Shown here: one piece after another, positions 1-64,000 of the stretch
Position numbering within the stretch: position 1 is the stretch's first letter
Layout: every line of letters begins with the position of its first letter
IMG/VR virus record: IMGVR_UViG_3300045988_183245
Length of the DNA stretch: 64,000 nucleotides
Source of the DNA: a virus
Strand: one strand, 5' to 3'
Position numbers and translations under genes: made by a program
The notes under the pieces: generated by a model
Told to the model about the DNA's origin: nothing
Seen by the model: the letters and a program-made list of their open reading frames with translations, nothing else
Database searches by the model: none

Positions 1-9404: not shown

Positions 9405-11151
9405 TTAGAATCCAATGCTTGCAGGAAGAGAACTTCCAACCGCCTGCAAGCGATGCTTTGTATTTTCGTGCATTTCTAAAAATGCAGGAAAAGCTGAATT
9501 AAGGGTTTCCATATTGTACTGCAAGGATTCGATATCTATATGTTCAAGCAGGAAGGCAGAATATAAGTCACGCTGGACTACTTCTCCGCTGTGGAGACGA
9601 GCCATTCGTTCGGAAAGTCTCTTCTTGGTGTAGCTTTCATCAGTATGGTCAAATTGCGAGGCTTTTGTTTCAAAGGTGCTGACTTTGATAACGCTGCCGC
9701 CATAACGATTGGCTTTTTTGTTCAGGATGGAAATAAACATTGCGGGGGCGCAGCGGCTTAGAGACTTTCCGAACCGTTTTTTCGTATGTGCTCTGCCAGT
9801 TTTAGCGTTGATTTTTGTTTCTTTGCTGCGCTTCTGCAAGGCTTTGTAGTTCATATCTTCAACCACAAACTCGTTACCATATGCCAACAATTCGTTGGCG
9901 AGAATGTTGTGCTCCATTTTGCGAATGTCAGCTAACTTACGGTACAGGTTACGAAGCTTTGCACGCAAACGATAATAACTTTTGCTGTATTTCCACTTGC
10001 GCTTTTGTTTTTGTCCATGCTGTCGCTTCAACCCGCTTCAACCTTTTGATTGTACCATCAGAATTATAGTATTTCGGATTCGTAACGCGGCGTGAGCGGT
10101 CCATTGCACGCTGTGTGCGAGCAATCTCATTAGTGAGTCCTCTTGCTTGCGCTCTTGCTGATGGCGCAAGAACTCTCAAATCGCAGATATCTTTACCACT
10201 AATGGCAAGCGTTTGCGTGCCGATATCAAGACCTATGCGCCCTTGATTGACAGGATGCTTCATCACGCCGTTACCGTCGCACTTTGTGGGAGGATAGCCT
10301 TCTAAGATGAATTGTGCATAATACTTCCACTTGGTCTTAACCCACTTACGAGTAATGCGGCAGTATTTCACTCCACATTTGAGAGCTTCCTGCTGATATT
10401 TTCCTGTCTGAGTTTTAGGATTACGCAACACAACAGGAAATTCATGCTTTCCGTACACAATGCGCAGGTTGCCTTTTCCGATAGTGGGTTTTATTTTTGC
10501 GATAGCGGCAGCAATTTCAGCTTCCATTTGTGGTTTTACCTCATCAGGAAGAACGACTTTCTTATCGTCTTTAGGGTCAGGCCGCCCGTACATATCATCG
10601 TATCGCTTTTCGACGGCTTTTTGCGCCTTGTGCTTAGCCGACTCTATATTGTTTGTAGTGAGGTTTGCCGGGCGAAGCACGATACCGGTGAAGTTGTTTT
10701 TTCCGGAGATAGCTGCTAAATCATCTAACCTTTTGTAGTGAACCTCTTTTCCTTTGCTAAAGAAGAAAGTGCTCCATGCTTTCCAAACATCAGAGGCAAC
10801 TGCCTGTGCTATATGGGAGTTTATGGCATAGTGCTTCGCGTACGGCACAACCAACTTATGAAAAGCATCTTCAGAAAAACGATATTCTTTAAGCATCTTT
10901 TCGCGTTGCTTAAAGAGTGCTTTTTGCTCATCGCTGTCGGGAGTTGCTTTTGCAATAGCTGCCATCAACTCACGATACTTGCGCGTCTTGCGCAATTGAT
11001 GCCACATTTTTGTAGTCGCACTCACGAGCTGATTGTAGATGACACCACACTTCTTGAACTCCTTATACAGATAGTCTTGCTCGTTGAGACTTATATCAAG
11101 AGGCAATGTCAATACAAATGATGGCGTGCTATTCTTGCTCCCGAAAGCCAT
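9405..11151 (-). pseudogene. tnpB: tnpB (OrfB-like, RuvC-fold) disrupted by a 10-bp tandem duplication frameshift
   Basis: The two overlapping ORFs (400 aa and 208 aa) are collinear with the intact 579-aa paralog at 35024-36763. The junction contains cgcttcaacc cgcttcaacc (about 10031-10050), which is a +1 shift. The GIDIGTQT and EDMNYKAL motifs are conserved. Confidence 0.7.
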
Positions 11152-11155
11152 AAAG

Positions 11156-11557
11156 TTACCCTCCTCTCTTTTTTTGCTGTTCTACATAGTGTTGAATCGT
11201 AGCGGTAGACACATCTCCGGCGGTGCTTACAAAATAGCTGCGTGTCCACATTTGCATAACCGTGTCAGGAAAAAACTCTTGCTTGAGTATTCTGCCGGTG
11301 GTTCCTTTAATAATTTTCATGATTTCTGCAGCACTTAATGTAGGCGGAGCATTCGCGAAAAGATGACAATAGTCTATATGACATTCCATTGCCAGTATCA
11401 CAATGTCGTTTTGCTCACAAATTTGAGTTACAAGTTCCTTGAAACGAGCTTCAAACCCATCCACCAGAAATAATTTTCTCCGATAGCGTGGGCAAAACAC
11501 AAAGTGATAATTTATCATAGAAACGGTTGTTTTTGTGCGTCTGTAGTTTCTTTTCAT
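11156..11557 (-). CDS. tnpA: IS200/IS605 TnpA (Y1 HUH transposase)
   Basis: 133 aa with NYHFVFCPRYRRK, the HUH-like motif ECHIDYCHLF, and the C-terminal WTRSYFVSTAG tyrosine motif. Confidence 0.8.
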   Translation of the reverse strand: MKRNYRRTKTTVSMINYHFVFCPRYRRKLFLVDGFEARFKELVTQICEQNDIVILAMECHIDYCHLFANAPPTLSAAEIMKIIKGTTGRILKQEFFPDTVMQMWTRSYFVSTAGDVSTATIQHYVEQQKKRGG

Positions 11558-11665
11558 GTATCTATTTTATCACAATTCAGACAATTTTATGTTACAGATA
11601 TATGAACTTTATATCACAACATCGTCACATTACAATTATATTGGCAAATACGAAGAAAACCATTA

Positions 11666-12064
11666 TTGTCGGCCTATCATCCCACGGTTGAAACCGTGGG
11701 CTTTCCCAGCCTTCATTTTGTAAAGACAAAAAGCGTCTTCTCAGAGCAGGCTGACCAAATGCTGTATCAGGTACGGCGCTTCGGGCAAAAAATGGCCGTT
11801 GCCTACAGCATGACCCAGGATAGCAAGACGTCCGGGGAACAAGCCAAGTGCCTAACGTTATTGGAATCCGCAGAACGTATCTTCTATGACCGACTGGATG
11901 ACGCGATTCGCTCGGCTTCAATGTTTGATGAAACGGAATACAAGGCTTTCTGTCTGGTCGGAAGCGGCACGGTCGTCAGCTACCAGTGCCACTCGATGGA
12001 TGAGGCGGTCGATATGGTCGCCGCCTTGTACAATGGCAGAAAAACAGAAGCAGCGCAAGCATAA
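11666..12064 (+). CDS. hypothetical protein (the true start is probably internal, about 11760)
   Basis: The ORF begins inside the IS end hairpin; no motif. Confidence 0.3.
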   Translation: MSAYHPTVETVGFPSLHFVKTKSVFSEQADQMLYQVRRFGQKMAVAYSMTQDSKTSGEQAKCLTLLESAERIFYDRLDDAIRSASMFDETEYKAFCLVGSGTVVSYQCHSMDEAVDMVAALYNGRKTEAAQA

Positions 12065-12154
12065 CCATCCTGCAAAAATATATGCCGTTCATCTTTTTGG
12101 GTGGACGGCTTTTTGTTTTGTGAATACAGCGATTCAGTGGCGAAGCGAGCCGAT

Positions 12155-12210
12155 TTTACCAGCAGTTTGATATTCTGCGGCATGATTTCCAGCCGTTTGA
12201 TACTCTGTGG
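12155..12210 (+). repeat. iteron-like direct repeats TTTACCAG(C/T)A(G/C)TTTGATAYTYTGYGG
   Basis: Two adjacent copies at 12155-12180 and 12187-12210 lie upstream of the helicase-type gene. A third copy is at 18359-18385. Confidence 0.45.
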
Positions 12211-12585
12211 GCAGTTGCACAGCCGTGCAAATTGCATACAATGGGAATTGGAAAACAAAAAGAGCGATGCAAGGCTGTATTTACAAAAAATCCTGTGAGC
12301 GTTTTTTAGTATTCATGAAACGACACGAAATTCAACAAAACGCGAAGAGAATACAAGAAAAGGTGAATGAAATCCGGCTGAGGCGGATAAAACTTGCGCT
12401 GAGTGGTTTGAAGTCCGGACAATGGGACAGCTAAAGTGGTAAAATGAAACTAGGAATACCTAAAATCAGATTTAACCGAAAAAACAAAAACCTTGAATGA
12501 ATAATTGATTGTTAAAAAGTAACCGCTCGCTTTTATACCCAAACCAACAAATGACCCAAATCTGTTTAGGAAGGATAGGCACAAA

Positions 12586-14751
12586 ATGGCAAGAAGGAAA
12601 ACAAACGACTTGGAAAATCAGATGTCGCTCATGGACATGATTGCATCGGAAAGCCCCGAATATACCGAAGAAGGCCCGGAAGAACTCTTGGACCCCGGCG
12701 AGGACATGGGGGACAGTGAAGGGCAGACGGATAAGCCCTTCAAACTCGTGGCGAACAAGACCACGAAGGCAAAGGTGAGCATCTCCACGCAGGCGCTGAA
12801 TGTTGTGAAGGCGGTATATGCTGATACGGTCGAAACGAATTGGGAAGAGTTGTTTGACGGGTTCGACAGACTCTATGCTATCACTTTTTCGTCCGGTATC
12901 GAGTTCGTGAATAAGGTCATCAACAAGTTCTCGTATGCGGAAGTCGTGTTCGGCTGCGAGAAAATCATCGCCAACGACATCGCTGCCATCATGTCGGTGC
13001 AAATCGACAGCGTGCAGCGGCTCGCTAAGTCTAAGTCGGCAGGGAACCTTGCGAACCGCCTCGATGACGGGTCCTTGCAGCTGTATGTATCGCGGGACAC
13101 GAAATCGCACGAGAAAATCTTTATCTTGGAGAGCGCTGACCATAAGCGTGTCCGAGTCATCACCGGCAGTGCGAATATGTCGGCATCGGCGTTTTGCGGC
13201 ATTCAGCGAGAGAATATCGTCTGCTTCGATGACGAGGCGGCATTTTCGCATTACAAGGTTCTGTTCGAGACCTTCAAGGAGACCTGCTCCGACAATGTCT
13301 CCTATAAGGCAGTCGTGAACACCATGAACCAGGAAGATTATCTGAAAGAGAACATCAAAGAAGTGCCCGTCTTTCAGTCTATTGAAAAGCAGAAGCTTGT
13401 CTTTCTGGAACAGGCACAGCCTGAGGATGAGGTCGAATACGAGATAGTTGCCGATGTCAAGAAAATGCAGGAACTCGTCAAGCCAATCATGCCTAAGATG
13501 CCGGTACAGGCGAATCGTATTGTAGTGGCAGCGGAACCGATGCGCGTTTTCGGGAAACGATATACCGAGGTGCGGCGTGTGGCAGCTGAGGCAGTTAAGC
13601 AGCTCCCGAAATTACATATCGACTATGATGCCGGGACCATGACCTTCAACGACGAGAATATCGACCTCAATCCGAATCTCAGCGAGGTGGCAAAGAACAT
13701 CGAGAGCATCCAGAAGTTCTTCTCAGGCATGGACTACTTTTACGGCGATGTCGAACAGGCCAAGAAGGACTACTTCAAGTACATGACCTGGTATCTGGCT
13801 ACCCCGTTCATGGCGTACCTTCGGTATTTTGCGTCAAGGAACAACTACGATACGAAGCTGTTCCCGATGTACGGCGTAATTTACGGTGACTCAAACGGCG
13901 GCAAGACGACCTTTATAAAATTTCTTGTCAAACTCATGTGCGGTGAGACCGTTAAGATGAACACGACGGAGGATTTCACAGCCACAAGAATCGACGGCCT
14001 CAAACGAGTTTGTGAGGGGCTGCCGCTGAACATCGACGACCTCGCCAAGACCCAGTTTCAGAACCATTCAGAACGGGTAATCAAGAACGATGAATGGGGT
14101 ATCTCGGACAGGCTCGTGAACTATCCTGCTGTATCTATCACATCGAATAAAATTACCTCGCTGACAAAAGACCTCTCGAAACGTGCTATCATCTGTCGAA
14201 TTGGTGCTAAAATCGACAACGAGCGCGGTGCCAAGAACTCGAAGCGTGTGAATGAGAGTATGTCGGAGCTGACAACCGCGTTCTATGGCGAATATGTCCG
14301 CCGAATGCTTGTTTGCATCGATGAGATGACGACGGAAATGCGTGAAAATGCGAATGGCAAGGAATACTTCCCGGATATCTTCCACGCTTCGTCTAGTGTC
14401 ATTGCAGATATCTTCGAGGCATGCGGAATCGATTTGCCGGACTATGTGCGTATCCTGTACTATAACGACTATATGGGTGATGAGAGCATTGGTCGTGCTG
14501 CAATTGAGAAAATCAAACTGGCATGGCAGGCTGACCCGAGCAAGTTCCGGGTTGATAAGAAGCAGAACAGGCTCATTTACTCCTATCCGCCGGATGGACC
14601 GTGGTACGAACTGAAATACATTGCAGATGAGCTGCCGAACTCCCTCGAAGCAGAGATTTCTGGCGGCAACCAGCTTATCATGAACTACGAGCAGGCACAG
14701 GAATTGTTCGGCATCAAGTTTCGGCGCTGGCTGGGCATCTTTAACCTCTAA
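12586..14751 (+). CDS. PLD-like (atypical HKD-like motif) domain fused to an SF3 / D5-type helicase NTPase
   Basis: N-terminal HEKIFILESADHKRVRVITGSANMS is an HxK...GSxN PLD-like signature with atypical spacing. The C-terminal half has Walker A YGDSNGGKTTF, Walker B LNIDD and motif C ITSNK, matching D5/P4-alpha-type SF3 helicases. Confidence 0.6.
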   Translation: MARRKTNDLENQMSLMDMIASESPEYTEEGPEELLDPGEDMGDSEGQTDKPFKLVANKTTKAKVSISTQALNVVKAVYADTVETNWEELFDGFDRLYAITFSSGIEFVNKVINKFSYAEVVFGCEKIIANDIAAIMSVQIDSVQRLAKSKSAGNLANRLDDGSLQLYVSRDTKSHEKIFILESADHKRVRVITGSANMSASAFCGIQRENIVCFDDEAAFSHYKVLFETFKETCSDNVSYKAVVNTMNQEDYLKENIKEVPVFQSIEKQKLVFLEQAQPEDEVEYEIVADVKKMQELVKPIMPKMPVQANRIVVAAEPMRVFGKRYTEVRRVAAEAVKQLPKLHIDYDAGTMTFNDENIDLNPNLSEVAKNIESIQKFFSGMDYFYGDVEQAKKDYFKYMTWYLATPFMAYLRYFASRNNYDTKLFPMYGVIYGDSNGGKTTFIKFLVKLMCGETVKMNTTEDFTATRIDGLKRVCEGLPLNIDDLAKTQFQNHSERVIKNDEWGISDRLVNYPAVSITSNKITSLTKDLSKRAIICRIGAKIDNERGAKNSKRVNESMSELTTAFYGEYVRRMLVCIDEMTTEMRENANGKEYFPDIFHASSSVIADIFEACGIDLPDYVRILYYNDYMGDESIGRAAIEKIKLAWQADPSKFRVDKKQNRLIYSYPPDGPWYELKYIADELPNSLEAEISGGNQLIMNYEQAQELFGIKFRRWLGIFNL

Positions 14752-14811
14752 TATGCATGGCAGGTTCTTTTCGGAGCCTGCCTTCTTATTTCGCAAAAAT
14801 AGTTGCCCATT

Positions 14812-14830
14812 TGTGCGAATTGCAGACAAT
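14812..14830 (+). promoter_or_regulatory. representative copy of the recurrent 19-bp promoter-like motif TGTGCGAATTGCAGACAAT
   Basis: At least 13 copies in the window at 6901, 8788, 12222, 14812, 16022, 19156, 22259, 32484, 39664, 43737, 56321, 58944 and 61793. All are on the + strand, intergenic, and 20-150 bp upstream of + strand genes. The 3' end resembles a -10 box ((G/T)A(C/T)AAT). Confidence 0.55.
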
Positions 14831-14913
14831 CAGAAATAAAGCGTAAAGCAAAGGAGCTGAGTACCATCTCAAAATTTGCAAGCAAAAAGTTGATTGAGCG
14901 AAATTGCAATATC

Positions 14914-15357
14914 ATGAAAGACTACGGCAACGGCTATTCCATTGAGGAGCTTGCCGCAAAATACAGGTTGAGCGTCCGTACATGCTATCGAGCGTTAGAC
15001 GACGCGAAACAGGAGGCCAGAATTCAGTTGGCGCAGGTAGAGGATGCTAGAAAGGCCGAAATTCTTGCGGCATACAAGAACAGTGTCCCTCTCAAGGAAA
15101 TGATTGCGAAATTTAACGTGGCAGAAGGATATTGCAGCATGGTTGCCAACGATGCGGGCCTGACTGAAAACCGTAGAAATGAGCGCATCAAAATTCGGCA
15201 AAAACCCCGCAATGAGAATATCTTTCGAGAATACGAGAGTGGCGTGCCGGTGCAGAAACTATCCGAAAAATATCAGCTCTCGGTTCCGGGCATTTACAAA
15301 GTGATTCAAAGAGTCAGAAAGCAGAAGGAGGCGATGGAGTTTTGCAATGGATTGTGA
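14914..15357 (+). CDS. tandem helix-turn-helix repeat protein (three HTH units)
   Basis: Repeats of the pattern Y..G.S..ELA.KY.LS..T.YR. Start reassigned to the ATG at 14914, because the 19-bp promoter motif lies at 14812-14830 inside the longer ORF. Confidence 0.6.
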   Translation: MKDYGNGYSIEELAAKYRLSVRTCYRALDDAKQEARIQLAQVEDARKAEILAAYKNSVPLKEMIAKFNVAEGYCSMVANDAGLTENRRNERIKIRQKPRNENIFREYESGVPVQKLSEKYQLSVPGIYKVIQRVRKQKEAMEFCNGL

Positions 15358-15980
15358 AGCAAACCAAATCGAAAGGATATGAGTTCACCTTCGATATCGT
15401 GAAAGGCAAGGCCGTTATCGGGCAGGCACACTATATCCCGAAATTGCTACGGCAGGGTTATGGCATCCGGCTGAATGATTCCAAGTTCCTGCTGCAATAC
15501 ATGCCAGCTGCTGACGCAAGGGCGTACATGCGCGGCATCAACACGAAAGATATTCTGAGACACCCTTTTGCTATCCGTGAGAACAACTGCACGGTAGGCG
15601 AAATTTCCGTCATCCATACAAAAACCGGATTCCTCCAAGGATACAATTCTATCGCCATGCAGCTGTATGGCGAGGAATACCAGAGCTACAAAATTGGCTT
15701 TGGAAAAGAAGGAGTATGCTGCCCTGTATTCCTTTGCGGACAGCAAATCGCCCAAATCAATAAGAGCGCGGTGGTCAAGGATAATCTGGATGAATACCTG
15801 ATTTACGCAGTGAATGAAAAGGCACTGATGCCGTCCGTCATGTTCGCCATTTATATTGATGGAATATACTACGCAAACCGAGGCATGTATGTGGATGACG
15901 CAACGACTATCAACTGCGAATACAGCTTGAACGAGGAAGTCCTGTCCCACTACGACCCGAATTTTGTCAAAGGACTATGA
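15342..15980 (+). CDS. hypothetical protein (212 aa)
   Basis: ORF only. Confidence 0.45.
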   Translation: MQWIVKQTKSKGYEFTFDIVKGKAVIGQAHYIPKLLRQGYGIRLNDSKFLLQYMPAADARAYMRGINTKDILRHPFAIRENNCTVGEISVIHTKTGFLQGYNSIAMQLYGEEYQSYKIGFGKEGVCCPVFLCGQQIAQINKSAVVKDNLDEYLIYAVNEKALMPSVMFAIYIDGIYYANRGMYVDDATTINCEYSLNEEVLSHYDPNFVKGL

Positions 15981-16080
15981 CTCCGATAACTGGTATTCAC
16001 AGACAATATCATGTTGCGAAACTGTGCGAATTGCAGACAATTAAAAGTGAATGAATTACAAAAGCTACAGAGGATAAACA

Positions 16081-16677
16081 ATGAGCTATGAACCCATTAT
16101 CACACCGGGCAGGAATTTCTTTCTTGTCTCGACGGAGTACAAAGAGAGCTGCTCTGCCTGGTGCCGCAAGCAAATTAGAGCGACACTGAGGACCTGTCAG
16201 GGACGAGTCATCATCATTGATGCAACGGGCGAGTACGCGGACTTGGCGCTTGAACATGACAGATTGATTCGAGAAAAAATCCCGTCCATCATTTATCGGT
16301 ATAAGCTGGTGGACGGGAAACCGTATATTGCTCATGTCATTGAAGTTGATACGGAAGCAAATGAAGCACCGCACCTGATTGTATACGATATCAGCCGGAC
16401 CATAATCACCAGCTGGAAGGTCGGCGTGGAGGCAATTGATAAAATCCTGCAATCCTATGCCGTGATGCAGGACAGTGAAATCGCGTGGCTGTATGTTCCG
16501 CTGGACTTATATACCAATGTCAAGCCCGAAAGCGAATCCTGGAACATTTTGGAACGAACCATCAAGGGCAATGAAGGAAAGCTCATGACAGTACTGACGA
16601 CTCGCAAATTCACCATTGGGATGGTCCAGCGCTGTTTGCATATGACAAAAAATAAACTTTTGGAGGATAGCAAATGA
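16081..16677 (+). CDS. hypothetical protein (198 aa)
   Basis: ORF with the promoter motif at 16022-16040 and RBS aggataaacaATG. Confidence 0.5.
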   Translation: MSYEPIITPGRNFFLVSTEYKESCSAWCRKQIRATLRTCQGRVIIIDATGEYADLALEHDRLIREKIPSIIYRYKLVDGKPYIAHVIEVDTEANEAPHLIVYDISRTIITSWKVGVEAIDKILQSYAVMQDSEIAWLYVPLDLYTNVKPESESWNILERTIKGNEGKLMTVLTTRKFTIGMVQRCLHMTKNKLLEDSK

Positions 16678-17561
16678 CCAATGAACAGCTGAGAATCGCA
16701 TTGACAGCGAATGCCGTTACCAAACAGACCCGTAACCATTTTGGGTTCAGTGACCCGTGTGGGAAGACTCTGGAAGAGTACAACAAATCTTCAACGCTTT
16801 GCTGTGTGACGGCAGCGCAGAAAATGAACACGCCGGGTTTCGAGCGTGTCCTTGCTGCACAGATTTTCCCCTGCTTCACCATCGGCTGCTGGAACCAGAC
16901 GAAGACGGTCTATGATTTTGACTACGAGTTCCAGAAAATTCTTATGGATACGGATGACATGGCGATTCATCAGGATATCCTGCAGCGGCTTCCGATTCGT
17001 GATTTCTTTATCCCGGTGTATGACAGCTACGACTACAACGGTATGTTCGTGCATGTGGAATTCGAAGAGAAAGAGAAGACCACTGCTTTCGGCATCGTTC
17101 TTGTCGGCCCGGCCAAAGGCAGCCATGATGATTTCACGTTCCTGACTCTGCCTGCCTGGGCCAAAGAAAACCAGAGTTTGACGGAAGCAACTCGGAGCAC
17201 GAAAGAATACCTGGAAAAGGCAGCCGGGCAGCGGCAGGTAAATGGTATCAGCGTACCGGCTGTGATGGAAGCAGTTCCTTCGGTCTTTGACGGCGGCACA
17301 CCTTATGTTCGCCTGGCAATCCTGTGTGCCTACTATCTTGCCAGTAAGAACCCTGATGTCCGCTTGGAAACTTCCAAAAAGCGTGACCGCCCGGTATTCG
17401 TGTTTCAGGGAAAGGCACAGCGAATCAACGTCAAGACATATACCGTTGGTGAGAATGCGGCCAAAGAATACAAGAAGAACGGGGAAGGCAAAACTCCCCG
17501 CTGGCGGCATTACTGGTGCGACAATGGCCGGGAACGCCGGGAATGCAAGTTTATTTACTGA
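16674..17561 (+). CDS. hypothetical protein, paralog of 57298-58374
   Basis: Shares AYYLASKN...KRDRPVFV...INVKTYTVG...RWRHYWCDNGR with the second copy (AYYLASKN...RTYNVG...HWHHYWVGEGR). Confidence 0.55.
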   Translation: MTNEQLRIALTANAVTKQTRNHFGFSDPCGKTLEEYNKSSTLCCVTAAQKMNTPGFERVLAAQIFPCFTIGCWNQTKTVYDFDYEFQKILMDTDDMAIHQDILQRLPIRDFFIPVYDSYDYNGMFVHVEFEEKEKTTAFGIVLVGPAKGSHDDFTFLTLPAWAKENQSLTEATRSTKEYLEKAAGQRQVNGISVPAVMEAVPSVFDGGTPYVRLAILCAYYLASKNPDVRLETSKKRDRPVFVFQGKAQRINVKTYTVGENAAKEYKKNGEGKTPRWRHYWCDNGRERRECKFIY

Positions 17562-17579
17562 TGGCGGTGAGGGTGAATC

Positions 17580-18287
17580 ATGGCTCCCCATACTTATCAG
17601 GACCCGATTGGGTTCTATGAATGGTTCGATGACCTTCCTTATGCTATCCAGGATAGTATTCTGAAACACCTGCCGCATATGGAAGGCGAGGAATGGCTCA
17701 TTGTCATTATCCTTGCAGCTCTTCTTCTGATGATTCTGGTTTCAGCGTATCTGTGCTATGCAAGGCATAATGTCAGAAAGACGAGTGAACGACTCAACGC
17801 TTTGAAAGAGCTGAACAACACGACTGAATTCATGCCGGTCGAGGCGCAGTACCGCTACTATCTACGTTCTGATACGAAGCTGGAATACGAGGAGTTCTCG
17901 CTCCCGAAATTCTTCCGCCGCGAAGTGAGAGAAAACTTTAAGCTGTTCAACACTCTTCTTGGCAATGCTCGGGCAAACACGGTATTGTATGAAACATACG
18001 GCCGCGAAATCCAGGAACTCCCGGATTGGACAGAATCGGATGACGATTGCGGGCGGCATATCCCGTTCTTTCTCTACCACAACATCGAGAAAGAGTTGTA
18101 CGATGAAACTGTCCTGGACTGCCCTGTAACGAGCCCTGAGTTTGTCTGTACGAAAAGCTATCTGCCCAAAGATGCCAAAGAGCCGATTGAGACGGAAGAA
18201 ACCTATACGCTGGAAGAGCTCGAAGAGTACATACGCCGCTTGAAGGTTGCAGCCGATGTCAAGAAGAACAGCCAGAACGCAGGCTGA
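17580..18287 (+). CDS. membrane protein (235 aa)
   Basis: One strong TM helix (IVIILAALLLMILVSAYL); otherwise unassigned. Confidence 0.5.
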   Translation: MAPHTYQDPIGFYEWFDDLPYAIQDSILKHLPHMEGEEWLIVIILAALLLMILVSAYLCYARHNVRKTSERLNALKELNNTTEFMPVEAQYRYYLRSDTKLEYEEFSLPKFFRREVRENFKLFNTLLGNARANTVLYETYGREIQELPDWTESDDDCGRHIPFFLYHNIEKELYDETVLDCPVTSPEFVCTKSYLPKDAKEPIETEETYTLEELEEYIRRLKVAADVKKNSQNAG

Positions 18288-18480
18288 AAAAAGTCAGCAG
18301 CCATAAGCAAGAGGCAGGGCCCTGTGTTTCATGGTTCCAGAACGTCTTCCCACCTTAATTTTACCAGTACTTTGATATTTTGTGGCCATTGACAAACGGC
18401 GCAAAAGGTGCTTGGGTTAAAAGCCCTTGCAAAAAGTGCGATATCCATATAATAAAAAATCCAAAAGGGAGATACACATT

Positions 18481-19089
18481 ATGAGTGAACAGAAAGAAAA
18501 TGCTCAGCTCGAAGCTTATCGGAAGCTCGTTGAAGATTTCAAGCACTTTGTCAGCTCTGAGATTCGGACGGAGGAAAACAGTTACCGAATTGTGGACATG
18601 ACTTCCGAAGATGCCGAAATCGATGACCCGAGCGTTCCGGTGACTCAACTGGAGGACGAAAAAGCAGAGAAGCTTGCCGGTATTTGCATGGACCTGTCCA
18701 ATGCCACGCTGTGGCTCTACTACAACCGTGACAAATTTGCAAACGTCGAGTTTATGCCCCTGACTGATGAAACTCTGAAAGAATACCAGAAGCAGGCTCA
18801 GAATACTCTGAATGAACCGAAGAGCCCTCTGTATCTGAAATCCTGGTATCAGCTCATTGAAATGTTGAGTCAGGAATGTATCCCGCAGCGCTACGAGGAC
18901 GACGGTCAGCGATATACAGACGTCTATGTGAACACCTATATGCTCATGTACCTGACCATGACCCGACTCAAGAACGGCGGAACCTTTACACGCCTTGCAA
19001 ACGGGCAGGGAAGCGATGCTGTAAAAATCACGACCATCGCAATGTACTACTTCTCCAGCCTTTTGACGGTTCTCTGCACTGAATATTAA
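18481..19089 (+). CDS. hypothetical protein (about 203 aa)
   Basis: RBS aaaagggag upstream of the internal ATG. The antisense ORF 18361-19191 is rejected. Confidence 0.5.
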   Translation: MSEQKENAQLEAYRKLVEDFKHFVSSEIRTEENSYRIVDMTSEDAEIDDPSVPVTQLEDEKAEKLAGICMDLSNATLWLYYNRDKFANVEFMPLTDETLKEYQKQAQNTLNEPKSPLYLKSWYQLIEMLSQECIPQRYEDDGQRYTDVYVNTYMLMYLTMTRLKNGGTFTRLANGQGSDAVKITTIAMYYFSSLLTVLCTEY

Positions 19090-19262
19090 GAAATTTTTTC
19101 CCGTGTGAGCAGCGACGCTCATGCGGGAATTTTTTTGTAATTTTCTATTGTCAATCTGTGCGAATTGCGTACAATGAAAAATATAAACCAAAAATATATC
19201 TTATCGTTGTCCCGCATGAGTTGTTTGTGCGGGACTTTTTGTTTGCGGAAAGGAAATGCACT

Positions 19263-19460
19263 ATGTACGGTTTATCAGAAGAAAGCTTAACGATTGTTGG
19301 TGTTATTTTGATTGTGGTTGGTGTCGCTATGATTGGTTGGGGATTTGAATGGAATCAGGACATTACCAATGATAAACGGGTCGGAACCGTTGTCAGAGAC
19401 ATTGGCATTATGGTTTTGGCAACCGGCATTATATTTGTGATGCAGCGGGCAATGAACTAA
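19263..19460 (+). CDS. small two-TM membrane protein (65 aa)
   Basis: RBS aaagga; hydrophobic helices IVGVILIVVGVAMIGW and IMVLATGIIFV. The 19-bp promoter motif is upstream at 19156-19174. Confidence 0.5.
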   Translation: MYGLSEESLTIVGVILIVVGVAMIGWGFEWNQDITNDKRVGTVVRDIGIMVLATGIIFVMQRAMN

Positions 19461-19466
19461 ATTGAG

Positions 19467-19500
19467 AAAAAGTAAGGCAGGCTCATTTCGGGCCTGCTTG
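19467..19500 (+). terminator. rho-independent terminator
   Basis: gcaggc-tcatttcgg-gcctgc followed by TTGTTTTTT. Confidence 0.6.
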
Positions 19501-19515
19501 TTTTTTGGGTGAAAT

Positions 19516-20994
19516 ATGATTACAACAAAGAAGATTGACCCACGGCCATATCAGCAGAAAGCTGCTGCGGCGATTGTCAATAAATATGGGGAAATGCCGA
19601 TTGATACACTCAAGGGCGGTGAAATTGCTCTGTTGCCGGAACCTATCAAGATTCGAAGCATGATAAGCGGCAATATCGGGTTTAAGGCTCGCTTGTTTCG
19701 AGCCATCACGGCATGGGGAAACAAAAAGAATGGCCCTGTCACAAACACTCTTTTGTCCAACAACAAAGCAAACACCGAGTATTTCGGACGTCAGCAGGGC
19801 AACGCCATCCCCATCACAATGCAAGATGAACATAAGATTTACGAAGCGGCTACAGATTTGCTCGGCTCCAAACATCGGTTTCCGGTTCCGGCCACTTCAC
19901 AGTCTCTTTATTCAAAGAATCAAATTATCTGGTCGGATGATATGCCAACAAAGCTGGAAGACGCGGTCATTGACCTATGCTGTTGCCGCAGTGATAAAGC
20001 TAAAACTATCTCTCAGGCAAATGAATCAGGTTCTGAAACCACTATCAGAATCCTTGAAAAAACAAAACTCTATCAGGGACGAATCACGGTTCTTTCGGAC
20101 ATTGAAAAGAACTTAGTCGTCAACGTCTGGAATCTTGATATGAATGATAAGGGATGTTCTGCATCCAGCTTTACGCAGATGACGCTTGGCGAGCTGCTTG
20201 GAAACTTTGCCAAGCATTACACTGACATGGAAATTGACCGAAGCCAGACTTGCCGAGATGCGGATGGAACCAGCCGAGATTTTGCAAGAGCCATCAACAT
20301 CTACAACTCACTTTTCGCCAAAAACAGTGATGGAAGCACGAGTTCTTTCAACAACGCTCTTTGGAAACAACTGAGTATCAGCATTTATTCCGGAACAAAG
20401 TATCCGGAGCAAGTCCTTTCCCTGGCACTGCTTCGGTCCTGCCGTTTGCTTCAGCAAAATAAGAAAGGCAAAGAAAATCGCATCACGGCGTCTTTGGCCG
20501 GTATCACAAAAGCGTTCTTAATTCGCAATTACGGAGAGAATATGACGATGGGACTCAACCCAAACAACACCAGCCCTGCTTATATCACAGGACGAATCTT
20601 CGCACATATGGAAAGTGCGCAGAGAAAGATTGACCCCAACAACCAAACCACTTACGCTAAACGGTTCTTTGAGCGAGTTATGATGAACCCGGCAAAAACC
20701 ATGCCGGAGCTTCACAAGAGTTTCCTTCTTTTGAAGAACAAGGCTAAAGCGAATGGCATGAGAGGTCTTTATAATTCCTGCGACAAGAAAATTATGGCTC
20801 TTATCGATATGCTGGATGGCAACTATCCCGACCATCTATCCGAAAAGCAAAAAGGTGAATATCTCGTCGGATACTATCAGCAGCGAAGCGCAAACATCAA
20901 GGATGCCGAGGAGAAGAAAAACCGGAAAGCCACCAAAATTGAAACTAATAATACGGATACTGCGGCAACCGTTGCAACACAAAAGGAGAAGTAA
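19516..20994 (+). CDS. candidate CRISPR large subunit (Cas8-like), 492 aa; assignment is by position only
   Basis: Sits immediately upstream of cas7, separated by 3 nt, which is the position of cas8 in type I-B/I-C operons. I recognise no diagnostic motif in the sequence. Confidence 0.35.
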   Translation: MITTKKIDPRPYQQKAAAAIVNKYGEMPIDTLKGGEIALLPEPIKIRSMISGNIGFKARLFRAITAWGNKKNGPVTNTLLSNNKANTEYFGRQQGNAIPITMQDEHKIYEAATDLLGSKHRFPVPATSQSLYSKNQIIWSDDMPTKLEDAVIDLCCCRSDKAKTISQANESGSETTIRILEKTKLYQGRITVLSDIEKNLVVNVWNLDMNDKGCSASSFTQMTLGELLGNFAKHYTDMEIDRSQTCRDADGTSRDFARAINIYNSLFAKNSDGSTSSFNNALWKQLSISIYSGTKYPEQVLSLALLRSCRLLQQNKKGKENRITASLAGITKAFLIRNYGENMTMGLNPNNTSPAYITGRIFAHMESAQRKIDPNNQTTYAKRFFERVMMNPAKTMPELHKSFLLLKNKAKANGMRGLYNSCDKKIMALIDMLDGNYPDHLSEKQKGEYLVGYYQQRSANIKDAEEKKNRKATKIETNNTDTAATVATQKEK

Positions 20995-20996
20995 CA

Positions 20997-21959
20997 ATGT
21001 CTGAACTCGTTAAGAATCCTATCACCATTGTTCTAGCGTTTGATGCGCAGAACTGTAATCCCAATGGGGACCCCGACAACGACAACAACCCGCGTCAGTT
21101 TGAGGATGGAATCGGGTACATGTCGTCCGAAAGCATCAAATATAAGATTCGCAGCTACATCCGTGACAAGGTCTTGTTTGACGGTCTGGAAAAGAACAGC
21201 CATGCACTATATTGCAGCCCCGATACTTTTTCCATTGAGCGCAGCGTTAAAGAGTGCCTGGAGCCTATCATCGGCAAAAAAATCAAAGGCATCCCCGATG
21301 ACCAACAGCTGGAGGCTTATAAGGAGCTGTGCCGGTACTACTATGATACTCGCATGTTTGGGCTTGTGAATACGAGTTATTCCAACTGCAGCCTTCTCAG
21401 CCGCATCAAGGGTGCCTGCCAGGTATCTATGCCGATGTCCTATGACCCTATCGAAATCATCCCGATGACGATTACTCGCTGCTGCGTTGCTTCCGATGCT
21501 GAACGCAAAGGCGAAGATAAAGGCGCCAAGAAGGGCGTCAGTATCGACGAAAGCGACGATGGAGTCGAAAAGAAGACGAAAGACCGCATGATAGGCCGTC
21601 GAAGCATTATCAGATATGGGCTGTATCACATGAGCATTCAAATCAACAGTGCAATGGCACAGCGTAACGGTGTTACGATGGATGACGTTAATTTGTTGAT
21701 TGATGCGCTGCAGCATATGTTCGAGGAAGATATGAGCTCCAGCAGAGCCCTAACGCTGCGTAAGTTGATTGTCGTTGAGCACACCAAACCGATGGGAAAT
21801 GCTTATCGGGACACCATTGAGCGGGCACTGGCGGCTCGACTGAAGCAACCTAATGATGCACCTACATCTTATGAGGATTACGAGGTGACTTATCACCGCG
21901 AAATGCTGCCTGATGAGGTCAAGGTGACTGAGTATAATTATAACAGTCAAAGCGTTTGA
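20997..21959 (+). CDS. cas7: Cas7 backbone subunit, Csd2/Csh2/DevR family (type I-B/I-C-like)
   Basis: N-terminal signature IVLAFDAQNCNPNGDPDNDNNPRQFEDGIGY...KYKIRSYIRDKV matches the family pattern FD..N.NPNGDPD..N.PR...G.G......KRKIRNY. Length 320 aa. Confidence 0.7.
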   Translation: MSELVKNPITIVLAFDAQNCNPNGDPDNDNNPRQFEDGIGYMSSESIKYKIRSYIRDKVLFDGLEKNSHALYCSPDTFSIERSVKECLEPIIGKKIKGIPDDQQLEAYKELCRYYYDTRMFGLVNTSYSNCSLLSRIKGACQVSMPMSYDPIEIIPMTITRCCVASDAERKGEDKGAKKGVSIDESDDGVEKKTKDRMIGRRSIIRYGLYHMSIQINSAMAQRNGVTMDDVNLLIDALQHMFEEDMSSSRALTLRKLIVVEHTKPMGNAYRDTIERALAARLKQPNDAPTSYEDYEVTYHREMLPDEVKVTEYNYNSQSV

Positions 21960-22289
21960 CAAAAACTAATAATTGCTGGTCAACACAACTGTATAAGATT
22001 GAAAACACAATAGTCTGCCTCTTGTTAATACGTTGCAAGTGAGAACCTGCGGGACTACAAAAGTGATGCACTATGCCACATATGATTGAAACGATATTTT
22101 GCTATGGTGCGGAAATGCAGCGGCTGCAGGTAACACAACTGCCGTAAGAAAGGCTACAAAGCGGCCCATGAGGTCGCGTAAGATTATGCGCCCATCTGCA
22201 AACGCGGGTGGACGTTTTTTTTTGCCAAAAATAAAACGTGATAAAAACCTTGCACATCTGTGCGAATCAGATATAATAGCCCTAATAAG

Positions 22290-23695
22290 ATAAAAATTGT
22301 GCCCTGACGGCATCTGAATTGGATGCTGCCGGGGCATTTTGTTTGTTAAGGAGAATTTGGGGCTATTCAACTTTTTCCGGGGGTCTGAATAACTCATGAG
22401 CACAAAAGTCCATAAAGGAGGTGAGCCACTTTGAAAGTACATAAAGGCTATAAATTTCGGCTAGAGCCAACAGAAGAACAGAAAGTCAAAATCAATAAAA
22501 CGCTCGGCTGCTGCCGTTTTGTATATAACTCTATGCTAGATAGGCGTATAAAAGCTTATCAACGGCGCGGTGAAAGTATGAGCTATATTGATACACAAAA
22601 TCTGCTTCCTCAGATGAAAACTTATCTTCCTTGGCTTGCTGAAGTAGATAGTCAAGCACTCAAATATAGCTGTCGTCAGTTAAATAATGCCTATAAAGGC
22701 TTTTTCGAAGACGGTAAAGGGTTCCCCCAATTCAAACGAAAACGGGGAGAAGAAAGCTATACAACTACAAAAGCAAAAAGCATTAAAGTTGACGATAAGT
22801 ACATTCAGCTTCCGACACTTGGGAAGATGCGTTATCGTAAGAGTCGCAACATTGAGGGACGCATCTGTAAGGCAACAATCCGTCGCTCAGCAAGCGGCAA
22901 ATACTATGTAAGTATTCTTTGCGAAGTAGAAGTAATGCCGCTTCCGGTTAAAGATACCGTCATCGGTTTAGATGTTGGCATCAAATCTTTTGCTGTTGAC
23001 AGCAATGGAAAAGAATATCCAAACAATAAATATCTTCAGAAAGCGGAAGCTAAACTAAAGCGTGAGCAGAAAAAGCTGTCACGCAAAAAGAAAGGTTCTG
23101 CCAACTGGGAGAAGCAACGTATCAAGGTAGCTTGCTGCCACGAAAAAGTGACCAATAAGCGAAAAGATGCCCTACACAAGTTGTCATCTACACTGGTGAA
23201 AGAAAACCAAATCATCTGTGTAGAAGACCTCAATGTAAATGGTATGGTTCGCAATCATAACCTTGCTAAAAGTATTTCCGATGTTTCTTGGGGAGAGTTC
23301 TTCCGACAACTTGATTATAAATCCAGTTGGGCAGGAAGAGTAGTTGTAAAAATACCAACCTTCTATCCAAGCAGCCAGACCTGCTCTTGCTGCGGCTACC
23401 AAAACAAAGAGGTAAAAAACCTCAATGTTCGGCATTGGGTCTGTCCGAAATGTAACACATCACACGATAGGGATAAAAATGCAGCAGAAAACATTCTAAA
23501 GAAAGGAATGGACATGCTGGCTACGCCAGCCGCCTCATAACCACAGGCGAACAGTACGGTCAGGACGACCGAATCTTAAAGTCTGTGGAGAGCGAGCCTC
23601 TATCAAGAGCTGCGGCTTGCGGTAAGCTCGCTCTATGAAGCAGAAATCCATACTGAGTAACGGGGCAATCCGTGAAAAGTTGGAAGTCCGAATTT
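22290..23695 (+). mobile_element. IS200/IS605-family tnpB-only element (IS1341-like) inserted between cas7 and the helicase gene
   Basis: An imperfect LE-type hairpin gacggcatc-tgaattg-gatgctgcc lies at about 22300-22335. An intact tnpB follows, then a structured 3' non-coding region (candidate omega-RNA) at 23541-23690. Confidence 0.6.
22431..23540 (+). CDS. tnpB: TnpB (IS605 OrfB family, RuvC-like nuclease with zinc finger)
   Basis: GLDVGIK (RuvC-I), ICVEDLN (RuvC-II), CSCCGY...CPKCN zinc finger, and [10 protein letters not shown] (RuvC-III). Confidence 0.85.
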
Positions 23696-26420
23696 GGCTA
23701 TGACACTGAACAACTTGTCAAGCGAACAACAGAAATTCGTACATTTGGCATTGTCGGGCAAAAACGTATTGTGTGACGCCTGCATCGGCAGCGGAAAAAC
23801 ATCAACTATCAACGTACTCTGCGATGCATATCCGCCGGAACGGCGTATTTTGTACTTGACCTACAACCGATTACTCAAACTTGATGCCAAAGACAAAATC
23901 AAGAATGGCAATGTCCTGGTTCAGAACTATCATGGATTTGCAAGCCTGCTGCTGAACAAAAAGGGAATCCGGAATTGCGGACAAGGCGAACAGCTTGCCA
24001 TGGTATTGGAAAAGAAAATTCCGATTCCGCCGATTGATACTCTTATCATTGACGAGTATCAGGATATCAATGACGAGATTGCAGAACTGCTCAAATATAT
24101 CCGCTCTCAGAATCCCGGTCTACAAATCGTCGCTGTGGGCGATATGAAGCAGAAAATCTACGATGATACAGCGTTGGATGTCTGGACATTCATGCAGGAT
24201 TTCCTCGGCCGCCATGAACAAGTGATTTTCACAAAGTGTTTCCGTATTTCCCATGACTTGGCAGAACGGCTTGGCAATATCTGGGGTAAGACCATCAACG
24301 GCGTAAATAGCTCCTGTATCGTGGAACAGATGTCGGTCGATGAAGTGACAGAGTTCCTGAATAAGCAGAACCCCAAAAATGTCCTTTGCCTGGGTGCTCG
24401 AATTGGAGCCATGACGAAGGTGCTCAACGACTTGGAGAATCGACCGGGGAACCTCTATGACAAGCATCATGTCTATGCAAGTATCGCAGACAATGATGGG
24501 AATAAGGCAGTAGCACCCTCCTCGGATGTTGGTATCTTTACGACTTTTGACGGCAGCAAAGGTATGGAGCGGCCTATCTGCGTTGTGTTTGATTTCACGG
24601 AAGAATACTGGTCGTCTCGCACAAGCAAACCGATGGCACGATATGAGATTCTTCGGAATCTGTTTTGTGTCGCAGCAAGCCGAGGAAAGCAGCGAATCAT
24701 TTTCGTAAACTCAGACCATCCGTTGAGCGATAAATCTCTGATGACCCCAACTGAAACTCTTCGCGGATTTCCGCATCCGTTCGCATTTTCTGAGATGTTT
24801 GACCATAAATTCATCGAGGATGTAGATGCCTGCTATAAGCTGTTGGAAGTCACACCGATTGAACGTAATGATACCACGACCATTGATATCCAGACGGCAG
24901 ATGCAATGATTGATTTGTCTCCCTGCATCAGCATCTACATGCAGGCAGGATTCTTTAATTCCTACGATATAGATGACGTACTTGCGTATTACATGGACCT
25001 GCATAAAGACATGCAGTATTTGAAAATCAAGAAGGGCGCAACGGTCGAGGATAAGGTTCTACTACTCACAGCACTCGAAACGAATCAGTGCAGGTATGTA
25101 AAACAGGTCAAGCCTCCTTTTGTGAACGCAAAAGCCAAAATGTCGCTCAGTATGCGGCTTGGAACCGTGTTCACTCCCGATGAATATGTTCAGGCACGCG
25201 GCGATATCGACATTCATACTAAGGACCATAAAGTGATTTATACCTCGGGCCTTGCGGATGTCGTAAAGAATAATACCGTCTACTGCATCAAGTTCATCAG
25301 CAGCCTGGCACATAAGCATTTTCTGCAGTGTGCGTGTTCCATGATAGCATTGGGGCTGCCATATGGCGTTGTATGGAACGTCAAAAGTAACCTGATGTAC
25401 AGCGTGAAAATCAAGGATATAGACGCTCTGATTGACGCAATTACCAAGTGCATTACGAAACGGGTTTATGATAGCGCAGATGACTACACCTGCAGGAAAG
25501 GTTTTGTACAGGATACTGCGTCGATTATCGACCGATGGACTGACGACGGATATGCGGAAGAGGCCACCACTATCACTTCCGGCGACGGTATTGCCATCAT
25601 CAAGCAAGGAAGCCGCTATTTTGTGATGGACGGAGCACGTCGAAACACCCTGAACGATAATTTTGGGCTTGGTTTTGCCGATGTAAAAGATGCTTGCCTT
25701 GCTTATGCAAAGAGTTGTGAACTCCAGAAAATCGTGGACCATGATTCTCCTTATTCCGAAGTCGAATTCTGGCTCGACCAGAACAAGGCGTTTGAGGAAT
25801 ACATGACGCAGGTAAGCCATGAAATCGAACAGCACAAGGAAGGACCGTATGCAAAATACAAGTCTTTCGCCGCTCCCGCTGTCCGAAAGATGCTGGCTGA
25901 AAAGGGACTGACCATCACGTTCCCGGAAAAAGTCCTCATCAAGGTTTGGAAGATGCGCCGTGTCGAAGATGCCATGTATCAGAAAATCGAAGAAGCAAAG
26001 AAGCAGAACAGCCCCAACGTACCTCTTGATGAGGCGTTCTTTGACTCTGAACTGGTGGATTCCGTTGAGGGAAGCATCGAAAGCGCCAAGGCAAAATCCA
26101 AGCCCAAAAAGGAATCCGCATTACCGTTTTCCAAGTACGGCGCAGATGAGAAGAAGAGCTATCGTGTCGTGAAAAGCGATGAACTCTCAAAGCCCAACCA
26201 GCCCCGTTATGTTGTGGTCGAGGCCGCAACTGATAAGGTCTTGGACAACGCTAACGGATACGGATACCTCTCCTATCAGGCTGCCTGGAAAGGGTATTCG
26301 TACAAGAGCAAGCATCATCTGGATGGGGCAAAGAAGCCTATGAGCAAGAGCGCAAAAGAACGGGCTAAGAAAAAGGCAGCTTTCTTCTCGACCGATTCGG
26401 AACAGCTCAGTTTCGGCTGA
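23694..26420 (+). CDS. UvrD/Rep-like SF1 helicase N-terminal core with a roughly 550-aa C-terminal extension of unknown function
   Basis: Walker A DACIGSGKTST, motif II DEYQDIN, and an N-terminal FVHLA...G.N arrangement typical of UvrD. The C-terminal half is unassigned; GDIDIH...VYCIKF is only a weak nuclease-like pattern. Confidence 0.6.
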   Translation: MAMTLNNLSSEQQKFVHLALSGKNVLCDACIGSGKTSTINVLCDAYPPERRILYLTYNRLLKLDAKDKIKNGNVLVQNYHGFASLLLNKKGIRNCGQGEQLAMVLEKKIPIPPIDTLIIDEYQDINDEIAELLKYIRSQNPGLQIVAVGDMKQKIYDDTALDVWTFMQDFLGRHEQVIFTKCFRISHDLAERLGNIWGKTINGVNSSCIVEQMSVDEVTEFLNKQNPKNVLCLGARIGAMTKVLNDLENRPGNLYDKHHVYASIADNDGNKAVAPSSDVGIFTTFDGSKGMERPICVVFDFTEEYWSSRTSKPMARYEILRNLFCVAASRGKQRIIFVNSDHPLSDKSLMTPTETLRGFPHPFAFSEMFDHKFIEDVDACYKLLEVTPIERNDTTTIDIQTADAMIDLSPCISIYMQAGFFNSYDIDDVLAYYMDLHKDMQYLKIKKGATVEDKVLLLTALETNQCRYVKQVKPPFVNAKAKMSLSMRLGTVFTPDEYVQARGDIDIHTKDHKVIYTSGLADVVKNNTVYCIKFISSLAHKHFLQCACSMIALGLPYGVVWNVKSNLMYSVKIKDIDALIDAITKCITKRVYDSADDYTCRKGFVQDTASIIDRWTDDGYAEEATTITSGDGIAIIKQGSRYFVMDGARRNTLNDNFGLGFADVKDACLAYAKSCELQKIVDHDSPYSEVEFWLDQNKAFEEYMTQVSHEIEQHKEGPYAKYKSFAAPAVRKMLAEKGLTITFPEKVLIKVWKMRRVEDAMYQKIEEAKKQNSPNVPLDEAFFDSELVDSVEGSIESAKAKSKPKKESALPFSKYGADEKKSYRVVKSDELSKPNQPRYVVVEAATDKVLDNANGYGYLSYQAAWKGYSYKSKHHLDGAKKPMSKSAKERAKKKAAFFSTDSEQLSFG

Positions 26421-26638
26421 TTCAGACGACAGAGCTAGGACTCATAACCTCAGCGGCAGGGATACCTTATCGCCGCTGGTGAGAGGAGGTGTTATGCACA
26501 GACTCAGAACGCTGCGCATTGTTTCGATGCAGCTACGCCAACTCGACCAACACGAATATAATCACAAATCAGGGAATTTTTCTGAATATCAATAACAAAT
26601 ATCAAACACACGCCTACTTGGGCAGAAAGGAATCACAA

Positions 26639-27505
26639 ATGGGACGCTATAATTTCAATCAGAGAACGCGGGATGGCTACGAAATCTCGCCCGAACAGGC
26701 AGCAAAATGGCTTGAGAGGAACGATAACAATCGGAACGTGAACGTCGCCAAAGTCAAAAAGATGGCGAAGGACATGAGAGAAGGACATTGGGATACTACG
26801 CATCAGGGTATTGCCATCGCCTCCGATGGCACGCTGGTTGACGGACAGCATCGGCTGCTCGCTATCGTCGAGTCCGGTGTGACCGTGCGTATGAACGTGA
26901 CCTTTAATGCCGCCAAGTCTCAGCACATCGATTCCGGAAACATCCGCTCCATGGCGAACCGTGTGCAGATGTCCGAGTACGATATGAGCTGGACGAACAA
27001 TACGATTCTCTCCGCAGCAAACCTCATCGGCCGCGTGTTCGCAGGCTCGAACCTCAGTCACGAGGAAGCTTTGAGCGAATGGCTGATGAAATACCGCACG
27101 CAAATCGAATCCGCCACCAAGTGCATCAAGAAGGCTACGCTGCCGGGACTCAATTCCGCAGGTACAACAGCGGCCATCATTGTGGCTGCCATGAACGATG
27201 TTCCCGCTATTTATATCGAGAAGTTCATGGACGTGTTCTATTCGGGGTTCACCAACAATGAAGCCGAACATTATGCTATCGCGCTGCGGGACGAACTGCT
27301 GCGCGAAAACCGTGTCAAGCGCGGCACACAGTATGCAAGGTTTGCCTTTTTCCGTACTGCAAACCGACTGAACCAGTATTATAAGACTGCCACCGGGCAG
27401 CGCGTTGCTAAGCGCGTCAATAACGGTGACTTCCCATACAATGTCTACGATGCCAACGGCGGTATCGTAAAGCCCGAAACCAAGAAGACCAAGAAAGCTG
27501 GGTAA
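26639..27505 (+). CDS. ParB/Srx-like nuclease domain protein
   Basis: VDGQHRLLAI motif (the DGxHR signature of the ParB N-terminal / sulfiredoxin fold); RBS gaaagga upstream of the internal ATG. Confidence 0.55.
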   Translation: MGRYNFNQRTRDGYEISPEQAAKWLERNDNNRNVNVAKVKKMAKDMREGHWDTTHQGIAIASDGTLVDGQHRLLAIVESGVTVRMNVTFNAAKSQHIDSGNIRSMANRVQMSEYDMSWTNNTILSAANLIGRVFAGSNLSHEEALSEWLMKYRTQIESATKCIKKATLPGLNSAGTTAAIIVAAMNDVPAIYIEKFMDVFYSGFTNNEAEHYAIALRDELLRENRVKRGTQYARFAFFRTANRLNQYYKTATGQRVAKRVNNGDFPYNVYDANGGIVKPETKKTKKAG

Positions 27506-27613
27506 TGCCATCAACTTGAGTCTTTGTGGCTGTATGGATGTTGCAAAACTAAGATATAGCCCCAAAAATTCCGTTAAATCGCATAAAAGATTGTTGCAAG
27601 GAGGACGAAAACT

Positions 27614-27889
27614 ATGAATGAATTCAAAGCAAGGAGCACGCTGGGAAGCGAGGCTGTCCCGGTTTTCGACGATGACGGTGAGCTCACGGAATGGCTGCAC
27701 CGGGACAACTATACTGTCGAGGAATTGGAACTGATGAACTTTGTCGGCGATGAAAAGCCCGTCATCAAAAAGGACGGCGTGAAAATCATCCGGGATGGCA
27801 CGGTCATTCGGAGGACCAACACTGAAACAAGAAAAACTGAATTTCTATTCATCCCGCGCATTGTCACCAGCGAACAGAAAACGGTGTGA
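27614..27889 (+). CDS. hypothetical protein (91 aa)
   Basis: RBS aaggagga upstream. Confidence 0.45.
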   Translation: MNEFKARSTLGSEAVPVFDDDGELTEWLHRDNYTVEELELMNFVGDEKPVIKKDGVKIIRDGTVIRRTNTETRKTEFLFIPRIVTSEQKTV

Positions 27890-28179
27890 GGTGCAACGTG
27901 TTAAAAATTTATGGGTCCAGTGACGACCTTGTCTGCCTGGATAATTCCAACTATGGGGTCGATGAAATTGGTTGCTTCGATGTCAAGGGAGTCCGGCTGT
28001 TCTTGGATGATGACACGATTTTGGTAGTGCGCTATACGAACGGTATCTGGCGCATTGAAATTGAACGCAAGGGCACGGCACCATATCAGCATGAGGTCTG
28101 TGCGGGCAATGATGAGGCCGATTACAGCGATATCTTTTGTACGGAATCCGACGTTATTGCGCACGAAATCATTCGATGA
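27886..28179 (+). CDS. hypothetical protein (97 aa)
   Basis: ORF overlapping the stop of the previous gene by 4 nt. Confidence 0.4.
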   Translation: MRCNVLKIYGSSDDLVCLDNSNYGVDEIGCFDVKGVRLFLDDDTILVVRYTNGIWRIEIERKGTAPYQHEVCAGNDEADYSDIFCTESDVIAHEIIR

Positions 28180-28193
28180 GGATTGGAGTAGCC

Positions 28194-28859
28194 ATGGCAA
28201 AAACTCTTCTGACTCAAAAAATCGAATCAGCGCTAAAGGTTTGGCATCCTACCAGCTATGGTGGATACCGGGTTGATTCGTTCCGTCAAGGCTTCGACGC
28301 TCTGGAAGTACCTGTCGAGTGTGGCTCGATAAAATCCGGCCTTGTTGACTTCGTTCGGGTTCAAGAGTGCTTCACATCAGAAACAAAATGTGGGACCTGC
28401 AAACTCTCAATGTACAGGGATGAGGACAGAGACTTAGTTATGCCGTCCGTCCGGCAGTGGACGCAGGAAGTATCATGCCCTAAAGATATCGCCAACTGGA
28501 GTTTTCGTAATGAACCGTGTACGGAACGGTTCTGCAGGCTATATAAGACGAAACATACATACACCATCGACACCGTCATCACCTGCGTGGAAATTAAGGT
28601 TTCCGTGAGTGACTTTCACTCTGACCATGGCCACAACTTTGTGGGGCACTGTAACTACTATGCGATGCCGTTAGCGCTATACAAGAAGGTCAAAGATGAG
28701 ATTCCTGATGGTATAGGAGTTCTGCTATATTACAACGGCGAAAATACCTGCGGGATTCGCAAGAAAATCGAATGCAAGCCCCGCCAACTCTCGGAGAAAA
28801 CCCAGAAATGGCTCATCATGTCAGTTGCTAAGCGACTGACAAAAATGAGCAAAGCATAA
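28194..28859 (+). CDS. Cys-rich PD-(D/E)xK-type nuclease-like protein
   Basis: IDTVITCVEIKVS matches D...(h)EhK, and there are two Cys pairs (CGTCK, C...CTERFC). RBS gaggattggag. Confidence 0.45.
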   Translation: MAKTLLTQKIESALKVWHPTSYGGYRVDSFRQGFDALEVPVECGSIKSGLVDFVRVQECFTSETKCGTCKLSMYRDEDRDLVMPSVRQWTQEVSCPKDIANWSFRNEPCTERFCRLYKTKHTYTIDTVITCVEIKVSVSDFHSDHGHNFVGHCNYYAMPLALYKKVKDEIPDGIGVLLYYNGENTCGIRKKIECKPRQLSEKTQKWLIMSVAKRLTKMSKA

Positions 28860-29385
28860 ACAATGAGAGATATTAAGAATTGGGATATATCGGCCGTGAC
28901 AAGTCGGTATAAAATGTTTTATAATTGCCCTTGCGGTGACATTTTTGCATCCGCAGCATAAAGGAGAACGAAATGAAAAGGCTTTTGAAAATTATCATTT
29001 TTGCCATCCTGGCCGGACTTAGTATTTTCTGGTATACAGAAAGCCGGAAGCGCCAGGCCATGATTCCGCTCGAATTTCGAGGCGAGTGAAATGCGAAAAG
29101 ACATCAAAATTGTGCTGGAAAGCATCTGGTATCTAATTCTGCCGGTGTTTATTTTTGTACTTAACATTAGATATTGGCATGGGTATCTAGCGAATCCTGG
29201 CTGGTCCTTGACCCATCCGTCATATGTTGTTCTTGGATTTGTCTTGAGCGCTGCGTTGTGCTTTGAGATTGTATATATCGACATCAAGTTTGGGGAAAAA
29301 TAGCGCTTGCCAAAATATACGAACGCCGTACAATGTAAAGTGTGAACAGATACTAAGCAATCAGTAGGATTCACAATCTGTATTT

Positions 29386-29424
29386 TAAGCGGACTTATCC
29401 CATAGCGGGGTAGGTCCGCTTTTT
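29386..29424 (+). terminator. rho-independent terminator
   Basis: gcggac...gtccgc followed by a T7 run. Confidence 0.5.
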
Positions 29425-29445
29425 TTGTTGAAAGGAGAAGAATTC

Positions 29446-30606
29446 ATGAAAATCAAAAACAAGTTTTTACGGAGTACAGCGGCAATCATCGCTACGCTCC
29501 TAGCACTCAGCTTCACCGGCTGCGGTCAGAATCCGATAATATCGGAAAGTCCATCCAGCACCGGGGTCGTCTCAGAAAGCACTGCAAGCAGTGAACAGAC
29601 GGCTGGCGGTTCGGTGGACGGCAGCTTTACCATTCACTTTATAGACGTAGGGCAGGCGGATTCCGCCCTTATCACCTGCGACGGCCACTCAATGCTTATT
29701 GATGGCGGTAATGTCGATGATTCTAACCTCTTATATTCTGTTATGCAGCGTGAAACCGATGGGCACCTGGATTATGCCGTTGGGACTCACGCGCACGAAG
29801 ACCACATCGGCGGCTTGTCCGGTGCTTTTGAGGCCGTCACTGCGAACATGACTCTATGCCCTGTGACAGAATACGACAGCAAAGCATTTCGGGACTTTGC
29901 AAGCTACGCGGAGCAAAAAGGCGGAGGCATCACGATACCGGATGTGGGTGAAACCTACACTCTGGGGGAAGCGGAATTCACGATAGTTGGTGTTAATTCT
30001 GTTCCCGGTGACACGAACAATACTTCGATTGTTTTGCGTATTGTCTATGGAGACACCTCGTTCCTCTTTACCGGAGATGCGGAACAGGAAGCGGAAAACG
30101 TGATACTTGCATCGGGACAAGACATTCAGTCAACAGTTCTGAAAGTAGGGCACCATGGCTCAAGTACATCTACCTCAGAGGCTTTTCTGGATGCGGTAAA
30201 TCCAACATATGCTGTGATTTCTTGTGGCACAGGGAACAGTTACGGTCATCCACATCAGGAAACACTCGACAAGTTGCAAAACAAAGGTGTCGAGGTTTAT
30301 CGCACAGACCTGCTGGGTGATATTTACTGCACCTCGGATGGCAAAGAGGTAAGTTTCACTTCCGGTGAATATCATGATGAAAATCGGATTGAAGCCGGTA
30401 GTGCTGCAGATTCCAAGGATGAACAGGACAAAGCTTCACTTGTCATAGACGAGACATACGTTCTGAACACGAGCACTATGAAGTTTCACAAACCCGATTG
30501 CTCTGCAGTCGAATCGATGAGTCAAAAGAATCGAATCGACTATATGGGGCCCCGCGATGAGCTCATCCAGGAAGGGTATTCGGCGTGTGGGATTTGCAAA
30601 CCTTAA
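29446..30606 (+). CDS. MBL-fold metallo-hydrolase lipoprotein (ComEC/Rec2-type beta-lactamase domain) with a C-terminal Cys motif
   Basis: Lipobox LALSFTGC; HFIDVGQADSALI...DGG...GTHAHEDHIGG resembles a metallo-beta-lactamase HxHxDH. The C-terminus has HKPDC...CGIC. Confidence 0.6.
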   Translation: MKIKNKFLRSTAAIIATLLALSFTGCGQNPIISESPSSTGVVSESTASSEQTAGGSVDGSFTIHFIDVGQADSALITCDGHSMLIDGGNVDDSNLLYSVMQRETDGHLDYAVGTHAHEDHIGGLSGAFEAVTANMTLCPVTEYDSKAFRDFASYAEQKGGGITIPDVGETYTLGEAEFTIVGVNSVPGDTNNTSIVLRIVYGDTSFLFTGDAEQEAENVILASGQDIQSTVLKVGHHGSSTSTSEAFLDAVNPTYAVISCGTGNSYGHPHQETLDKLQNKGVEVYRTDLLGDIYCTSDGKEVSFTSGEYHDENRIEAGSAADSKDEQDKASLVIDETYVLNTSTMKFHKPDCSAVESMSQKNRIDYMGPRDELIQEGYSACGICKP

Positions 30607-30625
30607 AGGAAAGGGGCTAAAATTC

Positions 30626-30811
30626 ATGTGCAAAGAAATCGATAAATTTGCTGATGAGCTTTCTTCGGAAGAGCGCACCAAAGCAGCAGCTATGCTCCTA
30701 AAAATGGGCTGCAAAGCAAAGGATACTGTCAAAATGCTGATGCATACCTATGGCGTCTCTGAAGCACTTGCGACGGATTATCTGACTGAAGCGCAGAACA
30801 TTGACAGGTAA
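30626..30811 (+). CDS. small hypothetical protein (61 aa)
   Basis: RBS aaaggaaagggg with good spacing. Confidence 0.4.
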   Translation: MCKEIDKFADELSSEERTKAAAMLLKMGCKAKDTVKMLMHTYGVSEALATDYLTEAQNIDR

Positions 30812-30902
30812 TCACAGCGCCGTTCACCTTCTGGTGGGCGGCTTTTTTCATGCAGCAGCGCAAAACAATAGGGCAGCGACCGCAATGGCCGTTGCCCTGT
30901 TT

Positions 30903-31730
30903 TCATTTTTGTGTGAGATAGCTATAATGATGCATCTGCCGACGAATAAGCGCTTCACAACGATTGCAGATGTCATTGCCATACTCAGAACGGAATGCAT
31001 CGATTATGTCCTTTACATCATGCGAACCAAAAGAAAACCTCAATTGGATGCCATATAATCCCTCTGCAGCATCAAGCTGGTCATCAAAATGCCGCGAAAA
31101 CGGCTTTGCTTCTATTGCTTGCAGACAATCTTCTAATGGTCGTTCTAAAGGAAAATCCAAACTGGTGTCGGATAAGAGTGACAAGCCATTGTCGAACAAC
31201 GGACAGAGCGAATAGGTCTCATCGGTATCGTCATACAAAACAGCGATATTGTTCGTGTGGCGGTCCTCGTTCAAGAAGAAAGCATCAACTTCGAGCATTG
31301 CTGTCAGATATGGTCCAAAGTCTCTGATTCCGGTATGCTTCTCAACGAAATCAACCAAGAACTTGATTCTTTCTTGGACATCGCCCTGCTTTGCAGTATC
31401 AATGGCAAGGCTGCTACCGGTATAGCTGCGATAGAGCTTTTCGAGAGGTATTAGCGTGGCTCTGCTGTTCTTGAGAATAAAATTCTCACTTCTGCATCCA
31501 TTGTATGTCCGACCGTGATATAAAATCTTGGAATATTCGTACTTCACGAAAGGGTACTTGATACTGGACCTTTCAAGCAATGCAGACACGATGCTTTCGG
31601 CTAAGCCTTCGTATCCCATGTGGTCAGCCTTATACCAGTAGCCATCGTACTTCCATTTCAGCTGATTGCCTTTAGATGTGTGATTTAGAGTTTCTTGCGG
31701 CTCTAAGTTGTTGAAGTCAACAAGCTGCAT
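30903..31730 (-). CDS. HipA-like Ser/Thr kinase (CtkA/HipA family, short form)
   Basis: Catalytic-loop-like LNEDRHTNNIAV (compare HipA GNTDAHAKN) and CPLFDNGLS (compare PAYD). Confidence 0.55.
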   Translation of the reverse strand: MQLVDFNNLEPQETLNHTSKGNQLKWKYDGYWYKADHMGYEGLAESIVSALLERSSIKYPFVKYEYSKILYHGRTYNGCRSENFILKNSRATLIPLEKLYRSYTGSSLAIDTAKQGDVQERIKFLVDFVEKHTGIRDFGPYLTAMLEVDAFFLNEDRHTNNIAVLYDDTDETYSLCPLFDNGLSLLSDTSLDFPLERPLEDCLQAIEAKPFSRHFDDQLDAAEGLYGIQLRFSFGSHDVKDIIDAFRSEYGNDICNRCEALIRRQMHHYSYLTQK

Positions 31731-31742
31731 ATTGGCCTCCTG

Positions 31743-32345
31743 TTACGCGGCAGGTCTCTTAATAAGCTGCATCCACTGATGGTCACCTGCTATGCGGCCT
31801 TCCGTCTTCTCGATGATAAGGAGCGGGTCATAAAAAGGAACGCCCATATCACGCAGAATTTCCTTGATACCGGCCCGGCTCGCAGGAAGGCAACGGTCTT
31901 GCAGGAAAATCTCGAAATCTTTCCACGAAGGTTCTTCCACCACACCAAATGCGCGAAGAGGAATTTTATCTGTATAGTTTTTGATTTTGATTTTTTCGTG
32001 GCGGAAATCAACATCAATCGTAGTACAGAGCTGCTGCCTGTTCATGTAGTTGATACGCAGAGTATAATTCGGGTCGTCACTGAAATGCTGAGCTTTGTCG
32101 AGATACTTGTATATCGTCTGGCGGGAAACTTCGTATTTATCCGCGATAGCAGCTGCACTAAAACCGGAATTATGCAGCTCCACAATATCGACTATCTGGT
32201 CTTCAGATAAACAAGATTTCCTTCCCGCATTGCGTGGATTTTTTTGAGTGCATGGCACACTTTTGAGCTGTGCAGCATACTGGCGCAGCTGATTAAGGTC
32301 GGTGGTGCCAAAGATGTCTCTGATTTGCTCTTGATAAATATCCAT
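31743..32345 (-). CDS. HTH (resolvase/Hin-type) domain protein upstream of the HipA-like kinase
   Basis: QIVDIVELHNSGFSAAAIADKYEVSRQTIYKYL HTH. It is co-oriented with the kinase with a 12-nt gap. Confidence 0.5.
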   Translation of the reverse strand: MDIYQEQIRDIFGTTDLNQLRQYAAQLKSVPCTQKNPRNAGRKSCLSEDQIVDIVELHNSGFSAAAIADKYEVSRQTIYKYLDKAQHFSDDPNYTLRINYMNRQQLCTTIDVDFRHEKIKIKNYTDKIPLRAFGVVEEPSWKDFEIFLQDRCLPASRAGIKEILRDMGVPFYDPLLIIEKTEGRIAGDHQWMQLIKRPAA

Positions 32346-32639
32346 TGCAATACAACCCTCCTTTCACTCTAACTATACCAACACAGCACCAAATTGTCAA
32401 TAAATTAAATTGCAGACAAAGTCGCAAGCTCTGTCTGACCATTTTGTTTTTGCGGTTCAAATCCCAAATCATAGTTGCGTGCTTGTGCGAACCGACTACA
32501 ATAAAAATTGTACGATAGATAACATTCTATATCGAAAGGGTTTTATGCCTTTCGTACATTCACAATTTCGCTTAAAGGGCGGACTTCCTGTTTTTAGGGA
32601 GCCCGCCCTTTTTGTATGAACAAGAAGGAGCGTAATGCA

Positions 32640-33380
32640 ATGTTCAAAATTCACGATGACAAAGTCTATTTCGTCGCCGAAACCCCCGATATCAACAAAG
32701 TTATCGAAATCTTCCTACCTAAGGATGACCGTGGCACCATTATGGATTCACACGAAATCCGTGTGGACCTGTGCCGTGCCGTCATTCACATGGAGAAGAA
32801 GGGTGTCCGTGTCTTGAAGGTCCGCAACATTGAGGATACCAACAAGGCAAGCATCGACATCTGGCACATGCCGGAATATCAGGAGGCTGCAGAGTCTCCC
32901 GTAAGCGATGTGGTCAATGCCTGCATTGAGTCCTGCTTTGATTCCGGTGCAATGTTCAATCTGCCATGCAAAGCCAACCGCAAAACCCATGAAGTTTTTG
33001 CTGTCGAATGCTGCGCAAGCCCCGATGATGATGACTCGTTCAGTTATGCAGAAGTGAAAATCAACGGCAAGGATTATCCTATCAATTTTATTGACGATAT
33101 TCTTCTCGAAAACAATGTTGATGATGCGCTGGATGAGTTTTATAGAATTCAGCAGACAGGCGAGTATTGGCAGCCTGATGGCAACAAAACGCTGGATGAT
33201 GCCATTCACGAATGTCGTTGGGCTATCCTGAAGGATGCCATCCAGAAGCGCGGACATGAGGCTGTTGCTGATTTTGTCGGGACCGACATTTCCAGCGATA
33301 CTTACGACCGCGTGATGGATGAAACCGAAGCCCAGATGCCGGACGAAGAGTTCGAGCGCTTCTGGGAAAAGTACATCTAA
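32640..33380 (+). CDS. hypothetical acidic protein (246 aa)
   Basis: RBS aaggag 9 nt upstream of the second ATG. Confidence 0.45.
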   Translation: MFKIHDDKVYFVAETPDINKVIEIFLPKDDRGTIMDSHEIRVDLCRAVIHMEKKGVRVLKVRNIEDTNKASIDIWHMPEYQEAAESPVSDVVNACIESCFDSGAMFNLPCKANRKTHEVFAVECCASPDDDDSFSYAEVKINGKDYPINFIDDILLENNVDDALDEFYRIQQTGEYWQPDGNKTLDDAIHECRWAILKDAIQKRGHEAVADFVGTDISSDTYDRVMDETEAQMPDEEFERFWEKYI

Positions 33381-33415
33381 GAAACATCTCACACACAGAA
33401 AGGGAGCATATTACT

Positions 33416-33742
33416 ATGGCTATTTTCAATACCAACGAATTTCTCCGCAAAACCTTCAGCAAGACCATCTTTGGTACTGCTGCACTTCGTCCGGAAGCAG
33501 TTTGTGCAGACGGCTTCACCCTGTCGATTCAGGCAAGCGGCATGCACTACTGCATACCGAACGAAGACCTGTCGGACGGCAATTACTCTAAGGTCGAACT
33601 CAGCTACTTGTCTGAGGAGGTCGAAGAGTTTCTGCCGTTTGCTGAAGACGACGAGGCACCGCTGGCTACGGTCTACGGGTATGTGCCCGTAGAAACCGTA
33701 GACGCGGTTCTGGCCAAGCACGGCGGTATCGTCAACGCGTGA
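33416..33742 (+). CDS. hypothetical protein (108 aa)
   Basis: RBS aagggag. Confidence 0.4.
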   Translation: MAIFNTNEFLRKTFSKTIFGTAALRPEAVCADGFTLSIQASGMHYCIPNEDLSDGNYSKVELSYLSEEVEEFLPFAEDDEAPLATVYGYVPVETVDAVLAKHGGIVNA

Positions 33743-33758
33743 GGGGAGGGAACTTACG

Positions 33759-34085
33759 ATGGAAGTATTCACTATCATCGCCAATGAGGTCATTGGCTTA
33801 TCCGCAACGGAATGCACACTGATTCAGTTTAGCTACAATCCGGAGCAAATCCGTGACCCCGAAACGGTCCTGCGCAGTGCTGTCAAGGACTATCTCAAGA
33901 CGGATGAAGGCAAACGACAGCTGGAAATCAACTGTGGTTGCTGGAACTGGGGCGATGTCGATGACATTCCCGGCTCGTTCTTCTTGAACTATGGTCTGAC
34001 TAAAATCGCTCCGCCGGATGTGAATGTTGTCGTCGACCGCAACGAGAACTTCATGGACAACTACGAGGATTGCGAGGAAGAATAA
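33759..34085 (+). CDS. hypothetical protein (108 aa)
   Basis: RBS gagggag. Confidence 0.4.
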   Translation: MEVFTIIANEVIGLSATECTLIQFSYNPEQIRDPETVLRSAVKDYLKTDEGKRQLEINCGCWNWGDVDDIPGSFFLNYGLTKIAPPDVNVVVDRNENFMDNYEDCEEE

Positions 34086-34103
34086 CAGAAAGGGCATGAA
34101 AAA

Positions 34104-34844
34104 ATGCGTATTTATAGCGCAAACAACGTATTCATAGAAGTTACGCGCCGATGCAATATGTGCTGTGCGCACTGCCTGCGCGGAGATGCCGAAAGCATCG
34201 ATATTCAGGAGAAGTACATCGATGCTTTTCTCGACAACTTTGAGAAGGGAGCTTATATCAGCTCTCTTACCTTTACCGGTGGGGAAATCTCTCTGAATAT
34301 ACCGGCAATTCGATACACCTTGAAAGCTGTCAAAGAGCGCGGTATCGCCGTTGGAAGCTTTTACATGGTCACTAACGGAAAAGCTGTCGATAAGATGGCT
34401 GACCTTGCTATGGCGAGTCTGGAGTGGTGGGCCTACTGCGATGAAAAAGATGACTATATGTGCGGTCTTTGCATCAGCAGTGATAACTTCCACGAAGTAA
34501 TCCCGTATGAAAGTAAAAGTATCCTTAGTGGCTTGAAATATAACCGTAACGATAAGGTAACGGACTTTCATCTGGCTTATTTACTGAACGAAGGGCGTGC
34601 TAAGAATCTCGATTCGAATATCTATAAGAAGCGTGAACCTCATGTAGACAAGCTCGAATACGAATTCAACAAAACCGGCGATATCGACTTTTACAGCGGC
34701 GAGCTGTACTTGAACGCCATCGGTGATGTCGTTTCCGGCTGTGATTGGTCCTACAAGTCGCAGAAGAAATATCGTTTTGGTAATGTAATGAACAAAAACT
34801 GGCTGGAGAACATTTCCAACAGCGAGTTGTACATTGCAAGCTAA
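34104..34844 (+). CDS. radical SAM domain protein (small; NrdG/QueE-like)
   Basis: CNMCCAHC gives the Cx3Cx2C cluster, and TFTGGEISL is a GGE SAM-binding motif. Confidence 0.55.
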   Translation: MRIYSANNVFIEVTRRCNMCCAHCLRGDAESIDIQEKYIDAFLDNFEKGAYISSLTFTGGEISLNIPAIRYTLKAVKERGIAVGSFYMVTNGKAVDKMADLAMASLEWWAYCDEKDDYMCGLCISSDNFHEVIPYESKSILSGLKYNRNDKVTDFHLAYLLNEGRAKNLDSNIYKKREPHVDKLEYEFNKTGDIDFYSGELYLNAIGDVVSGCDWSYKSQKKYRFGNVMNKNWLENISNSELYIAS

Positions 34845-34869
34845 ACCATATCACAAAATCCGCGCCAAG

Positions 34870-37035
34870 GAAACCCACTGCGTGAGCGGTGGGAGGAATT
34901 GGCGCATGAGTTTTCAAGAATGATGAATGTGTACAATCTGTAAATAAGAAAGCTACTTGATTTCTTTTTGCATCAAAAAATATTATAATACCGATATAAT
35001 CAATCAAAGAAAGGAGGGCTATTATGGCTTTCGGAAACAAGAATAGCACGCCATCGTTTGCGTTGACTCTTTCCATGAAGGTCAGCAAACAGGATGAAAT
35101 TTTTCTTTCAAAAAAGTTTCGCATCGGATGTACGGTTTACAACCAAATGGTTACGAAAACCACAAAAATGTGGCATCAGCTGCGCAAAACACGTGAATAT
35201 AAAAACCTTATAAAAGCCATAAAAGTCGCTCCCGCCAACAGAGATGAACGGAAAGCACTTTTGGTGCAGCGTTCCAATCTGATTAAGCAAGCGGGCTTTT
35301 CTGAGGGTGCGTTCCACAAGTTGGTTGTGCCCTACCAGAAAGCGTACAACGTAAATTGCGATGTCGCTCAAAAAGTTGCGTCCGCCGTCTGGAAAGCGTG
35401 GGATGACTTCTTTTATGGAAAAGGAAAGACCGTACACTATAAAAAGTTGGACGATTTTGTGACCCTTTCCGGAAAGAAAAACAACAGCGGTATATTCTTT
35501 CGCCCGGCAAACCATACGGTGAGTTCGATGGAATCCGCTAAGCGAAAAGCGAAAAACTCTATCGAGAAAAAATACTTCGATGCGTACAGAAAACCCGACG
35601 CTAAAAAAGACGAAGAAGTAGTTCTTCCCGATGAAGTAAAAGCGCAAATGGACAAAGAGGTTGCCGATGCCACGGCGAAAATCAAACCGTATATCGGAGA
35701 AGGTAATCTGCGTATCATTTACGAGAAACACGAATTCCTTGTCAAAGTGCGCAACCCCGATACTCAAACTGGATGGTATCAACAGGAAGCGCTCAAATGC
35801 GGTGTGAAGTATTGCCGGATTGTTCGCTCATGGGTCGGCACCAAATGGAAGTATTACGCTCAACTTGTTTTGGAAGGCTATCCGCCCATCAAATGCGACA
35901 GTAACGGGGTCATAAAACACCCTGTTAAGCAGGGCCGCATTGGTATAGATATCGGCACACAGACTATCACGTTTTGCGGTAAAGATGTTTGCGACCTTCG
36001 TGTACTTGCACCGTCTGCCATAGCGGAAGCTCGCAATGGTCTTACCAAGGAAATCGCTCGCATTATGCGGCAAATGGACCGTTCGCGCCGTGCGATGAAT
36101 CCGCAATACTTTAACAAAAACGGAACCATCAAACGGCTAAAACGCAAGAACGGATATAAGCAAATTCGTCATTGGAACTATAGCAAAAACTATTATCGGC
36201 TGCTGTACAGGCTGCGGAATTTGAACCGCAAGCTTGCTGCCGTACGCAAGGCGGAGCATTATATTCTCGCCAACGAATTGCTGACATACGGCAACGAATT
36301 CGTAGTTGAAGATATGAACTACAAAGCCTTGCAGAAGCGCAGCAAGAAAACGAAAACCAACCCCAAAACCGGTAGAGCGCATTCCAAAAAGCGGTTTGGC
36401 AAATCTATAGGACGCTGCGCTCCAGCTTTGTTTATCACCATTTTGGGGCAAAAAGCAAGTCGTTGCGGAGGCAGTGTTATCAAGGTCAGTACCTTTGAAA
36501 CAAAAGCTTCGCAGTTTGACCATACCGACGATAGTTTTACCAAGAAAAAATTGTCCCAGCGTTTTGCTAAACTTTCTGACGGAACCGTTGTCCAAAGAGA
36601 TTTGTATTCCGCATTCCTTTTATTACATCTTAGGAAGAACCTTCAATCCTATAACAAGAAAACCATTAAAAAAGATTTCCCGCAGTTTAAGATGCTGCAC
36701 GACAAAACAAAAGAACGCTTGCAAAACAGCCACGAGTGGCTGCCTTGTAGCGTTGGCTTCTAAAGCACCTATAATTTAAGGGGGTTCGACGTAGCCCCAT
36801 TGATTGCCTTGAAGTGCCGCTTTCAGTAGCACTTGATAGGTGAAACCCTTGTCAAGGGGATATCTACACTTTTTATGCTGGCTCTTCGGGCATTTTGCCC
36901 TGCCTTTAAGCTTCGCTTTGGGTAGTAAGTACACTGGTCTATCGAAAGATAGTGTATCTGGCAGCTTTACGCTGTTGGAAAACCCTGTAACTGCATTGCG
37001 TCAGCATAGAATCCCACTCCGTGAGGGGTGGGAGT
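34870..37035 (+). mobile_element. IS200/IS605-family tnpB-only element
   Basis: Flanking hairpins cccactgcgtgagcggtggg (34874-34893) and cccactccgtgaggggtggg (37013-37032); the internal tnpB-like gene is intact. Confidence 0.6.
35024..36763 (+). CDS. tnpB: TnpB-like RuvC-fold protein lacking the canonical zinc finger (579 aa)
   Basis: GIDIGTQT (RuvC-I), VEDMNYKAL (RuvC-II), and QRDLYSAFLL in place of DRDvNAAiNI. No CxxC...CxxC. It is the intact paralog of the frameshifted copy at 9405-11151. Confidence 0.65.
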   Translation: MAFGNKNSTPSFALTLSMKVSKQDEIFLSKKFRIGCTVYNQMVTKTTKMWHQLRKTREYKNLIKAIKVAPANRDERKALLVQRSNLIKQAGFSEGAFHKLVVPYQKAYNVNCDVAQKVASAVWKAWDDFFYGKGKTVHYKKLDDFVTLSGKKNNSGIFFRPANHTVSSMESAKRKAKNSIEKKYFDAYRKPDAKKDEEVVLPDEVKAQMDKEVADATAKIKPYIGEGNLRIIYEKHEFLVKVRNPDTQTGWYQQEALKCGVKYCRIVRSWVGTKWKYYAQLVLEGYPPIKCDSNGVIKHPVKQGRIGIDIGTQTITFCGKDVCDLRVLAPSAIAEARNGLTKEIARIMRQMDRSRRAMNPQYFNKNGTIKRLKRKNGYKQIRHWNYSKNYYRLLYRLRNLNRKLAAVRKAEHYILANELLTYGNEFVVEDMNYKALQKRSKKTKTNPKTGRAHSKKRFGKSIGRCAPALFITILGQKASRCGGSVIKVSTFETKASQFDHTDDSFTKKKLSQRFAKLSDGTVVQRDLYSAFLLLHLRKNLQSYNKKTIKKDFPQFKMLHDKTKERLQNSHEWLPCSVGF

Positions 37036-37102
37036 ACGTCAATTATACATTGCCACTGTTTTCCTACAGAAACGGTGGCTTTCTTAGAAAAGGAGACCAC
37101 AA

Positions 37103-38536
37103 ATGACTGAAACAAAAGACATGTTTGAACAAATCAGCGCCATCTTAACCGATAAGAAAGATAAGCCGTTTTCCTATGAGGAGCTTGCAGCAATGCTCAA
37201 AACTGACCCTGATGCCCTCAAAACCTTTGATGAGGTCTATAAGACACAGGTTCTTGAAAGCGGAGAGCTGCATGAAAATATGCTCCAGTGGGATACAGCT
37301 ACAGTCAAAGCAATTTTCGACAAAAAGGTCTACTTCCCACCGGAACTCAATTCGCTCATTGACCGCATCGTCACAGAACTGGTGCTTGAAACGCGTCTGT
37401 ACATCTACAACGCGGAACGCGGTGGCTATTATGTGACATACTCTGCCAACCGCGACTTTATGACAGAGGTTACAAACGAGGAGTTGATACGCTACCCCGA
37501 AGAACTCCGTCCGCAGCTCACCGGAAAGTTGATGAAGATTGACATTTCTGAGCCGTCGTACAAGGAACTGCTTCAAAACTACGCAGGCTACAAGAATGCA
37601 AAGAACGACAGCACAAAAATGTTCTACTACAACATGTTCCGTCAAGGTCTTGACATCCTCGACCTTGATGACTTCACTTATCAGATGCTTGAGATGAACC
37701 CCAACTCTATGGGTTTCTGGTTTCCTCCTCTGGTAGAGGGATTGTACGGCAGCGCATTTTTCAAGGTTCCGGACACAAAAATTCTTCGCGTACCTATTAC
37801 CATGCTGCAGCTTACCCGCCTTGGTTTCGAGACGTTGAATCCCGTTACAAAGGAAATCGTGAACCGTTATTGCCAGAAAGTCTTCCATCTTGATGGATAC
37901 GAAGACTATTTTATCAAAACGGGCACGTATTCTTCCAAATACGAATTCCGCAACGCTCATATCCATAACCCGAAGGAAATCAATGAGATGGGCGAGTATT
38001 TCTTGTTTTTGAATCATCTGACATGCTCGATGGCATCCCCTCTGAACAATCGCTGCTTCTACGGCGCGAACACCACGAACGAGTGGGTCGTCAGAGAATA
38101 CATTAAGGACAAAGAAAATAACCCCACCATCTACAACGGTTTGCCGCTGCACACTGAATATCGCGTGTTTGTGGATTTTGATACAAAGGAAATCCTTGGC
38201 GCAAGTCCTTATTGGCGCAGCGATGTTATGAAGAACGAATTCAAAAAAGTCAGCAGCCCACAGGAACGCCATGATTATGTTGTCTACAAGATGCATGAAG
38301 ACATTCTGAACCAGCGTTACCACGAAAGCGTTCAAACTGTTCTGGCTGAACTGAAGAAGGTTATTCCTCGCATTGAGTTGACAGGGCAGTGGAGCGTCGA
38401 TGTAATGCGCAACGGCAATGATTACTACATCATTGATATGGCGCTTGCTGAGAACTCTGCTCTGAATGACTGCGTGCCGAGTAACCGCCTTCGTGCTTAT
38501 CCGCAGCAGTGGCTGCCGGGTGAATCGAACAGCTGA
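37103..38536 (+). CDS. ATP-grasp-like domain protein (477 aa)
   Basis: The C-terminal EYRVFVDFD...SVDVMRNGNDYYIIDMALAENS resembles an ATP-grasp core (..YRV.V..D...E.N). The antisense ORF is rejected. Confidence 0.4.
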   Translation: MTETKDMFEQISAILTDKKDKPFSYEELAAMLKTDPDALKTFDEVYKTQVLESGELHENMLQWDTATVKAIFDKKVYFPPELNSLIDRIVTELVLETRLYIYNAERGGYYVTYSANRDFMTEVTNEELIRYPEELRPQLTGKLMKIDISEPSYKELLQNYAGYKNAKNDSTKMFYYNMFRQGLDILDLDDFTYQMLEMNPNSMGFWFPPLVEGLYGSAFFKVPDTKILRVPITMLQLTRLGFETLNPVTKEIVNRYCQKVFHLDGYEDYFIKTGTYSSKYEFRNAHIHNPKEINEMGEYFLFLNHLTCSMASPLNNRCFYGANTTNEWVVREYIKDKENNPTIYNGLPLHTEYRVFVDFDTKEILGASPYWRSDVMKNEFKKVSSPQERHDYVVYKMHEDILNQRYHESVQTVLAELKKVIPRIELTGQWSVDVMRNGNDYYIIDMALAENSALNDCVPSNRLRAYPQQWLPGESNS

Positions 38537-38657
38537 TACTCCTAGAACGAAACTTTGATTCGGATTCTTTCAGCAGAAAGCGTAGGAACCAAAATCATAC
38601 GAAATGATTGTGTTAACACATAAAAACAAGTATAATATATGCAAGGAAGTGATAATA

Positions 38658-39110
38658 ATGGTTCTGTATCATGGCAGCGATGTAATAGTCCGCAACCCTG
38701 AGGTCAGAAAAACAAGGTACGCCAAAGATTTTTCATGGGGATTCTATTGCACTAGCAACTACGAACAAGCCGCTCGCTGGTCAAAAAAAGGCAGGTCTCG
38801 TGGTATTGTCAACGTGTTTGAATATACAGAATCTCCCATGCTAAATATTAAGAAATTCCCCGAAATGAGTGATGAGTGGCTTGATTTTATTGCTATATGT
38901 CGCTCGGGCAAACATCATGACTATGATATTGTGGAAGGACCCATGGCGGATGACACCATTTGGAACTACGTCAACGACTTTCTAAGCGGTGATATTAGCC
39001 GTGAAGCTTTTTGGGCGTTGGCAAAATTCAAGCATCCCACGCATCAAATCAGCTTTCACACGGAAGTCGCTTTGAAATGTCTCTCTTTTAAGGAGGCGAT
39101 TGAAGTATGA
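38658..39110 (+). CDS. DUF3990-like protein
   Basis: MVLYHGS...DFSWGFYCTS...QAARWSKK matches the remembered DUF3990 N-terminal pattern. Confidence 0.5.
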   Translation: MVLYHGSDVIVRNPEVRKTRYAKDFSWGFYCTSNYEQAARWSKKGRSRGIVNVFEYTESPMLNIKKFPEMSDEWLDFIAICRSGKHHDYDIVEGPMADDTIWNYVNDFLSGDISREAFWALAKFKHPTHQISFHTEVALKCLSFKEAIEV

Positions 39111-39556
39111 CTGAAACTGCAACCTACAGCAAAAACGATGTCTTTTATACCTGCAGCCTGATTGAATATATCGGCCGCGTTACGAGGAATCATCGCAAGG
39201 ATGTGGTTTCTGCTCTTGGCACAAACGGAGTCAAGGCAATTCTCGACTCAGCGGATGTGTTTCACTGCCAGAGCTTTGAGCAATCTGCCGATGAAATTTG
39301 TGAGCTTTTTCCTGTGCCGGAAGGAACGTATGATACGGTGTCTAACTGCCACTACAAGGTTCCATCTTATACAGATATCGGAAAAGTGTACCAGCGCATC
39401 ATCTTTGACTGTACTAGCACTCCTGGTGTCCAGGATGTAATTGATGTATTTTCCTCGTTCATTAGCGATGACATCTCAGATTTTAATACTGCAACTTACT
39501 ATTGTAATCCGAGCTATTTGTACCACTCATACAAGGCCGGAAAACTACTGGATTGA
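39107..39556 (+). CDS. DUF3791-like protein (a partner of DUF3990)
   Basis: 4-nt overlap with the upstream gene; this is the typical DUF3990/DUF3791 pairing in Clostridia. Confidence 0.4.
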   Translation: MTETATYSKNDVFYTCSLIEYIGRVTRNHRKDVVSALGTNGVKAILDSADVFHCQSFEQSADEICELFPVPEGTYDTVSNCHYKVPSYTDIGKVYQRIIFDCTSTPGVQDVIDVFSSFISDDISDFNTATYYCNPSYLYHSYKAGKLLD

Positions 39557-39577
39557 TTTTCAAAAGCAATAGCAATC

Positions 39578-39614
39578 AAGACCACTGCCCCAAAAAGGGT
39601 GGTGGTCTTATTTT
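39578..39614 (+). terminator. rho-independent terminator
   Basis: gaccac...ggtggtc followed by a T9 run. Confidence 0.55.
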
Positions 39615-39794
39615 TTTGCACAATACTTACCATAAATTACCAGAAAGAAAAACATTGTGCATCTGTGCGAATTGCATATAATACAAAATATAGAACGAAA
39701 GGCATCAAAAAACATCGTTGGTCGGGCAAAATCCGACCGAAAGGCTAGGGCGGGCTCAGTTTTGAACCTGCTCTTTCTTTTTATCGGAGGCTTT

Positions 39795-40322
39795 ATGTCA
39801 AACAAAGAAGAACGCATGAACCGCAATAAAAGCATCATCGAAGATTACAAAAATGGAAAGCCGATTTTAGAAATCGCGAGGGAATATAATCTTTCAGAAA
39901 CGATGTGCTACAAGATTCTAAAAGGTACGCAGGAGCCGCCTCGTTATTTTGAAAAAAAGAGGAAGAGACTTACCACTCGAAATGAGCAAATTGTTAAACA
40001 GTATAAAGGCGGTATGACGGCCAGAGAATTGGGCAAGATGTACGGCATTTCCATGCAGCGTATTTATGCAATCTTGCATTCGAGCGGAGAGTACGAAAGC
40101 CAAAAATACAATCATATTGAAACGGCTCTCAAAAAAGAGAAAAAGATGCGGAACCAAACTTTTCTTGATGCTTACAAGAAAAATCCTCGAAAATCGATTA
40201 TCGAGTTGAGCAGGGAGGTAAATATCAGCCCTTCACTAGGTTACCTTATCCTTCATCAAAATGGGATTTACCAGTATAACGTAAAAGCCAGAGCTAAGGA
40301 GAATAGCGAAAATGCCGATTAA
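39795..40322 (+). CDS. tandem-HTH repeat protein (three units)
   Basis: RBS ggagg; repeated motif Y..G....EL...Y.(I/L)S...(I/C)Y.IL. Confidence 0.6.
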   Translation: MSNKEERMNRNKSIIEDYKNGKPILEIAREYNLSETMCYKILKGTQEPPRYFEKKRKRLTTRNEQIVKQYKGGMTARELGKMYGISMQRIYAILHSSGEYESQKYNHIETALKKEKKMRNQTFLDAYKKNPRKSIIELSREVNISPSLGYLILHQNGIYQYNVKARAKENSENAD

Positions 40323-40830
40323 CAAGATTACCCACGTGTGTCTAACTCATGACAAAGTCAGAGCACGAAATGAAAAGATGCTGGAGGATGCCAAGAACGG
40401 TATGTCCCAGGAACAGCTGGCCGAAAAGTATCAAATTTGTGTTTCTACTGTCCGATATAGTCTGAAGGACTTTTACAAAGAACAGGCCCGGCAGAGGAAA
40501 GCAAAGAAGAAAGCCTGGCAAACCCAGATGATTCATGAATATGAGATGGGCGCAAAATCTCCGGAGCTCCAGGAAAAATACGGCATCAGTGGAACGCTCT
40601 TTTATCGGATTCTTCATACGCACGGAAAGAATGGCCGACAAATCCACAGCCAAAACCGTATCGAGACTGGCAAGAAAAGAAACGCCGAGATGGTCAGGAA
40701 ATACAAAAACGGCGTTTCTGTCAAAGAGCTTGCGGAAGAATACGGGCTCAAAAAGGGAAGCGTATATCGCGCCATGAAGCGGTATAGTCCAGGCCCAGGG
40801 AAAAGTAAAAGTTGTCAAAGTGAGGAATAA
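40312..40830 (+). CDS. tandem-HTH repeat protein (three units)
   Basis: Same repeat family; overlaps the previous gene by 11 nt. Confidence 0.6.
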   Translation: MPINKITHVCLTHDKVRARNEKMLEDAKNGMSQEQLAEKYQICVSTVRYSLKDFYKEQARQRKAKKKAWQTQMIHEYEMGAKSPELQEKYGISGTLFYRILHTHGKNGRQIHSQNRIETGKKRNAEMVRKYKNGVSVKELAEEYGLKKGSVYRAMKRYSPGPGKSKSCQSEE

Positions 40831-40834
40831 TTGC

Positions 40835-41788
40835 ATGGCTGCATCAAAGAAAGATGTTGCGAAGCAGCAGGTCAAAGAAGACCGCGAAAAGGTTCGGGAA
40901 ATGTATCTTTCTGGCAAAACTGTCAAGGAAATCGCCAAGGAAACGTATTTTTCAAGCTCTTATTGCTATGCCATGGTGAGAGACCTAGCAAAAGAAAAGA
41001 ATCTTGCAAAGAAAGCAAAAAGAGCACCTCTCGACGAAGCTATGATTCAAGATGCGAAAGCCGGGATGACGGTTGCTGAAATCGCAAAGAAGCATGGCGT
41101 GACCTATCAGCAGTGCTACTATACTGTTTCTGAATACGCTCAAGCTACGATTAAGAAGAACAAGAAAAAGCAGTCTGCTGCCACGAAAGTTCGCAATGCG
41201 GCTATGTTGGAAGATGCGAAAGCCGGAATGACTGATAAGGAAATCGCCAAAAAATACTTTTTGTCTCGAAGCAGTGTCCGTACCGTCCTTGCAGGGCATT
41301 TACATACAAATTCCAAAAAGTTGGATGAAAGGCGCAAGGCAATTCTTGCGGATTATGAGGCAGGAACGTCCTCAAAAGACATCTGTGAGAAATACGGTAT
41401 TTCAAAATCCACTCTTTACAAGGACATGCGCCAAATTGGAAAAACCTGTCAGGAATACTATCACAAGGCGCTGAAAGACAAGACCAATCAAAGGAATTCC
41501 GATATTCGAAGCAAAATCGAAAGAGGGGTCTCGGTCAGCACTATTGCCAAAGAATACGGAATCTCTAAAACGGCGATTTATGAAACGTTTCATCAGGAAA
41601 ATGTCAGAGCTGGAATTTTACAGAAACGCGGCCGTCCGCGAAAAAACACGGAACGTAATGCACTGATTGCTAAACGCCACAGGGAAGGCGAGAAGGTGCA
41701 GGCGCTTGCCACTGAATATAATCTCTCTGTTTCGACGGTAAACACTATTTGCAGTAGAAACAAAAATCAGAATATTGCATCACATTAA
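40835..41788 (+). CDS. tandem-HTH repeat protein (six units)
   Basis: Six copies of the A.AGMT..EIAKK(Y/H)G.S...(V/Y)Y repeat; RBS gaggaataa. Confidence 0.6.
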   Translation: MAASKKDVAKQQVKEDREKVREMYLSGKTVKEIAKETYFSSSYCYAMVRDLAKEKNLAKKAKRAPLDEAMIQDAKAGMTVAEIAKKHGVTYQQCYYTVSEYAQATIKKNKKKQSAATKVRNAAMLEDAKAGMTDKEIAKKYFLSRSSVRTVLAGHLHTNSKKLDERRKAILADYEAGTSSKDICEKYGISKSTLYKDMRQIGKTCQEYYHKALKDKTNQRNSDIRSKIERGVSVSTIAKEYGISKTAIYETFHQENVRAGILQKRGRPRKNTERNALIAKRHREGEKVQALATEYNLSVSTVNTICSRNKNQNIASH

Positions 41789-41834
41789 CAGGCTGCCATT
41801 TGGCGGCCTTTTCTTTTTTGGAGGAAATAATAAC

Positions 41835-42749
41835 ATGACAGACGACGTACGAAATCTGATTCGATTTGTAGTGGATGGCGATATTCGAAACGCGCAGACT
41901 CAGTGCCGAATCATGCTTGAAAAGAATGTACCCGAAAAGGACGCCAGGTTCAAAGAAAACGAACTCAGAAAGTTGAATCTTCTGAAGCCGGAACTGATTC
42001 AGCTGCCCACCAACCTGGAAAACCTCTTGATTGCGGAGGATGCCACGAATTTCCCTGAGAGCCGGTTCCTGCTCCGCGAGGAGGAAGAAACAGTCATCAA
42101 CAAGCTCTTGGCCACCAGAAAAGCAGCTTTAGCCATCAAGGAGCTTGGCATCCACTATACTTGCTCTTTGCTTTTGACGGGCCTTCCTGGTGTTGGTAAG
42201 ACTGAATTGGCCCGCTACATTGCACACAAGGCGAATTTACCGTTTGTTTTCCTGAAATTCTCTGGCCTTGTCAATTCTGCTCTTGGCCGGACACAGCAGA
42301 ACATCGGCAGAGTGTTCGATTACGCAAAGCGCACGCCTTGTGTTCTTTGTGTTGATGAAATTGATGCCATCGGAATGTGCCGTGGCAGCCGCGATGATGT
42401 CGCTGAAATGAGCCGTGTCACCATCGCATTGATGCAGGAACTTGACCGGCTCCCGAATGACGTCATTCTCATTGGCACTACAAACCGCGTCGATAACCTT
42501 GACGAAGCCCTCATTCGCCGATTCACTTTCAAACACCGCGTCAAACCTTTAGGCGACGATGACATGAAAGAACTGTGCAAGAAGTTCCTTGCTTCGGCAG
42601 ACTATCCCTTCACGGAATCCGAACTCGACGAACTCTGCCATTCGCTGCGTGAGCAGCGGACTGCCAGCGCCGTTGTCAATGCCTGTACAGAACGTATCGT
42701 TGCACATATCGTATCGCAGCTGCCTGAAAATTCGGCAGATGCCGTGTAA
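41835..42749 (+). CDS. classical AAA+ ATPase
   Basis: Walker A LLTGLPGVGKTELAR, Walker B VLCVDEIDAIG, and sensor-1/SRH GTTNRVDNLDEALIRRF. Confidence 0.7.
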   Translation: MTDDVRNLIRFVVDGDIRNAQTQCRIMLEKNVPEKDARFKENELRKLNLLKPELIQLPTNLENLLIAEDATNFPESRFLLREEEETVINKLLATRKAALAIKELGIHYTCSLLLTGLPGVGKTELARYIAHKANLPFVFLKFSGLVNSALGRTQQNIGRVFDYAKRTPCVLCVDEIDAIGMCRGSRDDVAEMSRVTIALMQELDRLPNDVILIGTTNRVDNLDEALIRRFTFKHRVKPLGDDDMKELCKKFLASADYPFTESELDELCHSLREQRTASAVVNACTERIVAHIVSQLPENSADAV

Positions 42750-42753
42750 AAGT

Positions 42754-43452
42754 ATGATAGCCTGGGAAGAAAGCCCTCGTCAGTTTAAGATGTCCAAGCA
42801 ACTCGATGAGGGAAAATTCGGAGAAGACTTGGCTCGCAAATTCCTTAACGACCCGATTATCAAAGTGAATCATGGCATTAGCCATTACGATGACGTGACT
42901 CAGGATAAATCATATCAAGACAAAGATACCGATTTCATTGTCTGGAAGAAGAATGGTAAGACCTTTGGCCTGGAAGCGAAAGTGGACAGCCACAATACCG
43001 GAAATTTCTACCTGGAAACCTCGGTGGACTACTTCTCCATGGTGCCTGACGCTCTGAACGAACAACGGGTAGCGCGGCGGTATCGGGATGGCATCGACCC
43101 TTTATGGCACACCCCGGGCTGGGTATACAGGAGTGGTGCGGACCAGATTCTCTATTATTTCAGAACCACGCAGCTGCTTTACATTTTCTCCCGCGTTGAT
43201 GTCTGGTTCTATGCTGAAAAGCTGATGCGCGGTGGAATCCATCTCGACCCCGGAATCAGAAAGCCAAAAATGTATTCTGCCGAAAATATCAGTGAACGCA
43301 ATGGTTCCACTCTCTTCTTTGCCAACGGCTTATGCGTGAATGCAGAGCAGACATACAAGGCTTTAGGGGCGCAAAAAAGAGTCATTAAATACCAGGTTGA
43401 GAACCCGAATTCAGACGTCCCAACGTTCAGCTTTTGCCCTTTCAAATTATGA
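42754..43452 (+). CDS. PD-(D/E)xK nuclease-like protein
   Basis: DTDFIVWKK...GLEAKVDS is a D..(E)xK core. The start codon is 5 nt after the AAA+ stop. Confidence 0.45.
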   Translation: MIAWEESPRQFKMSKQLDEGKFGEDLARKFLNDPIIKVNHGISHYDDVTQDKSYQDKDTDFIVWKKNGKTFGLEAKVDSHNTGNFYLETSVDYFSMVPDALNEQRVARRYRDGIDPLWHTPGWVYRSGADQILYYFRTTQLLYIFSRVDVWFYAEKLMRGGIHLDPGIRKPKMYSAENISERNGSTLFFANGLCVNAEQTYKALGAQKRVIKYQVENPNSDVPTFSFCPFKL

Positions 43453-43639
43453 ATTTTCCGCTAACAATCGACAAAAAATCACATTTCAGTTCAGCGGAAG
43501 AGTATAATTGTAGTAGAAAGAGAGGAAAAAAGCATGAACCAAATCAACGTTGTCACGATTGGGAAACTCATTGAAGCGCATCGTGGAGGTGACGAGCAGA
43601 AGTTCAAAACTCACGTCGATTTTATAAAAACAAGCCGGG

Positions 43640-45018
43640 AAAACCCACGACTTTAGTCGTGGGATGAAAGGCGTTAAGAACGAATCAATTCACGCTGCAT
43701 ATCCGCAAGATGGACAGCATTTTTTTGCTGTCAAAGCGTGCGAATTGCGTACCATAGATAGTAGATTCTAAAGAAAAGGAGGCTACTACTCATGCGTCTG
43801 GTTGTTAAAACTTACAAGTATAAGCTGTACAACAGTAAAAAGAACAGATACCTGGTGCGCCAGATTGAACTTGCCTCCGAGATTTGGAATTTTTGCATTG
43901 CTATGCGGCGTATGTACTATTTGGTCTATGGCAAAACGCTTAAAGCCAATGATTTGAAAAAGTACATTGCTAAAATCTGCAAGCGCCGCAAGTGGGCACA
44001 TTGACATAATCTCGGCAGCCAGGCGATTCAGGATGTGGTGGAACGGGTTGACCGTGCCTATAAAGCCTATTTCGATAATAAGAAAAAGGAGCATCCCAAA
44101 AAGAAGTCCCTACCAAAATTCAAGAAGCGTGAACTGTACAAAAGTTTTACACTCAAGCAAGCAGGCTACAAGTTTGAAGGAAAAGGCCGCATTACCATCA
44201 ATGGCAAAAGGTATCGGTATTTTGATTCTCGGCCATTGAAAGGTAAAGTGAAAACCTTAACCGTCAAGCGCGACAATTTGGGCGACATCTATATTTTTGC
44301 CGTCACGCAGGAAGAATACAATGAAGTCCTTCCACGAGCAGGTAAAGCTGTCGGGATGGATTTCGGCTTAAAGCATTTCCTCAACCTGGATGACGGCAGT
44401 GTGATAGATTCTCCTCAATGGTATAAAGCCTCCCTGAAAGAGCTGAAGACCATACAACGTCACATTTCACGCTGCAAAGCAGGCAGTAATAATCGCAAGA
44501 AAGCTATCAAGGAGTTAAACCGCATCTATCGAAAGATGTGTAATCAACGCACCGACTGGTTCTTCAAGACTGCCTATCAGCTGATTGGAGATTATGCCAT
44601 CATCTGCATTGAAGACTTAAATCTTGCGGGGATGCAAAAACTCTGGGGACGCAAAATCAACGATATTGCGTTCGGTGAGTTTGTTCAAATTCTCGAGTGG
44701 GCGGCATCCAACTGCGGCACAGAGATTGTGAAAATCGACCGCTTTGCGCCATCCAGCAAGTGCTGCAGCCGCTGTGGGTATATCTATACGAAGCTCACGC
44801 TCAAGCAGCGTGAATGGGATTGCCCTTCCTGCGGCACACACCATGAGAGAGACGTCAATGCAGCTATCAATATATGCCGCATGGGATTAGTCCAAATGGG
44901 CTACCCTGCGTAAAAATACTCTCACGGATGGGGCACCATGCCGTTACCGAGAGGCGTAAGACTGGGTCAGCCAGCGGCCTCGTTGAAGTAGAATCCCACG
45001 ATTTTAATCGTGGGAGTG
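43640..45018 (+). mobile_element. IS200/IS605-family tnpB-only element with an inactivated tnpB
   Basis: Perfect palindrome cccacgactttagtcgtggg at 43644-43663 and cccacgattttaatcgtggg at 44995-45014, bracketing the tnpB. Confidence 0.65.
43792..44913 (+). pseudogene. tnpB: tnpB interrupted by an in-frame TGA (70-aa and 292-aa ORFs share one frame)
   Basis: Both ORFs are in frame 1 and are separated only by TGA at 44002-44004. The C-terminus has GMDFGLK, ICIEDLN, CSRCGY...CPSCG and ERDVNAAINI. Confidence 0.7.
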
Positions 45019-45212
45019 TGTCAATGTCAAAGCCTACGACCAGAAGCGTCCGGTAGAATATGCGGATTATAAGCCGGGGATGCTGTATGTCAGCGTATAT
45101 GAGGTGTTCCCACACATCTAAGAAAATCAAAATAAGAAGTTCTACCCAGTTCAGTGTGGGCTTTTTTATCGAGAGTGCCGCAAAGACTACTGGCTCACGG
45201 AGGTAACCGACA

Positions 45213-45413
45213 ATGGTAACGTTTCTTGATGATGATGATATCGAACTAAAGCCTTGCCCGTTCTGTGGTTCTACAGCCGGGTTATATGCAAGCTATGAAG
45301 GCATGTATGCAGTGCGGTGCAACTACTGCCGCATCGGAACTGTCCTCATAAAAAACGAACAGGACGCGATTGAGTTGTGGAATCACAGAACGGAGGTAAC
45401 GAACGATAACTAA
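45213..45413 (+). CDS. lar: Lar-family restriction-alleviation zinc-ribbon protein
   Basis: 66 aa with LKPCPFCGS...C..C, characteristic of Lar. Confidence 0.6.
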   Translation: MVTFLDDDDIELKPCPFCGSTAGLYASYEGMYAVRCNYCRIGTVLIKNEQDAIELWNHRTEVTNDN

Positions 45414-45432
45414 CGCAGACAAAGCAATTGCA

Positions 45433-46245
45433 TTGCGCCCATCATACTGGGCAAGCGTATCTGGCGGAAAAGATAGCCTGTATATGCTCAATTACATACT
45501 GCACAATCTGGACAGATACCCGCTTGACGGCGTGGTTCACTTTGAACTCGAAATCGACTACCCGTTTATACATAACGTTATCGACTATATGGAAACGGAG
45601 TGCAAGCGAGCTGGCATCCAATTTGTGCGAATCAAGCCGAGGAAAACGTGGGAAGAATTGTATGATAAATGCGGTTTCCCAACAAGAAAAGTAAGATGGT
45701 GTAACGGTCACTATAAACTTGATGCAAAGCGGCAACTATCCGAATGGCTGAACGAAGTCGGTTTTTATGTAGTAAATTACATAGGCTATTGTGCCGACGA
45801 AGAACGCCGTTTCAACAAGCGGTTGAGTGCCAAAAAGTTAGAGATATACCCTCTCGCAGAAAACGGCATTAACGAAGATGTGATTTTGGAATGGGCAAAG
45901 ACACAGCCTATTTTCAACAACTACTACAAAACCAACAAGCGCTGCGGTTGTATGTATTGCCCGATGTCCTCGTTTCTTAACTTTGCCTATCTCTATAAAT
46001 ACTACCCCGAAAATTTCCGGTATATGCTTGAAAAAATGCGGGAAACGGAAGAATTGAGAGAGAAAGAGCTTGGTAGACCGTTCTCTGTGATTTCATCGAA
46101 TCCCAAATATAATGCGGATTACTTGGAACACATCGTCAAAACGAAATGGCTCAAAAAGCTCAACGAAATGGAGGTAACCAACAATGACTATGTCGATGCG
46201 TATTGCGTCGGTGTGGATGTGGATGGTCACACCACTGTCCACTAG
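45433..46245 (+). CDS. PAPS reductase / PP-loop family protein (phage-type)
   Basis: N-terminal SGGKDS PP-loop motif and a C-terminal Cys cluster CGCMYCP. Confidence 0.65.
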   Translation: MRPSYWASVSGGKDSLYMLNYILHNLDRYPLDGVVHFELEIDYPFIHNVIDYMETECKRAGIQFVRIKPRKTWEELYDKCGFPTRKVRWCNGHYKLDAKRQLSEWLNEVGFYVVNYIGYCADEERRFNKRLSAKKLEIYPLAENGINEDVILEWAKTQPIFNNYYKTNKRCGCMYCPMSSFLNFAYLYKYYPENFRYMLEKMRETEELREKELGRPFSVISSNPKYNADYLEHIVKTKWLKKLNEMEVTNNDYVDAYCVGVDVDGHTTVH

Positions 46246-46391
46246 GTTGCATTAAAGAGTATTGGCAAAAAGGTGCTTTATCGAGTTTAGCTGTGGGGAG
46301 AATGTCAATTGGGTGAAAGCATGAGCGGTGAACCAAAAGTAATCACTTCCTTTGAGGAAGCACCGCAATCGTTCGCACTCGCGAAAAGAGA

Positions 46392-47285
46392 GTGACTTCT
46401 TACGATGCAATTCTTACGAACATTCGGAAAGCCCAGCAAGAGAAGCAAATGCAAAGCATTGAGAAGGAGCAGTCGCTCCGACATCGAGAAGTATTCTCCG
46501 GAGGTCATAATGCGGTAAGAAGCAAAAAGCAAACGGATGCACTTCTCAACGAGGATGTCTCGAAGCTCTCTAATGCCGATATTGAGAAGGTCCTCACTTT
46601 TATCCGCACAAACGCCGAGACTTTCCGCCAAAAGCTTTGTAAGCTGTACATAACCCAGCAGAAAAAGCAAATCGACGTCAAAAAAACGATTGAGAAATCC
46701 GTCCAGTGTGATGGCGAGATTGCACGACTGTACTACAAAAAGCCGATAAAGTCCAAAGCAAATGTCGTGATGCTGGCGGATATTTCCGGGTCTTGCCGCG
46801 CTATGACTTCTCTCGCTCTGACATATATGGGTTTGATGCGGGAAGTTTTTCCCGGCGGCTGCCACCTGTTCGTTTTTGTGAATCACTTAGTTCCTGTTGA
46901 CCGTTATTTCTCAAACGAGAATGTAACGGCTGCTGTGGAAAGTATCAACAAGAATGTCCCCAGCCGAGGTATCTACTCAAACTACGGTATGCCTCTCAAA
47001 GAACTGCGCTACGATAATACCGGAATCATCAATAAGGATACTACTATCGTTATGCTGGGTGACTGTCGAAACAACAGGAACTATTCCGGTGTGGAAGAAG
47101 TAGAATGGCTTTCTAAGCGAGCATCCAACTTCTTCGTTCTGAACCCTGAACCGCGGGACGAATGGGGACAGGGTGATTCCATTGCCGACCTGTACGCGAA
47201 AAGTGGCGCTGTGGTTTCCATGGTAGGTTCGGCTAAAGATTTGCTGACTTTCCTGCAATCTGCCGGAACCACAAGGCATTTTTGA
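46392..47285 (+). CDS. vWA domain protein (CoxE-like)
   Basis: MIDAS motif VVMLADISGSC (DxSxS), plus downstream T and D residues in a VWA-like arrangement. Confidence 0.5.
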   Translation: MTSYDAILTNIRKAQQEKQMQSIEKEQSLRHREVFSGGHNAVRSKKQTDALLNEDVSKLSNADIEKVLTFIRTNAETFRQKLCKLYITQQKKQIDVKKTIEKSVQCDGEIARLYYKKPIKSKANVVMLADISGSCRAMTSLALTYMGLMREVFPGGCHLFVFVNHLVPVDRYFSNENVTAAVESINKNVPSRGIYSNYGMPLKELRYDNTGIINKDTTIVMLGDCRNNRNYSGVEEVEWLSKRASNFFVLNPEPRDEWGQGDSIADLYAKSGAVVSMVGSAKDLLTFLQSAGTTRHF

Positions 47286-47379
47286 TGCGCTTGCCCCAAC
47301 CACTAGATATAGTGGTATCTTAATGTTTGTTTACAATTTAGACACTATATATTGTGTCTTTTCATTGACCGGATACCAC

Positions 47380-47430
47380 ATATATGGTATAATACAATTG
47401 TTCTCAGGAAGAGGAACGGCTCCTGAGACA
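47380..47430 (+). promoter_or_regulatory. extended -10 promoter (TGGTATAAT) plus an 8-bp-stem hairpin, upstream of the tRNA island leader
   Basis: tggtataat at about 47385, then tctcagga-agaggaacggc-tcctgaga. Confidence 0.4.
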
Positions 47431-47638
47431 TCAAGGTTTTCCTTTCCCCAATCTTGGTCGCATGGCTTCATTTGAGCTGACACAGGTGAAGCGTGAAAAT
47501 CATCCGTTTCATAGTAATATCCTTCCTTTCTTTGGCGCGGGTAACTCCGCGCCAGCCGTCCAAGCAAACAGCCTCCACGCGGCGGACGGTGGGCAACAGA
47601 TGTTTCCGTGTTCCGGGCATCTGGCTAATGTTTGTATT

Positions 47639-47714
47639 TGCTGGTTTAGCTCAGCTGGTAGAGCAACTGACCTGTAATCAGTCGGTCATCGGTTCAAGTC
47701 CGATTTCCAGCTCC
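47639..47714 (+). tRNA. tRNA, anticodon loop CCTGTAA (putative TGT / Thr); atypical
   Basis: Cloverleaf with D-arm gctcagctggtagagc and T-arm atcgg-ttcaagt-ccgat, CCA encoded. There are two U-U mismatches at the base of the acceptor stem, and C33. Confidence 0.5.
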
Positions 47715-48540
47715 AGACGCTATCCGTTGGATGTATCGAAATCACATGATACGATGCTATACACAACATCTGGCGGACAGCATGCCACCCATTAAGGCGG
47801 CCTCCTCGTGGCGGGTGGCGGACAGCGGCTCTTGCGGCTGCTGACGAATGTCTTAGAAGCATGCAAACGTACGAGCATCCCCGTCAAGTCGGGGCGCATC
47901 CAGACGCGACACAGCCGTAAAGGCGAGATTGCTGCACGGCAACTGGTAAGTTTCGCCGCAGTCTCACACACAGCCCAACGACAACCGTTAACCCGATTTG
48001 ACAGGGAATCAACGACAGGGCTCAAAATTTGAAGTTGACCAACACCCAAGCGCTTTCTTGGATTCTCGCGTATCGTCAACGATGAGGTTCGCAAGATTGT
48101 CAGGTGGTGTGAAGATGACATCCGGGGATGACGACCTACTAAACGGATGTCATGGCGGGGCTAAGTGAGGGTTCACCCGCAATCTTATGCAGGTATCGTA
48201 TAACGGCTAATACTCCGCCCCTCCAAGGCGGAGACGCGGGCTCGACCCCCGCTACTTGCTCCACACGTCGCCGCCACCGTACGCCACGACATTAAATTTG
48301 GCGAGCATGGTCCACATGTGGTCCGCTGTCCGAATGCCAATGGACAGCCTATAAAAGAATAGGCAAACAGGTGCTGTGCCTGAGAGTATCCGAGAGTCCC
48401 GGTGTCAGTCGCGAATGAGGCCGGAAAACGGCGGGGAGGGTACTATACAGAATCCGTCGGCGTGGCTGCTGAATGGTACTGGAAGAAAGGGTTGGCTGCC
48501 CTGATTGCGGGATGATAACCAGTATAAAACATCCTAACAT

Positions 48541-48616
48541 GCCTGATTAGCTCAGTTGGTAGAGCAGCGCATTCGTAACGCGCAGGTCGGCAGTTCGAAC
48601 CTGCCATCAAGCCCCA
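48541..48616 (+). tRNA. tRNA-Thr (CGT)
   Basis: Acceptor gcctgat / atcaagc, D-arm gctcagttggtagagc, anticodon loop ttCGTaa, T-arm ggcag-ttcgaac-ctgcc, CCA encoded. Confidence 0.6.
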
Positions 48617-48654
48617 TCACCAAATTAAGCGATAATAGGAAGGAGATGAATTCT

Positions 48655-49038
48655 ATGGAACAGGCAATTATCAATGTTGAAGGTACGACTACCATAGAAA
48701 CCGCTGCAGCAGCCAAAAAGCTGATTGGGATGCTTGGCAATCAGAACGTCCGCGCCATCTCGGTCAATCGTGTGAACGATAAGAGCGATGAGGTCATTGT
48801 CGAACTTGATTTCGTGCCTGGCTTGGCACCGCATCTGCACGGCTTTACACTTCAGGTTAATGGCTTGACCTGTGGTTATGCTGGTACTGGTCCTTCCAAT
48901 CTGTATGAAGTCCTGCAGGCGGCTGGCGTGAGTGAAGCTCAGGTAGCACGCGAGGACATCACTCAGAAGAGCACAAAAACCATTCCTCTGCGCCTGGAAC
49001 GCGCCGTGACTCAGTACGGCGACTTCCAATTTGCGTAA
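48655..49038 (+). CDS. hypothetical protein (127 aa)
   Basis: RBS aggaagga upstream of MEQAIINVEG. The longer ORF would overlap the tRNA. A hairpin ggcgggcttaacccgcc follows the stop. Confidence 0.5.
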   Translation: MEQAIINVEGTTTIETAAAAKKLIGMLGNQNVRAISVNRVNDKSDEVIVELDFVPGLAPHLHGFTLQVNGLTCGYAGTGPSNLYEVLQAAGVSEAQVAREDITQKSTKTIPLRLERAVTQYGDFQFA

Positions 49039-49068
49039 CGCTATTTGGCGGGCTTAACCCGCCATCAT

Positions 49069-49144
49069 GGAGGGATAGCTTAGCTGGATAAAGCACCTGC
49101 CGCAAAGCAGGGTATCGATGGTTCGAGGCCATCTCCCTTCTCCA
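49069..49144 (+). tRNA. tRNA-like gene with an aberrant anticodon arm (possible pseudo-tRNA)
   Basis: Acceptor, D and T arms are good (ggaggga / tcccttc; gatgg-ttcgagg-ccatc; CCA). The anticodon arm only pairs as cctgc-cgcaaa-gcagg, giving a 6-nt loop. Confidence 0.35.
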
Positions 49145-49506
49145 TCCAGACACCCTTTCGCTTCCTTCCGCCAAAGGTATCTGGGGTATTGTACTGCATT
49201 GCGTGTAGTACGGCCAATCAGGCGCGGAACTCCGAAACCATACCACGAAGAATTTTATCCTCTCCGCGCAGCATGGACATGCGATTTTACGGGGATAAAT
49301 TCAAACCGAAATTGTGTCGAGTGGCGAAGACGGTTGCGGCACTGGCGAAGCACATATCTGCTTCGTCAACCATCCATGAGAAAGCCTCCACGCGGCGGAT
49401 GGTGGGCAACGCAGCAAAGCTGCGGCTGATTTCTCCTTAAATCGGTATCTGAATAAATGCAGATAGATAATCACAAAAAAATTAAAAGAACAAAGGAGTA
49501 CACAGC

Positions 49507-50640
49507 ATGAGCAATCAGAAAATCATGAAAGCAATCGCAGGGATTGCAGCAGCCGGTATGATGGCAACTTGTCTGCCTGTCGCAGCGTTCGCAGCCACCG
49601 GTGACACCTACCATTTCTCTTTCAGCAATGGTTCTTCCCAGGACCTGGCTCCGGGCGGTTCTATGACGTTCCCGGCAAGTCAGTATGACTACGGCTACTG
49701 GATTACCCTGCAAGGCCATGGCGGGTATACCTACAACTACTATCCCGGCGACACTCTGCCGTACGATGCAGTTGACCAGTGGTTCACCACTGACGGCATC
49801 ACTTCCTGCTATGCGGCTGAGGGCAATCCGCGTTCCATCACCATCAACTACCAGATTGACGGCAACACGGTGCTGACCGAGACTGACACCGCCACTTTCC
49901 CGGGCAGTGTTGATGGTCAGAGTGTTGAAGCCTGGACCACGGATTCCGGTGATACTTACACCGCATCCAGCAAGAGCCTGAACCATGACCGCCTGTTCTA
50001 CTACCTGGGCGACGACATCCACGACAACGTCCTGACCCTGAAAGCCACTTCTGCATCCACTCCCGACGACGGCAAGGATGACAACAAGGGCGATGACAAG
50101 GGTGATGTTACCAAACCCGACGATAAGGACGACAACACTGGTGACAATACCGGTGACAACGGCACCACCACTCCTGATGACAAGGGCGACGTTGTGGCTC
50201 CTGATAAGGGCAACACCGGCAAAGACAACACTTCTACCGGCTCCAATAAGGGTAACGGTACTACCACCACTACTCCGACCGCTCCTCGCAAAAACGTTGA
50301 GGTTTCTGAACATGGTGAAATTGCCGCCGCTATTGCCAATGGCACCTGGGGCAATGAGTACACCGTCTGTACCAGCTGTGGCTATCACAACTGGACCCGC
50401 AAGGGTAACGTTTACGTCTGTGACCATTGTGGTCATGAAGTCCTGACTGTTAAGGGCGCTGATGGCGTCAAGGGCTATGCTGGTACTCTGGCTGGCAACG
50501 AGCCCCAGTACGCTTCTACCTCTGAAGCTCAGGCTGCTGCTGAAAAGCGTGAAGCCGCTTATGCCGCTTCCATCGCTGCTCTGCAGGCACAGGTTGCCGC
50601 TCGTGAAGCTGCTTATGCCGCTTCCCTGGGCATCCACTAA
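49507..50640 (+). CDS. secreted Thr/Asp/Gly-rich repeat protein with a C-terminal zinc-ribbon-like CxxC..CxxC
   Basis: Signal peptide MKAIAGIAAAGMMATCLPVAAFAA; repeats D(D)KG(D/N)..; CTSCGYHNW...CDHCGHE. The antisense 388-aa ORF is rejected. Confidence 0.6.
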   Translation: MSNQKIMKAIAGIAAAGMMATCLPVAAFAATGDTYHFSFSNGSSQDLAPGGSMTFPASQYDYGYWITLQGHGGYTYNYYPGDTLPYDAVDQWFTTDGITSCYAAEGNPRSITINYQIDGNTVLTETDTATFPGSVDGQSVEAWTTDSGDTYTASSKSLNHDRLFYYLGDDIHDNVLTLKATSASTPDDGKDDNKGDDKGDVTKPDDKDDNTGDNTGDNGTTTPDDKGDVVAPDKGNTGKDNTSTGSNKGNGTTTTTPTAPRKNVEVSEHGEIAAAIANGTWGNEYTVCTSCGYHNWTRKGNVYVCDHCGHEVLTVKGADGVKGYAGTLAGNEPQYASTSEAQAAAEKREAAYAASIAALQAQVAAREAAYAASLGIH

Positions 50641-50723
50641 TTTGCCATCCTCTAACTAACGGTAATCGATAGTTTTTTCTCCTTGCTGTGGGGCGGGATT
50701 TCGGTCCCGCCCCATCCTTTTGT

Positions 50724-50811
50724 GGTCAGATGTCCGAGTGGTTTAAGGAACTGGTCTTGAAAACCAGCGACGCCGCAAACGTCCGTGGGTTCAAATCCCA
50801 CTCTGACCGCC
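50724..50811 (+). tRNA. tRNA-Ser (TGA)
   Basis: Class II tRNA: acceptor ggtcaga / tctgacc, anticodon loop ctTGAaa, long variable arm, T-arm gtggg-ttcaaat-cccac, CCA encoded. A terminator gccggggtttcccggcTTTTT follows. Confidence 0.7.
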
Positions 50812-51199
50812 AAATTTTTGCCGGGGTTTCCCGGCTTTTTGTTTTTGTGAGCAACACAAGGCAACAGATTGCTATATCGAATAGGGTTATGTATACAACT
50901 GGAGCGTCAAAAGGAAAAGCACGAGGACTCCCGTTCTGGAAACAACGAATGGTTCTGCTGAAATCAAGGTGCCAATCGACCTGGCTTTGGCTGACTATGA
51001 GTCCAGGATGGCTGAGCCTTTAAGCGAGTTGTGTTCGTGTGAGGACATACCGTTCTCGAATGCAATAGCGCGGATTGCTGCTTGGAGACCGGTCAAACAA
51101 TGAGTGCGGGCCTGCCATTATTTTTACGAAAAGCCTTGACTTTGACTTTTACATATTGTATAATTAAGACGCTGAATTTGATGAAAGGAAAATTGCACG

Positions 51200-51301
51200 A
51201 TGTTTGCTGCTATGATGAACAAACAGAATAAATTGCAAAAGCTGTGGAGCAATTGGAATCTCTTCGGCTGTTTTTGTGTTGTCTGTTTGTGCAAATCATA
51301 G
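51200..51301 (+). CDS. possible small Cys-rich hydrophobic peptide (33 aa)
   Basis: MFAAMMNKQNKLQKLWSNWNLFGCFCVVCLCKS. It lies downstream of a strong sigma-A-like promoter TTGACT-17-TATAAT (about 51140-51170) and an RBS aaagga. Confidence 0.3.
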   Translation: MFAAMMNKQNKLQKLWSNWNLFGCFCVVCLCKS

Positions 51302-51469
51302 TACAGTGATGGTTGAATAAAATCAGCCAAGTATCGGTTGTTTTCCGCACTCTGCACGATATGAGCACCTGTCAGACACACAACGCCTGATGGGTGCTTT
51401 TTTGATGCAGAAAATCAGAATCAGGTCACTCTAATGCCGCTGGAGTGAATTCCAGCCAGGCTTATTAAA

Positions 51470-51850
51470 GTGTATGCTATTATACAGAATGTATATTCGA
51501 GGATTCGCCAAACGGTAAGGCATCAGGCTTTGACAAACGAAACAGAACAATCGCTAAAAGAGTCTCTGCAGCAGACCGCCGAAACCATAAAAATCAATAT
51601 TGTAGAAATGGAATGCATGCCTGACCATATTCACCTGTTGGTGGAGTGTTCACCGCAGCATTTTATCCCGGATATGATAAAAGTGCTTAAAGGCAACAGT
51701 GCAAGAGCTATTTTTATCGCCAATCCGGACTTGAAGAAGCAACTTTTGGGCGGGCATCTTTGGAACCCAAGCTACTTTATTGCAACCGCCAGTGATAACA
51801 CGCGCAAACAAGTACAAGAATACATTGCATCTCAAAAAATAAGAAACTGA
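51470..51850 (+). pseudogene. tnpA: tnpA (IS200-type Y1 transposase), N-terminally truncated (GTG start; the first beta-strand is missing)
   Basis: Has the HUH motif MPDHIHLLV and WNPSYFIATAS, but no upstream in-frame sequence for the conserved N-terminal strand (a stop lies 5 codons upstream). Confidence 0.55.
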
Positions 51851-51868
51851 TGAAATGGGGGCTTCGCA

Positions 51869-53200
51869 GTGGAAATCACTTCCAGCTATGCTGTGGAAAT
51901 CAAAAAGCAGAAAATGTTCGACAATACTATAAAGATTTATCGCGAAGCCGTTTCTTTCTTGATTGGTTGTTTTAACAAAGAATGGGATTCTATTCAAAAA
52001 GTAGAGGGTGCCAAATCTCGAAAGAGTTTTGCCGAGAAGTTAATTCATACTACAAAATACAGCACTGCTAAATATGATTTCGATGCCAAGTTTTATAAGT
52101 TCCCTAGTTACCTGCGCAGAGCGGCTATTCAAGCAGCACTCGGCTCTGTAAGCAGCTACTACAGTAGCCATAAGAACTGGGAAGCAAACGGCAAGGTTGA
52201 CAGGGAGCCAAAACTTCAATGCGATAGATTTTGCTTCCCGGCTTTTTATAAGACCGTTATGTATGAGGAAAGCAACAAACCAAACCAGTGCTATCTGAAG
52301 CTGTATAAAAACAATGACTGGGTTTGGATTCCTATTGCAATGCGTGCCACCGATGTCAAATACATCACGAAATACTGGTCACATTGCGAAAAGAGTGCTC
52401 CCTCCCTCGAAAAGAAGTATGGAAAATATTTTCTTCGCTTCGCTTTCGTGGAGAAGGTAGAACTCTCTGAAACTGAAATTCAAGACAGGCGTATCTGCGC
52501 TGTAGACCTTGGCCTCAATACTGACGCCGTGTGCAGCATCATGACTGCCGATGGAACTGTCCTTGCAAGAAAATTTATCAATTTTGCAAGTGAAAAAGAC
52601 CATCTGTATCATGTGCTCAACCGTATTAAGCGTAAGCAAAGAGAACATGGACCTAAGAGTGCTGCTGCTATGTGGCGTTACGCCAAAGCCTTGAATAACG
52701 ATATAGCGAAAAAGGTTGCTGCTGCGATTACTGAATTTGCTGTGCTTTATTCTGTAGATGTGATTGTTTTTGAACATTTGTCATTTACAGGCAAAAAGCA
52801 CGGTGGCAGTAAGGCACAGAAGCTGTCGATGTGGAAGCGTAATTCTATACAGGATTATGTGGAACACAAGGCGCACCGCTGCGGTATCCGGATTTCGCGT
52901 ATCTGTGCTTGGGGGACAAGCAAACTCGCCTTTGATGGCAGTGGTGCTCTCAAGCGTGATGAAACCAATCGTGCCCTTGCAACGTTTGCAAGCGGCAAAC
53001 AATACAACTGCGACCTAAGTGCGAGCTACAATATTGGCGCTCGCTACTTTGTCAGAGAGTTGCTAAAACCCTTGCCAGCGATGGTAAGGTCTCAGCTTTC
53101 GGCTAATGTTCCGGATGTTGAGCGTAGAATCCAAGTTACACTTGCCACGCTTAAAGTTCTGTATCCTGAGCTTAAAAAACTCAGTACACAGGCAGCGTAA
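51869..53200 (+). CDS. tnpB: TnpB-like RuvC-fold protein with a degenerate zinc finger (443 aa)
   Basis: AVDLGLNT (RuvC-I), VIVFEHL (RuvC-II), WGTSK...CDLSASYNIGARYF (RuvC-III analogue). There is no CxxC pair. Confidence 0.6.
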   Translation: MEITSSYAVEIKKQKMFDNTIKIYREAVSFLIGCFNKEWDSIQKVEGAKSRKSFAEKLIHTTKYSTAKYDFDAKFYKFPSYLRRAAIQAALGSVSSYYSSHKNWEANGKVDREPKLQCDRFCFPAFYKTVMYEESNKPNQCYLKLYKNNDWVWIPIAMRATDVKYITKYWSHCEKSAPSLEKKYGKYFLRFAFVEKVELSETEIQDRRICAVDLGLNTDAVCSIMTADGTVLARKFINFASEKDHLYHVLNRIKRKQREHGPKSAAAMWRYAKALNNDIAKKVAAAITEFAVLYSVDVIVFEHLSFTGKKHGGSKAQKLSMWKRNSIQDYVEHKAHRCGIRISRICAWGTSKLAFDGSGALKRDETNRALATFASGKQYNCDLSASYNIGARYFVRELLKPLPAMVRSQLSANVPDVERRIQVTLATLKVLYPELKKLSTQAA

Positions 53201-53464
53201 GATGTAGGCTAACTGTGACAATTAGCTTTCTTGCGGTGAGTTTGTTCTTCGGGACTTGCTTGCTGAGGGATTGCTGTACCATTTCGTTAGCAAGTTCCTC
53301 TCCTTAAAAGAAGGGAAGCCCGCGACTTTAGTCGTGGGAGGATTCACCCTGACAACGGTTGTTCGACTCGACCATTCTCGACCAACGCTCACTTTCATGC
53401 GCATCGGAAGTGAGATTCCTCAAAGCTGTGTTCCCATAAGCAAGGCACGGAAGATGCGCGACAA

Positions 53465-53541
53465 GTGCTCGTAACTCAATCGGTAGAGTACCCGACTTTT
53501 AATCGGGGTGTTCGGGATTCGATTTCCCGCGAGCGCACCAT
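53465..53541 (+). tRNA. tRNA-Lys (TTT)
   Basis: Anticodon arm cccga-ctTTTaa-tcggg, T-arm cggga-ttcgatt-tcccg, CCA encoded. Confidence 0.7.
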
Positions 53542-53571
53542 GCCCGGCAGAGCATTATCTGCCACTTTTGT

Positions 53572-53647
53572 GGGTGTATAGCTCAGTAGGCAGAGCGGCG
53601 GACCGTTAATCCGTTTGTCGCAGGTTCAAATCCTGCTACGCCCGCCA
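53572..53647 (+). tRNA. tRNA-Asn (GTT)
   Basis: Anticodon loop ccGTTaa, D-arm gctcagtaggcagagc, CCA encoded. Confidence 0.7.
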
Positions 53648-53650
53648 TAA

Positions 53651-53728
53651 GCTCCTCTGGTGAAATTGGCAGACACAGTGCGCTCAAACCGCACCGTTTT
53701 GAGGGTTCGAATCCCTCGGGGAGTACCA
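53651..53728 (+). tRNA. atypical tRNA, anticodon CAA (Leu-like D-arm but short variable arm)
   Basis: D-arm tggtgaaattggcagacac resembles tRNA-Leu; anticodon arm gtgcg-ctCAAac-cgcac. The variable region is only about 6 nt, and there is no class II extra arm. Confidence 0.45.
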
Positions 53729-53757
53729 TGTCCGACAGTACAACAACTGCCATTTAT

Positions 53758-53833
53758 GGGTTGTTAGCTCAGCTGGTAGAGCAACGGACCGTTAATCCGT
53801 GGGCCGCAGGTTCGAATCCTGCACAACCTGCCA
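53758..53833 (+). tRNA. tRNA-Asn (GTT), second copy
   Basis: gctcagctggtagagc D-arm, loop ccGTTaa, CCA encoded. Confidence 0.7.
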
Positions 53834-53836
53834 TAT

Positions 53837-53911
53837 GCTCCAGTGGCGAAACTGGCAAACGCGGCGGATTTAAGCTCCGCTTATTTCTGAGTTCGACTCT
53901 CAGCTGGAGCA
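53837..53911 (+). tRNA. atypical tRNA, anticodon TAA (Leu-like, short variable arm, no encoded CCA)
   Basis: Acceptor gctccag / ctggagc, anticodon arm gcgga-ttTAAgc-tccgc, T-arm ctgag-ttcgact-ctcag. The variable region is about 6 nt. Confidence 0.45.
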
Positions 53912-53918
53912 TCCATAT

Positions 53919-53984
53919 AGGGGTGTAGCTCAATTGGTAGAGCAGCGGTCTCCAAAACCGCTTGTTGCATGTTCGAGTCGTGTT
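53919..53984 (+). tRNA. tRNA-Trp (CCA)
   Basis: Anticodon arm gcggt-ctCCAaa-accgc, D-arm gctcaattggtagagc, CCA encoded. A terminator agccgtcc...gggcggcTTTTTT follows at 54009-54042. Confidence 0.65.
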
Positions 53985-54359
53985 ACCCCTGCCACAATAA
54001 GAAAAGCCGTCCTTTTGAGGGCGGCTTTTTTGCTTTGGAGAGTATACAGACCAAAAACTAAACTACAAGTTGATTGCAAATGTGCAAAAACATGCTATAA
54101 TAATATCAGAACGAAACGAAAGGAGATACCCCAAAATGCTGTGCAACACTGTTAATGTAATGTCGTATGAGTATAGTTATGAATCTGAGTTCAGCTCTTA
54201 TGAACGCAGTTTTATTTCTCATACTCCTCGACAGGCAAAAACAGACCATGTACAGATGCGGTGCGTCTTCTAAGCGATAACTGCATTTTCACACGCTGCT
54301 TGTCGAGATTTCGGCAGGCAGCTTTTTTGTTGCCTGCAATACAGAAAGGCAGCGAAAAA

Positions 54360-54581
54360 ATGAACGTTCCAACCATCGATATCCAGCAGACAGGTGCCAA
54401 TATCAAGGCCCTGCGAAAAGCAGCAGGCATCAAGGTGAAGGATGTGGCAGACACGCTCGGTGTGTCTCCGCAGGCGGTTGCTAAATGGCAAGCCGGAACA
54501 GCGCTTCCCACCATCGATAACCTTGTGATATTAGCAGCGATGCTCGATACGAAAATTGATGACATCCTTGTCATCGCATAA
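54360..54581 (+). CDS. XRE-family HTH transcriptional regulator (73 aa)
   Basis: IKALRKAAGIKVKDVADTLGVSPQAVAKWQAG is a classic Cro/C1-type HTH. Confidence 0.65.
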   Translation: MNVPTIDIQQTGANIKALRKAAGIKVKDVADTLGVSPQAVAKWQAGTALPTIDNLVILAAMLDTKIDDILVIA

Positions 54582-54610
54582 ACCCTCGCCGCAGGATTGC
54601 GGCTTTATAT

Positions 54611-54690
54611 GGCCCGTTGGACGAATTGGTAGAGTTGCCGCCCTTTCACGGCGGAGATTATTGTGGGTTCGAAACCCACACGGGTCACCA
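54611..54690 (+). tRNA. tRNA-Glu (TTC)
   Basis: Anticodon arm ccgcc-ctTTCac-ggcgg, T-arm gtggg-ttcgaaa-cccac, CCA encoded. Confidence 0.65.
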
Positions 54691-54693
54691 TCT

Positions 54694-54770
54694 GCTTCTG
54701 TAGCTCAGTTGGTAGAGCAGCGGTCTGAAGAACCGCGTGTCGCTGGTTCGATTCCAGCCGGGAGCACCAT
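54694..54770 (+). tRNA. tRNA-Phe (GAA)
   Basis: D-arm gctcagttggtagagc, anticodon arm gcggt-ctGAAga-accgc, CCA encoded. Confidence 0.7.
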
Positions 54771-54772
54771 AT

Positions 54773-54857
54773 GTGCCGGTATGCAAGTGGTTAAAGCAAA
54801 CGGTCTGTAAAACCGCTCCGTTACGGTTCGCTGGTTCGAATCCAGCCCGGCACACCA
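54773..54857 (+). tRNA. tRNA-Tyr (GTA)
   Basis: Class II tRNA with anticodon loop ctGTAaa and a long variable arm; acceptor gtgccgg / ccggcac, CCA encoded. Confidence 0.7.
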
Positions 54858-54860
54858 TAA

Positions 54861-54934
54861 GGCCCCTTCGACAAGTTGGTCCAAGTCGCCAGCCTCTCAA
54901 GCTGGAGTCGGCAGTTCGAGTCTGCCAGGGGTCA
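54861..54934 (+). tRNA. tRNA, anticodon CTC (Glu-like); no encoded CCA
   Basis: Anticodon arm ccagc-ctCTCaa-gctgg, T-arm ggcag-ttcgagt-ctgcc, acceptor ggcccct / aggggtc. Confidence 0.5.
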
Positions 54935-54965
54935 TACAAGCACCTATGTCAAAAAGGTGCATCAT

Positions 54966-55055
54966 GCAGAGGTCGCCTAACGGTAGGGCAGCAGCTTGCT
55001 AAGCTGCCGTCGCGGAAATCGCGGCATGTGAGTTCGAATCTCACCCTCTGCGCCA
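54966..55055 (+). tRNA. tRNA-Ser (GCT)
   Basis: Class II tRNA: anticodon arm cagc-ttGCTaa-gctg, long variable arm, acceptor gcagagg / cctctgc, CCA encoded. Confidence 0.7.
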
Positions 55056-55058
55056 TCT

Positions 55059-55146
55059 GCTTGCTTGTTCGAGTGGTTGATGAAATCGGTCCAGAAAACC
55101 GACGATGGGAGACTGTCCGAAGGTTCGAATCCTTCAGCAAGCGCCA
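55059..55146 (+). tRNA. class II tRNA, anticodon uncertain (loop CCAGAAA)
   Basis: Acceptor gcttgct / agcaagc, long variable arm, T-arm gaagg-ttcgaat-ccttc, CCA encoded. The anticodon loop has C33, so the isotype cannot be assigned. A terminator gccctca...tgagggcTTTTT follows at 55151-55195. Confidence 0.5.
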
Positions 55147-55505
55147 CTGCCCTCATTCTGTGCGGTATCCGTGCAGGTGAGGGCTTTTTCTTTTGCTTTT
55201 CGCTTCGAATTTCGGACTCGAATGGCGTTAATGGTCGGATATTCTTGATTATACATGCCTTTGCTGTATGGCAAATAGCTCCAAACAGTATTGGTTTTTA
55301 CACCCAATTCTTCTGCAATTTCAGGAACTGACATACCGTTCGCACGCAGCTTCCCGATTTTTTCTGATGTTTCATCTGACCATGCCCCGGCTGTAATCAG
55401 TATTTTGCGCACTTTCTGCAATGAGATGCCTGCACGTTTGGCAATGGTTCTTCTAGGTATACCTTGCTCATGGAGCCGGAGAACCGTCTGCATTGTCGCG
55501 TCCAT
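55134..55505 (-). CDS. HTH-repeat protein (two units)
   Basis: Two G(I/M)S..(K/E)IA...G(I/V)S...V motifs; same repeat family as the tandem-HTH genes. Confidence 0.5.
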   Translation of the reverse strand: MDATMQTVLRLHEQGIPRRTIAKRAGISLQKVRKILITAGAWSDETSEKIGKLRANGMSVPEIAEELGVKTNTVWSYLPYSKGMYNQEYPTINAIRVRNSKRKAKEKALTCTDTAQNEGSGAC

Positions 55506-55798
55506 CTTGTCAGTACCTCGCCGTTATCGATTTTTGTATTGCCCTAATTGTTGTACTTTAATCATACAGCAAAGCAACAAAATTGTCCAGAAAGCAAAAG
55601 TGCCTTCATTTGTAACTGATTCATCCGTTCGGAACGATATCGAAAATACCTTGATATTATTCCGATGCAATATTCCGATAAGCCGACTTTGTTCCGCAAA
55701 TTGTGGATTGGATTCCTACCAAAGTTTGAAAGCAGAATGTTTCATCTATAGCTGCAAGGCTTTGGTGAGGACGTTCACGGAATCAGTCCTTGACACCT

Positions 55799-55818
55799 CC
55801 CACGATTGAAATCGTGGG
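55799..55818. repeat. solo IS200/IS605 end-hairpin palindrome cccacgattgaaatcgtggg
   Basis: A 34-bp stretch (ttgacacctcccacgattgaaatcgtgggattcc) is identical to the RE-side end of the IS at 9148-9181. No tnp gene is adjacent here. Confidence 0.55.
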
Positions 55819-56005
55819 ATTCCCCGGCCTTCGTTTGGTAAATCTAACGGCAGGATACTGCTCAAAGGTACAAATCCTTCAGCAAACGTCACAATCTCCA
55901 AAGTCAGCGATTGTTCGTAAATTTATGGGGGACTGCTTTCTTGTTTAGCACCACAATTTGTGATATAATAGCGAAAGAAAACAATGAATAATGGAGTGCC
56001 ATAAA

Positions 56006-56242
56006 ATGCAGAAATACGATTTCATCAAGAAGCAATATACGCCGTACACCCCACCTCAGAACGGGCATTGCGACATCATGGTTCATGCCAACGAAGAACT
56101 CAATTGTGCTGCGTGCGGACGTACCATCAACGAGCACAACGCATATACGTCTGCGGCCATCCAGAACGATATTGGCATTGGCTATCTGATTTGCAAAAGC
56201 TGCTATGAGCACGAGCTCGAAATCAGAAAAGCTGTAAAATAA
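56006..56242 (+). CDS. small Cys-containing protein (78 aa)
   Basis: RBS aatggag; C..C...C..C pattern (CAACGRT...CKSC). Confidence 0.45.
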   Translation: MQKYDFIKKQYTPYTPPQNGHCDIMVHANEELNCAACGRTINEHNAYTSAAIQNDIGIGYLICKSCYEHELEIRKAVK

Positions 56243-56246
56243 GGGT

Positions 56247-56277
56247 CTAGCCGCCTCCATAAGGAGGCGGCTTTTTT
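56247..56277 (+). terminator. rho-independent terminator
   Basis: tagccgcctcc-ataa-ggaggcggct followed by a T6 run. Confidence 0.65.
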
Positions 56278-56382
56278 GCTTGTAAAAATATGTATAAACT
56301 GTTACCATTTAGCGCTTTCCGTTGTGAGAAATTGCGAATCGCGGTATAATGAAAGGGTAAAAAGTGAAAGGATTTTTGCCGT

Positions 56383-57054
56383 ATGTACATTGATTTCACG
56401 AGCAAGCAGTACTTCTTCATTCTGCACGCTCTTGCTGTTATGATAACGTTTTATAGCAACGATTTTTCCTCTATCTGCAAAGAGGTTGGAGAGGCTTATG
56501 GAGCAAGCGAAGCAGACATTGCAAGTGCTTGCGCTGCTCTGACAGCTGTAAACGTAACGGCACCTGTCAAAAGTTTATCTAACAAGTGCAGCGACATTCT
56601 GGAAGATATACTGCATCATGCACGGGAACTGCCGGGAAAGGACGCTCCATATAAATACAGTGTTAGCTTAGATGTCTCTTCCTGGAAAGCCGTTGCCGAT
56701 GCGTTGGATACATACTCTCGTGTTTTGATGGGTCAATTTGGCGTCATCTATGAAGCACTTGATATTTCTGGTAACGATGAGCAGCACCTTCAGGCGTACC
56801 ATGATGCCCGCTGGAATGGAGTAGGTATCATTGAAACCCGAGACCTTCTGATTCCACAGCTTAAAAAGATTGGCGTTGGCTGGAACGGAAACTTTGGTAT
56901 TTCCAATTCAGGACTCGCTTATAACAGCAAACTGGCATATGAGATTCTCAAGACAATTCGATACGCGACAGAGAAACGAGATAGCTCCGTTCTGAAAGTC
57001 ACAGACGAGCCATTGCCGCGTGCTGAAGGTTCTTCCCAAATTAGAGCACTGTAA
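56383..57054 (+). CDS. hypothetical protein (223 aa)
   Basis: ORF with the promoter-motif variant at 56321-56349. Confidence 0.45.
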   Translation: MYIDFTSKQYFFILHALAVMITFYSNDFSSICKEVGEAYGASEADIASACAALTAVNVTAPVKSLSNKCSDILEDILHHARELPGKDAPYKYSVSLDVSSWKAVADALDTYSRVLMGQFGVIYEALDISGNDEQHLQAYHDARWNGVGIIETRDLLIPQLKKIGVGWNGNFGISNSGLAYNSKLAYEILKTIRYATEKRDSSVLKVTDEPLPRAEGSSQIRAL

Positions 57055-57075
57055 TTAGATTGGAGGTTTTCCGGG

Positions 57076-57288
57076 GTGGGCGACCACATCATTTCTTTCT
57101 TAGATATCTGCGCAATGCGCGGTCAGCTGGTTTTGGCAAAGGCACCGTCCATTCCGGCTATCGATAATAAAACCGTGTATTGTACCGGAGCTCACAAGCG
57201 AGGAGCGGACCGCTGCATTGTCCTTGACGGCGAGGAGTACAGCCAGATTCTTTTTGTTAACGGAACAATAAAACTGTATTGGCAGTGA
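57076..57288 (+). CDS. hypothetical small protein (70 aa)
   Basis: ORF with RBS ggaggt. Confidence 0.35.
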   Translation: MGDHIISFLDICAMRGQLVLAKAPSIPAIDNKTVYCTGAHKRGADRCIVLDGEEYSQILFVNGTIKLYWQ

Positions 57289-57297
57289 GGTATCATT

Positions 57298-64000: not shown

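Follow-up and report, generated by a model that had tools for sequence, protein, structure and literature searches.

A phage-encoded fusion of a PLD nuclease domain with an SF3-type ATPase and its relationship to the Argonaute-associated protein AgaP

The 64,000-nt viral sequence analyzed here (the window; IMG/VR record IMGVR_UViG_3300045988_183245) encodes a 721-aa protein in which a PLD nuclease domain is joined to an SF3-type helicase-like ATPase, downstream of a region with direct repeats. The locus raises the question of whether such a protein starts the replication of DNA or destroys it. An earlier note on this DNA had offered both readings, an origin-nicking initiator and a defence nuclease-helicase. 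Homology of the protein to AgaP, the PLD protein that partners Argonaute in the APAP immune system of the haloarchaeon Natrinema pellirubrum (PMC11442185), together with the defence-rich contexts of its bacterial relatives and the separate Rep proteins of plasmids that carry it, favours the second reading and speaks against the first. The best explanation, to which we give a probability of about 0.6, is that the PLD-SF3 protein is a free-standing, ATP-driven PLD nuclease of the AgaP family that serves in inter-element conflict.

Gene layout and domain composition

The gene lies at 12586-14751 on the plus strand, confirming the 721-aa ORF claimed previously, with the Shine-Dalgarno sequence AGGAAGGA about 10 nt 5' of the ATG. 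A terminator-like hairpin follows 8 nt 3' of the stop codon (14759-14782, plus strand) and the next copy of the phage promoter starts at 14803, which makes the gene a single-gene transcription unit. Residues 1-63 (12586-12774, plus strand, as for all domains given here) form a lineage-specific N-terminal extension that is predicted to be disordered (pLDDT < 50), and the alignment of homologues begins at about residue 65. The single-HKD PLD nuclease domain comprises residues ~70-238 (12793-13299) and contains H175, K177 and G194-S195-x-N197. Residues ~239-425 (13300-13860) begin with an alpha/beta linker and continue, up to the ATPase, as two long helices, as seen in the predicted model at pLDDT mostly > 90, and by analogy with SF3 helicases we infer that they provide a collar or oligomerisation region. 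The SF3-type P-loop ATPase core (residues ~426-560; 13861-14265) is followed by a C-terminal helical and small beta domain with a confident model (residues ~561-718; 14266-14739). The precomputed Pfam assignment of the protein, recorded without coordinates, is PF27394 (Aq_aa27), for which a literature search returned unrelated matches only.

The PLD assignment is supported by a match of residues 166-235 to PF09565 (RE_NgoFVII; E 3.6e-7, 30.1 bits against a cut-off of 23.8) and by 27.2 bits to PF13091 (PLDc_2) against a cut-off of 27. In the predicted structure the N-terminal part folds as a PLD domain with equivalent catalytic residues, so the earlier concern that it might fold otherwise does not apply. 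To count conservation, 66 homologues with 25-44% identity to the query were taken from the family, which numbers ~930 clusters at 50% identity; the HxK...GSxN signature noted previously is present and conserved in this set, with K177 and N197 in all 66 sequences, H175 and S195 in 65 each and G194 in 59. Searches with the protein in PHROGs, NCBIfam and PDB sequences returned nothing, PADLOC (2023) did not recognize it and gave only a weak ZacB match over the PLD domain (E 0.0034), and a profile searched against PDB sequences recovered just Walker A and Zucchini fragments.

The ATPase domain contains Walker A (G434-x4-G439-K440-T441), Walker B (D484-D485), B' (K500), motif C (T519-S520-N521) and an arginine finger (R533). 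In the same 66 homologues G439, K440, N521 and R533 are each invariant, and the acidic Walker B residues are retained in 63 (D484) and 66 (D485), so that the SF3 motifs first picked out from the letters alone are all present and conserved. Pfam gave only sub-threshold AAA_22 and RNA_helicase (E 0.15) matches for the protein. The SF3 assignment has a structural basis and does not come from a Pfam match of the protein itself. Foldseek against the PDB matched AsfvPrimPol, MPXV E5, B19 NS1 and AAV Rep40, BFVD structural matches were DUF927, Toprim and P4-type primase-helicases, and the core is structurally nearer to SF3 helicases than to other AAA+ clades. Single family members match PPV_E1_C (1.4e-5), DUF927, VapE and DUF5906. 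ResIII, Helicase_C and DEAD matches were absent in Pfam, leaving a single P-loop domain with SF3 motifs. Pfam, NCBIfam and PHROGs likewise gave no AEP, Toprim or PriCT match. PLD-SF3 does not belong to the VirE/PriCT primase-helicases, and a PLD domain stands at the N terminus, where the earlier note had correctly seen no primase. Its call of a single-HKD PLD domain fused to an SF3-type helicase-like ATPase is borne out.

In structure, the ATPase comes closest to self-loading helicases that act in the replication of mobile elements (Cch, SaPI Rep and DUF927 primase-helicases), which taken alone is compatible with a replication role. The motif set is common to PLD-SF3 and to SCCmec Cch, SaPI Rep and the P4 alpha, D5 and DUF927 primase-helicases, but these proteins act in replication and have a primase or origin-binding N terminus where PLD-SF3 has a nuclease, and it shows no above-threshold Pfam match to their families. 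The Rep proteins of parvoviruses and CRESS-DNA viruses have the same order of domains, an N-terminal phosphotransferase-type nuclease and then an SF3 helicase, and two of the Foldseek matches, B19 NS1 and AAV Rep40, are of this group; their nuclease is of the HUH type, whereas that of PLD-SF3 is a PLD domain in a genomic context without sign of a replication role. BfiI and Tdp1 are PLD enzymes with covalent phosphohistidine chemistry. From these likenesses a replication initiator-helicase can be drawn, in which the PLD domain would nick the origin through a covalent phosphohistidine and the SF3 ring would unwind it, with the upstream repeats as binding sites. The PLD domain does take the N-terminal place of a primase or origin-binding nuclease, the layout parallels the HUH-SF3 Rep proteins, the required chemistry exists in BfiI and Tdp1, and the family is found almost wholly on mobile elements. 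We consider this reading unlikely on the evidence of the relatives of the protein and of the region upstream of its gene.

Homology to AgaP and genomic contexts of the family

Comparison of the family profile with a 717-aa ORF beside the Piwi gene of N. pellirubrum pNATPE02 gave a probability of 99.6% in hhalign (E 1e-23) over 571 columns, and two further haloarchaeal Piwi-adjacent genes score likewise. The 717-aa ORF is AgaP, as H105, K107, E112, G119, S120, D122, G157, S158 and N160 match the residues reported for that protein (PMC11442185). At the level of profile comparison, PLD-SF3 is thus homologous over its full length to AgaP, and this relationship is the new result of the analysis. 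(The 'Agap' of PMC11162769 is an unrelated HEPN RNase.) Both proteins have a PLD domain at the N terminus, its H, K and G-S-x-N residues being equivalent, and in the C-terminal half they share Walker A, Walker B, motif C and the arginine; both are borne on mobile DNA. They differ in that identity is only ~20% and in that K177 and G194 of PLD-SF3 are separated by 16 residues, whereas the corresponding HxK-GSxN spacing in AgaP is ~50; the insertion in AgaP aligns to a gap in PLD-SF3 in hhalign.

AgaP by itself is toxic to cells, its HxK and GSxN mutants lose this toxicity, and plasmid restriction needs its catalytic residues (PMC11442185). AgaP, the only studied member of the family, was described as a PLD protein, without mention of an ATPase domain, and its authors speculated that helicases nearby may assist it (PMC11442185). 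The same protein also contains FGESNGGKGTF, PVVVDD and FISND followed by an arginine, and the alignment shows these to be the motifs of an intact helicase-type ATPase within AgaP. AgaP could accordingly be reinterpreted as having an ATPase of its own, accessible to Walker A and arginine-finger mutants in the existing assay. Because PLD-SF3 is a relative of AgaP, a conflict weapon is likelier than a replication starter; AgaP, which is toxic, works against plasmids by restriction and does not maintain them (PMC11442185). The converse, that PLD-SF3 belongs to a new class of initiators of mobile DNA, functionally convergent with the HUH-SF3 Rep proteins and with the repeats as loading site, and that the 'immunity' of AgaP was derived from a replication enzyme, seems to us very unlikely.

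The AgaP-type haloarchaeal genes have a Piwi neighbour (the APAP arrangement is an operon with a long-A pAgo gene), whereas PLD-SF3 is phage-borne and forms a single-gene unit. No Piwi gene was found among the window ORFs of at least 400 aa scanned against Pfam, a set without the split tnpB ORFs and without the 443-aa ORF at 51869-53200, which was run against PHROGs only, and no Piwi or Argonaute gene occurs in 11 bacterial contexts. Given the remote similarity and the lack of an Argonaute partner here, the mode of target selection is not transferable from AgaP.

These 11 contexts are distinct, hand-picked loci whose homologues show 34-51% identity, and the evidence they give is guilt by association rather than a statistical enrichment. 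The bacterial homologues are solitary genes (ICE cargo, prophage end or chromosomal islet), and this Argonaute-independent clade sits in defence islands of gut Firmicutes. In 5 of the 11 the gene is ICE or IME cargo near relaxase or T4SS genes, adjoining Vsr, Dcm, NmeDI and GmrSD (L060), a HaeIII RM system and Schlafen/AlbA_2 (L062), BREX (L064), CBASS with UvrD-PDDEXK and a methylase/ResIII (L076), or ImmR/ImmA with UmuC-like, HIRAN and WYL genes (L066). Elsewhere it lies at a prophage end between lysis genes and recombinases (L065), or on contigs without MGE markers beside type I RM genes (L069, L074) or a Schlafen-like ATPase (L081). In the chromosomal islet (L078-80) it stands between a gene for a 170-aa protein and a WYL gene, in the interval between matE and an arginine operon. 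A WYL-domain gene is directly adjacent in 3 of the 11 contexts. Komagataeibacter and Arcobacter plasmids that we inspected encode their own Rep proteins besides the homologue, which is found among toxin-antitoxin modules or beside parAB, and the Arcobacter plasmid also encodes a DnaB-like helicase.

These settings argue against an initiator in several ways: the inspected plasmids carry a separate Rep or RepA, in Arcobacter together with the DnaB-like helicase; the islet of 2-3 genes at the matE/arginine operon site holds nothing to replicate; and the neighbours differ widely between loci, as expected for cargo and not for a replication module. With its ~930 clusters, which include this bacterial clade and a core gene of a very abundant large phage, the family is plausibly a single-gene system of defence or conflict that has escaped cataloguing. 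Searches with single proteins recovered only the phage group of the window in IMG/VR and a single MAG in GTDB. No match came from the 50,697 deposited phage genomes searched by tblastn, and literature searches on PLD combined with SF3, defence or WYL returned no description of a PLD-SF3 fusion.

The upstream region and its repeats

The 500-bp intergenic region described earlier does hold repeats, but these lie between a terminator and a promoter, which a leader of ~340 nt follows, so that the locus reads terminator, operator, promoter, gene and terminator. The first element is an intrinsic-terminator-like hairpin on the plus strand at 12084-12109, with an 11-pair stem that includes 6 GC pairs and is followed by a T-run (tail TTTTTGTTTT). 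This hairpin closes an upstream truncated ORF (11666-12064). Two tandem copies of CAGNNGTTTGATAYTCTGYGG with a 30-bp period follow on the plus strand at 12153-12181 and 12183-12211, as candidate operator or activator sites, and a third plus-strand copy lies at 18358-18386, 3 nt ahead of a TTGACA -35 (18389); the repeats reported at 12155-12210 and 18359-18385 are thereby recovered with slightly adjusted limits. Pattern matches at 12160, 12190 and 18365 compare with 0 expected from 100 shuffles. The repeats differ from CRISPR repeats, of which the window has no array.

The last tandem repeat ends at about 12210, 4 nt ahead of the -35 at 12215 of a phage promoter, TTGCAC-N7-GTGCAAATTGCATACAAT (-35, conserved spacer and -10; 12215-12242, plus strand). 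The promoter pattern occurs 8 times across the window, always on the plus strand, where 0.06 matches would be expected. Of the copies checked against ORF positions, those at 8778, 12215, 14803, 16014, 19148 and 39655 stand just 5' of plus-strand ORFs and that at 6891 is inside a putative minus-strand ORF; the remaining copy is at 43728. The leader extends from 12243 to 12585 on the plus strand. A structured leader or riboswitch was considered for this segment and rejected (fold z-score 0.65, no Rfam family).

An iteron-type origin has an array of phased direct repeats, usually three or more, to which the adjacent initiator binds, beside an AT-rich unwinding element. For an initiator, the conserved direct repeats and an AT-rich stretch between them and the ATG, 200 bp 3' of the repeats (GC 31-36% at 12400-12600), would be in keeping with an origin. 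However, the repeat motif, although conserved in ~50 related phage loci, is present in only 1-3 copies in each, abuts the promoter -35 and recurs 6 kb away in the same register before the promoter of an unrelated gene. Cumulative GC skew, which had been proposed as a way of mapping an origin, rises monotonically through the repeat site with no inflection. The earlier suggestion of iterons is not sustained by these features, and we read the repeats, from their placement in the sequence, as probable operators for a phage regulator.

A proposed ATP-driven nuclease and its possible roles in the phage

A single-HKD PLD domain pairs with a second copy to form one metal-independent active site, and the combination of a PLD nuclease with an ATP motor is an established restriction design (SauUSI, NgoAVII/CglI, MANTIS MtsD). 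SauUSI, the NgoAVII/CglI R+N proteins and MtsD likewise have an N-terminal single-HKD PLD domain and an NTP-driven DNA motor, and they act in defence. Their motors are SF2 RecA tandems in monomers or dimers, whereas PLD-SF3 has a single SF3/AAA+-type P-loop, which with its arginine finger implies a ring oligomer. An SRA- or B3-type domain for target recognition was not identified in PLD-SF3. To our knowledge, the characterized motor-driven PLD nucleases all use SF2 motors (SauUSI, NgoAVII/CglI, MANTIS MtsD and components of DISARM and Mokosh), and an SF3 ring motor with PLD domains would, if true, be a mechanistically different machine.

For the AgaP-family nuclease we therefore envisage that two PLD domains would pair into one metal-independent site, tethered to an SF3-type (Cch, SaPI-Rep or D5-like) ring ATPase that would load on and translocate along DNA. 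Such tethering would yield an ATP-fuelled nuclease able to destroy the DNA of rival elements. The obvious predicted geometry would be three nuclease dimers on a DNA-encircling hexamer. In this lytic-looking, putatively early region of the phage the target may perhaps be host DNA instead.

The PLD-SF3 protein is 91-100% identical in all 54 related IMG/VR contigs and falls in clusters of 5005 and 2893 members, so that the gene behaves like part of the core of an abundant phage and not like sporadic cargo. Megablast of 20 kb of the window gave tRNA-sized matches only. The host of this large, abundant phage is probably a member of the gut Clostridiales. The neighbourhood of PLD-SF3 in the window is conflict-related, with an AcrVA2-like gene and Cas8c/Cas7, in line with the conflict reading. 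The Cas8c-Cas7 module, 5 kb downstream and Cas3-less, could in principle recruit the nuclease-motor as a surrogate for Cas3, in the manner in which Argonaute uses AgaP. The window does encode Cas8c and Cas7c without Cas3, and AgaP shows that a family member can serve a guide-directed partner (PMC11442185). This role is down-weighted to highly improbable because cas genes are present in only 2 of 56 related loci, as against PLD-SF3 in all; moreover, Cas8c lacks its N-terminal third, Cas5, Cas6 and a CRISPR array were not found in the window, and the cas genes are set apart from PLD-SF3 by five unrelated genes and by promoters of their own.

A rather unlikely but more substantial alternative concerns the direction of the conflict. 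Here the same biochemistry would serve a phage offensive nuclease, a putative early host-takeover factor that would shred the host chromosome or resident plasmids and prophages to shut off the host and recycle nucleotides, with phage DNA shielded by the product of a linked gene, p220, or by DNA modification. Its promoter class is common to neighbouring plus-strand genes, including the AcrVA2-like gene and that of a Mor-type HTH regulator (14803-15357), its near-identity across the 54 contigs is the behaviour of a core gene, AgaP alone is toxic to cells, and the linked and co-regulated p220 could be a self-immunity factor. A phage with a non-specific nuclease must, however, shield its own DNA, and the bacterial homologues sit with host-protective systems, which indicates defence rather than attack in those settings.

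Under the preferred reading of PLD-SF3 as a conflict nuclease, p220 (18427-19089, plus strand, probable start M19 at 18481), which has the third repeat copy upstream, may be co-regulated with PLD-SF3 as a candidate partner or self-immunity factor, as far as its upstream sequence indicates. The same operator would control both genes, and p220 may restrain or direct the nuclease. It has no Pfam family, and a homologue search found none outside the same phage group. Within this group a p220 homologue occurs in 54 of 56 related loci, and in the type B order, seen in roughly 35 loci, p220 lies directly 3' of the PLD-SF3 stop codon.

Domain architecture and homology to AgaP

The PLD-SF3 gene (12586-14751, + strand; 721 aa) has a good Shine-Dalgarno sequence and encodes a protein with an intact PLD nuclease and an intact SF3-type ATPase. 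An NgoFVII-type PLD domain (residues 166-235, E 3.6e-7) and PLDc_2 (residues 144-229) both exceeded curated Pfam cut-offs, and the Walker A site drew only sub-threshold Pfam matches to AAA_22 and RNA_helicase. Searches of PHROGs, NCBIfam and PDB sequences gave no match, PADLOC returned only a weak ZacB match across the PLD motif, and near-identical database proteins have a precomputed Pfam assignment to PF27394 ('Aq_aa27'), recorded for the whole product. An exhaustive HMMER search (E <= 0.001) recovered 929 homologue clusters at 50% identity, 284 of them with E below 1e-30; full-length homologues are mostly 650-690 aa and align with the query from about residue 65 to its end.

In an alignment of 66 family members (25-44% identity to the query), K177, N197, G439, K440, N521 and R533 are invariant, and H175, S195, K500 and the acidic D484/D485 nearly so. 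Because the catalytic residues are conserved to this degree, selection is acting to keep both the nuclease and the ATPase active. An AlphaFold2 model built from this alignment is confident (mean pLDDT 88, pTM 0.73); it is disordered at residues 1-63. Its Foldseek matches in the PDB include AsfvPrimPol, monkeypox E5, B19 NS1 and AAV Rep40, and the best matches in a viral structure library are DUF927, Toprim and P4-type primase-helicases. Motif C reads T-S-N521 and is followed 12 residues further on by an invariant arginine, a pattern characteristic of SF3 helicases. These structural matches and the motif pattern therefore confirm the earlier note's proposal, also borne out by Pfam and the conserved motifs, of a PLD domain fused to an SF3-type ATPase; the N-terminal domain is of the PLD type and the protein is not a VirE/PriCT primase-helicase.

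The protein is homologous to a toxic, plasmid-restricting effector, AgaP, the PLD partner of a haloarchaeal Argonaute in the APAP system of Natrinema pellirubrum. Three haloarchaeal matches were obtained by tblastn against plasmids, all to the C-terminal half of the query, and each is adjoined by a Piwi-domain (Argonaute) gene. The homologue on N. pellirubrum pNATPE02 is an intact ORF of 717 aa (locus L073:4984-7137) that is mis-annotated in RefSeq, where agaP comprises only the C-terminal 375 aa (6010-7137) and two small minus-strand ORFs overlie its 5' half. The intact ORF carries H105, K107, E112, G119, S120, D122, G157, S158 and N160, the same nine residues, with the same numbering, named for AgaP by Cheng et al. 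2024 (PMC11442185). Profile comparison of the family alignment with AgaP gave a probability of 99.6% (E 1e-23, 571 columns) over a match that begins in the PLD domain and reaches the C-terminus, and the two other Piwi-adjacent haloarchaeal proteins gave a like result. AgaP is toxic by itself, its toxicity requires the HxK and GSxN residues, and plasmid restriction requires its catalytic residues and not those of Argonaute (PMC11442185). No ATPase, Walker motif or P-loop is mentioned in that paper, in which help from neighbouring helicases is offered as speculation (PMC11442185). AgaP contains FGESNGGKGTF, PVVVDD and FISND, followed by an arginine.

PLD-plus-motor nucleases are already known as a kind, and one member of the present family, AgaP, has been studied. 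The SF3-type motor and its unnoticed presence in AgaP appear to be undescribed, as do the large Argonaute-independent clade and the family's place among the core genes of a large, abundant phage; no description of a PLD-SF3 fusion was found in the libraries and literature searched.

Genomic contexts without Argonaute and a proposed mechanism

Homologues 34-51% identical to the query occupy defence-rich contexts, eleven distinct bacterial examples of which were examined and found to contain no Piwi gene. Five are located in the cargo of an ICE or IME, near relaxase (with NikA/MobC) or T4SS genes (VirB4, CHAP), in which the homologue lies directly beside Vsr-Dcm-NmeDI-GmrSD (L060), a HaeIII RM system and a Schlafen/AlbA_2 protein (L062), a complete BREX cluster (L064), CBASS with UvrD-PDDEXK and a type III-like RM system (L076), or ImmR/ImmA, a UmuC-like polymerase, HIRAN and a WYL protein (L066). 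Another homologue is located at a prophage end, between lysis genes and serine recombinases (L065). On contigs without MGE markers, homologues adjoin type I RM genes (L069, L074) or a Schlafen-like ATPase (L081), and a small chromosomal islet between matE and the arginine-biosynthesis operon (170-aa ORF, homologue, WYL gene; L078-80) is found on 24 contigs. In three contexts the homologue is directly flanked by a WYL-domain gene; regulators of this type are frequent companions of defence systems. The inspected plasmids of Komagataeibacter and Arcobacter carry the homologue as a solitary gene, among toxin-antitoxin modules or beside parAB, and supply a Rep protein of their own.

Such contexts are consistent with a self-contained gene for conflict or defence, in line with the defence nuclease-helicase that the earlier note had considered. 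Its other reading, an origin-nicking replication initiator, fits poorly with the contexts of the Argonaute-free members and with plasmids that supply their own Rep.

As a conflict or defence enzyme, the protein would form a ring through its SF3-type ATPase, load on DNA and translocate along it; the single-HKD domains would pair between subunits, like those of Nuc, BfiI and MtsD, to create active sites, and ATP hydrolysis would couple translocation to cleavage. Candidates for target choice without Argonaute are the C-terminal domain, the linked phage protein p220, WYL-controlled expression and DNA modification of self. The enzyme's role in the phage may be either exclusion of competitors or degradation of host DNA.

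A 370-aa protein of Thermus oshimai pTHEOS02 (L003 8016-9128) matches the ATPase half only, at 28% identity, and may be a truncated family copy, since its gene stands directly after a transposase-family gene.

Repeats, promoter and the linked gene p220

Direct repeats upstream of the gene and a distant third copy had been noted previously, and the motif CAGNNGTTTGATAYTCTGYGG was indeed found at 12160, 12190 and 18365, against a chance expectation of zero. Following a terminator (12084-12109), the two upstream repeats (12153-12211, 30-bp period) precede a promoter, TTGCAC-N7-GTGCAAATTGCATACAAT (12215-12242), and an unstructured, partly AT-rich leader of ~340 nt; a second terminator (14759-14782) follows the ORF, and the next promoter copy is at 14803. 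This arrangement shows the PLD-SF3 gene to be a single-gene regulated transcription unit. The window contains eight copies of the promoter-like element TTGNNN-N7-GTGCRAATTGCRKACAAT, all on the + strand (6891, 8778, 12215, 14803, 16014, 19148, 39655 and 43728), against 0.06 expected, and the invariant spacer suggests a dedicated regulator or sigma factor. The copy at 6891 is internal to a putative minus-strand ORF, which is therefore doubtful.

Of 56 related loci, 54 have the gene p220 (18427-19089, +, in the window) linked to the PLD-SF3 gene; p220 belongs to no Pfam family, and no homologue was found outside this phage group. In the commoner order (roughly 35 loci) it lies directly downstream of the PLD-SF3 gene, and the motif is confined to the region preceding both genes. 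In the order seen in the window (18 loci), the two are separated by a 3.6-kb block (Mor ... p235) and a separate motif copy precedes p220; in the window this third repeat ends 3 nt short of the TTGACA in front of p220. Relatives keep the motif in just one to three tandem copies, and cumulative GC skew has no inflection at the site. Given the copy number, promoter position and placement in both gene orders, the repeats behave as a candidate operator co-regulating two linked genes and are probably not the iteron array or origin that the earlier note had raised as a possibility. The PLD-SF3 enzyme itself may bind them; three Mor/HTH_28-type helix-turn-helix repeat proteins (14803-15357, 39657-40322 and 40820-41788, all +) are candidates for recognising the operator and promoter motifs.

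The phage and its accessory genes

The window encodes 17 tRNA genes, a tail lysozyme, several TnpB/IS200-IS605 copies and Mor-type regulators. The PLD-SF3 gene is universal within the related phage group: 54 viral contigs in IMG/VR, the longest of 346 kb, carry it at 91-100% identity. One GTDB MAG labelled Clostridiales has it too; it is absent from 50,697 deposited phage genomes searched by tblastn. The protein is abundant, since its database clusters number 5005 and 2893 members.

A truncated Cas8c (lacking the N-terminus; profile positions 184-557) and Cas7c are encoded downstream (19516-21959, +), and no Cas3, Cas5, Cas6 or CRISPR array was found in the window. A partnership of the PLD-SF3 protein with Cascade is unlikely, because just 2 of the 56 related phage loci have the cas8c-cas7 pair whereas the PLD-SF3 gene is universal; the pair may serve as a decoy or anti-CRISPR, or may be a remnant. 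On its 3' side lie TnpB (22431-23540) and a 908-aa UvrD-like helicase (23694-26420). A 295-aa AcrVA2-like protein (16674-17561, +) has no match in local Pfam and is 99% identical to a PF26125-annotated gene product of a related contig.

Relative to related phages, a 2.07-kb indel at ~11954 (L006 7302-9369) has eliminated one ORF (564 aa) and cut off the 3' end of another (281 aa), so that a chimeric 132-aa ORF (11666-12064) remains. The cluster of 17 tRNA genes (47640-55146) opens with an HDV-like ribozyme (47555-47635, +), which scores 50 bits with Rfam RF02682 HDV-F-prausnitzii (gathering score 44) and whose end is 5 nt from tRNA-Thr(TGT); within the cluster, ARAGORN could not assign the anticodon loop of the tRNA at 49069-49144.

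An IS200/IS605 element (9405-11557, -; tnpA 11156-11557) has a tnpB that comprises two overlapping ORFs (9405-10031 and 9949-11151) and is therefore probably frameshifted. Several related viral contigs stop at this insertion site, ~960 bp upstream of the PLD-SF3 start, so the element probably breaks assemblies. Further TnpB/OrfB_IS605 genes and two matches to phrog_506, a PHROG 'transposase' family, lie at 22431-23540, 44035-44913, 35024-36763 and 51869-53200, and the element represented by the window is unusually rich in IS200/IS605-type genes.

Follow-up and report, generated by a model that had tools for sequence, protein, structure and literature searches.

Our analysis of the window, by which we mean the whole 64,000-nucleotide stretch of DNA under study, revealed part of a large gut phage genome carrying three IS200/IS605-family insertion sequences whose ends are IS608-like, here called A, B and C (Table 1). 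The TnpB proteins of these elements are unusual yet recognisable members of a known family, and we consider it likely, as to mechanism by analogy with studied systems, that A, B and C are IS608-like elements whose TnpBs, zinc-less and with an intact RuvC site, would drive homing guided by an omega-RNA. A megablast search of positions 33000-39000 against the INPHARED phages gave no match, so the phage itself is not in INPHARED.

Table 1. Positions of the three elements and their parts in the window.
Feature	Position	Strand	Remarks
Element A, non-autonomous IS200/IS605-type	34855-37042	+	2188 bp; carries tnpB and an omega-RNA region but lacks tnpA
TAM / left cleavage site of A, TCAC	34851-34854	+	Also present in empty sites, with the guide-matching sequence immediately 3' of it
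Left-end subterminal hairpin of A, CCCACTGCGTGAGCGGTGGG	34874-34893	+	Sequence conserved in A-type loci
tnpB-A, 579 aa	35024-36763	+	TnpB superfamily; D309/E429/D526 intact, no zinc-finger cysteines
Putative omega-RNA scaffold of A	36739-37042	+	Spans the final ~25 nt of the ORF and the stretch up to the right end
Right-end subterminal hairpin of A	37013-37032	+	GAAT before, AGTACGTCAA after; right cleavage site TCAA
Inferred omega-RNA guide of A, TTATACATTGCCACTGTTTT	37043-37062	+	20-nt length assumed
Element B, autonomous-type IS200/IS605	9146-11719	-	2574 bp; tnpA, disrupted tnpB, omega-RNA region
TAM of B, TTAC	11723-11720	-	Element inserted after TTAC
Left-end hairpin of B, CCCACGGTTTCAACCGTGGG	11681-11700	-	AAAG before
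tnpA-B, full-length Y1 (HUH) transposase, 133 aa	11156-11557	-	
tnpB-B, frameshifted paralogue of the 579-aa protein	9405-11151	-	
Right-end hairpin of B, CCCACGATTTCAATCGTGGG	9155-9174	-	GAAT before; right end closes ...GGTGTCAA at 9146
Element C remnant, 5'-truncated IS200/IS605	~51535-53347	+	Truncated tnpA, intact tnpB, omega-RNA region, right end
TAM of C, TTGAC	51530-51534	+	
Called 126-aa 'TnpA' ORF	51470-51850	+	Only ~51535-51850 is tnpA
tnpB-C, 443 aa	51869-53200	+	Cas12f-like ('derived', NADxN-type) TnpB; D213/E302/D382, no zinc-finger cysteines
Putative omega-RNA scaffold of C	53127-53347	+	Includes the right-end hairpin
Right-end hairpin of C	53319-53338	+	GAAG before; right end closes ...GGATTCAC
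Inferred omega-RNA guide of C, CCTGACAACGGTTGTTCGAC	53348-53367	+	20-nt length assumed

The sequence-only reading had proposed TnpB variants of 579 and 443 aa, and all three of its open reading frames were confirmed. The 579-aa protein matched nearly the full NF040570 (guided_TnpB) profile with an E-value of 1.4e-17 and 64 bits, and 43 of 47 diverse relatives matched it as well; the 443-aa protein likewise matched nearly all of this profile (E 5.4e-20, 72 bits), and also that of Cas12f2 (E 5.5e-12). Both proteins score below the curated NF040570 cut-off of 100 bits despite highly significant E-values. A Pfam search (PF01385/PF07282) left the 579-aa protein unmatched and matched the 443-aa protein to PF07282 alone, below threshold. 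When compared by phmmer with PDB sequences the 579-aa protein returned noise only, so a profile was needed, and the best PDB sequence-profile match of its family was Cas12n (9j09). The AF2 models reached a pLDDT of 90.2 for the 579-aa protein and of 81.0 for the 443-aa protein, the latter being low at residues 347-382. In Foldseek the best PDB match of the 579-aa model was the ISFba1 TnpB 8iaz (E 2e-11, TM 0.73) and the best matches of the 443-aa model were AsCas12f and OsCas12f (E about 1e-12 to 2e-12), the top PDB matches of both being exclusively TnpB, Cas12 or Fanzor. The comparison by profile and structure that had been suggested as a check therefore placed both proteins in the RNA-guided TnpB family, with folds like those of TnpB, Cas12f, Cas12m and Fanzor2, namely a RuvC (RNase H-like) fold and a WED/REC architecture.

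The family of the 579-aa protein comprises more than 2,100 clusters at 50% identity. The accession of the experimentally studied GstTnpB2 (WP_047817673.1) was absent among the family clusters that we examined. Bacterial relatives already carry the TnpB name; RefSeq calls some bacterial members 'hypothetical protein', and the phage branch has no Pfam domain on record, which together amount to an annotation gap.

The three RuvC blocks are kept in both proteins, just as the quoted motifs had indicated: GIDIG (D309), VEDM (E429) and QRDLYSAF (D526) in the 579-aa protein, and VDLG (D213), FEHL (E302) and CDLSASYNIG (D382) in the 443-aa protein. Among the 47 diverse relatives of the former, D309 and E429 never vary and at least 90% keep D526, and all three residues of the 443-aa triad are invariant in 24 relatives. 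An hhalign comparison of the 579-aa protein with a canonical TnpB of the same window (22431-23540) gave a probability of 96.4% with the D/E/D residues aligned. The same comparison for the 443-aa protein, whose alignment is of low diversity, gave an uninformative 1.7%, and its acidic triad aligned with that of the PDB TnpB 9nzp. The profiles thus point to TnpB and not to a non-RuvC family, and the acidic residues fall on the canonical motifs. The 579-aa protein also has the C-terminal helix of RuvC-III, which its model shows with confidence.

While the canonical TnpB carries the cysteines of the zinc finger (SSQTCSCCG...CPKC...), the CxxC...CxxC motif was found in none of the three window copies nor across either family, confirming that non-Cys residues stand in place of the zinc ribbon. 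Between the last RuvC strand and RuvC-III, none of the 47 relatives of the 579-aa protein has a CxxC and 34 of them lack any cysteine; no CxxC was found in the same segment of the 24 aligned relatives of the 443-aa protein. A scan of the 45 residues before RuvC-III gave 0 of 108 full-length cluster representatives with CxxC, these being the ones that carry the RuvC-III motif out of 126 full-length representatives scanned. By profile alignment, the four cysteines of the canonical TnpB lie opposite D499, D502, K516 and D519 of the 579-aa protein, and a near-invariant histidine, H500 (in ASQxxH), occupies the position of the first CxxC. The segment that replaces the zinc finger in the 579-aa protein is unchanged in length and has high model confidence; the equivalent region of the 443-aa model has low confidence. 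The RuvC-III motif is DRDxN-like in one zinc-less family and NADxN-like in the other, that of the 443-aa protein, and the loss of the zinc finger appears to have occurred independently in the two. That some TnpB branches lack it is already known from a survey in which the C4 zinc finger is not treated as obligatory and its function is called unclear and perhaps lineage-specific (PMC10691335). The literature has such lineages surveyed only, in agreement with the earlier description of them as sparsely characterised.

The loss of the zinc finger could bring a change of activity, for example nicking or a preference for single-stranded DNA. Under a first alternative the proteins would be active RuvC nucleases with altered cutting, acting as nickases or on single-stranded DNA or replication intermediates only, so that homing would differ from that of canonical TnpB. 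We regard this as unlikely. The survey's suggestion of an unclear and perhaps lineage-specific function, H500 at the position of the first CxxC, and the long omega-RNA region of the phage A/B type (~280 nt past the stop codon against ~165 nt in a Parageobacillus relative) are compatible with it; the preserved length and high model confidence of the replaced 579-aa segment argue against it. Cas12a and Cas12b, moreover, have no zinc finger in the corresponding domain and still cleave both strands.

The boundaries of the elements were defined by comparing occupied and empty alleles. Element A lies exactly between CCATATCAC and TTATACATTGCC without target duplication, and in 46 of the 47 IMG/VR contigs that matched the search pattern CCATATCAC runs directly into TTATACATTGCC. 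Congruently, the similarity between A and a copy at another site (L001) stops at identical bases. At no fewer than five independent A-type insertion sites the left end comes after T(T)CAC. Most copies have the 4 nt GAAG before the left hairpin, in keeping with TCAC by the IS608 rule, while the window has GAAA, and the right-end hairpin shows a compensatory change from C-G to G-C at the locus L010. The flank TTATACATTGCCACTGTTTT follows TCAC in the empty-site alleles, and the flank is different at every insertion site.

Element B has its own tnpA, whose product matched the whole PF01797 profile (E 1.8e-31) and NF033573 (E 8e-35), and its tnpB belongs to a different sub-type from that of A. The empty allele, in which TTTGTCTTTAC is joined to TGCCGTTTGAA, was present in ten IMG/VR contigs. 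A 10-bp tandem duplication (GTTGAAGCGG/GTTGAAGCGA, ~10023-10042), absent from intact orthologues, splits tnpB-B into ORFs of 400 aa (9949-11151) and 208 aa (9405-10031), which share 62% and 69% identity with the 579-aa protein, respectively. The "decayed twin" is a paralogue at 62-69% identity and not a recent copy that has decayed.

For element C, a regular-expression search found no left-end hairpin, and this led us to discover that the left end had been deleted. The left flank and TAM are present in the window (51503-51534) fused directly to the interior of tnpA, while complete copies at other loci possess both a left end and an entire tnpA. Set against L181 and loci like it, the window copy has lost the first ~25 tnpA codons; the truncated TnpA lacks the N-terminal strand (YNIQYHIVWCTKYRKPVL in intact copies) and its Pfam match begins at profile position 15. 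This loss predates the split of the window from relatives such as L172. Because of it, the description of hairpin-bounded elements holds at both ends for A and B and only at the right end for C. In 46 contigs the C site is empty, with GGCTTTGAC joined to CCTGACAACGG and CCTGACAACGGTTGTTCGAC following TTGAC, whereas seven further contigs carry the target site with a single change of the TAM from TTGAC to TTCAC. The 46 contigs come from related phages and retain an intact TAM and target at this locus. We also observed that tnpB and the RNA region of C have been maintained despite the lost left end and tnpA start.

Across the copies, changes in the 4-nt DNA guide located 5' of each hairpin go together with changes in the cleavage site, as they do in IS608. 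The pairs of guide and cleavage site that we found were GAAG-TCAC, AAAG-TTAC, AAAA-TTAT, GAAT-TCAA, CAAG-TGAC and CATT-TGAA, with few exceptions, among them the window copy of A (GAAA) and the locus L045. The guides of B, AAAG on the left and GAAT on the right, agree with the published IS608 rule. Right ends were followed by at least 18 different flanks in A/B-type copies and at least 10 in C-type copies, and the latter define the right-end boundary of C. The features of IS200/IS605 ends were thus found at both ends of A and B, and for C at the right end and TAM only. Of the family's loci, 32 of 80 viral ones and 25 of 80 from genomes have a Y1 TnpA directly upstream. In the window TnpA is full-length in B, truncated in C and absent from A, and none of the three elements is fully competent, A having no tnpA and a variant guide, B a broken tnpB and C no left end. 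No CRISPR array is associated with the 579-aa or 443-aa genes. We rejected an IStron identity, as the whole window gave no Intron_gpI match at the gathering threshold and only ~150 nt separate tnpB from the left end of A.

Both intact tnpB genes are under purifying selection, with dN/dS values between copies of 0.07-0.12 for tnpB-A and 0.11-0.14 for tnpB-C. A second alternative, which we judge very unlikely, holds that the zinc-less proteins are RNA-guided DNA binders and not nucleases, domesticated by the phage as TldR-like repressors or target selectors. TldRs are indeed phage- or prophage-borne TnpB derivatives without the ZnF/RuvC C-terminus (bioRxiv 10.1101/2023.11.30.569447), and a tnpB that stays under purifying selection in copy C without its left end and tnpA would be in keeping with such a role. 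The triads of TldRs, however, are degraded, whereas the D/E/D residues here are invariant or nearly so in both families; the RuvC-III C-terminal helix of the 579-aa protein is in place, and both families show an association with TnpA and a spread over many insertion sites. That the genes are instead functionless, decaying relics of old insertions, with the cysteine loss as part of the decay, is extremely improbable, for although every window element has a defect (the frameshift of B, the left end of C, the tnpA of A), the low dN/dS, the conserved catalytic residues and 3' RNA region, and the absence of the zinc finger as a fixed trait of a family of this size and not a lesion all speak against it.

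The preferred reading, that of omega-RNA-guided homing, also draws on the 3' regions. Of the 52 consensus pairs in the A/B RNA alignment (A6), 19 show compensatory changes; paired cells make up 98.8% of it, compared to 42-53% in slid controls. The 5' limit of this RNA was placed from predicted long-range helices, which lie in mostly invariant columns with little covariation. In the C consensus fold 7 of 56 pairs have compensatory changes, so structural support is weak there. The covariance analysis that had been proposed for the 3' flanks hence turned out strong for A/B and weak for C. The sequence-only reading had put the omega-RNAs at 36764-37012 and 53201-53318; the 3' flanks are conserved, and its limits had to be revised, the right ends being at 37042 and 53347. 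The omega-RNAs probably start inside the 3' ends of the ORFs and continue ~16-20 nt into the flank as a guide. No omega-RNA family was found by Rfam, either in the whole window at the gathering threshold or in both 3' regions in E-value mode, the sole match being a chance one to Acido-Lenti-1. An nhmmer search with the A/B RNA alignment recovered the locus L090 and a weak hairpin match only, and missed the region in relatives whose proteins are 33-46% identical.

We built our model of homing by analogy with the mechanism of Meers et al. (PMC10055086) and a review of OMEGA systems (PMC13565253). The Y1 TnpA, intact in B only, would excise the single-stranded element and insert it 3' of a tetranucleotide (TCAC for A, TTAC for B, (T)TGAC for C), using the subterminal hairpins and the 4-nt DNA guide. 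The 3' end of the tnpB transcript and the non-coding stretch up to the right end would give a folded omega-RNA that takes its final ~16-20 nt from the flanking DNA. A TnpB with the four zinc-binding cysteines between RuvC-II and RuvC-III replaced and the RuvC Asp-Glu-Asp kept would bind this RNA and cut element-free copies at a TAM followed by the flank sequence, the zinc-less domain presumably still doing its job, and recombination with an occupied copy would restore or spread the element. The flank beyond each right end corresponds to the uninterrupted allele beside the TAM, which fits RNA-guided homing.

A bolder reading is possible, though we hold it to be doubtful: that the zinc-less TnpB and its omega-RNA serve large gut phages as a gene drive independent of TnpA or as a weapon between phages. 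It would suit the upkeep of tnpB-C (dN/dS 0.11) and its RNA region after the loss of the left end, the 46 contigs with an intact target, and the seven with a changed TAM, as would be expected of escape from cleavage. If so, co-infection would convert or destroy element-free genomes. Independently of this, the window offers a well-delimited natural case of zinc-less TnpBs with a catalytic site, exact ends, a TAM, a candidate omega-RNA and a natural target. The purpose of the zinc finger can now be tested with two zinc-less proteins and a canonical TnpB of one genome, and the occupied, empty and TAM-variant alleles among related phage contigs lend themselves to asking whether IS605 elements move between co-infecting phages by RNA-guided homing.

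Finally, we compared these systems with known ones. TldRs resemble the window proteins in being phage-borne and in having lost the zinc finger, and differ in having lost the catalytic residues and transposon ends; with an intact triad and transposon ends present, we rejected a TldR identity. Cas12f, the best structural match of the 443-aa protein, and Cas12n keep the zinc finger, while the window genes lie inside transposon ends without a CRISPR array. The zinc-less branches of Altae-Tran et al. 2023, such as RIIIr-4, have also lost the C4 motif and some are enriched in viruses (PMC10691335); membership of RIIIr-4 itself was rejected, as that branch has a RuvC-III change of Asp to His and the window proteins keep the Asp (QRD, NCD) (PMC10691335).

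The TnpBs of ISDra2, ISFba1 and ISGst, experimentally shown to be RNA-guided homing nucleases, share with those of the window the fold and the D-E-D motifs, an omega-RNA (putative in the window) at the 3' end of the ORF and right end, a flank guide and a TAM equal to the TnpA target site. In contrast to them, the window proteins have replaced zinc cysteines and QRDLYSAF or NCDLSASYNIG in place of DRDxNAAxNI at RuvC-III, and the non-coding RNA region of the phage A/B type is longer. IS608 of Helicobacter pylori, an element of the IS605 group with a Y1 TnpA and a TnpB, is like the window elements in its subterminal imperfect hairpins at both ends without inverted repeats or target duplication, and like B in its insertion 3' of TTAC and its right end closing in TCAA, and the gene order is likewise tnpA, tnpB and then the 3' omega-RNA region. 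Compared with IS608, the TnpB of the window is larger (579 aa, and ~485-520 aa in its bacterial relatives), lacks the C4 zinc finger and falls outside the Pfam OrfB/TNB models, and elements A and C use TCAC and TGAC, with DNA guides changed to match.

Our searches returned all three tnpB open reading frames proposed by the sequence-only reading (those of the 579-aa and 443-aa proteins, encoded by tnpB-A and tnpB-C, and the minus-strand twin, tnpB-B), and both its description and its TnpB interpretation proved correct, save for the limits of the RNA regions and the ends of element C. Local Pfam searches barely detected the 579-aa and 443-aa proteins. The NCBIfam RNA-guided TnpB model matched them over nearly its whole length (E 1.4e-17 and 5.4e-20, respectively, both scores falling under the curated cut-off), and, in a diverse set of 47 relatives of the 579-aa protein, it also matched 43. 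The best solved sequence for a profile of 579-aa relatives was Cas12n (9j09), with the GxDxG, xExx and RDL motifs lining up, and the solved TnpB 9nzp aligned directly with the 443-aa protein over RuvC-II and RuvC-III. Congruently, Foldseek matches of the AlphaFold models (pLDDT 90.2 for the 579-aa and 81.0 for the 443-aa protein) were limited to TnpB, Cas12f, Cas12m, Cas12p and Fanzor2 structures, the best being ISFba1 TnpB for the former (E 2e-11, target TM 0.73) and AsCas12f for the latter (E about 1e-12). Across 47 relatives of the 579-aa protein, D309 and E429 never vary and D526 is conserved to at least 90%; across 24 relatives of the 443-aa protein, D213, E302 and D382 are all invariant. 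The twin is broken into 400-aa and 208-aa reading frames with 62% and 69% identity to the 579-aa protein, and its split is a 10-bp tandem duplication missing from the intact orthologues; it is thus a diverged paralogue with a single disabling lesion, and not a recent copy of the 579-aa gene.

Coordinates of the elements and features in the window
Feature	Position	Strand	Basis
Element A	34855-37042	+	empty alleles
Element B	9146-11719	-	empty alleles
tnpB-A (579 aa)	35024-36763		
tnpB-B (twin)	9405-11151	-	
10-bp duplication in tnpB-B	~10023-10042		
tnpB-C (443 aa)	51869-53200		
Canonical TnpB (369 aa)	22431-23540	+	
Element A left DNA guide	34870-34873	+	
Element C TAM	51530-51534		
Region of the element C left-end deletion	51503-51540	+	
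Radical-SAM/4Fe-4S protein	34104-34844	+	
PLD-family nuclease protein	12586-14751	+	
Type I-C-like cas genes and UvrD/AAA_19-type helicase	19516-21959 and 23694-26420	+	
HDV-F-prausnitzii-type ribozyme	47555-47635	+	
Irregular tRNA call	49069-49144	+	

Next, we studied the segment preceding RuvC-III. Among the 47 relatives of the 579-aa protein, 34 have no cysteine there and none has a CxxC; when we scanned 126 full-length cluster representatives, no CxxC lay within 45 residues before RuvC-III in any of the 108 that bear the motif. Judged from these scans, the zinc finger is missing from the whole of both families. The canonical TnpB in the same window has its cysteines (SSQTCSCCG...CPKC...), and in a profile alignment (probability 96.4%) the four align with D499, D502, K516 and D519 of the 579-aa protein. 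Since H500, in the motif ASQxxH, is the sole conserved residue near the lost cysteines, a substitute metal site in this protein looks unlikely. The equivalent segment keeps its length and is confidently modelled in the 579-aa protein, and is poorly modelled in the 443-aa protein. RuvC-III reads QRDLY in the 579-aa family but NCDLS in the 443-aa family, resembling the 'typical' DRDxN and the 'derived' NADxN types, respectively (PMC10691335). This difference suggests that the zinc finger may have been lost twice, independently.

To set the element limits we compared many copies and then searched for uninterrupted alleles. The site of element A is uninterrupted as ...CCATATCAC/TTATACATTGCC... (slashes mark the junction) in 46 of the 47 IMG/VR contigs matching the search pattern, and that of element B as ...TTTGTCTTTAC/TGCCGTTTGAA... 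in 10 contigs. Occupied and empty alleles revealed no target duplication at either insertion. The ends follow the pattern of IS608: subterminal hairpins lie at both ends of A and B, whose right ends terminate in TCAA, with GAAT preceding the right hairpin. At the left, the 4 nt ahead of the hairpin change in step with the cleavage site (GAAG-TCAC, AAAG-TTAC, AAAA-TTAT), and C-type elements follow the same rule (right GAAG-TCAC; left CAAG-TGAC or CATT-TGAA). Element B encodes a full-length Y1 TnpA and element A has no tnpA. In the window copy of A, as in the related locus L011, the left DNA guide reads GAAA, against GAAG in most other A-type copies; as GAAA no longer pairs with TCAC under the IS608 rule, excision of A may be impaired. 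Of two other loci, L041 is a chimeric element that joins an A-type left end (no tnpA) to a B-type protein and right end, and L059 is a nested insertion with a B-type element beside a C-type right-end hairpin.

The 3' flanks of tnpB, proposed as omega-RNA regions in the sequence-only reading, are indeed conserved but their limits needed correction. In A/B-type copies, the ~260-280 nt from the stop codon to the right end are conserved while the proteins are 62-100% identical. Of the 52 pairs in their consensus fold, 19 show compensatory changes; 98.8% of cells are paired versus 42-53% in slid-partner controls, and the covariation score is 0.38 versus 0.06-0.11 in slid controls, although this structure was derived from the alignment on which it is scored and most changes split two sub-types, so that independent events are fewer than the cell counts suggest. 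We treat as predictions, because they fall mostly on invariant columns, the long-range helices that would link the last tnpB codons to both sides of the right-end hairpin. In C-type copies the right end lies 147 nt past the stop codon, with high conservation and weak covariation. Neither region matched an Rfam family. In both types, the flank past the right end differs by insertion site, and in empty alleles this flank sits immediately after the TAM, as would be expected of the guide and homing target of a TnpB (PMC10055086; PMC13565253). At two loci (L051, L055) the flank resembles a tRNA gene's 3' end.

The bounds of element C also had to be revised, as it is truncated at the left. Its left flank and TAM (TTGAC) are joined straight to the tnpA interior, so the called 126-aa 'TnpA' is a remnant and the copy is immobile. 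The deletion begins exactly at the TAM/left-end junction and ends past TTTTGAT in tnpA, with microhomology TTTGA(C/T). Aberrant TnpA cleavage at a pseudo-site would fit this pattern, as would a microhomology-mediated deletion; two relatives at the same site (L179, L190) have a larger deletion reaching about 51698. The dN/dS between copies was 0.07-0.12 for tnpB-A and 0.11-0.14 for tnpB-C. As the latter comparisons include L172, which shares the left-end deletion, the immobile C copy appears to be maintained, which, speculatively, would fit TnpA-independent homing. Seven related phage contigs (L310 and six other IMG/VR loci) carry the empty C site with the TAM as GGCTTTCAC/CCTGAC versus GGCTTTGAC/CCTGAC, TTGAC to TTCAC being the sole local change and the 30 nt of flank otherwise identical. 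This variant could reflect escape from TnpB cleavage, a speculative reading, or be the scar of imprecise loss via the right-end terminus TTCAC.

The window appears to come from a large phage genome. Near relatives were of two sorts, viral contigs in IMG/VR and scaffolds from metagenomes, with lengths reaching 389 kb; a search with 33000-39000 found no DNA-level match in INPHARED. The window contains 17 tRNA genes and one HDV-like ribozyme (50 bits against a gathering score of 44), which stops 4 nt upstream of tRNA-Thr (47640) and heads the 17-gene tRNA region (47.6-55.1 kb). Within the latter, one ARAGORN tRNA call ('tRNA-???', anticodon 'ca') shows an irregular anticodon loop, and the Rfam tRNA model did not report this tRNA at its gathering threshold. 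The phage also carries type I-C-like cas genes, namely Cas8c/Csd1 (PF09709, E 2e-49) and Cas7 (PF05107, E 4e-53); a direct-repeat search found no CRISPR array anywhere in the window. The canonical TnpB, the fourth of the window, is inserted between the Cas7 gene and, downstream, a UvrD/AAA_19-type helicase gene; its domains are HTH_OrfB, OrfB_IS605 and the zinc-finger TNB. Elsewhere lie a protein with a PLD-family (NgoFVII-like) nuclease domain and, directly upstream of element A, a radical-SAM/4Fe-4S protein whose stop codon is 10 nt before the A left end.

Finally, we placed both proteins among known families. The 579-aa family comprises 2,121 clusters at 50% identity (E up to 0.001) across Bacillota and their phages, among them Geobacillus virus E3, Clostridioides phage phiCD211 and Clostridium botulinum phage c-st, whose member bears the old annotation IS OrfB; in bacteria, members go under the names 'RNA-guided endonuclease TnpB family protein', 'transposase' or 'hypothetical protein'. 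The 443-aa family is on record as PF27142 in Pfam and as 'TnpB-related protein' at NCBI. Our literature search found no paper testing a zinc-finger-less, triad-intact TnpB; an exception could be the experimentally studied GstTnpB2, if it belongs to the 579-aa family. Zinc-finger loss in TnpB was noted, without characterisation, in a survey that describes a major clade lacking it, RIIIr-4, found in viruses (PMC10691335). That clade is defined by an Asp-to-His change in RuvC-III that neither window protein has. The value of this locus lies in complete, testable systems with natural targets, and its proteins belong, as divergent members, to a kind of system already known.

Follow-up and report, generated by a model that had tools for sequence, protein, structure and literature searches.

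Tandem helix-turn-helix units fill the proteins of a tricistronic operon in an uncultured gut jumbo phage: predicted DNA-binding proteins and candidate transcription regulators

Among the DNA-binding modules of prokaryotes the helix-turn-helix (HTH) is the most familiar, and it usually occurs as one unit per chain that is paired through dimerisation. In the uncultured gut jumbo phage analyzed here, one operon encodes 12 HTH units, with three to six units on each chain. The question raised by this locus is what such proteins are and what they do for the phage. The whole stretch of DNA that was analyzed, 64 kb in length, is called the window, and features lie on the plus strand unless marked (-). 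Three adjacent plus-strand open reading frames had been proposed by a sequence-only reading and were found in place: gene A at 39795-40322 (175 aa, pI 9.7), gene B at 40312-40830 (172 aa, pI 9.8) and gene C at 40835-41788 (317 aa, pI 9.8). A and B overlap by 11 nt, and a Shine-Dalgarno sequence precedes each of the three genes. The upstream transcription unit ends in an intrinsic terminator with a 13-bp stem and a T-run (39578-39609). A stereotyped promoter follows, and a second intrinsic terminator (41790-41809) ends the operon 2 nt past the stop codon of C. Based on this order of terminator, promoter, three ribosome-binding sites and terminator, A-B-C is a tricistronic operon with terminators on both sides. 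An AAA ATPase gene (41835-42749) comes after the second terminator.

The repeats were located with a unit HMM. Two, three and six strong units were detected in A, B and C, together with a degenerate third unit in A, and the counts of 3, 3 and 6 in the sequence-only reading were thereby borne out. In A the units lie at 39831-39926 and 39987-40082, with the degenerate A3 at approximately 40158-40259. Those of B lie at 40375-40470, 40525-40620 and 40687-40782. Units C1 to C6 lie at 40889-40984, 41039-41134, 41201-41296, 41339-41434, 41504-41596 and 41663-41758. The strong units reached i-E values of 1e-13 to 1e-16 each, with C5 at 2e-5. This HMM is circular, as its training set was the clear units of these same proteins, and independent support was obtained from Pfam. 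C matched HTH_23 (E 7.8e-28, five stretches), HTH_28 (7e-26) and HTH_7 (3e-25). B matched HTH_28 (3e-14), as did A (5e-11), and HTH_24 covered A3 (residues 124-147). The matches to HTH_23, HTH_28, HTH_7 and Mor all exceeded the gathering cut-offs. Profile searches had been named as the check on whether the repeats are HTH units; HTH_23 and HTH_7 matched, as did Sigma70_r4 and r4_2, and the HTH nature of the repeats was confirmed. Further Pfam matches were to HTH_psq and CENP-B_N.

The repeat had been described as approximately 45 aa long. The spacing is in fact 46-57 aa (mean ~52), made up of a core of 32-41 aa and a basic linker. The consensus of the unit is RN-x2-I-x3-Y-x2-G-x-S/T-x3-I/L-A-x2-Y-x-I/L-S-x4-Y, and the identity from unit to unit is just 20-46%. 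The linkers between the modules are flexible, with a high content of Lys and Arg. KRGRPRK, located in the linker ahead of unit C6 (C residues 264-270, 41624-41644), is taken to be an AT-hook or Hin-type minor-groove arm (GRPR in Hin, RGRP in AT-hooks). Helix 1 is preceded by this arm and by the conserved RN, and a similar arrangement stands ahead of the HTH of Mu Mor. The net charge is +14 for A, +17 for B and +30 for C. Structure prediction, a further check that had been proposed, gave an AF2 model with six 3-helix modules, linkers at pLDDT <50 and a pTM of 0.25. The units are independent tri-helical HTH modules, similar to the C-terminal part of Mor and to homeodomains, that are strung covalently in each chain. 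We define as "poly-HTH" a protein with at least three tandem units of ~50 aa carrying the signature RN..I...Y..G.S...LA..Y.LS....Y, with basic linkers and no other domain. A, B and C qualify, as does a paralog, D.

Mor (PF08765) was matched by A, B, C and D with 39.0, 30.4, 41.9 and 48.2 bits (gathering score 24.9), D being the best Mor match of the window. These alignments span only profile positions ~54-102 of 107, and no stretch of the chains aligned in Pfam with the N-terminal half of the profile (~1-50), the dimerisation domain. PHROG 836/532, "late transcriptional activator", was matched with 1e-12 to 6e-22. Other PHROG matches were to HTH arrays of HNH/homing endonuclease families and of transposases (phrog_59, 8446, 7168, 151). 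Several candidate identities were set aside. A sigma factor was rejected because region 2 is lacking; neither Sigma70_r2 nor Sigma70_r3 was among the Pfam matches listed (the full list for A and D, the best 25 families for B and C). A recombinase was rejected for want of a catalytic domain, as there were HTH_7 matches only and the chains are filled by HTH units. A NUMOD-type homing endonuclease was unsupported, with no such Pfam match listed. The top PDB profile match, the "CAP repeat" 8VD6, comes from a paper on de novo protein design by sequence-space diffusion and was disregarded as uninformative about the biology.

Both paralogs named in the sequence-only reading are real, as the unit HMM finds repeats in each. 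Paralog D (14890-15357) has three units, at 14908-15003, ~15058-15135 (degenerate) and 15217-15312. Its start is uncertain and is either TTG 14890 or ATG 14914. The in-frame TTG is a plausible true start, since the ATG cuts helix 1 of the first unit. Paralog E (55134-55505 (-), 123 aa) has HTH_7 as its best Pfam match and two weaker, more distant units by the unit HMM (55392-55487 and 55278-55343, both (-)). A 200-aa protein at 31743-32345 (-) with an HTH_7 match has a single unit (32094-32189) and is not basic (pI 6.9); it is a distant relative and not a repeat protein. A, B and C together with D, and more distantly E, thus appear from their sequences to form a paralogous phage family of poly-HTH proteins with predicted DNA binding.

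The recurrent promoter motif that had been noted earlier is real. Fourteen copies of this 34-bp class were found in the window, all on the plus strand, compared to none in 20 shuffles. The copy for A-B-C (39652-39685) consists of TTGTGC, a spacer with GTGCGAATTGC, and TATAAT. Among the 68 related loci in which the start of A could be placed, 66 have the exact pattern ahead of A, and in the remaining two the -35 hexamer carries a single-base difference. A second copy serves paralog D (14800-14833), so two poly-HTH transcription units (A-B-C and D) sit behind the motif. Further copies precede a flotillin/SPFH gene (6888-6921; gene 7012-8655), a PLD-nuclease-like gene (12212-12245; gene 12586-14751), cas8c and cas7 (19145-19178), two TnpB-like genes (22247-22280, gene 22431-23540; 43725-43758, gene 44035-44913) and a tail-lysozyme-like gene (61780-61813; gene 62013-62840). 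The others lie at 6721-6754, 8775-8808, 16011-16044, 32472-32505, 58932-58965 and 56319-56352, the last being the weakest match of the set. The idea of a "dedicated regulatory family" acting on this motif went further than the data, which give co-expression with the promoter class only. Tandem DNA repeats of a suitable period, as possible targets, were not found in the 64-kb window.

Conservation was analyzed in one shallow phage lineage (at least ~90% nucleotide identity). The 3/3/6 unit pattern, with A3 below threshold, was kept in 66 of 72 loci, and dN/dS, calculated from one sequence pair, was 0.24 for A and 0.20 for C. Based on these values, A, B and C are real genes under purifying selection. 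At a dN/dS of 0.2, constraint is about sixfold looser than in the adjacent AAA ATPase (0.035), which was counted against a role as regulators. Natural variants had five rather than six units, or a 6-unit A::C fusion in place of 12 units. Units C2 and C3 carry a direct DNA repeat pair of 53 nt that is 79% identical (41039-41091 and 41201-41253), and recombination between these repeats gives the 162-nt in-register deletion of the 5-unit variants. Units are gained and lost through in-register recombination. Precise operator recognition suits such variants no better than a dosage-type or low-specificity mode of binding.

Relatives with up to ~23 units per chain make up at least 894 sequence clusters; P0112, for example, has 12 units and P0109 ~23. 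The family had been called poorly characterised, and indeed the relatives are named only "HTH domain-containing protein" or "Mor family transcriptional regulator"; a literature search on tandem, multi- or poly-HTH proteins in phages found nothing relevant. In a preprint, ORF141 of Staphylococcus phage PhiStaph1N matches 2LVS (HHpred), and a nonsense mutation in this ORF coincided with enhanced infectivity of the evolved phage. In three other, unrelated contigs, poly-HTH genes adjoin Mor-like or sigma-like genes. One has a sigma-like gene, Mor, poly-HTH and then a holin; in another, a second HTH-repeat gene and then a Sigma70_r4 gene come after poly-HTH; in the third, the gene after poly-HTH encodes a 95-aa protein that matches Mor faintly. 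The context of the distant relative P0129 does not seem phage-like, which was counted against the regulator reading. A PAX match was observed in relative P0139. Megablast of 10 kb against phage records gave no match, and megablast of 25 kb against plasmid records gave only tRNA-sized matches. No match to C was found by tblastn in 50,697 phage records, the neighbouring 477-aa protein had nothing but distant hypothetical proteins as tblastn matches, and GTDB genome scans revealed no relative and no prophage copy.

Taken together, A, B and C are most likely phage transcription regulators. For the fuller proposal, that the poly-HTH paralogs are tandem-HTH DNA-binding proteins that bind extended sites and act as temporal regulators of phage transcription, we see a slightly better than even chance. 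Successive recognition helices of one chain would enter successive major grooves, and the basic linkers and the GRPR arm would follow the minor groove, as in Cbp1/Cbp2, Pax, Myb and Tc3. On this model the site would measure ~30 bp for a 3-unit protein and ~60 bp for a 6-unit protein. Least certain is the regulatory step itself, in which the proteins may act as Mor/C-like activators or repressors; possible targets are their own 34-bp promoter class or the next promoter class. The main alternative has the chains coat DNA. As histone-like or nucleoid-associated proteins of low specificity, they would coat or compact DNA by many weak HTH contacts and basic linkers. Instead of reading specific operators, they could serve to organise the phage genome or shield it, or else to silence the nucleoid of the host. 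The strong basicity (pI 9.8, 20% Lys+Arg, charge up to +30), the disordered basic linkers with the AT-hook-like KRGRPRK, the plastic unit number, the ~23 units per chain of some relatives and the relaxed dN/dS are all in favor of it. However, the recognition helices diverge strongly between units and yet each unit is kept among orthologues, and this, like the Mor-like and sigma-like neighbours in other phage contigs, speaks against coating. We consider coating unlikely on balance. The same divergent-yet-kept pattern has been described for the repeats of Cbp1/Cbp2, where the repeats have distinct roles.

The remaining explanations were given less weight. It is doubtful that poly-HTH proteins form a modular phage DNA-reading system that runs a temporal switch on the 34-bp promoters. 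In such a system each Mor-type unit of ~50 aa would specify a few base pairs and arrays of 3 to >20 units would recognise long composite sites, similar to zinc-finger or TALE arrays; in-register unit deletions and inter-gene fusions would be a quick way of re-programming specificity. Likewise improbable are mimics of sigma region 4, which would bind RNA polymerase (beta-flap), anti-sigma or other host proteins without binding DNA, and so redirect or block host transcription. Instead, chains so positively charged, with basic linkers and a GRPR/AT-hook arm, suggest nucleic acid as the partner, sigma region 4 is itself a DNA binder, and regions 2 and 3 were not among the Pfam matches listed. CRISPR-repeat binders of the Cbp1/Cbp2 type, serving the type I-C-like Cas genes of the phage, would agree with the presence of cas8c and cas7 in the window (19516-21959) and with Cbp2 (2LVS) as the best natural PDB sequence match (E 0.0048 with C alone, 1.3e-12 with the unit profile). 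We regard this as very improbable. The likeness may be one of generic tandem HTH, and the same PDB list continues after 2LVS with generic HTH proteins (IS21 transposase, LuxR, SinR). Moreover, no CRISPR array was found in the 64-kb window, the cas genes lie ~18 kb away in a separate transcription unit, and no Cas-annotated genes were present on the four contigs examined with distant poly-HTH relatives. An equally slim chance is left to DNA-binding modules of homing endonucleases or transposases that were domesticated or are decaying after loss of the catalytic domain. The PHROG matches and the RRXRR/HNH and TnpB genes carried by the phage are in line with such an origin. In contrast, the chains have no nuclease or transposase domain and no room for one, they hold a constant position in 66 of 72 genomes, a promoter and a terminator of their own flank the genes, purifying selection acts on them, and no catalytic domain was among the matches listed (best 25 families each) for seven long relatives.

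The significance of the family depends on which explanation holds. None of the at least 894 clusters is characterised. If long composite sites are read, poly-HTH proteins would be the prokaryotic equivalent of Myb, Pax or zinc-finger arrays and would offer a way into the gene regulation of uncultured gut jumbo phages. If DNA is merely coated, the nucleoid-associated proteins of phages would gain a new class.

Among known systems, the Mor family shares with A-D the C-terminal HTH, and it activates middle or late promoters of phages from a binding site that covers the -35 region or lies immediately upstream. Mor and C of phage Mu (PF08765; PDB 1RR7, 9L0X) work as dimers; each has ~130-140 aa, a single HTH and a dimerisation domain at the N-terminus. 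In contrast, the chains of A, B and C have three to six covalently linked units and lack a dimerisation domain, a lack that was counted against a Mor/C-like regulator. Sigma-70 region 4, LuxR/GerE and the resolvase HTH_7 have the fold of the poly-HTH units; they match in Pfam, and single units superpose closely. Poly-HTH proteins repeat the HTH alone, without sigma region 2/3, receiver domain or recombinase catalytic domain. Myb R1R2R3, the Pax paired domain, the bipartite domain of Tc3/Sleeping Beauty and the four Psq repeats of Pipsqueak are tandem tri-helical HTH as well; neighbouring major grooves are read by their modules, and the linker lies in the minor groove. Tc3 (1u78) and the PAI subdomain of Sleeping Beauty were among the Foldseek and HMM matches. 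This is an architectural analogy, with similarity at HTH-clan level only, to proteins of 2-4 units in eukaryotic contexts. In the archaeal proteins Cbp1 and Cbp2, two or three imperfect HTH repeats stand in tandem without touching one another, joined by basic flexible linkers, and the repeats are better conserved between orthologues than within one protein; Cbp2, which binds DNA, has two such domains and one basic linker. The poly-HTH proteins follow this plan of imperfect HTH repeats in tandem with basic linkers. Cbp1 and Cbp2 are encoded by single-copy chromosomal genes of crenarchaea and bind CRISPR repeats, whereas the poly-HTH proteins of the window belong to a bacterial jumbo phage, carry up to six units per chain and are encoded by three adjacent genes and their paralogs.

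Three adjacent plus-strand genes, A (39795-40322, 175 aa), B (40312-40830, 172 aa) and C (40835-41788, 317 aa), were found as open reading frames where the sequence-only reading had placed them. It had assigned them 3, 3 and 6 helix-turn-helix (HTH) repeats, and these numbers were recovered with our own unit HMM, which detected six units in C, three in B and two strong plus one degenerate unit in A. This HMM was built from the clear units of the same proteins and is circular as a test of the units; Pfam served as the independent test of repeat identity. C matched HTH_23 (E 7.8e-28, five stretches), HTH_28 (E 7e-26) and HTH_7 (E 3e-25), while HTH_28 matched B (E 3e-14) and A (E 5e-11) and the degenerate unit A3 was covered by HTH_24. 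The repeat length of about 45 aa had been set too short, as the units are spaced 46-57 aa from start to start. Pairwise identity among units was 20-46%. All three genes stop at TAA; thus stop-codon recoding would leave their boundaries unchanged.

The best specific match of the unit was the C-terminal HTH of the Mor family (PF08765). A, B, C and the paralog D scored above gathering against this profile, aligning to positions ~54-102 of 107, and PHROG families named 'late transcriptional activator' matched at 1e-12 to 6e-22. Alignment of the units gave the consensus RN-x2-I-x3-Y-x2-G-x4-E-I/L-A-x2-Y-x2-S-x4-Y-x2-L, which we take to be the HTH signature of Mu Mor. In an AlphaFold2 model (mean pLDDT 73.5, pTM 0.25), C folded into six modules of three helices each, with intervening linkers at pLDDT below 50, a predicted beads-on-a-string architecture. 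The profile searches thus did not show the repeats to be anything other than DNA-binding HTH units, and the HTH interpretation is supported. The proteins are very basic (pI 9.7-9.8; net charges +14, +17 and +30 for A, B and C), and Lys and Arg are abundant in their inter-unit linkers. The linker ahead of unit C6 contains KRGRPRK, presumably an AT-hook or Hin-type minor-groove arm.

The transcription unit upstream of A ends in an intrinsic terminator (39578-39609), a promoter follows at 39652-39685 (+), each gene is preceded by a Shine-Dalgarno sequence, and a second terminator (41790-41809) begins 2 nt past the TAA of C, ahead of an AAA ATPase gene. A-B-C is therefore a discrete tricistronic operon. 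Its 5' leader of ~110 nt (39686-39794) carries a hairpin, GGTCGGGCAAAATCCGACC, at 39720-39738, and TTACCA is directly repeated at a distance of 10 bp (39627-39642) immediately 5' of the -35 hexamer; the hairpin and the repeats are both candidate regulatory sites. The promoter is a copy of a 34-bp element, TTGC/T-N6-7-GTGCGAATTGC-N1-2-TAnAAT-like, which looks like a sigma70-type promoter whose spacer, possibly an operator, is unusually conserved. The recurrent motif claimed earlier was borne out by 14 copies in the window, all on the plus strand and upstream of genes, against 0 copies in 20 shuffles. Another copy drives D, and others precede accessory-looking genes (flotillin, PLD nuclease, cas8c/cas7, two TnpB genes, lysozyme). 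The further paralogs D (14914-15357, +) and E (55134-55505, -) were found by unit HMM and Pfam to have three and two units, respectively. The annotated ATG of D truncates helix 1 of its first unit, which an in-frame TTG at 14890 would make whole. One related HTH unit was also present in a 200-aa protein (31743-32345, -). That these proteins are a dedicated regulatory family linked to this motif is a reasonable hypothesis.

The 3/3/6 pattern was present in 66 of 72 related loci, scored as 2, 3, 6 in the locus scan where A3 fell below threshold. The promoter upstream of A was exactly conserved in 66 of the 68 loci with a locatable A start; the other two had a one-base change in the -35 hexamer. 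Relative to the most divergent complete locus (L059), dN/dS was 0.24 for A, 0.20 for C and 0.035 for the adjacent AAA ATPase. A and C are constrained, but loosely. Length variants were in-register unit events. A 5-unit C arose by a 162-nt deletion between 53-nt repeats (79% identical) in units C2 and C3, seen in several assemblies that differ in sample and source, and one C variant was without unit C4. In two assemblies (runs ERR12541594 and ERR12541595, samples possibly related), a 321-aa fusion protein, in which A units 1-2 run into C units 3-6, replaced A, B and C between unchanged flanking genes. These variants show that unit number is plastic and that there is at least partial redundancy among the 12 units. 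Past the AAA ATPase gene (window beyond 42750; 11900-19500 in loci L001-L006) lies a strain-variable segment: some strains have RRXRR/HNH endonuclease genes inserted there, and in others a pair of genes, AAA_5/MoxR-like and VWA (CoxE), is either present or displaced.

Proteins of tandem HTH units (poly-HTH proteins) form a large, uncharacterised family. When 1.84 billion cluster representatives were scanned in full with HMMER, 894 proteins passed E<=1e-3, of which 117 passed E<=1e-10, and most of the top 150 were also poly-HTH, typically with 4-8 units. One relative had 12 regular units of ~50 aa, another (1557 aa) ~23. For seven long members, no catalytic domain was among the Pfam matches listed (best 25 families per protein). 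No names were found beyond 'HTH domain-containing protein' and, from JGI, 'Mor family transcriptional regulator'. Gene neighbourhoods were compared for four distant members. The first has a holin on one side and, on the other, a sigma-like gene with a bona fide 102-aa Mor; downstream of the next come another HTH-repeat gene and a small gene matching Sigma70_r4; after the third comes a 95-aa protein that matches Mor faintly; and the surroundings of the fourth did not look phage-like. Adjacent poly-HTH genes and Mor-like or sigma-like neighbours thus recur.

The assembly collection lists the exact C protein in 698 blocks, with contigs as long as 293 kb, and the protein is also present on 66 IMG/VR viral contigs. 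No close relative of the element was found among deposited phages or plasmids, and scans of GTDB genomes did not detect it. The window has phage-like content (17 tRNA genes, HDV-like ribozymes, a phage-type lysozyme, PHROG-matching genes), and we regard the element as an uncultured gut jumbo phage. The tRNA genes are on the plus strand in two clusters within 47640-55146; that at 49069-49144 has an odd anticodon loop, 'ca' (ARAGORN). Ribozymes matching RF02682 'HDV-F-prausnitzii' (47555-47635, 47784-47855 and 49369-49436; one above gathering at 50 bits, two below at 41.7 and 34.1 bits) alternate with tRNA genes, the first stopping 5 nt short of tRNA-Thr at 47640. We take this layout to resemble the ribozyme-assisted tRNA processing described for gut phages.

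Three TnpB-like genes were observed (22431-23540, 44035-44913, 51869-53200), two matching OrfB_IS605 and a Cas12f1-like TNB domain and the third only weakly TNB; promoter copies precede two (22247, 43725). A conserved hairpin, (A)AGGAAACCC-ACGAC-TTTAG-GTCGTGGG, occurs in five copies (3454-3490, 34857-34893, 43627-43663, 53302-53338 and 59382-59401 (-)), one just 5' of the 44035 gene and one just 3' of 51869-53200; these could be terminators or IS200/IS605-type end structures. In a second family, CCTCCCACGATTGAAATCGTGGGATTCC (9146-9184, 11672-11710, 55790-55828), two copies are 95% identical despite 46 kb separation. Tandem paralogous genes at 932-2113 and 2216-3280, 84% identical at their 5' ends, share a lipoprotein-like signal peptide (MKKVVSLALS..L..LAAC) encoded there and had no Pfam match. 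Directly 3' of a promoter copy, 7012-8655 encodes a 547-aa SPFH/Band 7 and flotillin-domain protein, unusual cargo for a phage. A metallo-beta-lactamase-fold protein (29425-30606; L001 2643-3803), whose counterpart in related loci faintly matched Anti-Pycsar Apyc1 in the precomputed Pfam list, could be a cyclic-nucleotide-degrading anti-defence enzyme. Type I-C-like cas genes at 19516-21959 encode Cas8c/Csd1 (PF09709, E 1.7e-49) and Cas7 (PF05107, E 3.9e-53) behind a promoter copy at 19145-19178, and a 908-aa UvrD-like helicase lies downstream, beyond a TnpB gene; two further stretches, 18427-19089 and 23694-26420, are close to the cas genes. A CRISPR array, cas1, cas2 or a clear cas3 was not seen in the window.

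The data show the fold and architecture of the proteins, their charge, the operon structure, the constraint and the gene neighbourhood in other phages; DNA binding, the length of the site, the regulatory role and the target are inferred. On balance we lean, by a small degree, towards A-C being DNA-binding regulators in the phage temporal programme, with covalently joined Mor-type HTH units standing in tandem in place of dimerisation. One chain would then read an extended DNA site at ~10 bp per unit, with the linkers in the minor groove, and the poly-HTH proteins would act in temporal transcription, possibly on the stereotyped promoter class itself. This is readily testable in vitro. The plastic unit number and the protein charge favour instead a low-specificity architectural coating of DNA, which we regard as improbable overall. 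Mimicry of sigma region 4, aimed at proteins rather than DNA, seems more doubtful still, and that the units are remnants of mobile-element DNA-binding domains we consider very unlikely.

A Cbp-like role serving the phage's type I-C-like cas genes was given equally little weight. The closest solved natural relative was archaeal Cbp2 (2LVS), which binds CRISPR repeats and was matched by C alone at E 0.005 and by the unit profile at E 1.3e-12. Since generic HTH proteins came next in the same list and the window has no CRISPR array, membership of the Cbp family was not established. According to the Cbp2 paper, Cbp2 has two HTH domains that do not interact, and the basic linker between them is required for high-affinity DNA binding; the paper also describes three such repeats in Cbp1, and structural kinship to Pax and Myb. 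Cbp2 is the best mechanistic analogue of the poly-HTH proteins.

Follow-up and report, generated by a model that had tools for sequence, protein, structure and literature searches.

Gabija, PARIS, Septu and Lamassu, defence systems that combine an ATPase with a nuclease, use ABC/OLD/SMC-type or helicase ATPases rather than classical AAA ATPases, and their genes are reported to co-occur as a rule. Closer in its ATPase to the locus described here is IetAS, in which IetA is reported to act as the antitoxin of the protease toxin IetS, and whose anti-phage mechanism is unknown (PMC13069673). We analyzed a 64,000-nucleotide stretch of viral DNA (hereafter the window, meaning the whole stretch) in which a AAA ATPase gene, gene A, is followed directly by a gene for a nuclease-like protein, gene B. 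An earlier note on this DNA had proposed that the two genes form a two-gene defence cassette. Comparison with related loci gives that proposal no support: the AAA gene mostly occurs without B, B also occurs without the AAA gene, direct adjacency is confined to one lineage, and the context is that of a phage.

Layout and context of the locus

The features of the locus are as follows.

39657..41788, + strand: three tandem genes made of repeated Mor/HTH_23/HTH_28-type helix-turn-helix (HTH) units (Pfam, PHROG)
41790..41809, + strand: terminator-like hairpin of 8 pairs (6 G-C) followed by a T-run (consensus match only)
41820-41824: ribosome-binding site of gene A, GGAGG (sequence)
41835..42749, + strand: gene A, ATG start, 304-aa IetA-like ATPase of the classical AAA type that has no IetS partner
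42754..43452, + strand: gene B, predicted 232-aa nuclease of PD-(D/E)xK fold from a small, unannotated, phage-borne family
43535..43655, + strand: remnant, about 40 codons long, of a small gene that lies 3' of B in relatives, cut by the insertion sequence (sequence)
about 43626..45023, + strand: IS605-family element with TnpB only (OrfB_IS605 and a Cas12f1-like TNB domain; Pfam, sequence)

As described in the earlier note, the pair thus sits between the multi-HTH array (39657-41788) and an insertion sequence. The latter is an IS605-family element and has a truncated small gene before it. The hairpin falls in the gap that follows the last HTH gene and precedes the GGAGG of gene A. For gene A, the ATG at 41835 is favored over an upstream TTG at 41775 because its homologues begin MND. 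The TAA stop of gene A is followed by 4 nt and then by the ATG of gene B, and no ribosome-binding site is recognizable in the sequence 5' of gene B. Given this gap, the shared strand and the lack of a recognizable site, A and B are almost certainly co-transcribed and possibly translationally coupled. Downstream, gene B is separated from the IS605-family element by the remnant at 43535-43655, whose intact counterpart is a 147-aa homologue in a related locus (L029, 8216-8659). The borders of the element were set by alignment with three relatives (L011, L019 and L001); homology of the window to all relatives ends at 43625, and the tnpB frame contains an in-frame TGA at 44002-44004.

The IMG/VR viral contigs with stretches near-identical to the locus measure 27-158 kb, and those of relatives reach 346 kb. 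The window carries 17 tRNA genes at 47.6-55.1 kb together with several TnpB/IS605-type elements, Lar, a DUF3990 protein, a radical-SAM protein, a metallo-beta-lactamase-fold protein and a PAPS-reductase-like protein. The locus belongs to the accessory DNA of a large, tRNA-rich phage; it is no bacterial defence island. Another candidate partner for gene A was the VWA_CoxE gene at 46392-47285, with which it would make an AAA-VWA (MoxR/CoxE-like) pair. We set this idea aside because only one other related locus (L019) has VWA_CoxE.

Between the alleles of the window and of the related locus L001, dN/dS was 0.03 for gene A and 0.05 for gene B at a dS of about 0.55, indicating that both genes are maintained by selection. 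The contrast between this dS of 0.55 and the 0.07 of the neighboring HTH gene had hinted that A and B might be exchanged between phages as a unit. This idea was rejected by a sliding-window comparison, in which the HTH array is the outlier, being unusually similar (about 98%), and A-B lies at the background divergence (83-90%).

Gene A, a classical AAA ATPase related to IetA

The gene A protein contains the motifs for which the earlier note had called it a classical AAA ATPase, namely GLPGVGKTELAR (Walker A), CVDEIDAIG (Walker B) and GTTNR...LIRRF (sensor 1 and arginine fingers), and the call is upheld by profile matching (Pfam AAA, PF00004, E 4e-29, 102 bits against a cut-off of 21.2). The functional residues are G119-T123 in Walker A, D174-E175 in Walker B, N217 at sensor 1 and the arginine fingers R228/R229. 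The presence of GLPGVGKT, VLCVDEID, TTNR and ALIRRF places the protein among the classical AAA ATPases, and the motif residues are invariant across the alignment of its family. Among PDB sequences, VAT, p97/Cdc48 and Rix7 matched at 1e-31 to 1e-36. At pore loop 1, a position matched by eye and without a structure to the M-F-V-G of FtsH, members of the window clade read S-A-L-G or S-S-L-G, the window protein having Ala where an aromatic residue is usual. Outside that clade, family members have Tyr or His at the position, and S-Y-L-G is read both among these and in a true IetA.

The family is not confined to this phage. Gene A matches phrog_3757, a phage family without assigned function, from end to end (residues 3-300, E 6e-60), so the ATPase family is already catalogued in phages. 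A search with the AAA protein returned 509 proteins at E<=1e-10; the roughly 100 non-chimeric matches among the best 120 of these show 49-69% identity at a length of about 300 aa. Where homologues were found in genomes, these belonged to Oscillospiraceae, Christensenella and other Clostridia. The gene A family is one of widespread classical AAA ATPases of about 300 aa, borne on phages and plasmids.

We next compared gene A with the ATPases of known defence systems; the earlier note had matched the pairing to none of PARIS, Gabija, Septu and Lamassu. Gene A does resemble a known defence ATPase: it proved to be clearly IetA-like, though not part of an IetAS system. Four PADLOC models of IetA matched at 8e-56 to 5e-29, the best of them spanning residues 47-295, whereas TRIP13 was far weaker (4e-14). 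In NCBIfam the best family was "anti-phage ATPase IteA" (NF042959) at 169.5 bits, compared with about 80 for PAN, CDC48 and FtsH; this score is far below the curated equivalog cut-off for IteA of 510. When gene A was aligned with the IetA proteins of Paenibacillus phage Yyerffej and Pseudomonas phage PfAC08, each of which is followed by an S8 peptidase, the AAA core proved common to both families (Walker A, Walker B, the S-x-L-G-x-T pore-loop region and the RRF arginine-finger motif). The N-terminal helical domain was likewise alignable, and full-length identity to the phage-borne IetA proteins was 28-29%. A difference lies at the C-terminus, where both phage IetA proteins of this alignment carry an HTH extension, which is not an established defining feature of IetA; gene A is about 65 residues shorter and has no HTH tail.

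The protease partner is also missing. An HMM built from seven IetS proteases matched all of the positive loci (L115-L131, L176 and L177), and found no IetS anywhere in the 64 kb of the window, nor in 113 loci from the gene A family. Pfam likewise gave no S8 protease match in gene B. Taken together, the IetA-like scores below the cut-off, the missing HTH tail and the missing IetS indicate, at the level of sequence, that gene A is a sister of IetA without IetS and not an IetAS component.

Gene B, a predicted nuclease of a small family

Gene B had no match in Pfam, PADLOC, PHROGs or NCBIfam, and its profile had none among PDB sequences. Searches of GenBank phages by megablast of the region and tblastn of gene B also found nothing. 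A word-indexed homologue search returned near-identical sequences and, also when run with a profile, hardly any distant ones. In an exhaustive HMMER scan covering 1.84 billion representatives, 84 relatives were found, the distant ones at 23-40% identity over the matched stretches.

The protein contains DTDFIVW and LEAKVD, in which the earlier note had seen a DxD...EAK core like that of restriction endonucleases. In an alignment of 25 members, 23 of them at 20-32% identity to the window protein and one a 93% allele, E24, D58, D60, E74, K76, D78, E88, G122 and Y134 are invariant. Invariance across such divergent family members indicates that the DxD and ExK motifs are not due to chance. Structure prediction agreed. 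With a deep alignment that included the distant relatives, the AlphaFold model reached a pLDDT of 89.1 and a pTM of 0.85; the distant relatives were needed, as near-identical sequences alone gave a pLDDT of 28. The model has the alpha-beta-beta-beta-alpha-beta core of the PD-(D/E)xK fold, with E24 on helix 1, D58 and D60 where strand 2 begins, and E74-x-K76 within strand 3. Both the invariant residues and the predicted fold thus bear out the nuclease-like core proposed for gene B.

Foldseek gave the homing endonuclease I-Ssp6803I as the top PDB match (probability 0.99), and the neighbors in the viral structure library BFVD were uncharacterized phage proteins, some of them named RecU. Fold scores were moderate and do not tell the nuclease classes apart. 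Helix 1 and strands 1-3 of the predicted protein are common to NhoI (8q5n), I-Ssp6803I (2ost), RecU (1y1o) and Hjc (1gef, 2wcw), at only 9-16% identity; these nucleases have 120-170 aa, whereas gene B has 232 aa, with extra beta-rich elements in its C-terminal half. Family-wide invariance and the placement of the site in the model support the nuclease call as far as fold and active site are concerned. We infer from these features that gene B is a predicted metal-dependent DNA endonuclease with an intact E...DxD...ExK site. Its family is a new, small PD-(D/E)xK family, usually found among phage DNA-metabolism genes.

Co-occurrence of the two genes

To ask whether A and B travel together, we fetched 160 loci from viral and genome collections and searched each for members of the two families by profile. 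Database proteins that were truncated or chimeric (AAA-B, B-VWA, and AAA with unrelated enzymes), many of which look like assembly artefacts, were left out as evidence. Among the 107 loci with a full-length AAA gene of the family, B lay 3' of it in 37 and no B homologue was found in 70, 59 of which had at least 3 kb on both sides. Clustering the AAA proteins at 80% identity gave 22 clusters, of which four had B and 14 informative ones had none (14 of the 18 informative clusters). The conserved synteny that the cassette proposal called for therefore largely fails.

Where the two genes do occur together, their spacing varies (neighborhood table). Direct adjacency, at 4 nt, was seen only in the window's own lineage, with AAA proteins 97-100% identical, and there B is intact in 19 of 19 loci. 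Elsewhere in the clade other genes intervene. The gap is about 0.5 kb, with a DUF4379 gene between, in five loci (L009, L029 and L031-L033), 0.74 kb in L034, and 1.9 kb, with a 394-aa multi-HTH gene and a DUF4379 gene between, in L035-L047. Ordered by AAA identity, the intervening genes are a DUF4379 zinc-finger gene at 63%, a 246-aa DUF4379 gene at 61%, and a multi-HTH gene with DUF4379 at 57-59%. Across the clade, with AAA proteins at 57-64% identity, the order AAA...B is kept on one strand within 2 kb, and multi-HTH genes lie upstream of the AAA gene in all B-linked lineages.

In a neighbor-joining tree of the AAA proteins, all B-linked members fell in one clade, indicating a single origin of the linkage and not a repeated independent association. 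This clade also includes a B-less group (L024), sister to the window lineage. Outside it, the neighbors of the AAA gene are the plasmid genes Rep, ParA and RHH, on contigs of 55-60 kb, or SSB, MazG-like, YopX-like and metallophosphatase genes. At the B-less loci whose downstream gene was inspected, no conserved or obviously toxic effector stood in B's place. In L096-L099, a GIY-YIG-like gene, identified by eye without a profile, directly follows the AAA gene.

Conversely, five lineages have B without a AAA gene in the available sequence (L006/7, L010, L171, L172/3 and L174/5), some of them with short flanks (1.3 kb upstream in L010, 0.2 kb downstream in L174). In these, B adjoins Dam, DUF1064, PAPS reductase, SocA and dCMP deaminase genes. 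A further candidate, L008, was discarded as uninformative, since its contig breaks off within the HTH gene found after the AAA gene in the L035-type arrangement.

Co-occurrence and adjacency across independent genomes, as would be expected of a dedicated two-gene system, were thus not found in these loci. Nor does the locus lie in a bacterial defence island or show a defence-model match for both genes, the context being that of a phage and B having no PADLOC match.

Interpretation

We consider it probable that A and B, in the early/regulatory region of a large gut-Clostridia phage, are accessory genes separable from each other, and not a dedicated two-gene defence system. Gene A would form a ring, presumably a hexamer, and with ATP remodel or hold a partner protein. 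As no conserved neighbor encodes such a partner, it probably comes from the host or from a gene elsewhere in the phage. One appealing guess is that gene A neutralizes an IetS-like or other toxic host effector, which would make it an anti-defence or anti-addiction factor; in a related reading, IetA homologues that stand alone on phages and plasmids could mimic an antitoxin and disarm IetAS-type systems of the host. Gene B would act as a metal-dependent DNA endonuclease, with the DUF4379 zinc-finger protein as its likely DNA-binding partner: in the closest B lineages the DUF4379 gene precedes B, and it is B's more consistent neighbor in the clade.

The 4-nt spacing is most simply accounted for by loss of intervening genes, the zinc-finger gene and in some arrangements the HTH gene having presumably been deleted in the window lineage alone. 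Tight gene packing is the norm in phage genomes, and the comparative evidence points against coupling.

The alternative that survives best is an IetAS-like module with a swapped effector, in which B, as a toxic nuclease, takes the place of IetS and is held back or licensed by the IetA-like ATPase. Such a module would serve as a toxin-antitoxin, superinfection-exclusion, abortive-infection or addiction system. Effector swapping is common in defence systems, and several features of the locus would fit: the 4-nt gap and the lack of a ribosome-binding site of B's own, the terminator-like hairpin that sets A-B apart from the HTH array, the equally strong purifying selection on both genes, and the A-B order kept across the clade. 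The likeness of gene A to IetA also extends beyond the AAA core, the PADLOC match at 8e-56 covering residues 47-295 and the N-terminal domain being alignable, and IetA is reported to be the antitoxin of a toxic protease (PMC13069673). We nevertheless regard this reading as unlikely. The AAA gene lacks B in 70 of 107 loci and in 14 of 18 informative clusters, with no conserved or obviously toxic gene in its place at the inspected B-less loci, and B has relatives without any AAA gene. Moreover, every sister lineage has DUF4379/HTH genes between the two, the linkage arose only once in evolution, and B has no PADLOC model. The fuller version, in which the pair is a new IetAS-type module whose ATPase keeps a PD-(D/E)xK DNase in check until a trigger, giving the phage superinfection exclusion or self-maintenance, seems to us rather improbable.

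Gene B might instead be a free-standing homing-type or selfish endonuclease, with or without a separate zinc-finger DNA-binding partner, whose position beside the AAA gene is incidental. B, which resembles I-Ssp6803I-type homing endonucleases in fold, is patchily distributed: within an otherwise syntenic phage clade it is missing from the L024 group, and in L091 homology breaks off inside the gene. The stretch just 3' of B is hypervariable among near-identical phages, L010 has two tandem B paralogues, and the GIY-YIG-like gene seen by eye after the AAA gene in L096-L099 would be in keeping with this reading. Yet homing endonuclease genes usually decay, whereas B is intact throughout the window lineage (19 loci) and under strong purifying selection (dN/dS 0.05 at dS 0.55). 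Among the compared loci we found no target site and no presence/absence polymorphism with precise borders, and we hold this explanation to be quite doubtful.

Very improbable, finally, is that B is a structure-specific phage nuclease (a RecU/Hjc-like Holliday-junction or branched-DNA resolvase) or an early nuclease degrading host DNA, unrelated to A: some BFVD neighbors are named RecU, and in other phages the family is found next to genes of replication and nucleotide metabolism (Dam, DUF1064, dCMP deaminase, PAPS reductase), but the family is small (84 in 1.84 billion representatives) and patchy, unlike an essential resolvase, the moderate fold scores do not discriminate between classes, and the extra beta-rich C-terminal elements are absent from Hjc and RecU.

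If the reading of A and B as two separable genes is true, the locus defines a small family of PD-(D/E)xK nucleases from gut phages that had no model before. It would also mean that PADLOC-style IetA matches without IetS mark a large and distinct family of AAA proteins of about 300 aa, carried by phages and plasmids of Clostridia, and that such matches are not to be taken as defence systems. The locus would then be an example of tight phage gene spacing mimicking a "cassette". Were the swapped-effector module true, it would provide the first alternative effector for an IetA-type ATPase and a handle on sensing and firing in IetAS, the mechanism of which is unknown (PMC13069673).

Comparison with known systems

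The true IetA loci that we examined all have IetS, whereas the neighbors of the gene A family are variable phage and plasmid genes. Neither gene A nor gene B matches the PADLOC models of Gabija, PARIS, Septu or Lamassu. The locus resembles these systems in its arrangement, since Gabija (GajAB), PARIS (AriAB), Septu (PtuAB) and Lamassu, like A-B, have an NTPase gene and a nuclease gene on one strand. It differs from them in that their partner genes are reported to occur together as a rule, whereas A and B are mostly found apart.

Gene neighbourhood of the nuclease gene

In the sister lineages, where other genes lie between the IetA-like AAA ATPase gene (A) and the PD-(D/E)xK-fold nuclease gene (B), the B homologue is directly preceded on its 5' side by a gene for a DUF4379 (treble-clef zinc finger) protein, which abuts or overlaps it. 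Examples come from four related loci:

L009, 7517-8044: DUF4379 gene upstream of the B homologue
L029, 6875-7432: DUF4379 gene upstream of the B homologue
L036, 8135-8800: DUF4379 gene upstream of the B homologue
L008, 966-1703: DUF4379 gene upstream of the B homologue

B has DUF4379 beside it more consistently than it has the AAA; the window lineage, with A and B directly adjacent, has no DUF4379 gene beside B. The metagenomic contig L010 carries two B-family genes in tandem (1345-1977 and 2091-2717), the second of which is far more divergent, scoring 47.5 bits with the family profile.

A variable stretch follows B

The region 3' of B is a variable hotspot (window 43626-47174, compared with related loci L011, L013, L019 and L001). 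The relatives carry 0.6-0.7 kb of different sequence in place of the following genes of the window:

43626-45023: IS605-family element
45213-45413: Lar
45433-46245: PAPS-reductase-like
46392-47285: VWA_CoxE

Databases also hold chimeric proteins of the B-VWA, AAA-B and VWA-AAA types (P0019, P0030, P0039, P0024, P0036, P0144), which suggests deletions in this stretch or chimeric assemblies spanning it. In the element adjoining B, tnpB is interrupted by a single in-frame TGA, with the ORFs on either side (43792-44004 and 44035-44913) sharing one frame; it could be a pseudogene or contain a recoded stop. Three further TnpB-like genes lie in the window and are listed here after this one:

43792-44913, +: tnpB beside B, in-frame TGA at 44002-44004
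22431-23540: TnpB-like gene
35024-36763: TnpB-like gene
51869-53200: TnpB-like gene

Divergence of the upstream multi-HTH array

The three tandem multi-HTH genes upstream of A either have been recently exchanged or are unusually constrained, because the array is ~98% identical to its relatives (window 39600-41700 against L001, L004 and L023), whereas the DNA flanking it, A-B included, reaches only 83-90% identity to the same loci, and dS is 0.07 for the array versus 0.55 for A-B.

Surroundings of AAA homologues elsewhere

In the virus-labelled IMG/VR contigs L048-L089 (55-60 kb), genes for a RepB-like initiator, a ParA ATPase and an RHH protein were seen by eye just 5' of the AAA homologue; judged in this way from the sequences, these contigs look like plasmids or phage-plasmids. 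Three Christensenella-type loci (L096, L097, L099) encode a 268-aa protein directly after the AAA (for example, L099 6893-7699), whose C-terminal YIYLITKKTTGEFYVGQT...RWAQH resembles, by eye, a GIY-YIG nuclease motif.

Other features of the window

Islands of tRNA genes are a typical feature of large phages, and the window contains one:

47640-55146, +: tRNA island, 17 tRNA genes

One member (49069-49144) was called as 'tRNA-???', with a two-base anticodon (ca) in a six-base anticodon loop, CGCAAA. Three other genes in this region are candidates for counter-defence or DNA modification:

34104-34844: radical-SAM protein
38604-39110: DUF3990 protein, weak ART-PolyVal match
29425-30606: metallo-beta-lactamase-fold protein, whose homologue in L001 faintly matches Anti-Pycsar Apyc1

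Follow-up and report, generated by a model that had tools for sequence, protein, structure and literature searches.

The question raised by this locus is what a virus encodes in an interval of about 830 nt between two of its tRNA genes. A first-pass annotation had put forward one large structured non-coding RNA of the ROOL/GOLLD type, located in a prophage-like region. We analysed the interval in the window, i.e. the whole stretch of 64,000 nt from the IMG/VR record IMGVR_UViG_3300045988_183245, together with relatives drawn from IMG/VR and human-gut metagenomes, whose fetched loci were covered by CM searches. The part of the proposal that stands is the presence of conserved, structured, non-coding RNA beside phage tRNAs, with covariation far over that of the controls; the part that does not is a single RNA of ~830 nt, as the block instead holds a ribozyme, a 332-nt RNA (seg1), a tRNA and a 277-nt RNA (seg2), which are separable in relatives. 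Seg1 and seg2 are non-coding, their plus-strand secondary structures are evolutionarily maintained and they match no described RNA family.

Results

The composition of the block had been described correctly. Its GC content is 0.547 against 0.464 window-wide, which corresponds to about the 99th percentile among 825-nt windows, short ORFs overlap across both strands, and the longest (109 aa, minus strand, 47792-48121) stays under the 110 aa claimed as the upper limit. The block is bounded by tRNA-Thr(UGU) and tRNA-Thr(CGU), as had been said, but it is not a single unbroken spacer, since a tRNA-Gly(UCC) gene and an HDV-like ribozyme lie inside it (Table 1). This tRNA-Gly(UCC), overlooked in the first reading, is kept and covarying among relatives. 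ARAGORN finds 17 tRNA genes in the window; in the block it gives no tmRNA or additional tRNA-like gene, and on the plus strand of seg1 and seg2 no hidden or degenerate tRNA, also with 80% thresholds.

The source genome looks like that of a jumbo phage. The relatives are viral or metagenomic contigs of 150-390 kb and the seg1 motif is absent from all 185,579 reference genomes searched, so that the prophage reading is unsupported. In isolated-phage GenBank records the tRNAs are the sole shared part of the locus. Matches to a degenerate P4-loop motif in 18 viral contigs were all chance when judged by R1, the model of the seg1 3' domain.

A sigma-70-type promoter, with a terminator-like hairpin immediately upstream (47340-47359), is presumed to be the start of the tRNA/ncRNA operon. 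The promoter scan gave no further promoter scoring >9/12 up to 51136, the terminator scan gave no terminator-like element within the block, and the only terminator-like hairpins downstream are those at 50688-50715 and 50820-50835. One strong promoter and the lack of an internal terminator thus point to a single transcript shared by the block RNAs. Further downstream, an ORF at 48646-49038 encodes 130 aa and another at 49507-50640 encodes 377 aa with a signal peptide and a low-complexity linker; neither gave an informative family or PDB match, or any functional hint.

Table 1. Features of the tRNA/ncRNA locus and their positions in the window
Feature	Position	Strand	Description and evidence
Promoter	47365-47393	+	Sigma-70-type TTGACC-17-TATAAT, TG extension; 11/12 consensus matches
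rz1, HDV-like ribozyme	47555-47635	+	RF02682, 50 bits vs gathering score 44
tRNA-Thr(UGU)	47640-47715	+	CCA encoded; ARAGORN; Rfam tRNA 59.2 bits
Block	47716-48540	+	RNA genes: trailer, rz2, seg1, tRNA-Gly, seg2, in order
tRNA-Thr trailer hairpin	47716-47783	+	68 nt; one long hairpin
rz2, HDV-like ribozyme	47784-47856	+	RF02682, 34.1 bits, E 1.1e-4
seg1, structured RNA	47857-48188	+	332 nt; covariation in relatives
seg1 5' domain	47857-47965	+	Row of short hairpins and one 8-bp helix; A4 alignment, alifold
seg1 central variable hairpin	47966-48026	+	Closed by AGCCC/GGGCU
seg1 3' domain	48027-48188	+	Model R1, 162 positions; CM, covariation
tRNA-Gly(UCC)	48189-48263	+	ARAGORN; RF00005 52 bits vs gathering score 29, E 1.7e-9
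seg2, structured RNA	48264-48540	+	277 nt; A6 alignment, 34 sequences
tRNA-Thr(CGU)	48541-48616	+	ARAGORN; Rfam tRNA 56.6 bits

Three HDV-like ribozymes were found in the Rfam scans, rz1 and rz2 among them. The 3' edge of rz1 is 4 nt from the 5' end of tRNA-Thr(UGU), and the trailer that follows this tRNA (MFE -22.2 kcal/mol, z = -3.5 vs shuffles) is 97-100% identical across most group-A relatives and missing from groups B/C. Rz2 scores under the Rfam gathering threshold (34.1 vs 44 bits); the ribozymes at the equivalent position upstream of seg1 in relatives L013 and L020 reach 45.2 bits. Its P1 (GCCACCC/GGGUGGC), its P3 (GCC/GGC) and a P2 read off the sequence (UUAAGGC/GUCUUAG) are consistent with the RF02682 fold, P1, P2, P3 and P4 appear in the canonical order of a nested double pseudoknot, and the catalytic cytosine of J4/2 is present in the cmscan alignment (consensus GGCUAAG C aligned to GACGAA C). 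The P1-P4 pairings covary across the 12 members of the ribozyme family, P1 being 100% paired with compensatory changes in 5/7 pairs, P3 100% paired and the P2 pseudoknot 85%. Cleavage is predicted 5' of G47784, and the ribozyme would remain on the 5' end of seg1.

The search for covariation in relatives, which the first-pass annotation had suggested as a check, argues for conserved structure in both segments. Compensatory changes occur at 18 pairs of seg1 vs 2-6 with slid partners, and two-sided changes at 13 pairs of seg2 vs 1-4 in the slid controls, the independent events being modest in number because the homologs all belong to a single phage clade of about five haplotype groups. The covariation score of seg1 is 0.186 vs ~0.05 in the slid controls. 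Pairing is retained almost throughout, with 98.8% of cells paired over the 79 pairs of seg1 and 99.0% over the 64 pairs, in about 10 helices, of seg2. Neither folds with remarkable stability (seg1 z = -2.2, seg2 z = -0.8).

In seg1, the 5' domain is nearly invariant in sequence, and its helix at columns 71-78/104-111 shows 97% pairing and 1 compensatory pair. In the central region a helix at columns 135-141/148-154 has two compensatory pairs; groups B/C carry another hairpin in place of this region. The 3' domain opens with the conserved single strand UUGAAGUUGACC and continues with P1 (48042-48046/48106-48110) around a long irregular hairpin, P3 (48115-48124/48144-48153) and P4 (GCGGG 48155-48159/CCCGC 48176-48180), which encloses a nearly invariant loop of 16 nt; the structure ends 8 nt ahead of tRNA-Gly. 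This domain is present in 33/33 loci of adequate length fetched via the neighbouring protein, and in the CM search of the fetched loci the R1 matches precede tRNA-Gly at every locus found. Furthermore, a divergent paralog is located ahead of tRNA-Pro in two related contigs (L196:520-685 and L213:6110-6275), and with the paralogs included 23/37 pairs of the domain show compensatory changes.

Several features of seg1 were considered and set aside. A long-range stem CCCCGUCAAGUCGGG/CCCGAUUUGACAGGG in the MFE fold of the window was dropped because it is lost in groups B/C. In the P3 loop, most haplotypes carry ACCUCCU, which is anti-Shine-Dalgarno-like, but the window has ACCUACU and the motif is unconserved. 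The stretch GAAGUUGACCA at 48031-48041 resembles E. coli RNase P RNA at its 5' end, a likeness treated as coincidence since the RNase P models were unmatched.

Seg2 finishes in an H-type pseudoknot, in which 48477-48482 pairs with 48519-48524 and crosses the helix between 48509-48514 and 48530-48535, with covariation in both helices. The pseudoknot ends 5 nt ahead of tRNA-Thr(CGU). Seg2 is not a paralog of seg1, as the model R1 gives nothing in it at E<=10.

G-U pairs account for 9-13% of paired cells in the block structures and would become A-C mismatches on the minus strand, which assigns the structure to the plus strand. The earlier view of the block as non-coding is borne out. The variable columns, counted by codon position, are 38/39/34 and 30/41/37, with no periodicity, the indels are mostly of 1-2 nt, the longest open frame switches strand and frame from relative to relative, and the short ORFs of the block have no match in Pfam or PHROG. 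Rz2 and seg1 are 99-100% identical where the neighbouring protein gene is 90-94% identical, and seg1 hardly varies even at its unpaired nucleotides; in seg2 the identity falls to 80% with the pairs retained.

Natural variants indicate which parts can be lost. The seg1 5' domain is missing in L022, L159 and L127, and seg2 is missing in L032; thus, neither is essential. In the deletion variant L127 the promoter is joined to the final 80 nt of seg1. In relatives the two segments are also found apart from each other, and they recombine independently.

The whole window was scanned with Rfam at the gathering score, and 47000-51000, 47716-48188 and 48264-48540 at E<=10, with relaxed filters on the segments. 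Only the HDV-like ribozyme and tRNA were matched in the block. The families that had been listed for checking, ROOL (RF03087), GOLLD (RF01998), HEARO, RNase P RNA, tmRNA and group I/II introns, as well as riboswitches and T-box, gave nothing in 47716-48540 at E<=10, and ROOL and GOLLD remained unmatched on the isolated segments, so that the ROOL/GOLLD-type assignment does not hold. The ROOL model has a conserved multi-pseudoknot core of ~580 nt and that of GOLLD a universally conserved 3' domain. Low matches (miRNA, snoRNA, DUF805b, plastid UTRs) were regarded as chance. To take the lack of an Rfam match as a refutation, as initially proposed, would have wrongly discarded a real structured RNA.

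Two other readings were set aside. The window contains four tnpB-like genes, the closest of which stops 2.8 kb upstream of the block; a TnpB/IscB omega-RNA or an IS605 miniature element was discarded, the block being unlike three window tnpB genes and the remaining window at both the nucleotide and the translated level. The palindrome CGUACG has 7 copies in the window, 2 of them in the block, and the seg1 copy lies in an invariant hairpin loop. The seg2 copy is partly within a stem and is not invariant, and dimerisation through kissing loops is unsupported.

Discussion

We consider it moderately probable that the block is the middle of a tRNA/ncRNA operon of an uncultured human-gut jumbo phage, whose transcript is processed into stable RNAs acting in trans. 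The operon would comprise, in order, the promoter, a leader, an HDV-like ribozyme, tRNA-Thr, the 68-nt trailer, the second ribozyme, seg1, tRNA-Gly, seg2, tRNA-Thr and further genes, and one long primary transcript would give rise to discrete RNAs without dedicated terminators. In this mechanism rz2 would cut its own 5' edge (47783/47784), separating seg1 from the upstream tRNA; seg1 would then have a 5'-OH, with the compactly folded ribozyme as its cap. Host RNase P, cutting at the 5' end of tRNA-Gly and of tRNA-Thr(CGU), would fix where seg1 and seg2 end. These 3' ends would fall a few nt past the GC-rich hairpin of seg1 or the pseudoknot of seg2, which would block 3' exonucleases, and stable phage RNAs working in trans would result. 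We infer the processing by ribozyme and RNase P from position only. Because a paralog of the seg1 3' domain recurs ahead of tRNA-Pro, this domain may have a cis role for the tRNA that follows it as well.

Seg1 and seg2 could, on a reading that we find rather unlikely, be mere long pre-tRNA leaders or spacers, which insulate the tRNAs or guide RNase E/RNase P and are then degraded. Both are formally pre-tRNA 5' leaders that could be discarded after processing, their structures end within 5-8 nt of the tRNA 5' ends, the final nucleotides ahead of the tRNA are U/A-rich, the seg1 3' domain and its paralog are always directly ahead of a tRNA (Gly or Pro), and the tRNA-proximal 80-220 nt are kept in all deletion variants. 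However, the other phage tRNAs (53465-55146) are spaced by 3-30 nt without such leaders, and lengths of 277-332 nt, together with a pseudoknot and some 10 or more helices, go far beyond the needs of insulation. The near invariance of the unpaired nucleotides of seg1, and its identity well above that of the adjacent protein gene, also argue against a disposable leader.

It is distinctly unlikely that the seg1 3' domain and the tRNA-Pro paralog constitute a new class of tRNA-dedicated cis RNA, or that seg1 and seg2 form RNA-only particles like those of ROOL/GOLLD. A tRNA-dedicated 3' domain could be a sensor gating tRNA synthesis or a processing ribozyme and, if this were true, the cis domain and the HDV-like ribozymes would together make an RNA-only tRNA production cassette for the phage.

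We regard as improbable a related possibility, in which the seg1 3' domain is a riboswitch- or attenuator-like cis sensor, with P4 and the U-rich tract forming a conditional terminator before tRNA-Gly or tRNA-Pro. As in riboswitch and T-box leaders, a structured 5' leader is present, the conserved unpaired nucleotides of the upstream domain are aptamer-like, and the GC-rich P4 is followed in several haplotypes (L032, L194, group D) by UUUUUCUCAU, UUUUU or UUUUUU, and in the tRNA-Pro paralog by AUUUUAUUA. The U-tract is nevertheless unconserved, that of the window being AAUCUUAU, a poor terminator, and the P4 loop, 16 nt long and invariant, is unlike terminator loops. Moreover, the terminator scan is blank here, no alternative anti-terminator pairing was found, the riboswitch and T-box models of Rfam are unmatched, and the downstream gene is a tRNA instead of an mRNA. 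Control of a tRNA gene by a riboswitch is not known.

The resemblance to ROOL and GOLLD lies in the setting, a phage with viral relatives and 17 tRNA genes in the window, since both are large structured RNAs encoded near phage tRNA islands, and in a similar total size (~700-830 nt); in GOLLD, which has a variable 5' and a conserved 3' region, the linker between the two domains sometimes carries a tRNA (PMC12286853). It is nonetheless very improbable that the block is one divergent ornate RNA of this kind with its domains flanking the embedded tRNA, given that sequence or structure homology was not detected in the Rfam scans, that the polarity of conservation is reversed here (5' seg1 conserved, 3' seg2 variable), and that a single RNA of 580-800 nt is opposed to two RNAs of 332 and 277 nt which recombine independently. 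A coding role of the block for one or several small proteins, such as that of the 109-aa minus-strand ORF, is hardly credible: about half of the seg1 variants do keep a minus-strand open frame of ~100 codons, but the frame varies among relatives, the middle of the putative protein is unalignable, L018, L013, L041 and others carry a split ORF, and the ORF would lie antisense to the ribozyme, in addition to the results of the coding tests above.

Returning to the proposed processing of the operon, its closest parallels are found in tRNA punctuation and in phage T4. In mitochondrial tRNA punctuation and in MALAT1-mascRNA, RNase P acting at a tRNA or tRNA-like element generates the structure-protected 3' end of the upstream ncRNA. 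RNase P would likewise define where seg1 and seg2 end, as judged here by position only; those systems are eukaryotic or organellar, whereas the present one is a phage. T4 RNAC and RNAD ('species 1 and 2'), small stable RNAs of ~120-140 nt encoded inside the T4 tRNA cluster and matured along with the tRNAs, are the closest functional analogy for tRNA-punctuated ncRNAs, though they are devoid of the 5' ribozyme present on seg1. Their function is still not known (PMC9697503).

Theta and HDV-like ribozymes of gut phages (PMC10879173) share with rz2 the nested double-pseudoknot fold, a covarying family and a tRNA-rich gut phage as host genome. Theta ribozymes count as tRNA-associated if they cleave <=5 nt from the tRNA 3' end (Kienbeck et al. 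2024, PMC10879173), whereas the predicted site of rz2 is 68 nt past the end of tRNA-Thr at 47715, directly ahead of a structured RNA, and rz1 lies upstream of a tRNA 5' end. Both ribozymes belong to the 'non-tRNA-associated' class of that survey.

GOLLD, ROOL and T4 RNAC/RNAD have long been known beside phage tRNA islands, none of them with an assigned function. The block RNAs are candidates for new RNA families in a setting of this already known kind, to which the locus adds two unrelated ones backed by covariation. The phages themselves are common in human-gut metagenomes. An outline of the dispensable parts is already given by the tRNA-Pro paralog and by the deletions seen in natural variants. 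The locus places the 'non-tRNA-associated' theta/HDV-like ribozymes, on whose role the 2024 survey did not decide, in a concrete setting, and it suggests a plausible, directly testable scheme of maturation for its RNAs, in which an HDV-like ribozyme would produce the 5' end of an ncRNA and RNase P, at the next tRNA, would produce its 3' end.

Organisation of the block between the tRNA genes

The first-pass annotation described the GC-rich block at 47716-48540 as non-coding sequence between two tRNA genes, with only short ORFs. Its composition holds, since GC is 0.547 against 0.464 window-wide (about the 99th percentile among 825-nt windows) and the longest ORF is 109 aa, with short ORFs overlapping on both strands; it is not a single spacer, as tRNA-Gly(UCC) and an HDV-like ribozyme lie within it. 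Besides a ribozyme of a known kind (rz2) and an ordinary tRNA, the block contains two new candidate RNA families, called here seg1 and seg2. ARAGORN at relaxed thresholds found no extra tRNA-like gene on its + strand. The hairpin in the tRNA trailer has a modest thermodynamic z-score of -3.5.

Features of the block and its flanks
Feature	Position	Strand	Remarks
rz1, HDV-like ribozyme outside block	47555-47635		RF02682, 50 bits, above gathering score of 44
tRNA-Thr(UGU)	47640-47715	+	
Trailer of tRNA-Thr(UGU), 68 nt	47716-47783	+	
rz2, ribozyme	47784-47856	+	
seg1, 332 nt	47857-48188	+	
seg1 8-bp helix	5' domain	+	among best-supported helices
seg1 variable hairpin	around 47990	+	among best-supported helices
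seg1 P1	48042-48046/48106-48110	+	among best-supported helices; encloses a long hairpin, likewise best-supported
seg1 P3	48115-48124/48144-48153	+	among best-supported helices
tRNA-Gly(UCC)	48189-48263	+	ARAGORN and Rfam, 52 bits
seg2, 277 nt	48264-48540	+	
tRNA-Thr(CGU)	48541-48616	+	
Third HDV-like ribozyme, outside block	49369-49436		RF02682, 41.7 bits

HDV-like ribozymes

The Rfam HDV-like ribozyme model RF02682 matches 47784-47855 with 34.1 bits (E 1.1e-4 with the segment searched alone), below its gathering score of 44 bits; at the matching site upstream of seg1, the ribozymes of two relatives (L013 and L020) reach 45.2 bits, above that score. We aligned 12 RF02682-type elements, taken from the window and its relatives. 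Pairing in this alignment is 100% for P1, where 5 of 7 pairs show compensatory changes, 100% for P3 and 85% for the P2 pseudoknot; overall, 15 pairs are changed on both sides versus 2-6 in slid controls. rz2 can form P1 (GCCACCC/GGGUGGC), P3 (GCC/GGC) and P2 (UUAAGGC/GUCUUAG) and has the J4/2 cytosine, and we accept it on structural grounds as a putative HDV-like ribozyme. Theta ribozymes of the tRNA-associated class cleave at most 5 nt from the tRNA 3' end (PMC10879173), whereas the predicted rz2 site is 68 nt past tRNA-Thr, and rz2 is therefore not tRNA-associated under that definition.

Only 4 nt separate the end of rz1 from the 5' end of tRNA-Thr(UGU), the reverse of the published theta-ribozyme arrangement. 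The third ribozyme is followed, about 70 nt downstream and within the tRNA operon, by an ORF of 377 aa (49507-50640) that combines a signal peptide with a long low-complexity linker and a Zn-ribbon-like Cys cluster; the nearly full-length antisense ORF opposite it (49471-50637) is probably a shadow.

Two structured RNAs

The RNAalifold consensus of seg1, obtained from 24 non-redundant sequences down to 77% identity, contains 79 pairs. Standard pairs are formed in 98.8% of cells, and both-sided changes occur at 18 pairs versus 2-6 when the 3' partners were slid by 1-3 columns; independent compensatory events are nevertheless fewer than cell counts suggest, because the homologs all belong to a single clade, in which there are about five haplotype groups. 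The covariation score is 0.186 (0.045-0.062 in slid controls), and P3 changes from AUGACAUCCG/CGGAUGUCAU in the window to AUGAUGUUCG/CGAGCAUCAU in group B. Of the paired cells, 9.2% are G-U and would read as A-C mismatches on the opposite strand, so that the + strand, the same as that of the tRNAs, is the folding strand. The thermodynamic z-score is modest (-2.2). Comparative sequence evidence thus identifies seg1 as a structured RNA. Two of the seven copies of the palindrome CGUACG in the window lie in the block (47868-47873 and 48278-48283); that of seg1 occupies the 10-nt loop of an invariant hairpin. Such sites can mediate loop-loop dimerisation; this one shows no covariation.

On the same kind of evidence seg2 is a second structured RNA, unrelated to seg1. 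Its structure of 64 pairs, in 34 sequences, is paired in 99.0% of cells, with 13 pairs changed on both sides versus 1-4 and a covariation score of 0.177 versus about 0.05 in slid controls; the z-score is again modest (-0.8). Its 3' end forms an H-type pseudoknot, UACUGG 48477-48482/CCAGUA 48519-48524 crossing GGGAUG 48509-48514/CAUCCU 48530-48535, with covariation in both helices, and tRNA-Thr(CGU) begins 5 nt past its end.

Relatives and natural variants

Using the neighbouring VWA/CoxE-like protein (46392-47285) we retrieved 34 IMG/VR loci at 86-99% identity on contigs of up to 389 kb. Among the 33 sufficiently long protein-fetched loci, an unbiased sample, the seg1 3' domain is present in 33, full-length seg1 in 32 and seg2 in 32. 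Motif scans gave further viral contigs and human-gut metagenome contigs of 150-370 kb; public collections were scanned by exact motif, and there may be family members at greater distance. No reference bacterial genome was found with the seg1 motif and isolated phages share just the tRNAs with the locus, so the element belongs to an uncultured gut jumbo-phage clade and is not a demonstrable prophage; the earlier description of the region as prophage-like is unsupported.

Several relatives carry rearranged versions. In L127 the promoter-proximal leader runs straight into the final 80 nt of seg1 (P3 and P4), followed by tRNA-Gly; in L159 tRNA-Thr is joined to seg1 from about 47993 on, and in L022 and L162 a ribozyme is joined to mid-seg1. 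Missing from L032 are the end of tRNA-Gly, all of seg2 and tRNA-Thr(CGU), and groups B and C have about 115 nt between ribozyme and seg1. Two contigs, L196 and L213, have a diverged copy of the 3' half of seg1 4 nt ahead of tRNA-Pro(UGG), its P4 reading GUGGG...CCCAC for GCGGG...CCCGC, a compensatory change; with these paralogs included, 23 of 37 pairs of the 3' domain show such changes. A covariance model of this domain (48027-48188) finds one copy before tRNA-Gly wherever it matches, plus the two tRNA-Pro paralogs, and nothing in seg2 or elsewhere in the window. Given this recurrence before two different tRNAs, the domain may act in cis.

Among group-A loci identity is 99-100% for the ribozyme and seg1, 90-94% for the adjacent protein gene and 80-97% for seg2; seg1 is therefore constrained in sequence and seg2 mainly in structure. 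The trailer (from 47716) is also 99-100% identical in these loci (protein gene 46392-47285, 90-94%), and the haplotypes of seg1 and seg2 occur in shuffled combinations. The pattern suggests recombination or a recent sweep of the RNA module.

A probable RNA island around the block

The region as a whole resembles an RNA island. At 49069-49144 lies a tRNA-like gene whose anticodon loop, CGCAAA, is 6 nt long; ARAGORN reports it as 'anticodon ca', and it scores 46.4 bits with the Rfam tRNA model. L025 and L127 carry the identical sequence and L159 a version with one base changed, and at this site group B/C relatives have a normal tRNA-Ala(UGC). Further long non-coding stretches occur in the same operons (window 49145-49368; L009 7557-8042; L213 5500-5943 and 6507-6962), those of L009 and L213 with a tRNA-like 3' module without ARAGORN call, which has an acceptor (UCUGGUG/CACCAGA) and a T-arm, the latter covarying between both loci. 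A few kb downstream of the block, relatives carry a tmRNA gene (tag DNNRYASPIAA; L009 12279-12678) and a HEARO (IscB-type) RNA (L025 10993-11251), neither of them in the window. Just upstream of the operon are encoded an AAA+ ATPase, a PAPS-reductase/PP-loop-like protein and a VWA CoxE-like protein (41775-42749, 45433-46245 and 46392-47285).

The 64 kb also hold four TnpB/IS605-OrfB-like genes (22431-23540, 35024-36763, 44035-44913 and 51869-53200). The non-coding stretches after them, for example 53201-53464 between tnpB and tRNA-Lys, probably hold guide (omega) RNAs; none reaches the Rfam threshold. An omega-RNA origin of the block is unsupported, with no similarity to three of these genes or the rest of the window.

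Transcription and proposed maturation

The promoter at 47365-47393, TTGACC-17-TATAAT plus a TG extension, is close to consensus; the block has no promoter-like site above 9/12 and no terminator-like site, and terminator-like hairpins are present at 50688-50715 and 50820-50835, ahead of the next strong promoter (51136). This arrangement suggests that a single transcript spans three ribozymes and four tRNAs or tRNA-like genes, together with both structured RNAs and two ORFs.

The cut made by an HDV-like ribozyme falls at its own 5' end. Maturation by ribozyme and RNase P is the likeliest mechanism: rz2 would cut at 47783/47784, freeing ribozyme plus seg1 with the 5'-OH buried in a compact fold, while RNase P would remove rz1 as a leader and, by cutting at the 5' end of each downstream tRNA, tRNA-Gly and tRNA-Thr(CGU), would generate the 3' ends of seg1, 8 nt after a GC hairpin, and seg2, 5 nt after the pseudoknot. 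Hairpin and pseudoknot are plausible blocks to 3' exonucleases, and the end products would be two discrete stable phage RNAs. Both segments may instead be mere leaders that are discarded, although their size, the tight packing of tRNAs elsewhere in the phage and the fact that unpaired seg1 nucleotides hardly vary all speak against it. P4 of seg1, followed in some haplotypes by a U-rich tract, could be a conditional terminator; however, the window has a weak tract, the 16-nt P4 loop is invariant, and neither an anti-terminator nor a riboswitch match was found.

Known RNA families and coding potential

We searched Rfam 15 with the window at gathering score, and with 47000-51000 and each segment alone at E<=10. 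Matches in seg1 and seg2 were at most chance-level, with no ROOL, GOLLD, HEARO, RNase P, tmRNA, intron, riboswitch or T-box. The segments are outside all described families, and a divergent GOLLD or ROOL is disfavoured; the first-pass interpretation is partly supported, holding for structured ncRNA but not for one ROOL/GOLLD-type RNA. Small proteins are disfavoured too, and both segments are non-coding: variable columns are even over codon positions (seg1 38/39/34, seg2 30/41/37), and the great majority of gap runs span 1-2 nt. The longest open frame is not constant among relatives, which differ in its strand, its frame and its length (41-102 codons). Half of the seg1 variants have a minus-strand frame of about 100 codons, but it gives no alignable protein and is split in several relatives; the six longest ORFs have no Pfam or PHROG match.

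The tRNA-island setting is like that of ROOL and GOLLD, the latter of which can have a tRNA in its linker (PMC12286853), and the two discrete stable RNAs proposed here would resemble those of the T4 tRNA cluster, still without known function (PMC9697503). A large RNA beside phage tRNAs is thus a setting already known, and its punctuation by ribozyme plus tRNA is unusual.

Follow-up and report, generated by a model that had tools for sequence, protein, structure and literature searches.

A conserved tRNA island with short-armed leucine tRNAs and predicted HDV-like ribozymes in a mobile element of gut metagenomes

Results

Composition of the island

The window analysed here comprises 64,000 nucleotides of the IMG/VR virus record IMGVR_UViG_3300045988_183245. 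ARAGORN identified 17 tRNA genes, all on the plus strand (Table 1). Twelve of these form the clusters A (from 53465) and B (from 54611), which agrees exactly with the approximate number given in an initial annotation made from the sequence alone. That annotation had located both clusters, but cluster A ends at 53994 and not at 53984, and of the tRNA genes further upstream it had counted four where there are five, at 47640-50812. The Rfam tRNA covariance model (RF00005, gathering score 29 bits) recovered 17 of 17 genes at 46 to 69 bits, with E-values of 1e-7 to 1e-13 that rule out chance; the gene at 49069 (46.4 bits) surfaced above the threshold only under relaxed filters.

An 18th gene, encoding tRNA-Gln, is interrupted in its anticodon loop. 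The inserted element carries a Y1 transposase and TnpB, lies exactly between TTGAC and CCTGAC of the tRNA and lacks a target duplication, and was classified on these grounds as an IS200/IS605 insertion. The gene is intact (74 nt) in two related loci (L001 and L002) and has been destroyed here by the insertion. The ancestral island consists of 18 tRNA genes on one strand, arranged in three or four transcription units that are bordered by promoter-like and terminator-like sites. The first island transcript probably starts at the predicted promoter in front of the first ribozyme.

The anticodons serve Lys, Asn, Phe, Tyr, Leu-UUR, Glu, Gln, Ser-AGY/UCW, Thr-ACR, Gly-GGA, Trp and Cys, and the set is devoid of Ala, Arg, Pro, Val, Leu-CUN and Gly-GGY. 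The GC content of the window is 46.4%, and A/U-rich codon families make up about 40-44% of the codons in its ORFs, which are long and intact under table 11 (the standard bacterial code). None of the 17 ARAGORN tRNAs carries a stop-reading anticodon (CTA, TCA or TTA), which rules out a recoding or suppressor set. CCA is encoded in 15 of the 17. An E-value scan with Rfam detected no other structured RNAs in the long spacers, and the fold z-scores of the spacers 47856-48188, 48264-48540 and 49145-49368 (-2.7, -0.8 and -2.0, respectively) are not compelling.

Table 1. Features of the tRNA island and its immediate surroundings, in window coordinates
Feature	Position	Strand	Basis
Terminator-like hairpin just 5' of the promoter-like site	47340-47359		consensus scan
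Promoter-like site TTGACC-17-TATAAT, extended -10 TG	47365..47393	+	consensus scan only
HDV-like ribozyme Rz1	47555..47635	+	RF02682, 50 bits (gathering score 44)
tRNA-Thr(UGU), loop CCTGTAA (C33), CCA encoded	47640..47715	+	ARAGORN, Rfam, structure parse
HDV-like ribozyme Rz2, diverged copy	47784..47855	+	RF02682, 34.1 bits, E=0.0005, below gathering score
tRNA-Gly(UCC), loop CCTCCAA (C33)	48189..48263	+	ARAGORN, structure parse
tRNA-Thr(CGU)	48541..48616	+	ARAGORN, structure parse
Cys-like tRNA, U73, GCA in loop	49069..49144	+	ARAGORN, Rfam
HDV-like ribozyme Rz3, short P4	49369..49436	+	RF02682, 41.7 bits, E=4e-5, below gathering score
tRNA-Ser(UGA), long-arm type	50724..50812	+	ARAGORN, structure parse
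Terminator-like hairpin 3' of tRNA-Ser(UGA)	50820-50835		consensus scan
TnpA	within 51470-51850		Pfam Y1_Tnp, 1.7e-30
tRNA-Gln(UUG) 5' half, ends TTGAC (anticodon + A37 C38)	51498..51534	+	sequence reading
IS200/IS605 element in tRNA-Gln anticodon loop	51535..53347	+	junctions read in sequence
TnpB	51869-53200		zinc-ribbon domain match weak
tRNA-Gln(UUG) 3' half	53348..53384	+	sequence reading
tRNA-Lys(UUU), canonical	53465..53540	+	ARAGORN, Rfam, structure parse
tRNA-Asn(GUU), loop CCGTTAA (C33)	53572..53647	+	ARAGORN, structure parse
Type I tRNA-Leu(CAA), variable region CGTTTT (6 nt)	53651..53728	+	ARAGORN, Rfam 48.6 bits
Second tRNA-Asn(GUU), loop CCGTTAA (C33)	53758..53833	+	ARAGORN, structure parse
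Type I tRNA-Leu(UAA), variable region TTATTT (6 nt)	53836..53915	+	ARAGORN, Rfam 55.9 bits
tRNA-Trp(CCA)	53919..53994	+	ARAGORN, structure parse
Hairpin + T-run 3' of tRNA-Trp	54006-54031		sequence reading
tRNA-Glu(UUC), atypical	54611..54690	+	ARAGORN, structure parse
tRNA-Phe(GAA), canonical	54694..54769	+	ARAGORN, structure parse
tRNA-Tyr(GUA), long-arm type (13 nt)	54773..54857	+	ARAGORN, structure parse
tRNA-Glu(CUC), A73, CCA not encoded	54861..54934	+	ARAGORN, structure parse
tRNA-Ser(GCU), long-arm type	54966..55055	+	ARAGORN, structure parse
tRNA-Ser(AGA), loop CCAGAAA (C33, A34)	55059..55146	+	ARAGORN, Rfam 47.6 bits, structure parse
Hairpin + T-run 3' of tRNA-Ser(AGA)	about 55149-55194

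Departures from canonical tRNA structure

C33 is found in five of the 17 genes (Thr(UGU), Gly(UCC), both Asn and Ser(AGA)), and the Cys-like tRNA has no U33. Its anticodon loop of six nucleotides, CGCAAA, equals the usual CTGCAAA minus U33; ARAGORN assigns it a 2-base anticodon and the Rfam model aligns it with one loop deletion. Decoding is expected to be weaker with C33, and likewise with a 6-nt loop. The structure parse showed two mismatches in the acceptor stem of tRNA-Thr(UGU), U6.U67 and U7.U66, and in tRNA-Thr(CGU) one acceptor-stem mismatch together with an A31.C39 mismatch. The atypical tRNA-Glu(UUC) combines a Leu-like D arm (GAC GAATTGGTAGA GTT) with an 8-nt variable region and A73. 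At 55059, a variable arm of 16 nt occurs together with G73; this long arm, the G73 and an assignable anticodon, AGA, make the gene Ser-like. A degenerate copy of its 3' half is present at 55840-55892.

The two leucine genes share a 3-bp D stem, a Leu-type D loop and a variable region of only 6 nt. The tRNA-Leu(CAA) has an A73 discriminator, a G1.U72 first pair and an encoded CCA. For tRNA-Leu(UAA), a reading with a 7-bp acceptor stem (53837-53911) gives A73 and leaves CCA not encoded, and ARAGORN alternatively extends the stem to 8 bp, with U and then CCA behind it. A 186-bp tandem duplication of an Asn-Leu unit (53567-53713 and 53753-53899) identifies tRNA-Leu(UAA) as a paralogue of tRNA-Leu(CAA).

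Several of these features had been described in the initial annotation. The Leu-type D arms with 6-nt variable regions at 53651 and 53837 and the two U-U pairs in the threonine gene were recovered as described, and so were the long arm and the C33-containing loop at 55059, although the anticodon of the latter gene had been called unassignable. Overlooked in that annotation were the C33 of the other four tRNAs, the U33-lacking gene at 49069, the interrupted tRNA-Gln and the three predicted ribozymes. The covariance model neither normalised the structures nor scored the genes as pseudogenes, so the non-canonical geometry that had been read from manual folds is real.

Predicted HDV-like ribozymes

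Three predicted HDV-like ribozymes lie among the upstream tRNA genes. P1, P2 and P4 are complementary in all three on reading the sequence, with sequences that differ between the copies. The 3' end of Rz1 is located 4 nt 5' of tRNA-Thr(UGU), no tRNA precedes it, and its synteny is kept in about 53 related loci. Rz2 starts 69 nt past the end of the same tRNA, a position kept in about 46 loci; its P1 and P2 complementarity can be read in the sequence, and a G1-C pair replaces the usual G1.U wobble. Rz3 starts 225 nt 3' of the Cys-like tRNA and ends 70 nt 5' of the ORF at 49507-50640. Its synteny is likewise conserved, and it departs from the same wobble in having A1. None of the three occupies the theta position, defined by cleavage no more than 5 nt to either side of a tRNA 3' end, and the measured ribozyme-tRNA distances rule out a theta-ribozyme arrangement.

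Relatives, host and conservation

The same island with the same gene order was recovered from roughly 70 fetched IMG/VR loci, and an exact-protein look-up revealed the same order on metagenome contigs, the longest reaching 130 kb. The stretch from 47.4 to 55.2 kb is a conserved tRNA island of a large gut-metagenome mobile element that is classed as viral by IMG/VR. The relatives of the window proteins are confined to phages of Bacillota, which, together with the related loci, substantiates the phage origin suggested initially; the host is probably a member of the Bacillota as well, judged from these protein relatives. The island was not found in 185,579 species-representative bacterial genomes. 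There was no close cultured phage relative, since megablast matched only generic tRNA-Trp, and a distant search with the leucine gene retrieved only longer phage tRNA-Leu (phi92, 86 nt; Atuin, 81 nt). Lar-like and AcrVA2-like genes flank the island. Beside the cas genes no tandem CRISPR array was found, and a direct-repeat scan yielded no regularly spaced repeat family.

Among the relatives, diversity (pi) is lowest in the odd genes: 0.0005 for the Cys-like tRNA (49 same-length copies), 0.0016 for Gly, 0.0045 for Leu(CAA) and 0.0057 for Ser(AGA), compared to 0.052 and 0.055 for the canonical neighbours Phe and Tyr. In fact, 49 of the 51 related copies of the Cys-like tRNA are identical to that of the window and the remaining two differ at a few positions each, but the conservation of this gene and of Ser(AGA) carries little independent weight, since most of the related contigs are near-identical. 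C33 has persisted through divergence: a Gly homologue that is strongly diverged (L091) still has it, and so do both of the diverged Asn paralogues. The C33 of tRNA-Thr(UGU) and the C54 of tRNA-Gly in the window are rare alleles: most relatives have the anticodon loop TTTGTAA instead of CCTGTAA, and 45 have the T loop TTCGACC instead of CTCGACC. Selection acts to keep the island genes, the odd ones among them; they are not decayed copies.

A recurrent class of type I tRNA-Leu

A search pattern for short-arm tRNA-Leu, biased towards one type of D arm, matched 83 stretches of IMG/VR viral contigs and only nine stretches in the 185,579 species-representative bacterial genomes, all of the latter within other tRNA arrays. 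The relatives comprise 40 distinct sequences with six Leu anticodons, from phage contigs and bacterial tRNA arrays. Their variable region measures 4-6 nt (5-6 nt in 39 of 40), and A73 is conserved in 39, U48 in all 40 and U8-G9 in 38. In the alignment of the class (A1) T8, A14, G18 and G19 are invariant, 98% of the stem cells pair, and 19 of 20 pairs, spread over all four stems, show compensatory change. Against a covariation score of 0.873, shuffles gave 0.21, none of the 500 reaching the observed value, and slid partners at most 0.18. The class is not an artefact of the search pattern, since 15 of the 40 sequences were found outside the pattern selection and all 15 have A73 and U48.

The loss of the long arm is specific. 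It affected 40 of the 43 distinct tRNA-Leu, versus none of the 52 distinct tRNA-Ser or tRNA-Tyr of the same loci, where 35/35 Ser and 17/17 Tyr kept the arm. The two leucine genes of the window are members of a recurrent type I tRNA-Leu class of phages and tRNA arrays. The long variable arm has been lost in this class, whereas U8, A14, U48, A73 and the Leu-type D loop with its G18G19 persist and the variable loop is still at least 5 nt long.

Discussion

Bacterial TyrRS uses the long arm of its tRNA. For serine, the long variable arm is reported to be bound by SerRS (PMC11541572), and a LeuRS can work on a variable loop of 5 nt or more, nucleotide 48 included (PMC6614811). Arm loss in Leu and never in Ser or Tyr therefore fits the rules of the synthetases. 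The elements used by LeuRS (U8-A14, G18G19, nucleotide 48 and, according to the E. coli rule, A73) are present in the class. Nevertheless, charging by the LeuRS of the island's host is not guaranteed, as the type I tRNA-Leu of Streptomyces coelicolor is charged by ScoLeuRS and by human mitochondrial LeuRS and not by E. coli LeuRS (PMC6614811).

We consider a model of the following kind reasonably probable as a whole: an island under selection, processed with the aid of ribozymes, that serves A/U-rich decoding and possibly the evasion of nucleases. The tRNAs would be made as polycistronic precursors, which the three HDV-like ribozymes would free from flanking leader, trailer and mRNA segments. 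RNase P would then trim the 5' ends, and the 3' ends would be finished by 3' exonucleases, or by RNase Z and the CCA-adding enzyme. Host synthetases would charge the products, with the leucine tRNAs receiving leucine and reading UUG and UUA. Most likely, the island supplies decoders for A/U-rich codon families, which would be called upon during infection.

A narrower explanation is that codon compensation is all there is: an A/U-rich top-up, with odd shapes that arose by neutral or mildly harmful drift and are tolerated thanks to backup from the host tRNAs. It is in line with the bias of the anticodon set towards A/U-rich families at a window GC of 46.4%, with the widely reported structural deviance of phage tRNAs and with the rarity of the Thr(UGU) C33 and Gly C54 alleles. 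However, pure drift leaves unexplained that the arm was lost in Leu and never in Ser or Tyr, and that U48 and A73 are near-invariant across the class. In addition, C33 was retained in the diverged Gly and Asn genes, the oddest genes are the least diverse, and some members of the set (Trp, Glu(CUC), Thr(CGU) and Leu(CAA)) read G-ending or single codons. We therefore regard this explanation as possible but doubtful.

It is quite improbable that some members stand outside normal decoding, as toxin decoys, as frameshift or non-standard decoders (the 6-nt loop) or as attachment sites. The loop that ARAGORN could read only as a 2-base anticodon would suit such a role, the degenerate copy downstream of tRNA-Ser(AGA) is what integration into a tRNA gene would leave, and the Gln anticodon loop did serve as a target of an IS605 element. 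Nevertheless, suppressor anticodons are absent, the ORFs are long and intact under the standard code, and the acceptor-end identity features and the encoded CCA are kept, as charged tRNAs should keep them. That the deviant genes (type I Leu, the C33-containing Ser(AGA), Cys-like and the Thr with U.U pairs) are pseudogenes or decaying duplicates is hardly credible: they break near-universal rules (U33, the 7-nt loop, the Leu long arm) and the island does contain one truly destroyed gene, that for Gln, but they score 46-56 bits on the covariance model and are less diverse than their canonical neighbours, and for the Leu class the compensatory changes in all four stems together with the low diversity rule this reading out.

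Returning to the model of a selected, decoding island, its more speculative part concerns the departures themselves, i.e. the loss of the Leu long arm, C33 in Thr, Gly, both Asn and Ser, and the missing U33 of the Cys-like tRNA. These shapes might make poor substrates for tRNA-targeting nucleases or toxins, such that translation could go on when the host tRNAs are depleted. Such an anti-defence role is suggested solely by analogy and by the neighbouring anti-defence-like genes, and nuclease evasion as the cause of the odd shapes has the same conjectural standing. A search for C33 in the literature on phage tRNAs found no relevant report, and nothing in the papers on bacterial Schlafen proteins indicated that they recognize the long variable arm. 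Carried to its extreme, the idea would be that phages and mobile tRNA arrays systematically redesign tRNAs wherever the synthetase allows, yielding 'stealth' tRNAs that translate yet escape immune nucleases and toxins; the deletion of the long arm in Leu and never in Ser or Tyr, and the replacement or deletion of U33, would be its parts. We hold this generalization to be unlikely. If it were true, the ribozymes would make tRNA maturation partly independent of host endonucleases. The recurrent type I tRNA-Leu offers a test set for the idea that tRNA-targeting immunity shapes phage tRNAs, and the clustering of C33 with a tRNA that lacks U33 challenges the assumed invariance of the U-turn nucleotide.

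It has been proposed that changes in the anticodon loop allow phage tRNAs to escape anticodon nucleases (van den Berg et al. 2023, PMC10264068). As in those tRNAs, positions beside the anticodon are off-consensus in the island while the anticodon and the stems are kept. The change in the island differs in that the near-universal U33 is replaced or deleted, and resistance is here a conjecture only. The tRNA clusters of mycobacteriophages of cluster C1 (PMC10264068) and the bacterial L-arrays (PMC8421152) likewise consist of many tRNAs on one strand with a spacing of a few nucleotides, reside on mobile elements, are supernumerary to the host set and have deviant sequences; a role as buffers against tRNA depletion or codon bias has been proposed for them (PMC10264068, PMC8421152). 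Unlike these, the island is partial (18 genes, 14 amino acids), is mixed with ORFs, an IS and HDV-like ribozymes, and has an unusually high C33 load.

The ribozymes resemble the theta ribozymes (Kienbeck et al. 2024, PMC10879173) and the RF02682 ribozyme of Faecalibacterium prausnitzii in the predicted HDV-like double-pseudoknot core with a putative catalytic C in J4/2. The likeness extends to the occurrence on gut viral contigs, within tRNA regions and on the strand of the tRNAs. However, theta ribozymes cleave at tRNA 3' ends, whereas in the island a tRNA follows Rz1 directly, and both Rz2 and Rz3 are found well downstream of one. CCA is encoded in 4.5% of the theta-associated tRNAs (PMC10879173) versus the large majority here, and in contrast to the theta-ribozyme phages the island has no suppressor tRNA and no sign of recoding. 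With these predicted copies, the association of HDV-like ribozymes with tRNA regions of phages goes beyond the published 3'-end arrangement.

Type I tRNA-Leu itself is already known. The closest likenesses of the forms in phages and tRNA arrays are the type I tRNA-Leu(CAA) of Streptomyces coelicolor (Fan et al. 2019, PMC6614811), the tRNA-Leu of animal mitochondria and a short-variable-loop tRNA-Leu(TAG) in a Mycobacterium tRNA cluster (PMC6582537). They share the Leu anticodon with the island genes, their variable loop is likewise about 5 nt long, and U8-A14 is present. At least 5 nt, nucleotide 48 among them, is the published requirement (PMC6614811), in agreement with the 5-6 nt that we found in nearly all sequences. 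The differences lie in nucleotide 48, an invariant U here and C48 in the Streptomyces tRNA, and in the distribution, which here covers phages and tRNA arrays of at least five phyla with six anticodons. Type I tRNA-Leu has so far been regarded as something rare, seen in mitochondria and a few Streptomyces, and its recurrence with covariation across phyla provides a natural test set for the rules by which LeuRS recognizes its tRNA.

The tRNA island and its unusual genes

ARAGORN predicted 17 tRNA genes in the window (see table). They lie on the + strand within 47640-55146 without exception, which confirms the dense island described in the initial annotation. The two clusters of about 12 genes reported there were recovered as two groups of six, whereas the four genes placed upstream turned out to be five. 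With the Rfam tRNA covariance model 16 of the 17 scored 47.6-69 bits at a gathering threshold of 29 bits and the seventeenth scored 46.4 bits under relaxed filters. According to a segment-by-segment parse, CCA is encoded by 15 of the 17 genes and is absent in the standard reading from Leu-UAA and Glu-CUC.

Coordinates of the tRNA genes and other features in the window (gathering score of RF02682: 44 bits)
Feature	Position	Strand	Remarks
tRNA-Thr-UGU	47640	+	ARAGORN
tRNA-Gly-UCC	48189	+	ARAGORN
tRNA-Thr-CGU	48541	+	ARAGORN
tRNA with 6-nt anticodon loop (Cys-like)	49069	+	ARAGORN
tRNA-Ser-UGA	50724	+	ARAGORN
tRNA-Lys, Asn, Leu-CAA, Asn, Leu-UAA, Trp (six)	53465-53994	+	ARAGORN
tRNA-Glu-UUC, Phe, Tyr, Glu-CUC, Ser-GCU, Ser-AGA (six)	54611-55146	+	ARAGORN
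Asn-Leu unit, tandem duplication	53567-53713 / 53753-53899		186 bp, 71% identity
Degenerate copy of tRNA-Ser(AGA) 3' half	55840-55892		74% identity
tRNA-Gln(UUG) 5' half	51498-51534		37 nt
IS200/IS605 element dividing the tRNA-Gln halves	51535-53347		
tRNA-Gln(UUG) 3' half	53348-53384		37 nt
IS605 right-end-like sequence	3454, 34857, 43627, 53302		...CCCGCGACTTTAGTCGTGGG
Hairpin	9146, 11672, 55790		
Promoter-like site	47365-47393		
Rz1, HDV-like ribozyme	47555-47635		RF02682, 50 bits; 3' end 4 nt before tRNA-Thr
Rz2, weaker HDV-like copy	47784-47855		RF02682, 34.1 bits
Rz3, weaker HDV-like copy	49369-49436		RF02682, 41.7 bits
Motif of about 40 nt	6891, 8778, 12214, 14802, 16013, 19147, 22250, 29306, 39654, 43727		core GTGCGAATTGCAKACAAT
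cas8c, cas7, TnpB gene, UvrD-like helicase	19516-26420		
Radical-SAM/4Fe-4S and PAPS-reductase-like PP-loop proteins	34104-34844 and 45433-46245		
Lar-like gene	~45213-45413		
AcrVA2-like gene	57298-58374		

The parse agreed with the Leu-type D arm and the variable region of about 6 nt noted before for both Leu genes. Leu-CAA and Leu-UAA have a D stem of 3 bp, a Leu-type D loop of 11 nt and a variable region of 6 nt, i.e. they are of type I and lack the long arm of type II. Likewise, the two U-U acceptor pairs described for the gene at 47639 were found in Thr-UGU as U.U mismatches at pairs 6:67 and 7:66. The loop CCAGAAA of the gene at 55059 was also found as described, but the anticodon, held to be unassignable, can be read as AGA because the 7-nt loop is normal and the 5-bp stem closing it is perfect. 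Its 16-nt variable arm and G73 make this gene look like a Ser tRNA, the unusual points of which are C33 and A34. C33 occurs as well in Thr-UGU (CCTGTAA), Gly-UCC (CCTCCAA) and both Asn-GUU genes (CCGTTAA), and the Cys-like tRNA combines U73 with the loop CGCAAA, which corresponds to the usual Cys loop CTGCAAA minus U33. Glu-UUC (54611-54690), with a variable region of 8 nt and discriminator A73, appears to be a chimera of a Glu-like acceptor stem and anticodon arm with a Leu-like D arm.

The duplication of the Asn-Leu unit gave rise to both Asn genes with C33 and both type I Leu genes, with a change of the Leu anticodon from CAA to UAA or from UAA to CAA. The degenerate half copy of tRNA-Ser(AGA) is located 745 nt further downstream, separated from the gene by an IS-end-like hairpin and a small HTH gene, and may be the scar of an integration into the tRNA gene.

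Conservation and selection

A DNA search pattern that required a D arm of Leu type, a UUR-type anticodon loop and a T loop at type I spacing matched 83 stretches of IMG/VR viral contigs (mostly 30-220 kb long and drawn from one large gut dataset). Typically there were two matches separated by 186 nt, the arrangement also seen in the window. Among 185,579 species-representative genomes only nine stretches matched, all of them inside dense tRNA arrays of Bacteroidota, Acidobacteriota, Myxococcota and candidate-phyla bacteria, and one such array has five short-arm Leu genes in succession. With type II spacing the pattern matched 53 other viral contigs, in which seven of the 82 ARAGORN Leu tRNAs are 73-77 nt long. 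The whole island is conserved across the loci fetched for comparison, where ARAGORN found 72 Leu-CAA, 68 Leu-UAA, 60 Ser-AGA, 50 copies of the 6-nt-loop tRNA and 50 Gln. Its conservation in viral contigs, together with window proteins whose homologues are confined to phages of Bacillota, supports the phage origin that had been proposed for this tRNA set.

The 40 distinct short-arm Leu sequences represent six Leu anticodons and have variable regions of 4-6 nt. A73 is present in 39 of them, U at the last variable position (U48) in all 40 and U8-G9 in 38; the 15 found only as neighbours, outside the pattern, all have A73 and U48. In an alignment of 28 sequences 98% of the stem cells are paired, both sides have changed in 19 of 20 pairs, and the covariation score is 0.873, which none of 500 shuffles reached (shuffle mean 0.21), slid partners giving at most 0.18. 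The type I Leu cloverleaf and the identity-related nucleotides have, by these comparisons, been maintained.

Within the same loci the long arm is kept by all 35 distinct Ser and all 17 distinct Tyr tRNAs, but is lost in 40 of the 43 Leu tRNAs. Bacterial TyrRS uses the long variable arm. The arm is also reported to be important for the binding of SerRS (PMC11541572), and a LeuRS can work if the variable loop has 5 nt or more, nucleotide 48 among them (PMC6614811). The loss in Leu but not in Ser or Tyr fits these synthetase rules, and this argues that the Leu genes are constrained by aminoacylation and would therefore act in translation. Taken together, the comparisons reveal an island that is conserved, virus-associated and shaped by selection.

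For the other odd genes the evidence is weaker than for Leu because the related contigs are close kin. The oddest tRNA genes are the least polymorphic among these relatives (pi is 0.0005 in the Cys-like tRNA, 0.0016 in Gly, 0.0045 in Leu-CAA and 0.0057 in Ser-AGA, compared with about 0.05 in Phe and Tyr). C33 is retained in a strongly diverged Gly homologue (locus L091) and in both diverged Asn paralogues; the C33 in Thr-UGU and the C54 in Gly of the window are minority alleles.

Split tRNA-Gln and genomic context

In related contigs an intact 74-nt tRNA-Gln(UUG) directly precedes tRNA-Lys. The IS200/IS605 element that divides it in the window has a strong match to the Y1 transposase (1.7e-30) and a weak one to the TnpB zinc-ribbon domain, and was inserted exactly after TTGAC (anticodon UUG, A37 and C38) in the anticodon loop. 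The TnpB-bearing split allele is also found on several metagenome contigs (L128, L130, L131). In seven related loci, L006 and L010 among them, one base change at position 36 has turned the TTG anticodon of the tRNA-Gln body into TTC, apparently a switch from Gln to Glu. On the related contig L129 an additional HD_4 (HD-domain hydrolase) gene at 11517-12266 separates tRNA-Ser(UGA) from the IS element; L001 has an ORF in the corresponding place and the window is without the HD_4 gene. The IS605 right-end-like sequence occurs in four copies and one hairpin in three, and thus several IS605/TnpB elements or remnants are scattered across the window.

The window (46.4% GC) contains several IS605/TnpB copies, many HTH and Mor-like regulators, an AAA and VWA gene pair, a phage tail lysozyme domain, a PLD nuclease and a UvrD-like helicase. 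Exact protein sequence look-up recovered metagenome contigs, up to 130 kb long, that have an identical gene order; a close cultured phage relative was not found. Type I-C-like cas8c (Csd1, 1.7e-49) and cas7 (3.9e-53) are followed by a TnpB gene and the UvrD-like helicase, and within the window neither Cas3, Cas1 nor a CRISPR array was found. In the window as on the metagenome contigs of identical gene order, the tRNA island lies between a Lar-like restriction-alleviation gene and an AcrVA2-like gene, which suggests an accessory, anti-defence region. The intergenic motif of about 40 nt recurs ahead of many genes on the + strand and resembles an element-specific promoter or operator. The radical-SAM and PP-loop proteins could be QueE-like and QueC-like enzymes of deazaguanine modification; tRNA-Asn and tRNA-Tyr are normally queuosine-modified.

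Predicted ribozymes and proposed role

On inspection of the sequences, the P1, P2 and P4 strands of the three predicted HDV-like ribozymes differ among the copies yet are complementary, and each copy reads C at the catalytic J4/2 position. Rz1 lies 5' of Thr-UGU with no tRNA further upstream, Rz2 lies 3' of the same tRNA, and Rz3 lies 3' of the Cys-like tRNA, immediately ahead of the ORF at 49507-50640. A core-motif search found all three positions conserved in related loci, and the core matched 49 stretches of IMG/VR viral contigs. Besides the promoter-like site, terminator-like hairpins are present 3' of Ser-UGA, Trp and Ser-AGA.

As to function, we infer that the island is transcribed into polycistronic precursors, in which Rz1 would free the tRNA segments from a 155-nt leader, Rz2 from a long trailer and Rz3 from the mRNA of the downstream ORF, and that maturation is completed by RNase P and 3' trimming or CCA-adding enzymes. 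The set would decode Lys, Asn, Phe, Tyr, Leu-UUR, Glu, (Gln), Ser-AGY/UCW, Thr-ACR, Gly-GGA, Trp and possibly Cys. By summed codon counts, about 40-44% of the codons in the window ORFs belong to this group. The absent families are the G/C-rich Ala, Arg, Pro, Val, Leu-CUN and Gly-GGY. Such a composition would be predicted for an A/T-richer element supplementing a G/C-richer host. No recoding was evident in the window.

More speculatively, the missing long arm and the altered position 33 might shield the island tRNAs from tRNA-targeting defences. Evasion has been proposed for anticodon-loop substitutions in phage tRNAs (PMC10264068), a proposal extended here to the arm and position 33, and a toxin that reads the long variable arm has a precedent in MenT3, which acts on tRNA-Ser (PMC11541572). 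The literature search yielded no paper on C33 or U33-less loops in phage tRNAs.

Relation to known systems

Clusters of tRNA genes in phages, and long arrays spread by horizontal transfer, are well established (PMC10264068, PMC8421152). Nor is the type I tRNA-Leu class new, because two cases have been published: the tRNA-Leu(CAA) of Streptomyces coelicolor, which is charged by its own LeuRS and the human mitochondrial LeuRS but not by that of E. coli (PMC6614811), and a short-loop tRNA-Leu(TAG) mentioned in passing for a Mycobacterium tRNA cluster (PMC6582537). We found no description in the literature of the recurrence of type I Leu in phages and arrays, with its six anticodons, invariant U48 and strong covariation. 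Rz1-Rz3 share the habitat, and are predicted to share the fold, of the theta ribozymes of gut phages, which are HDV-like and cleave no more than 5 nt from the 3' end of a tRNA (PMC10879173), but the island copies do not occupy the position that defines the theta class.
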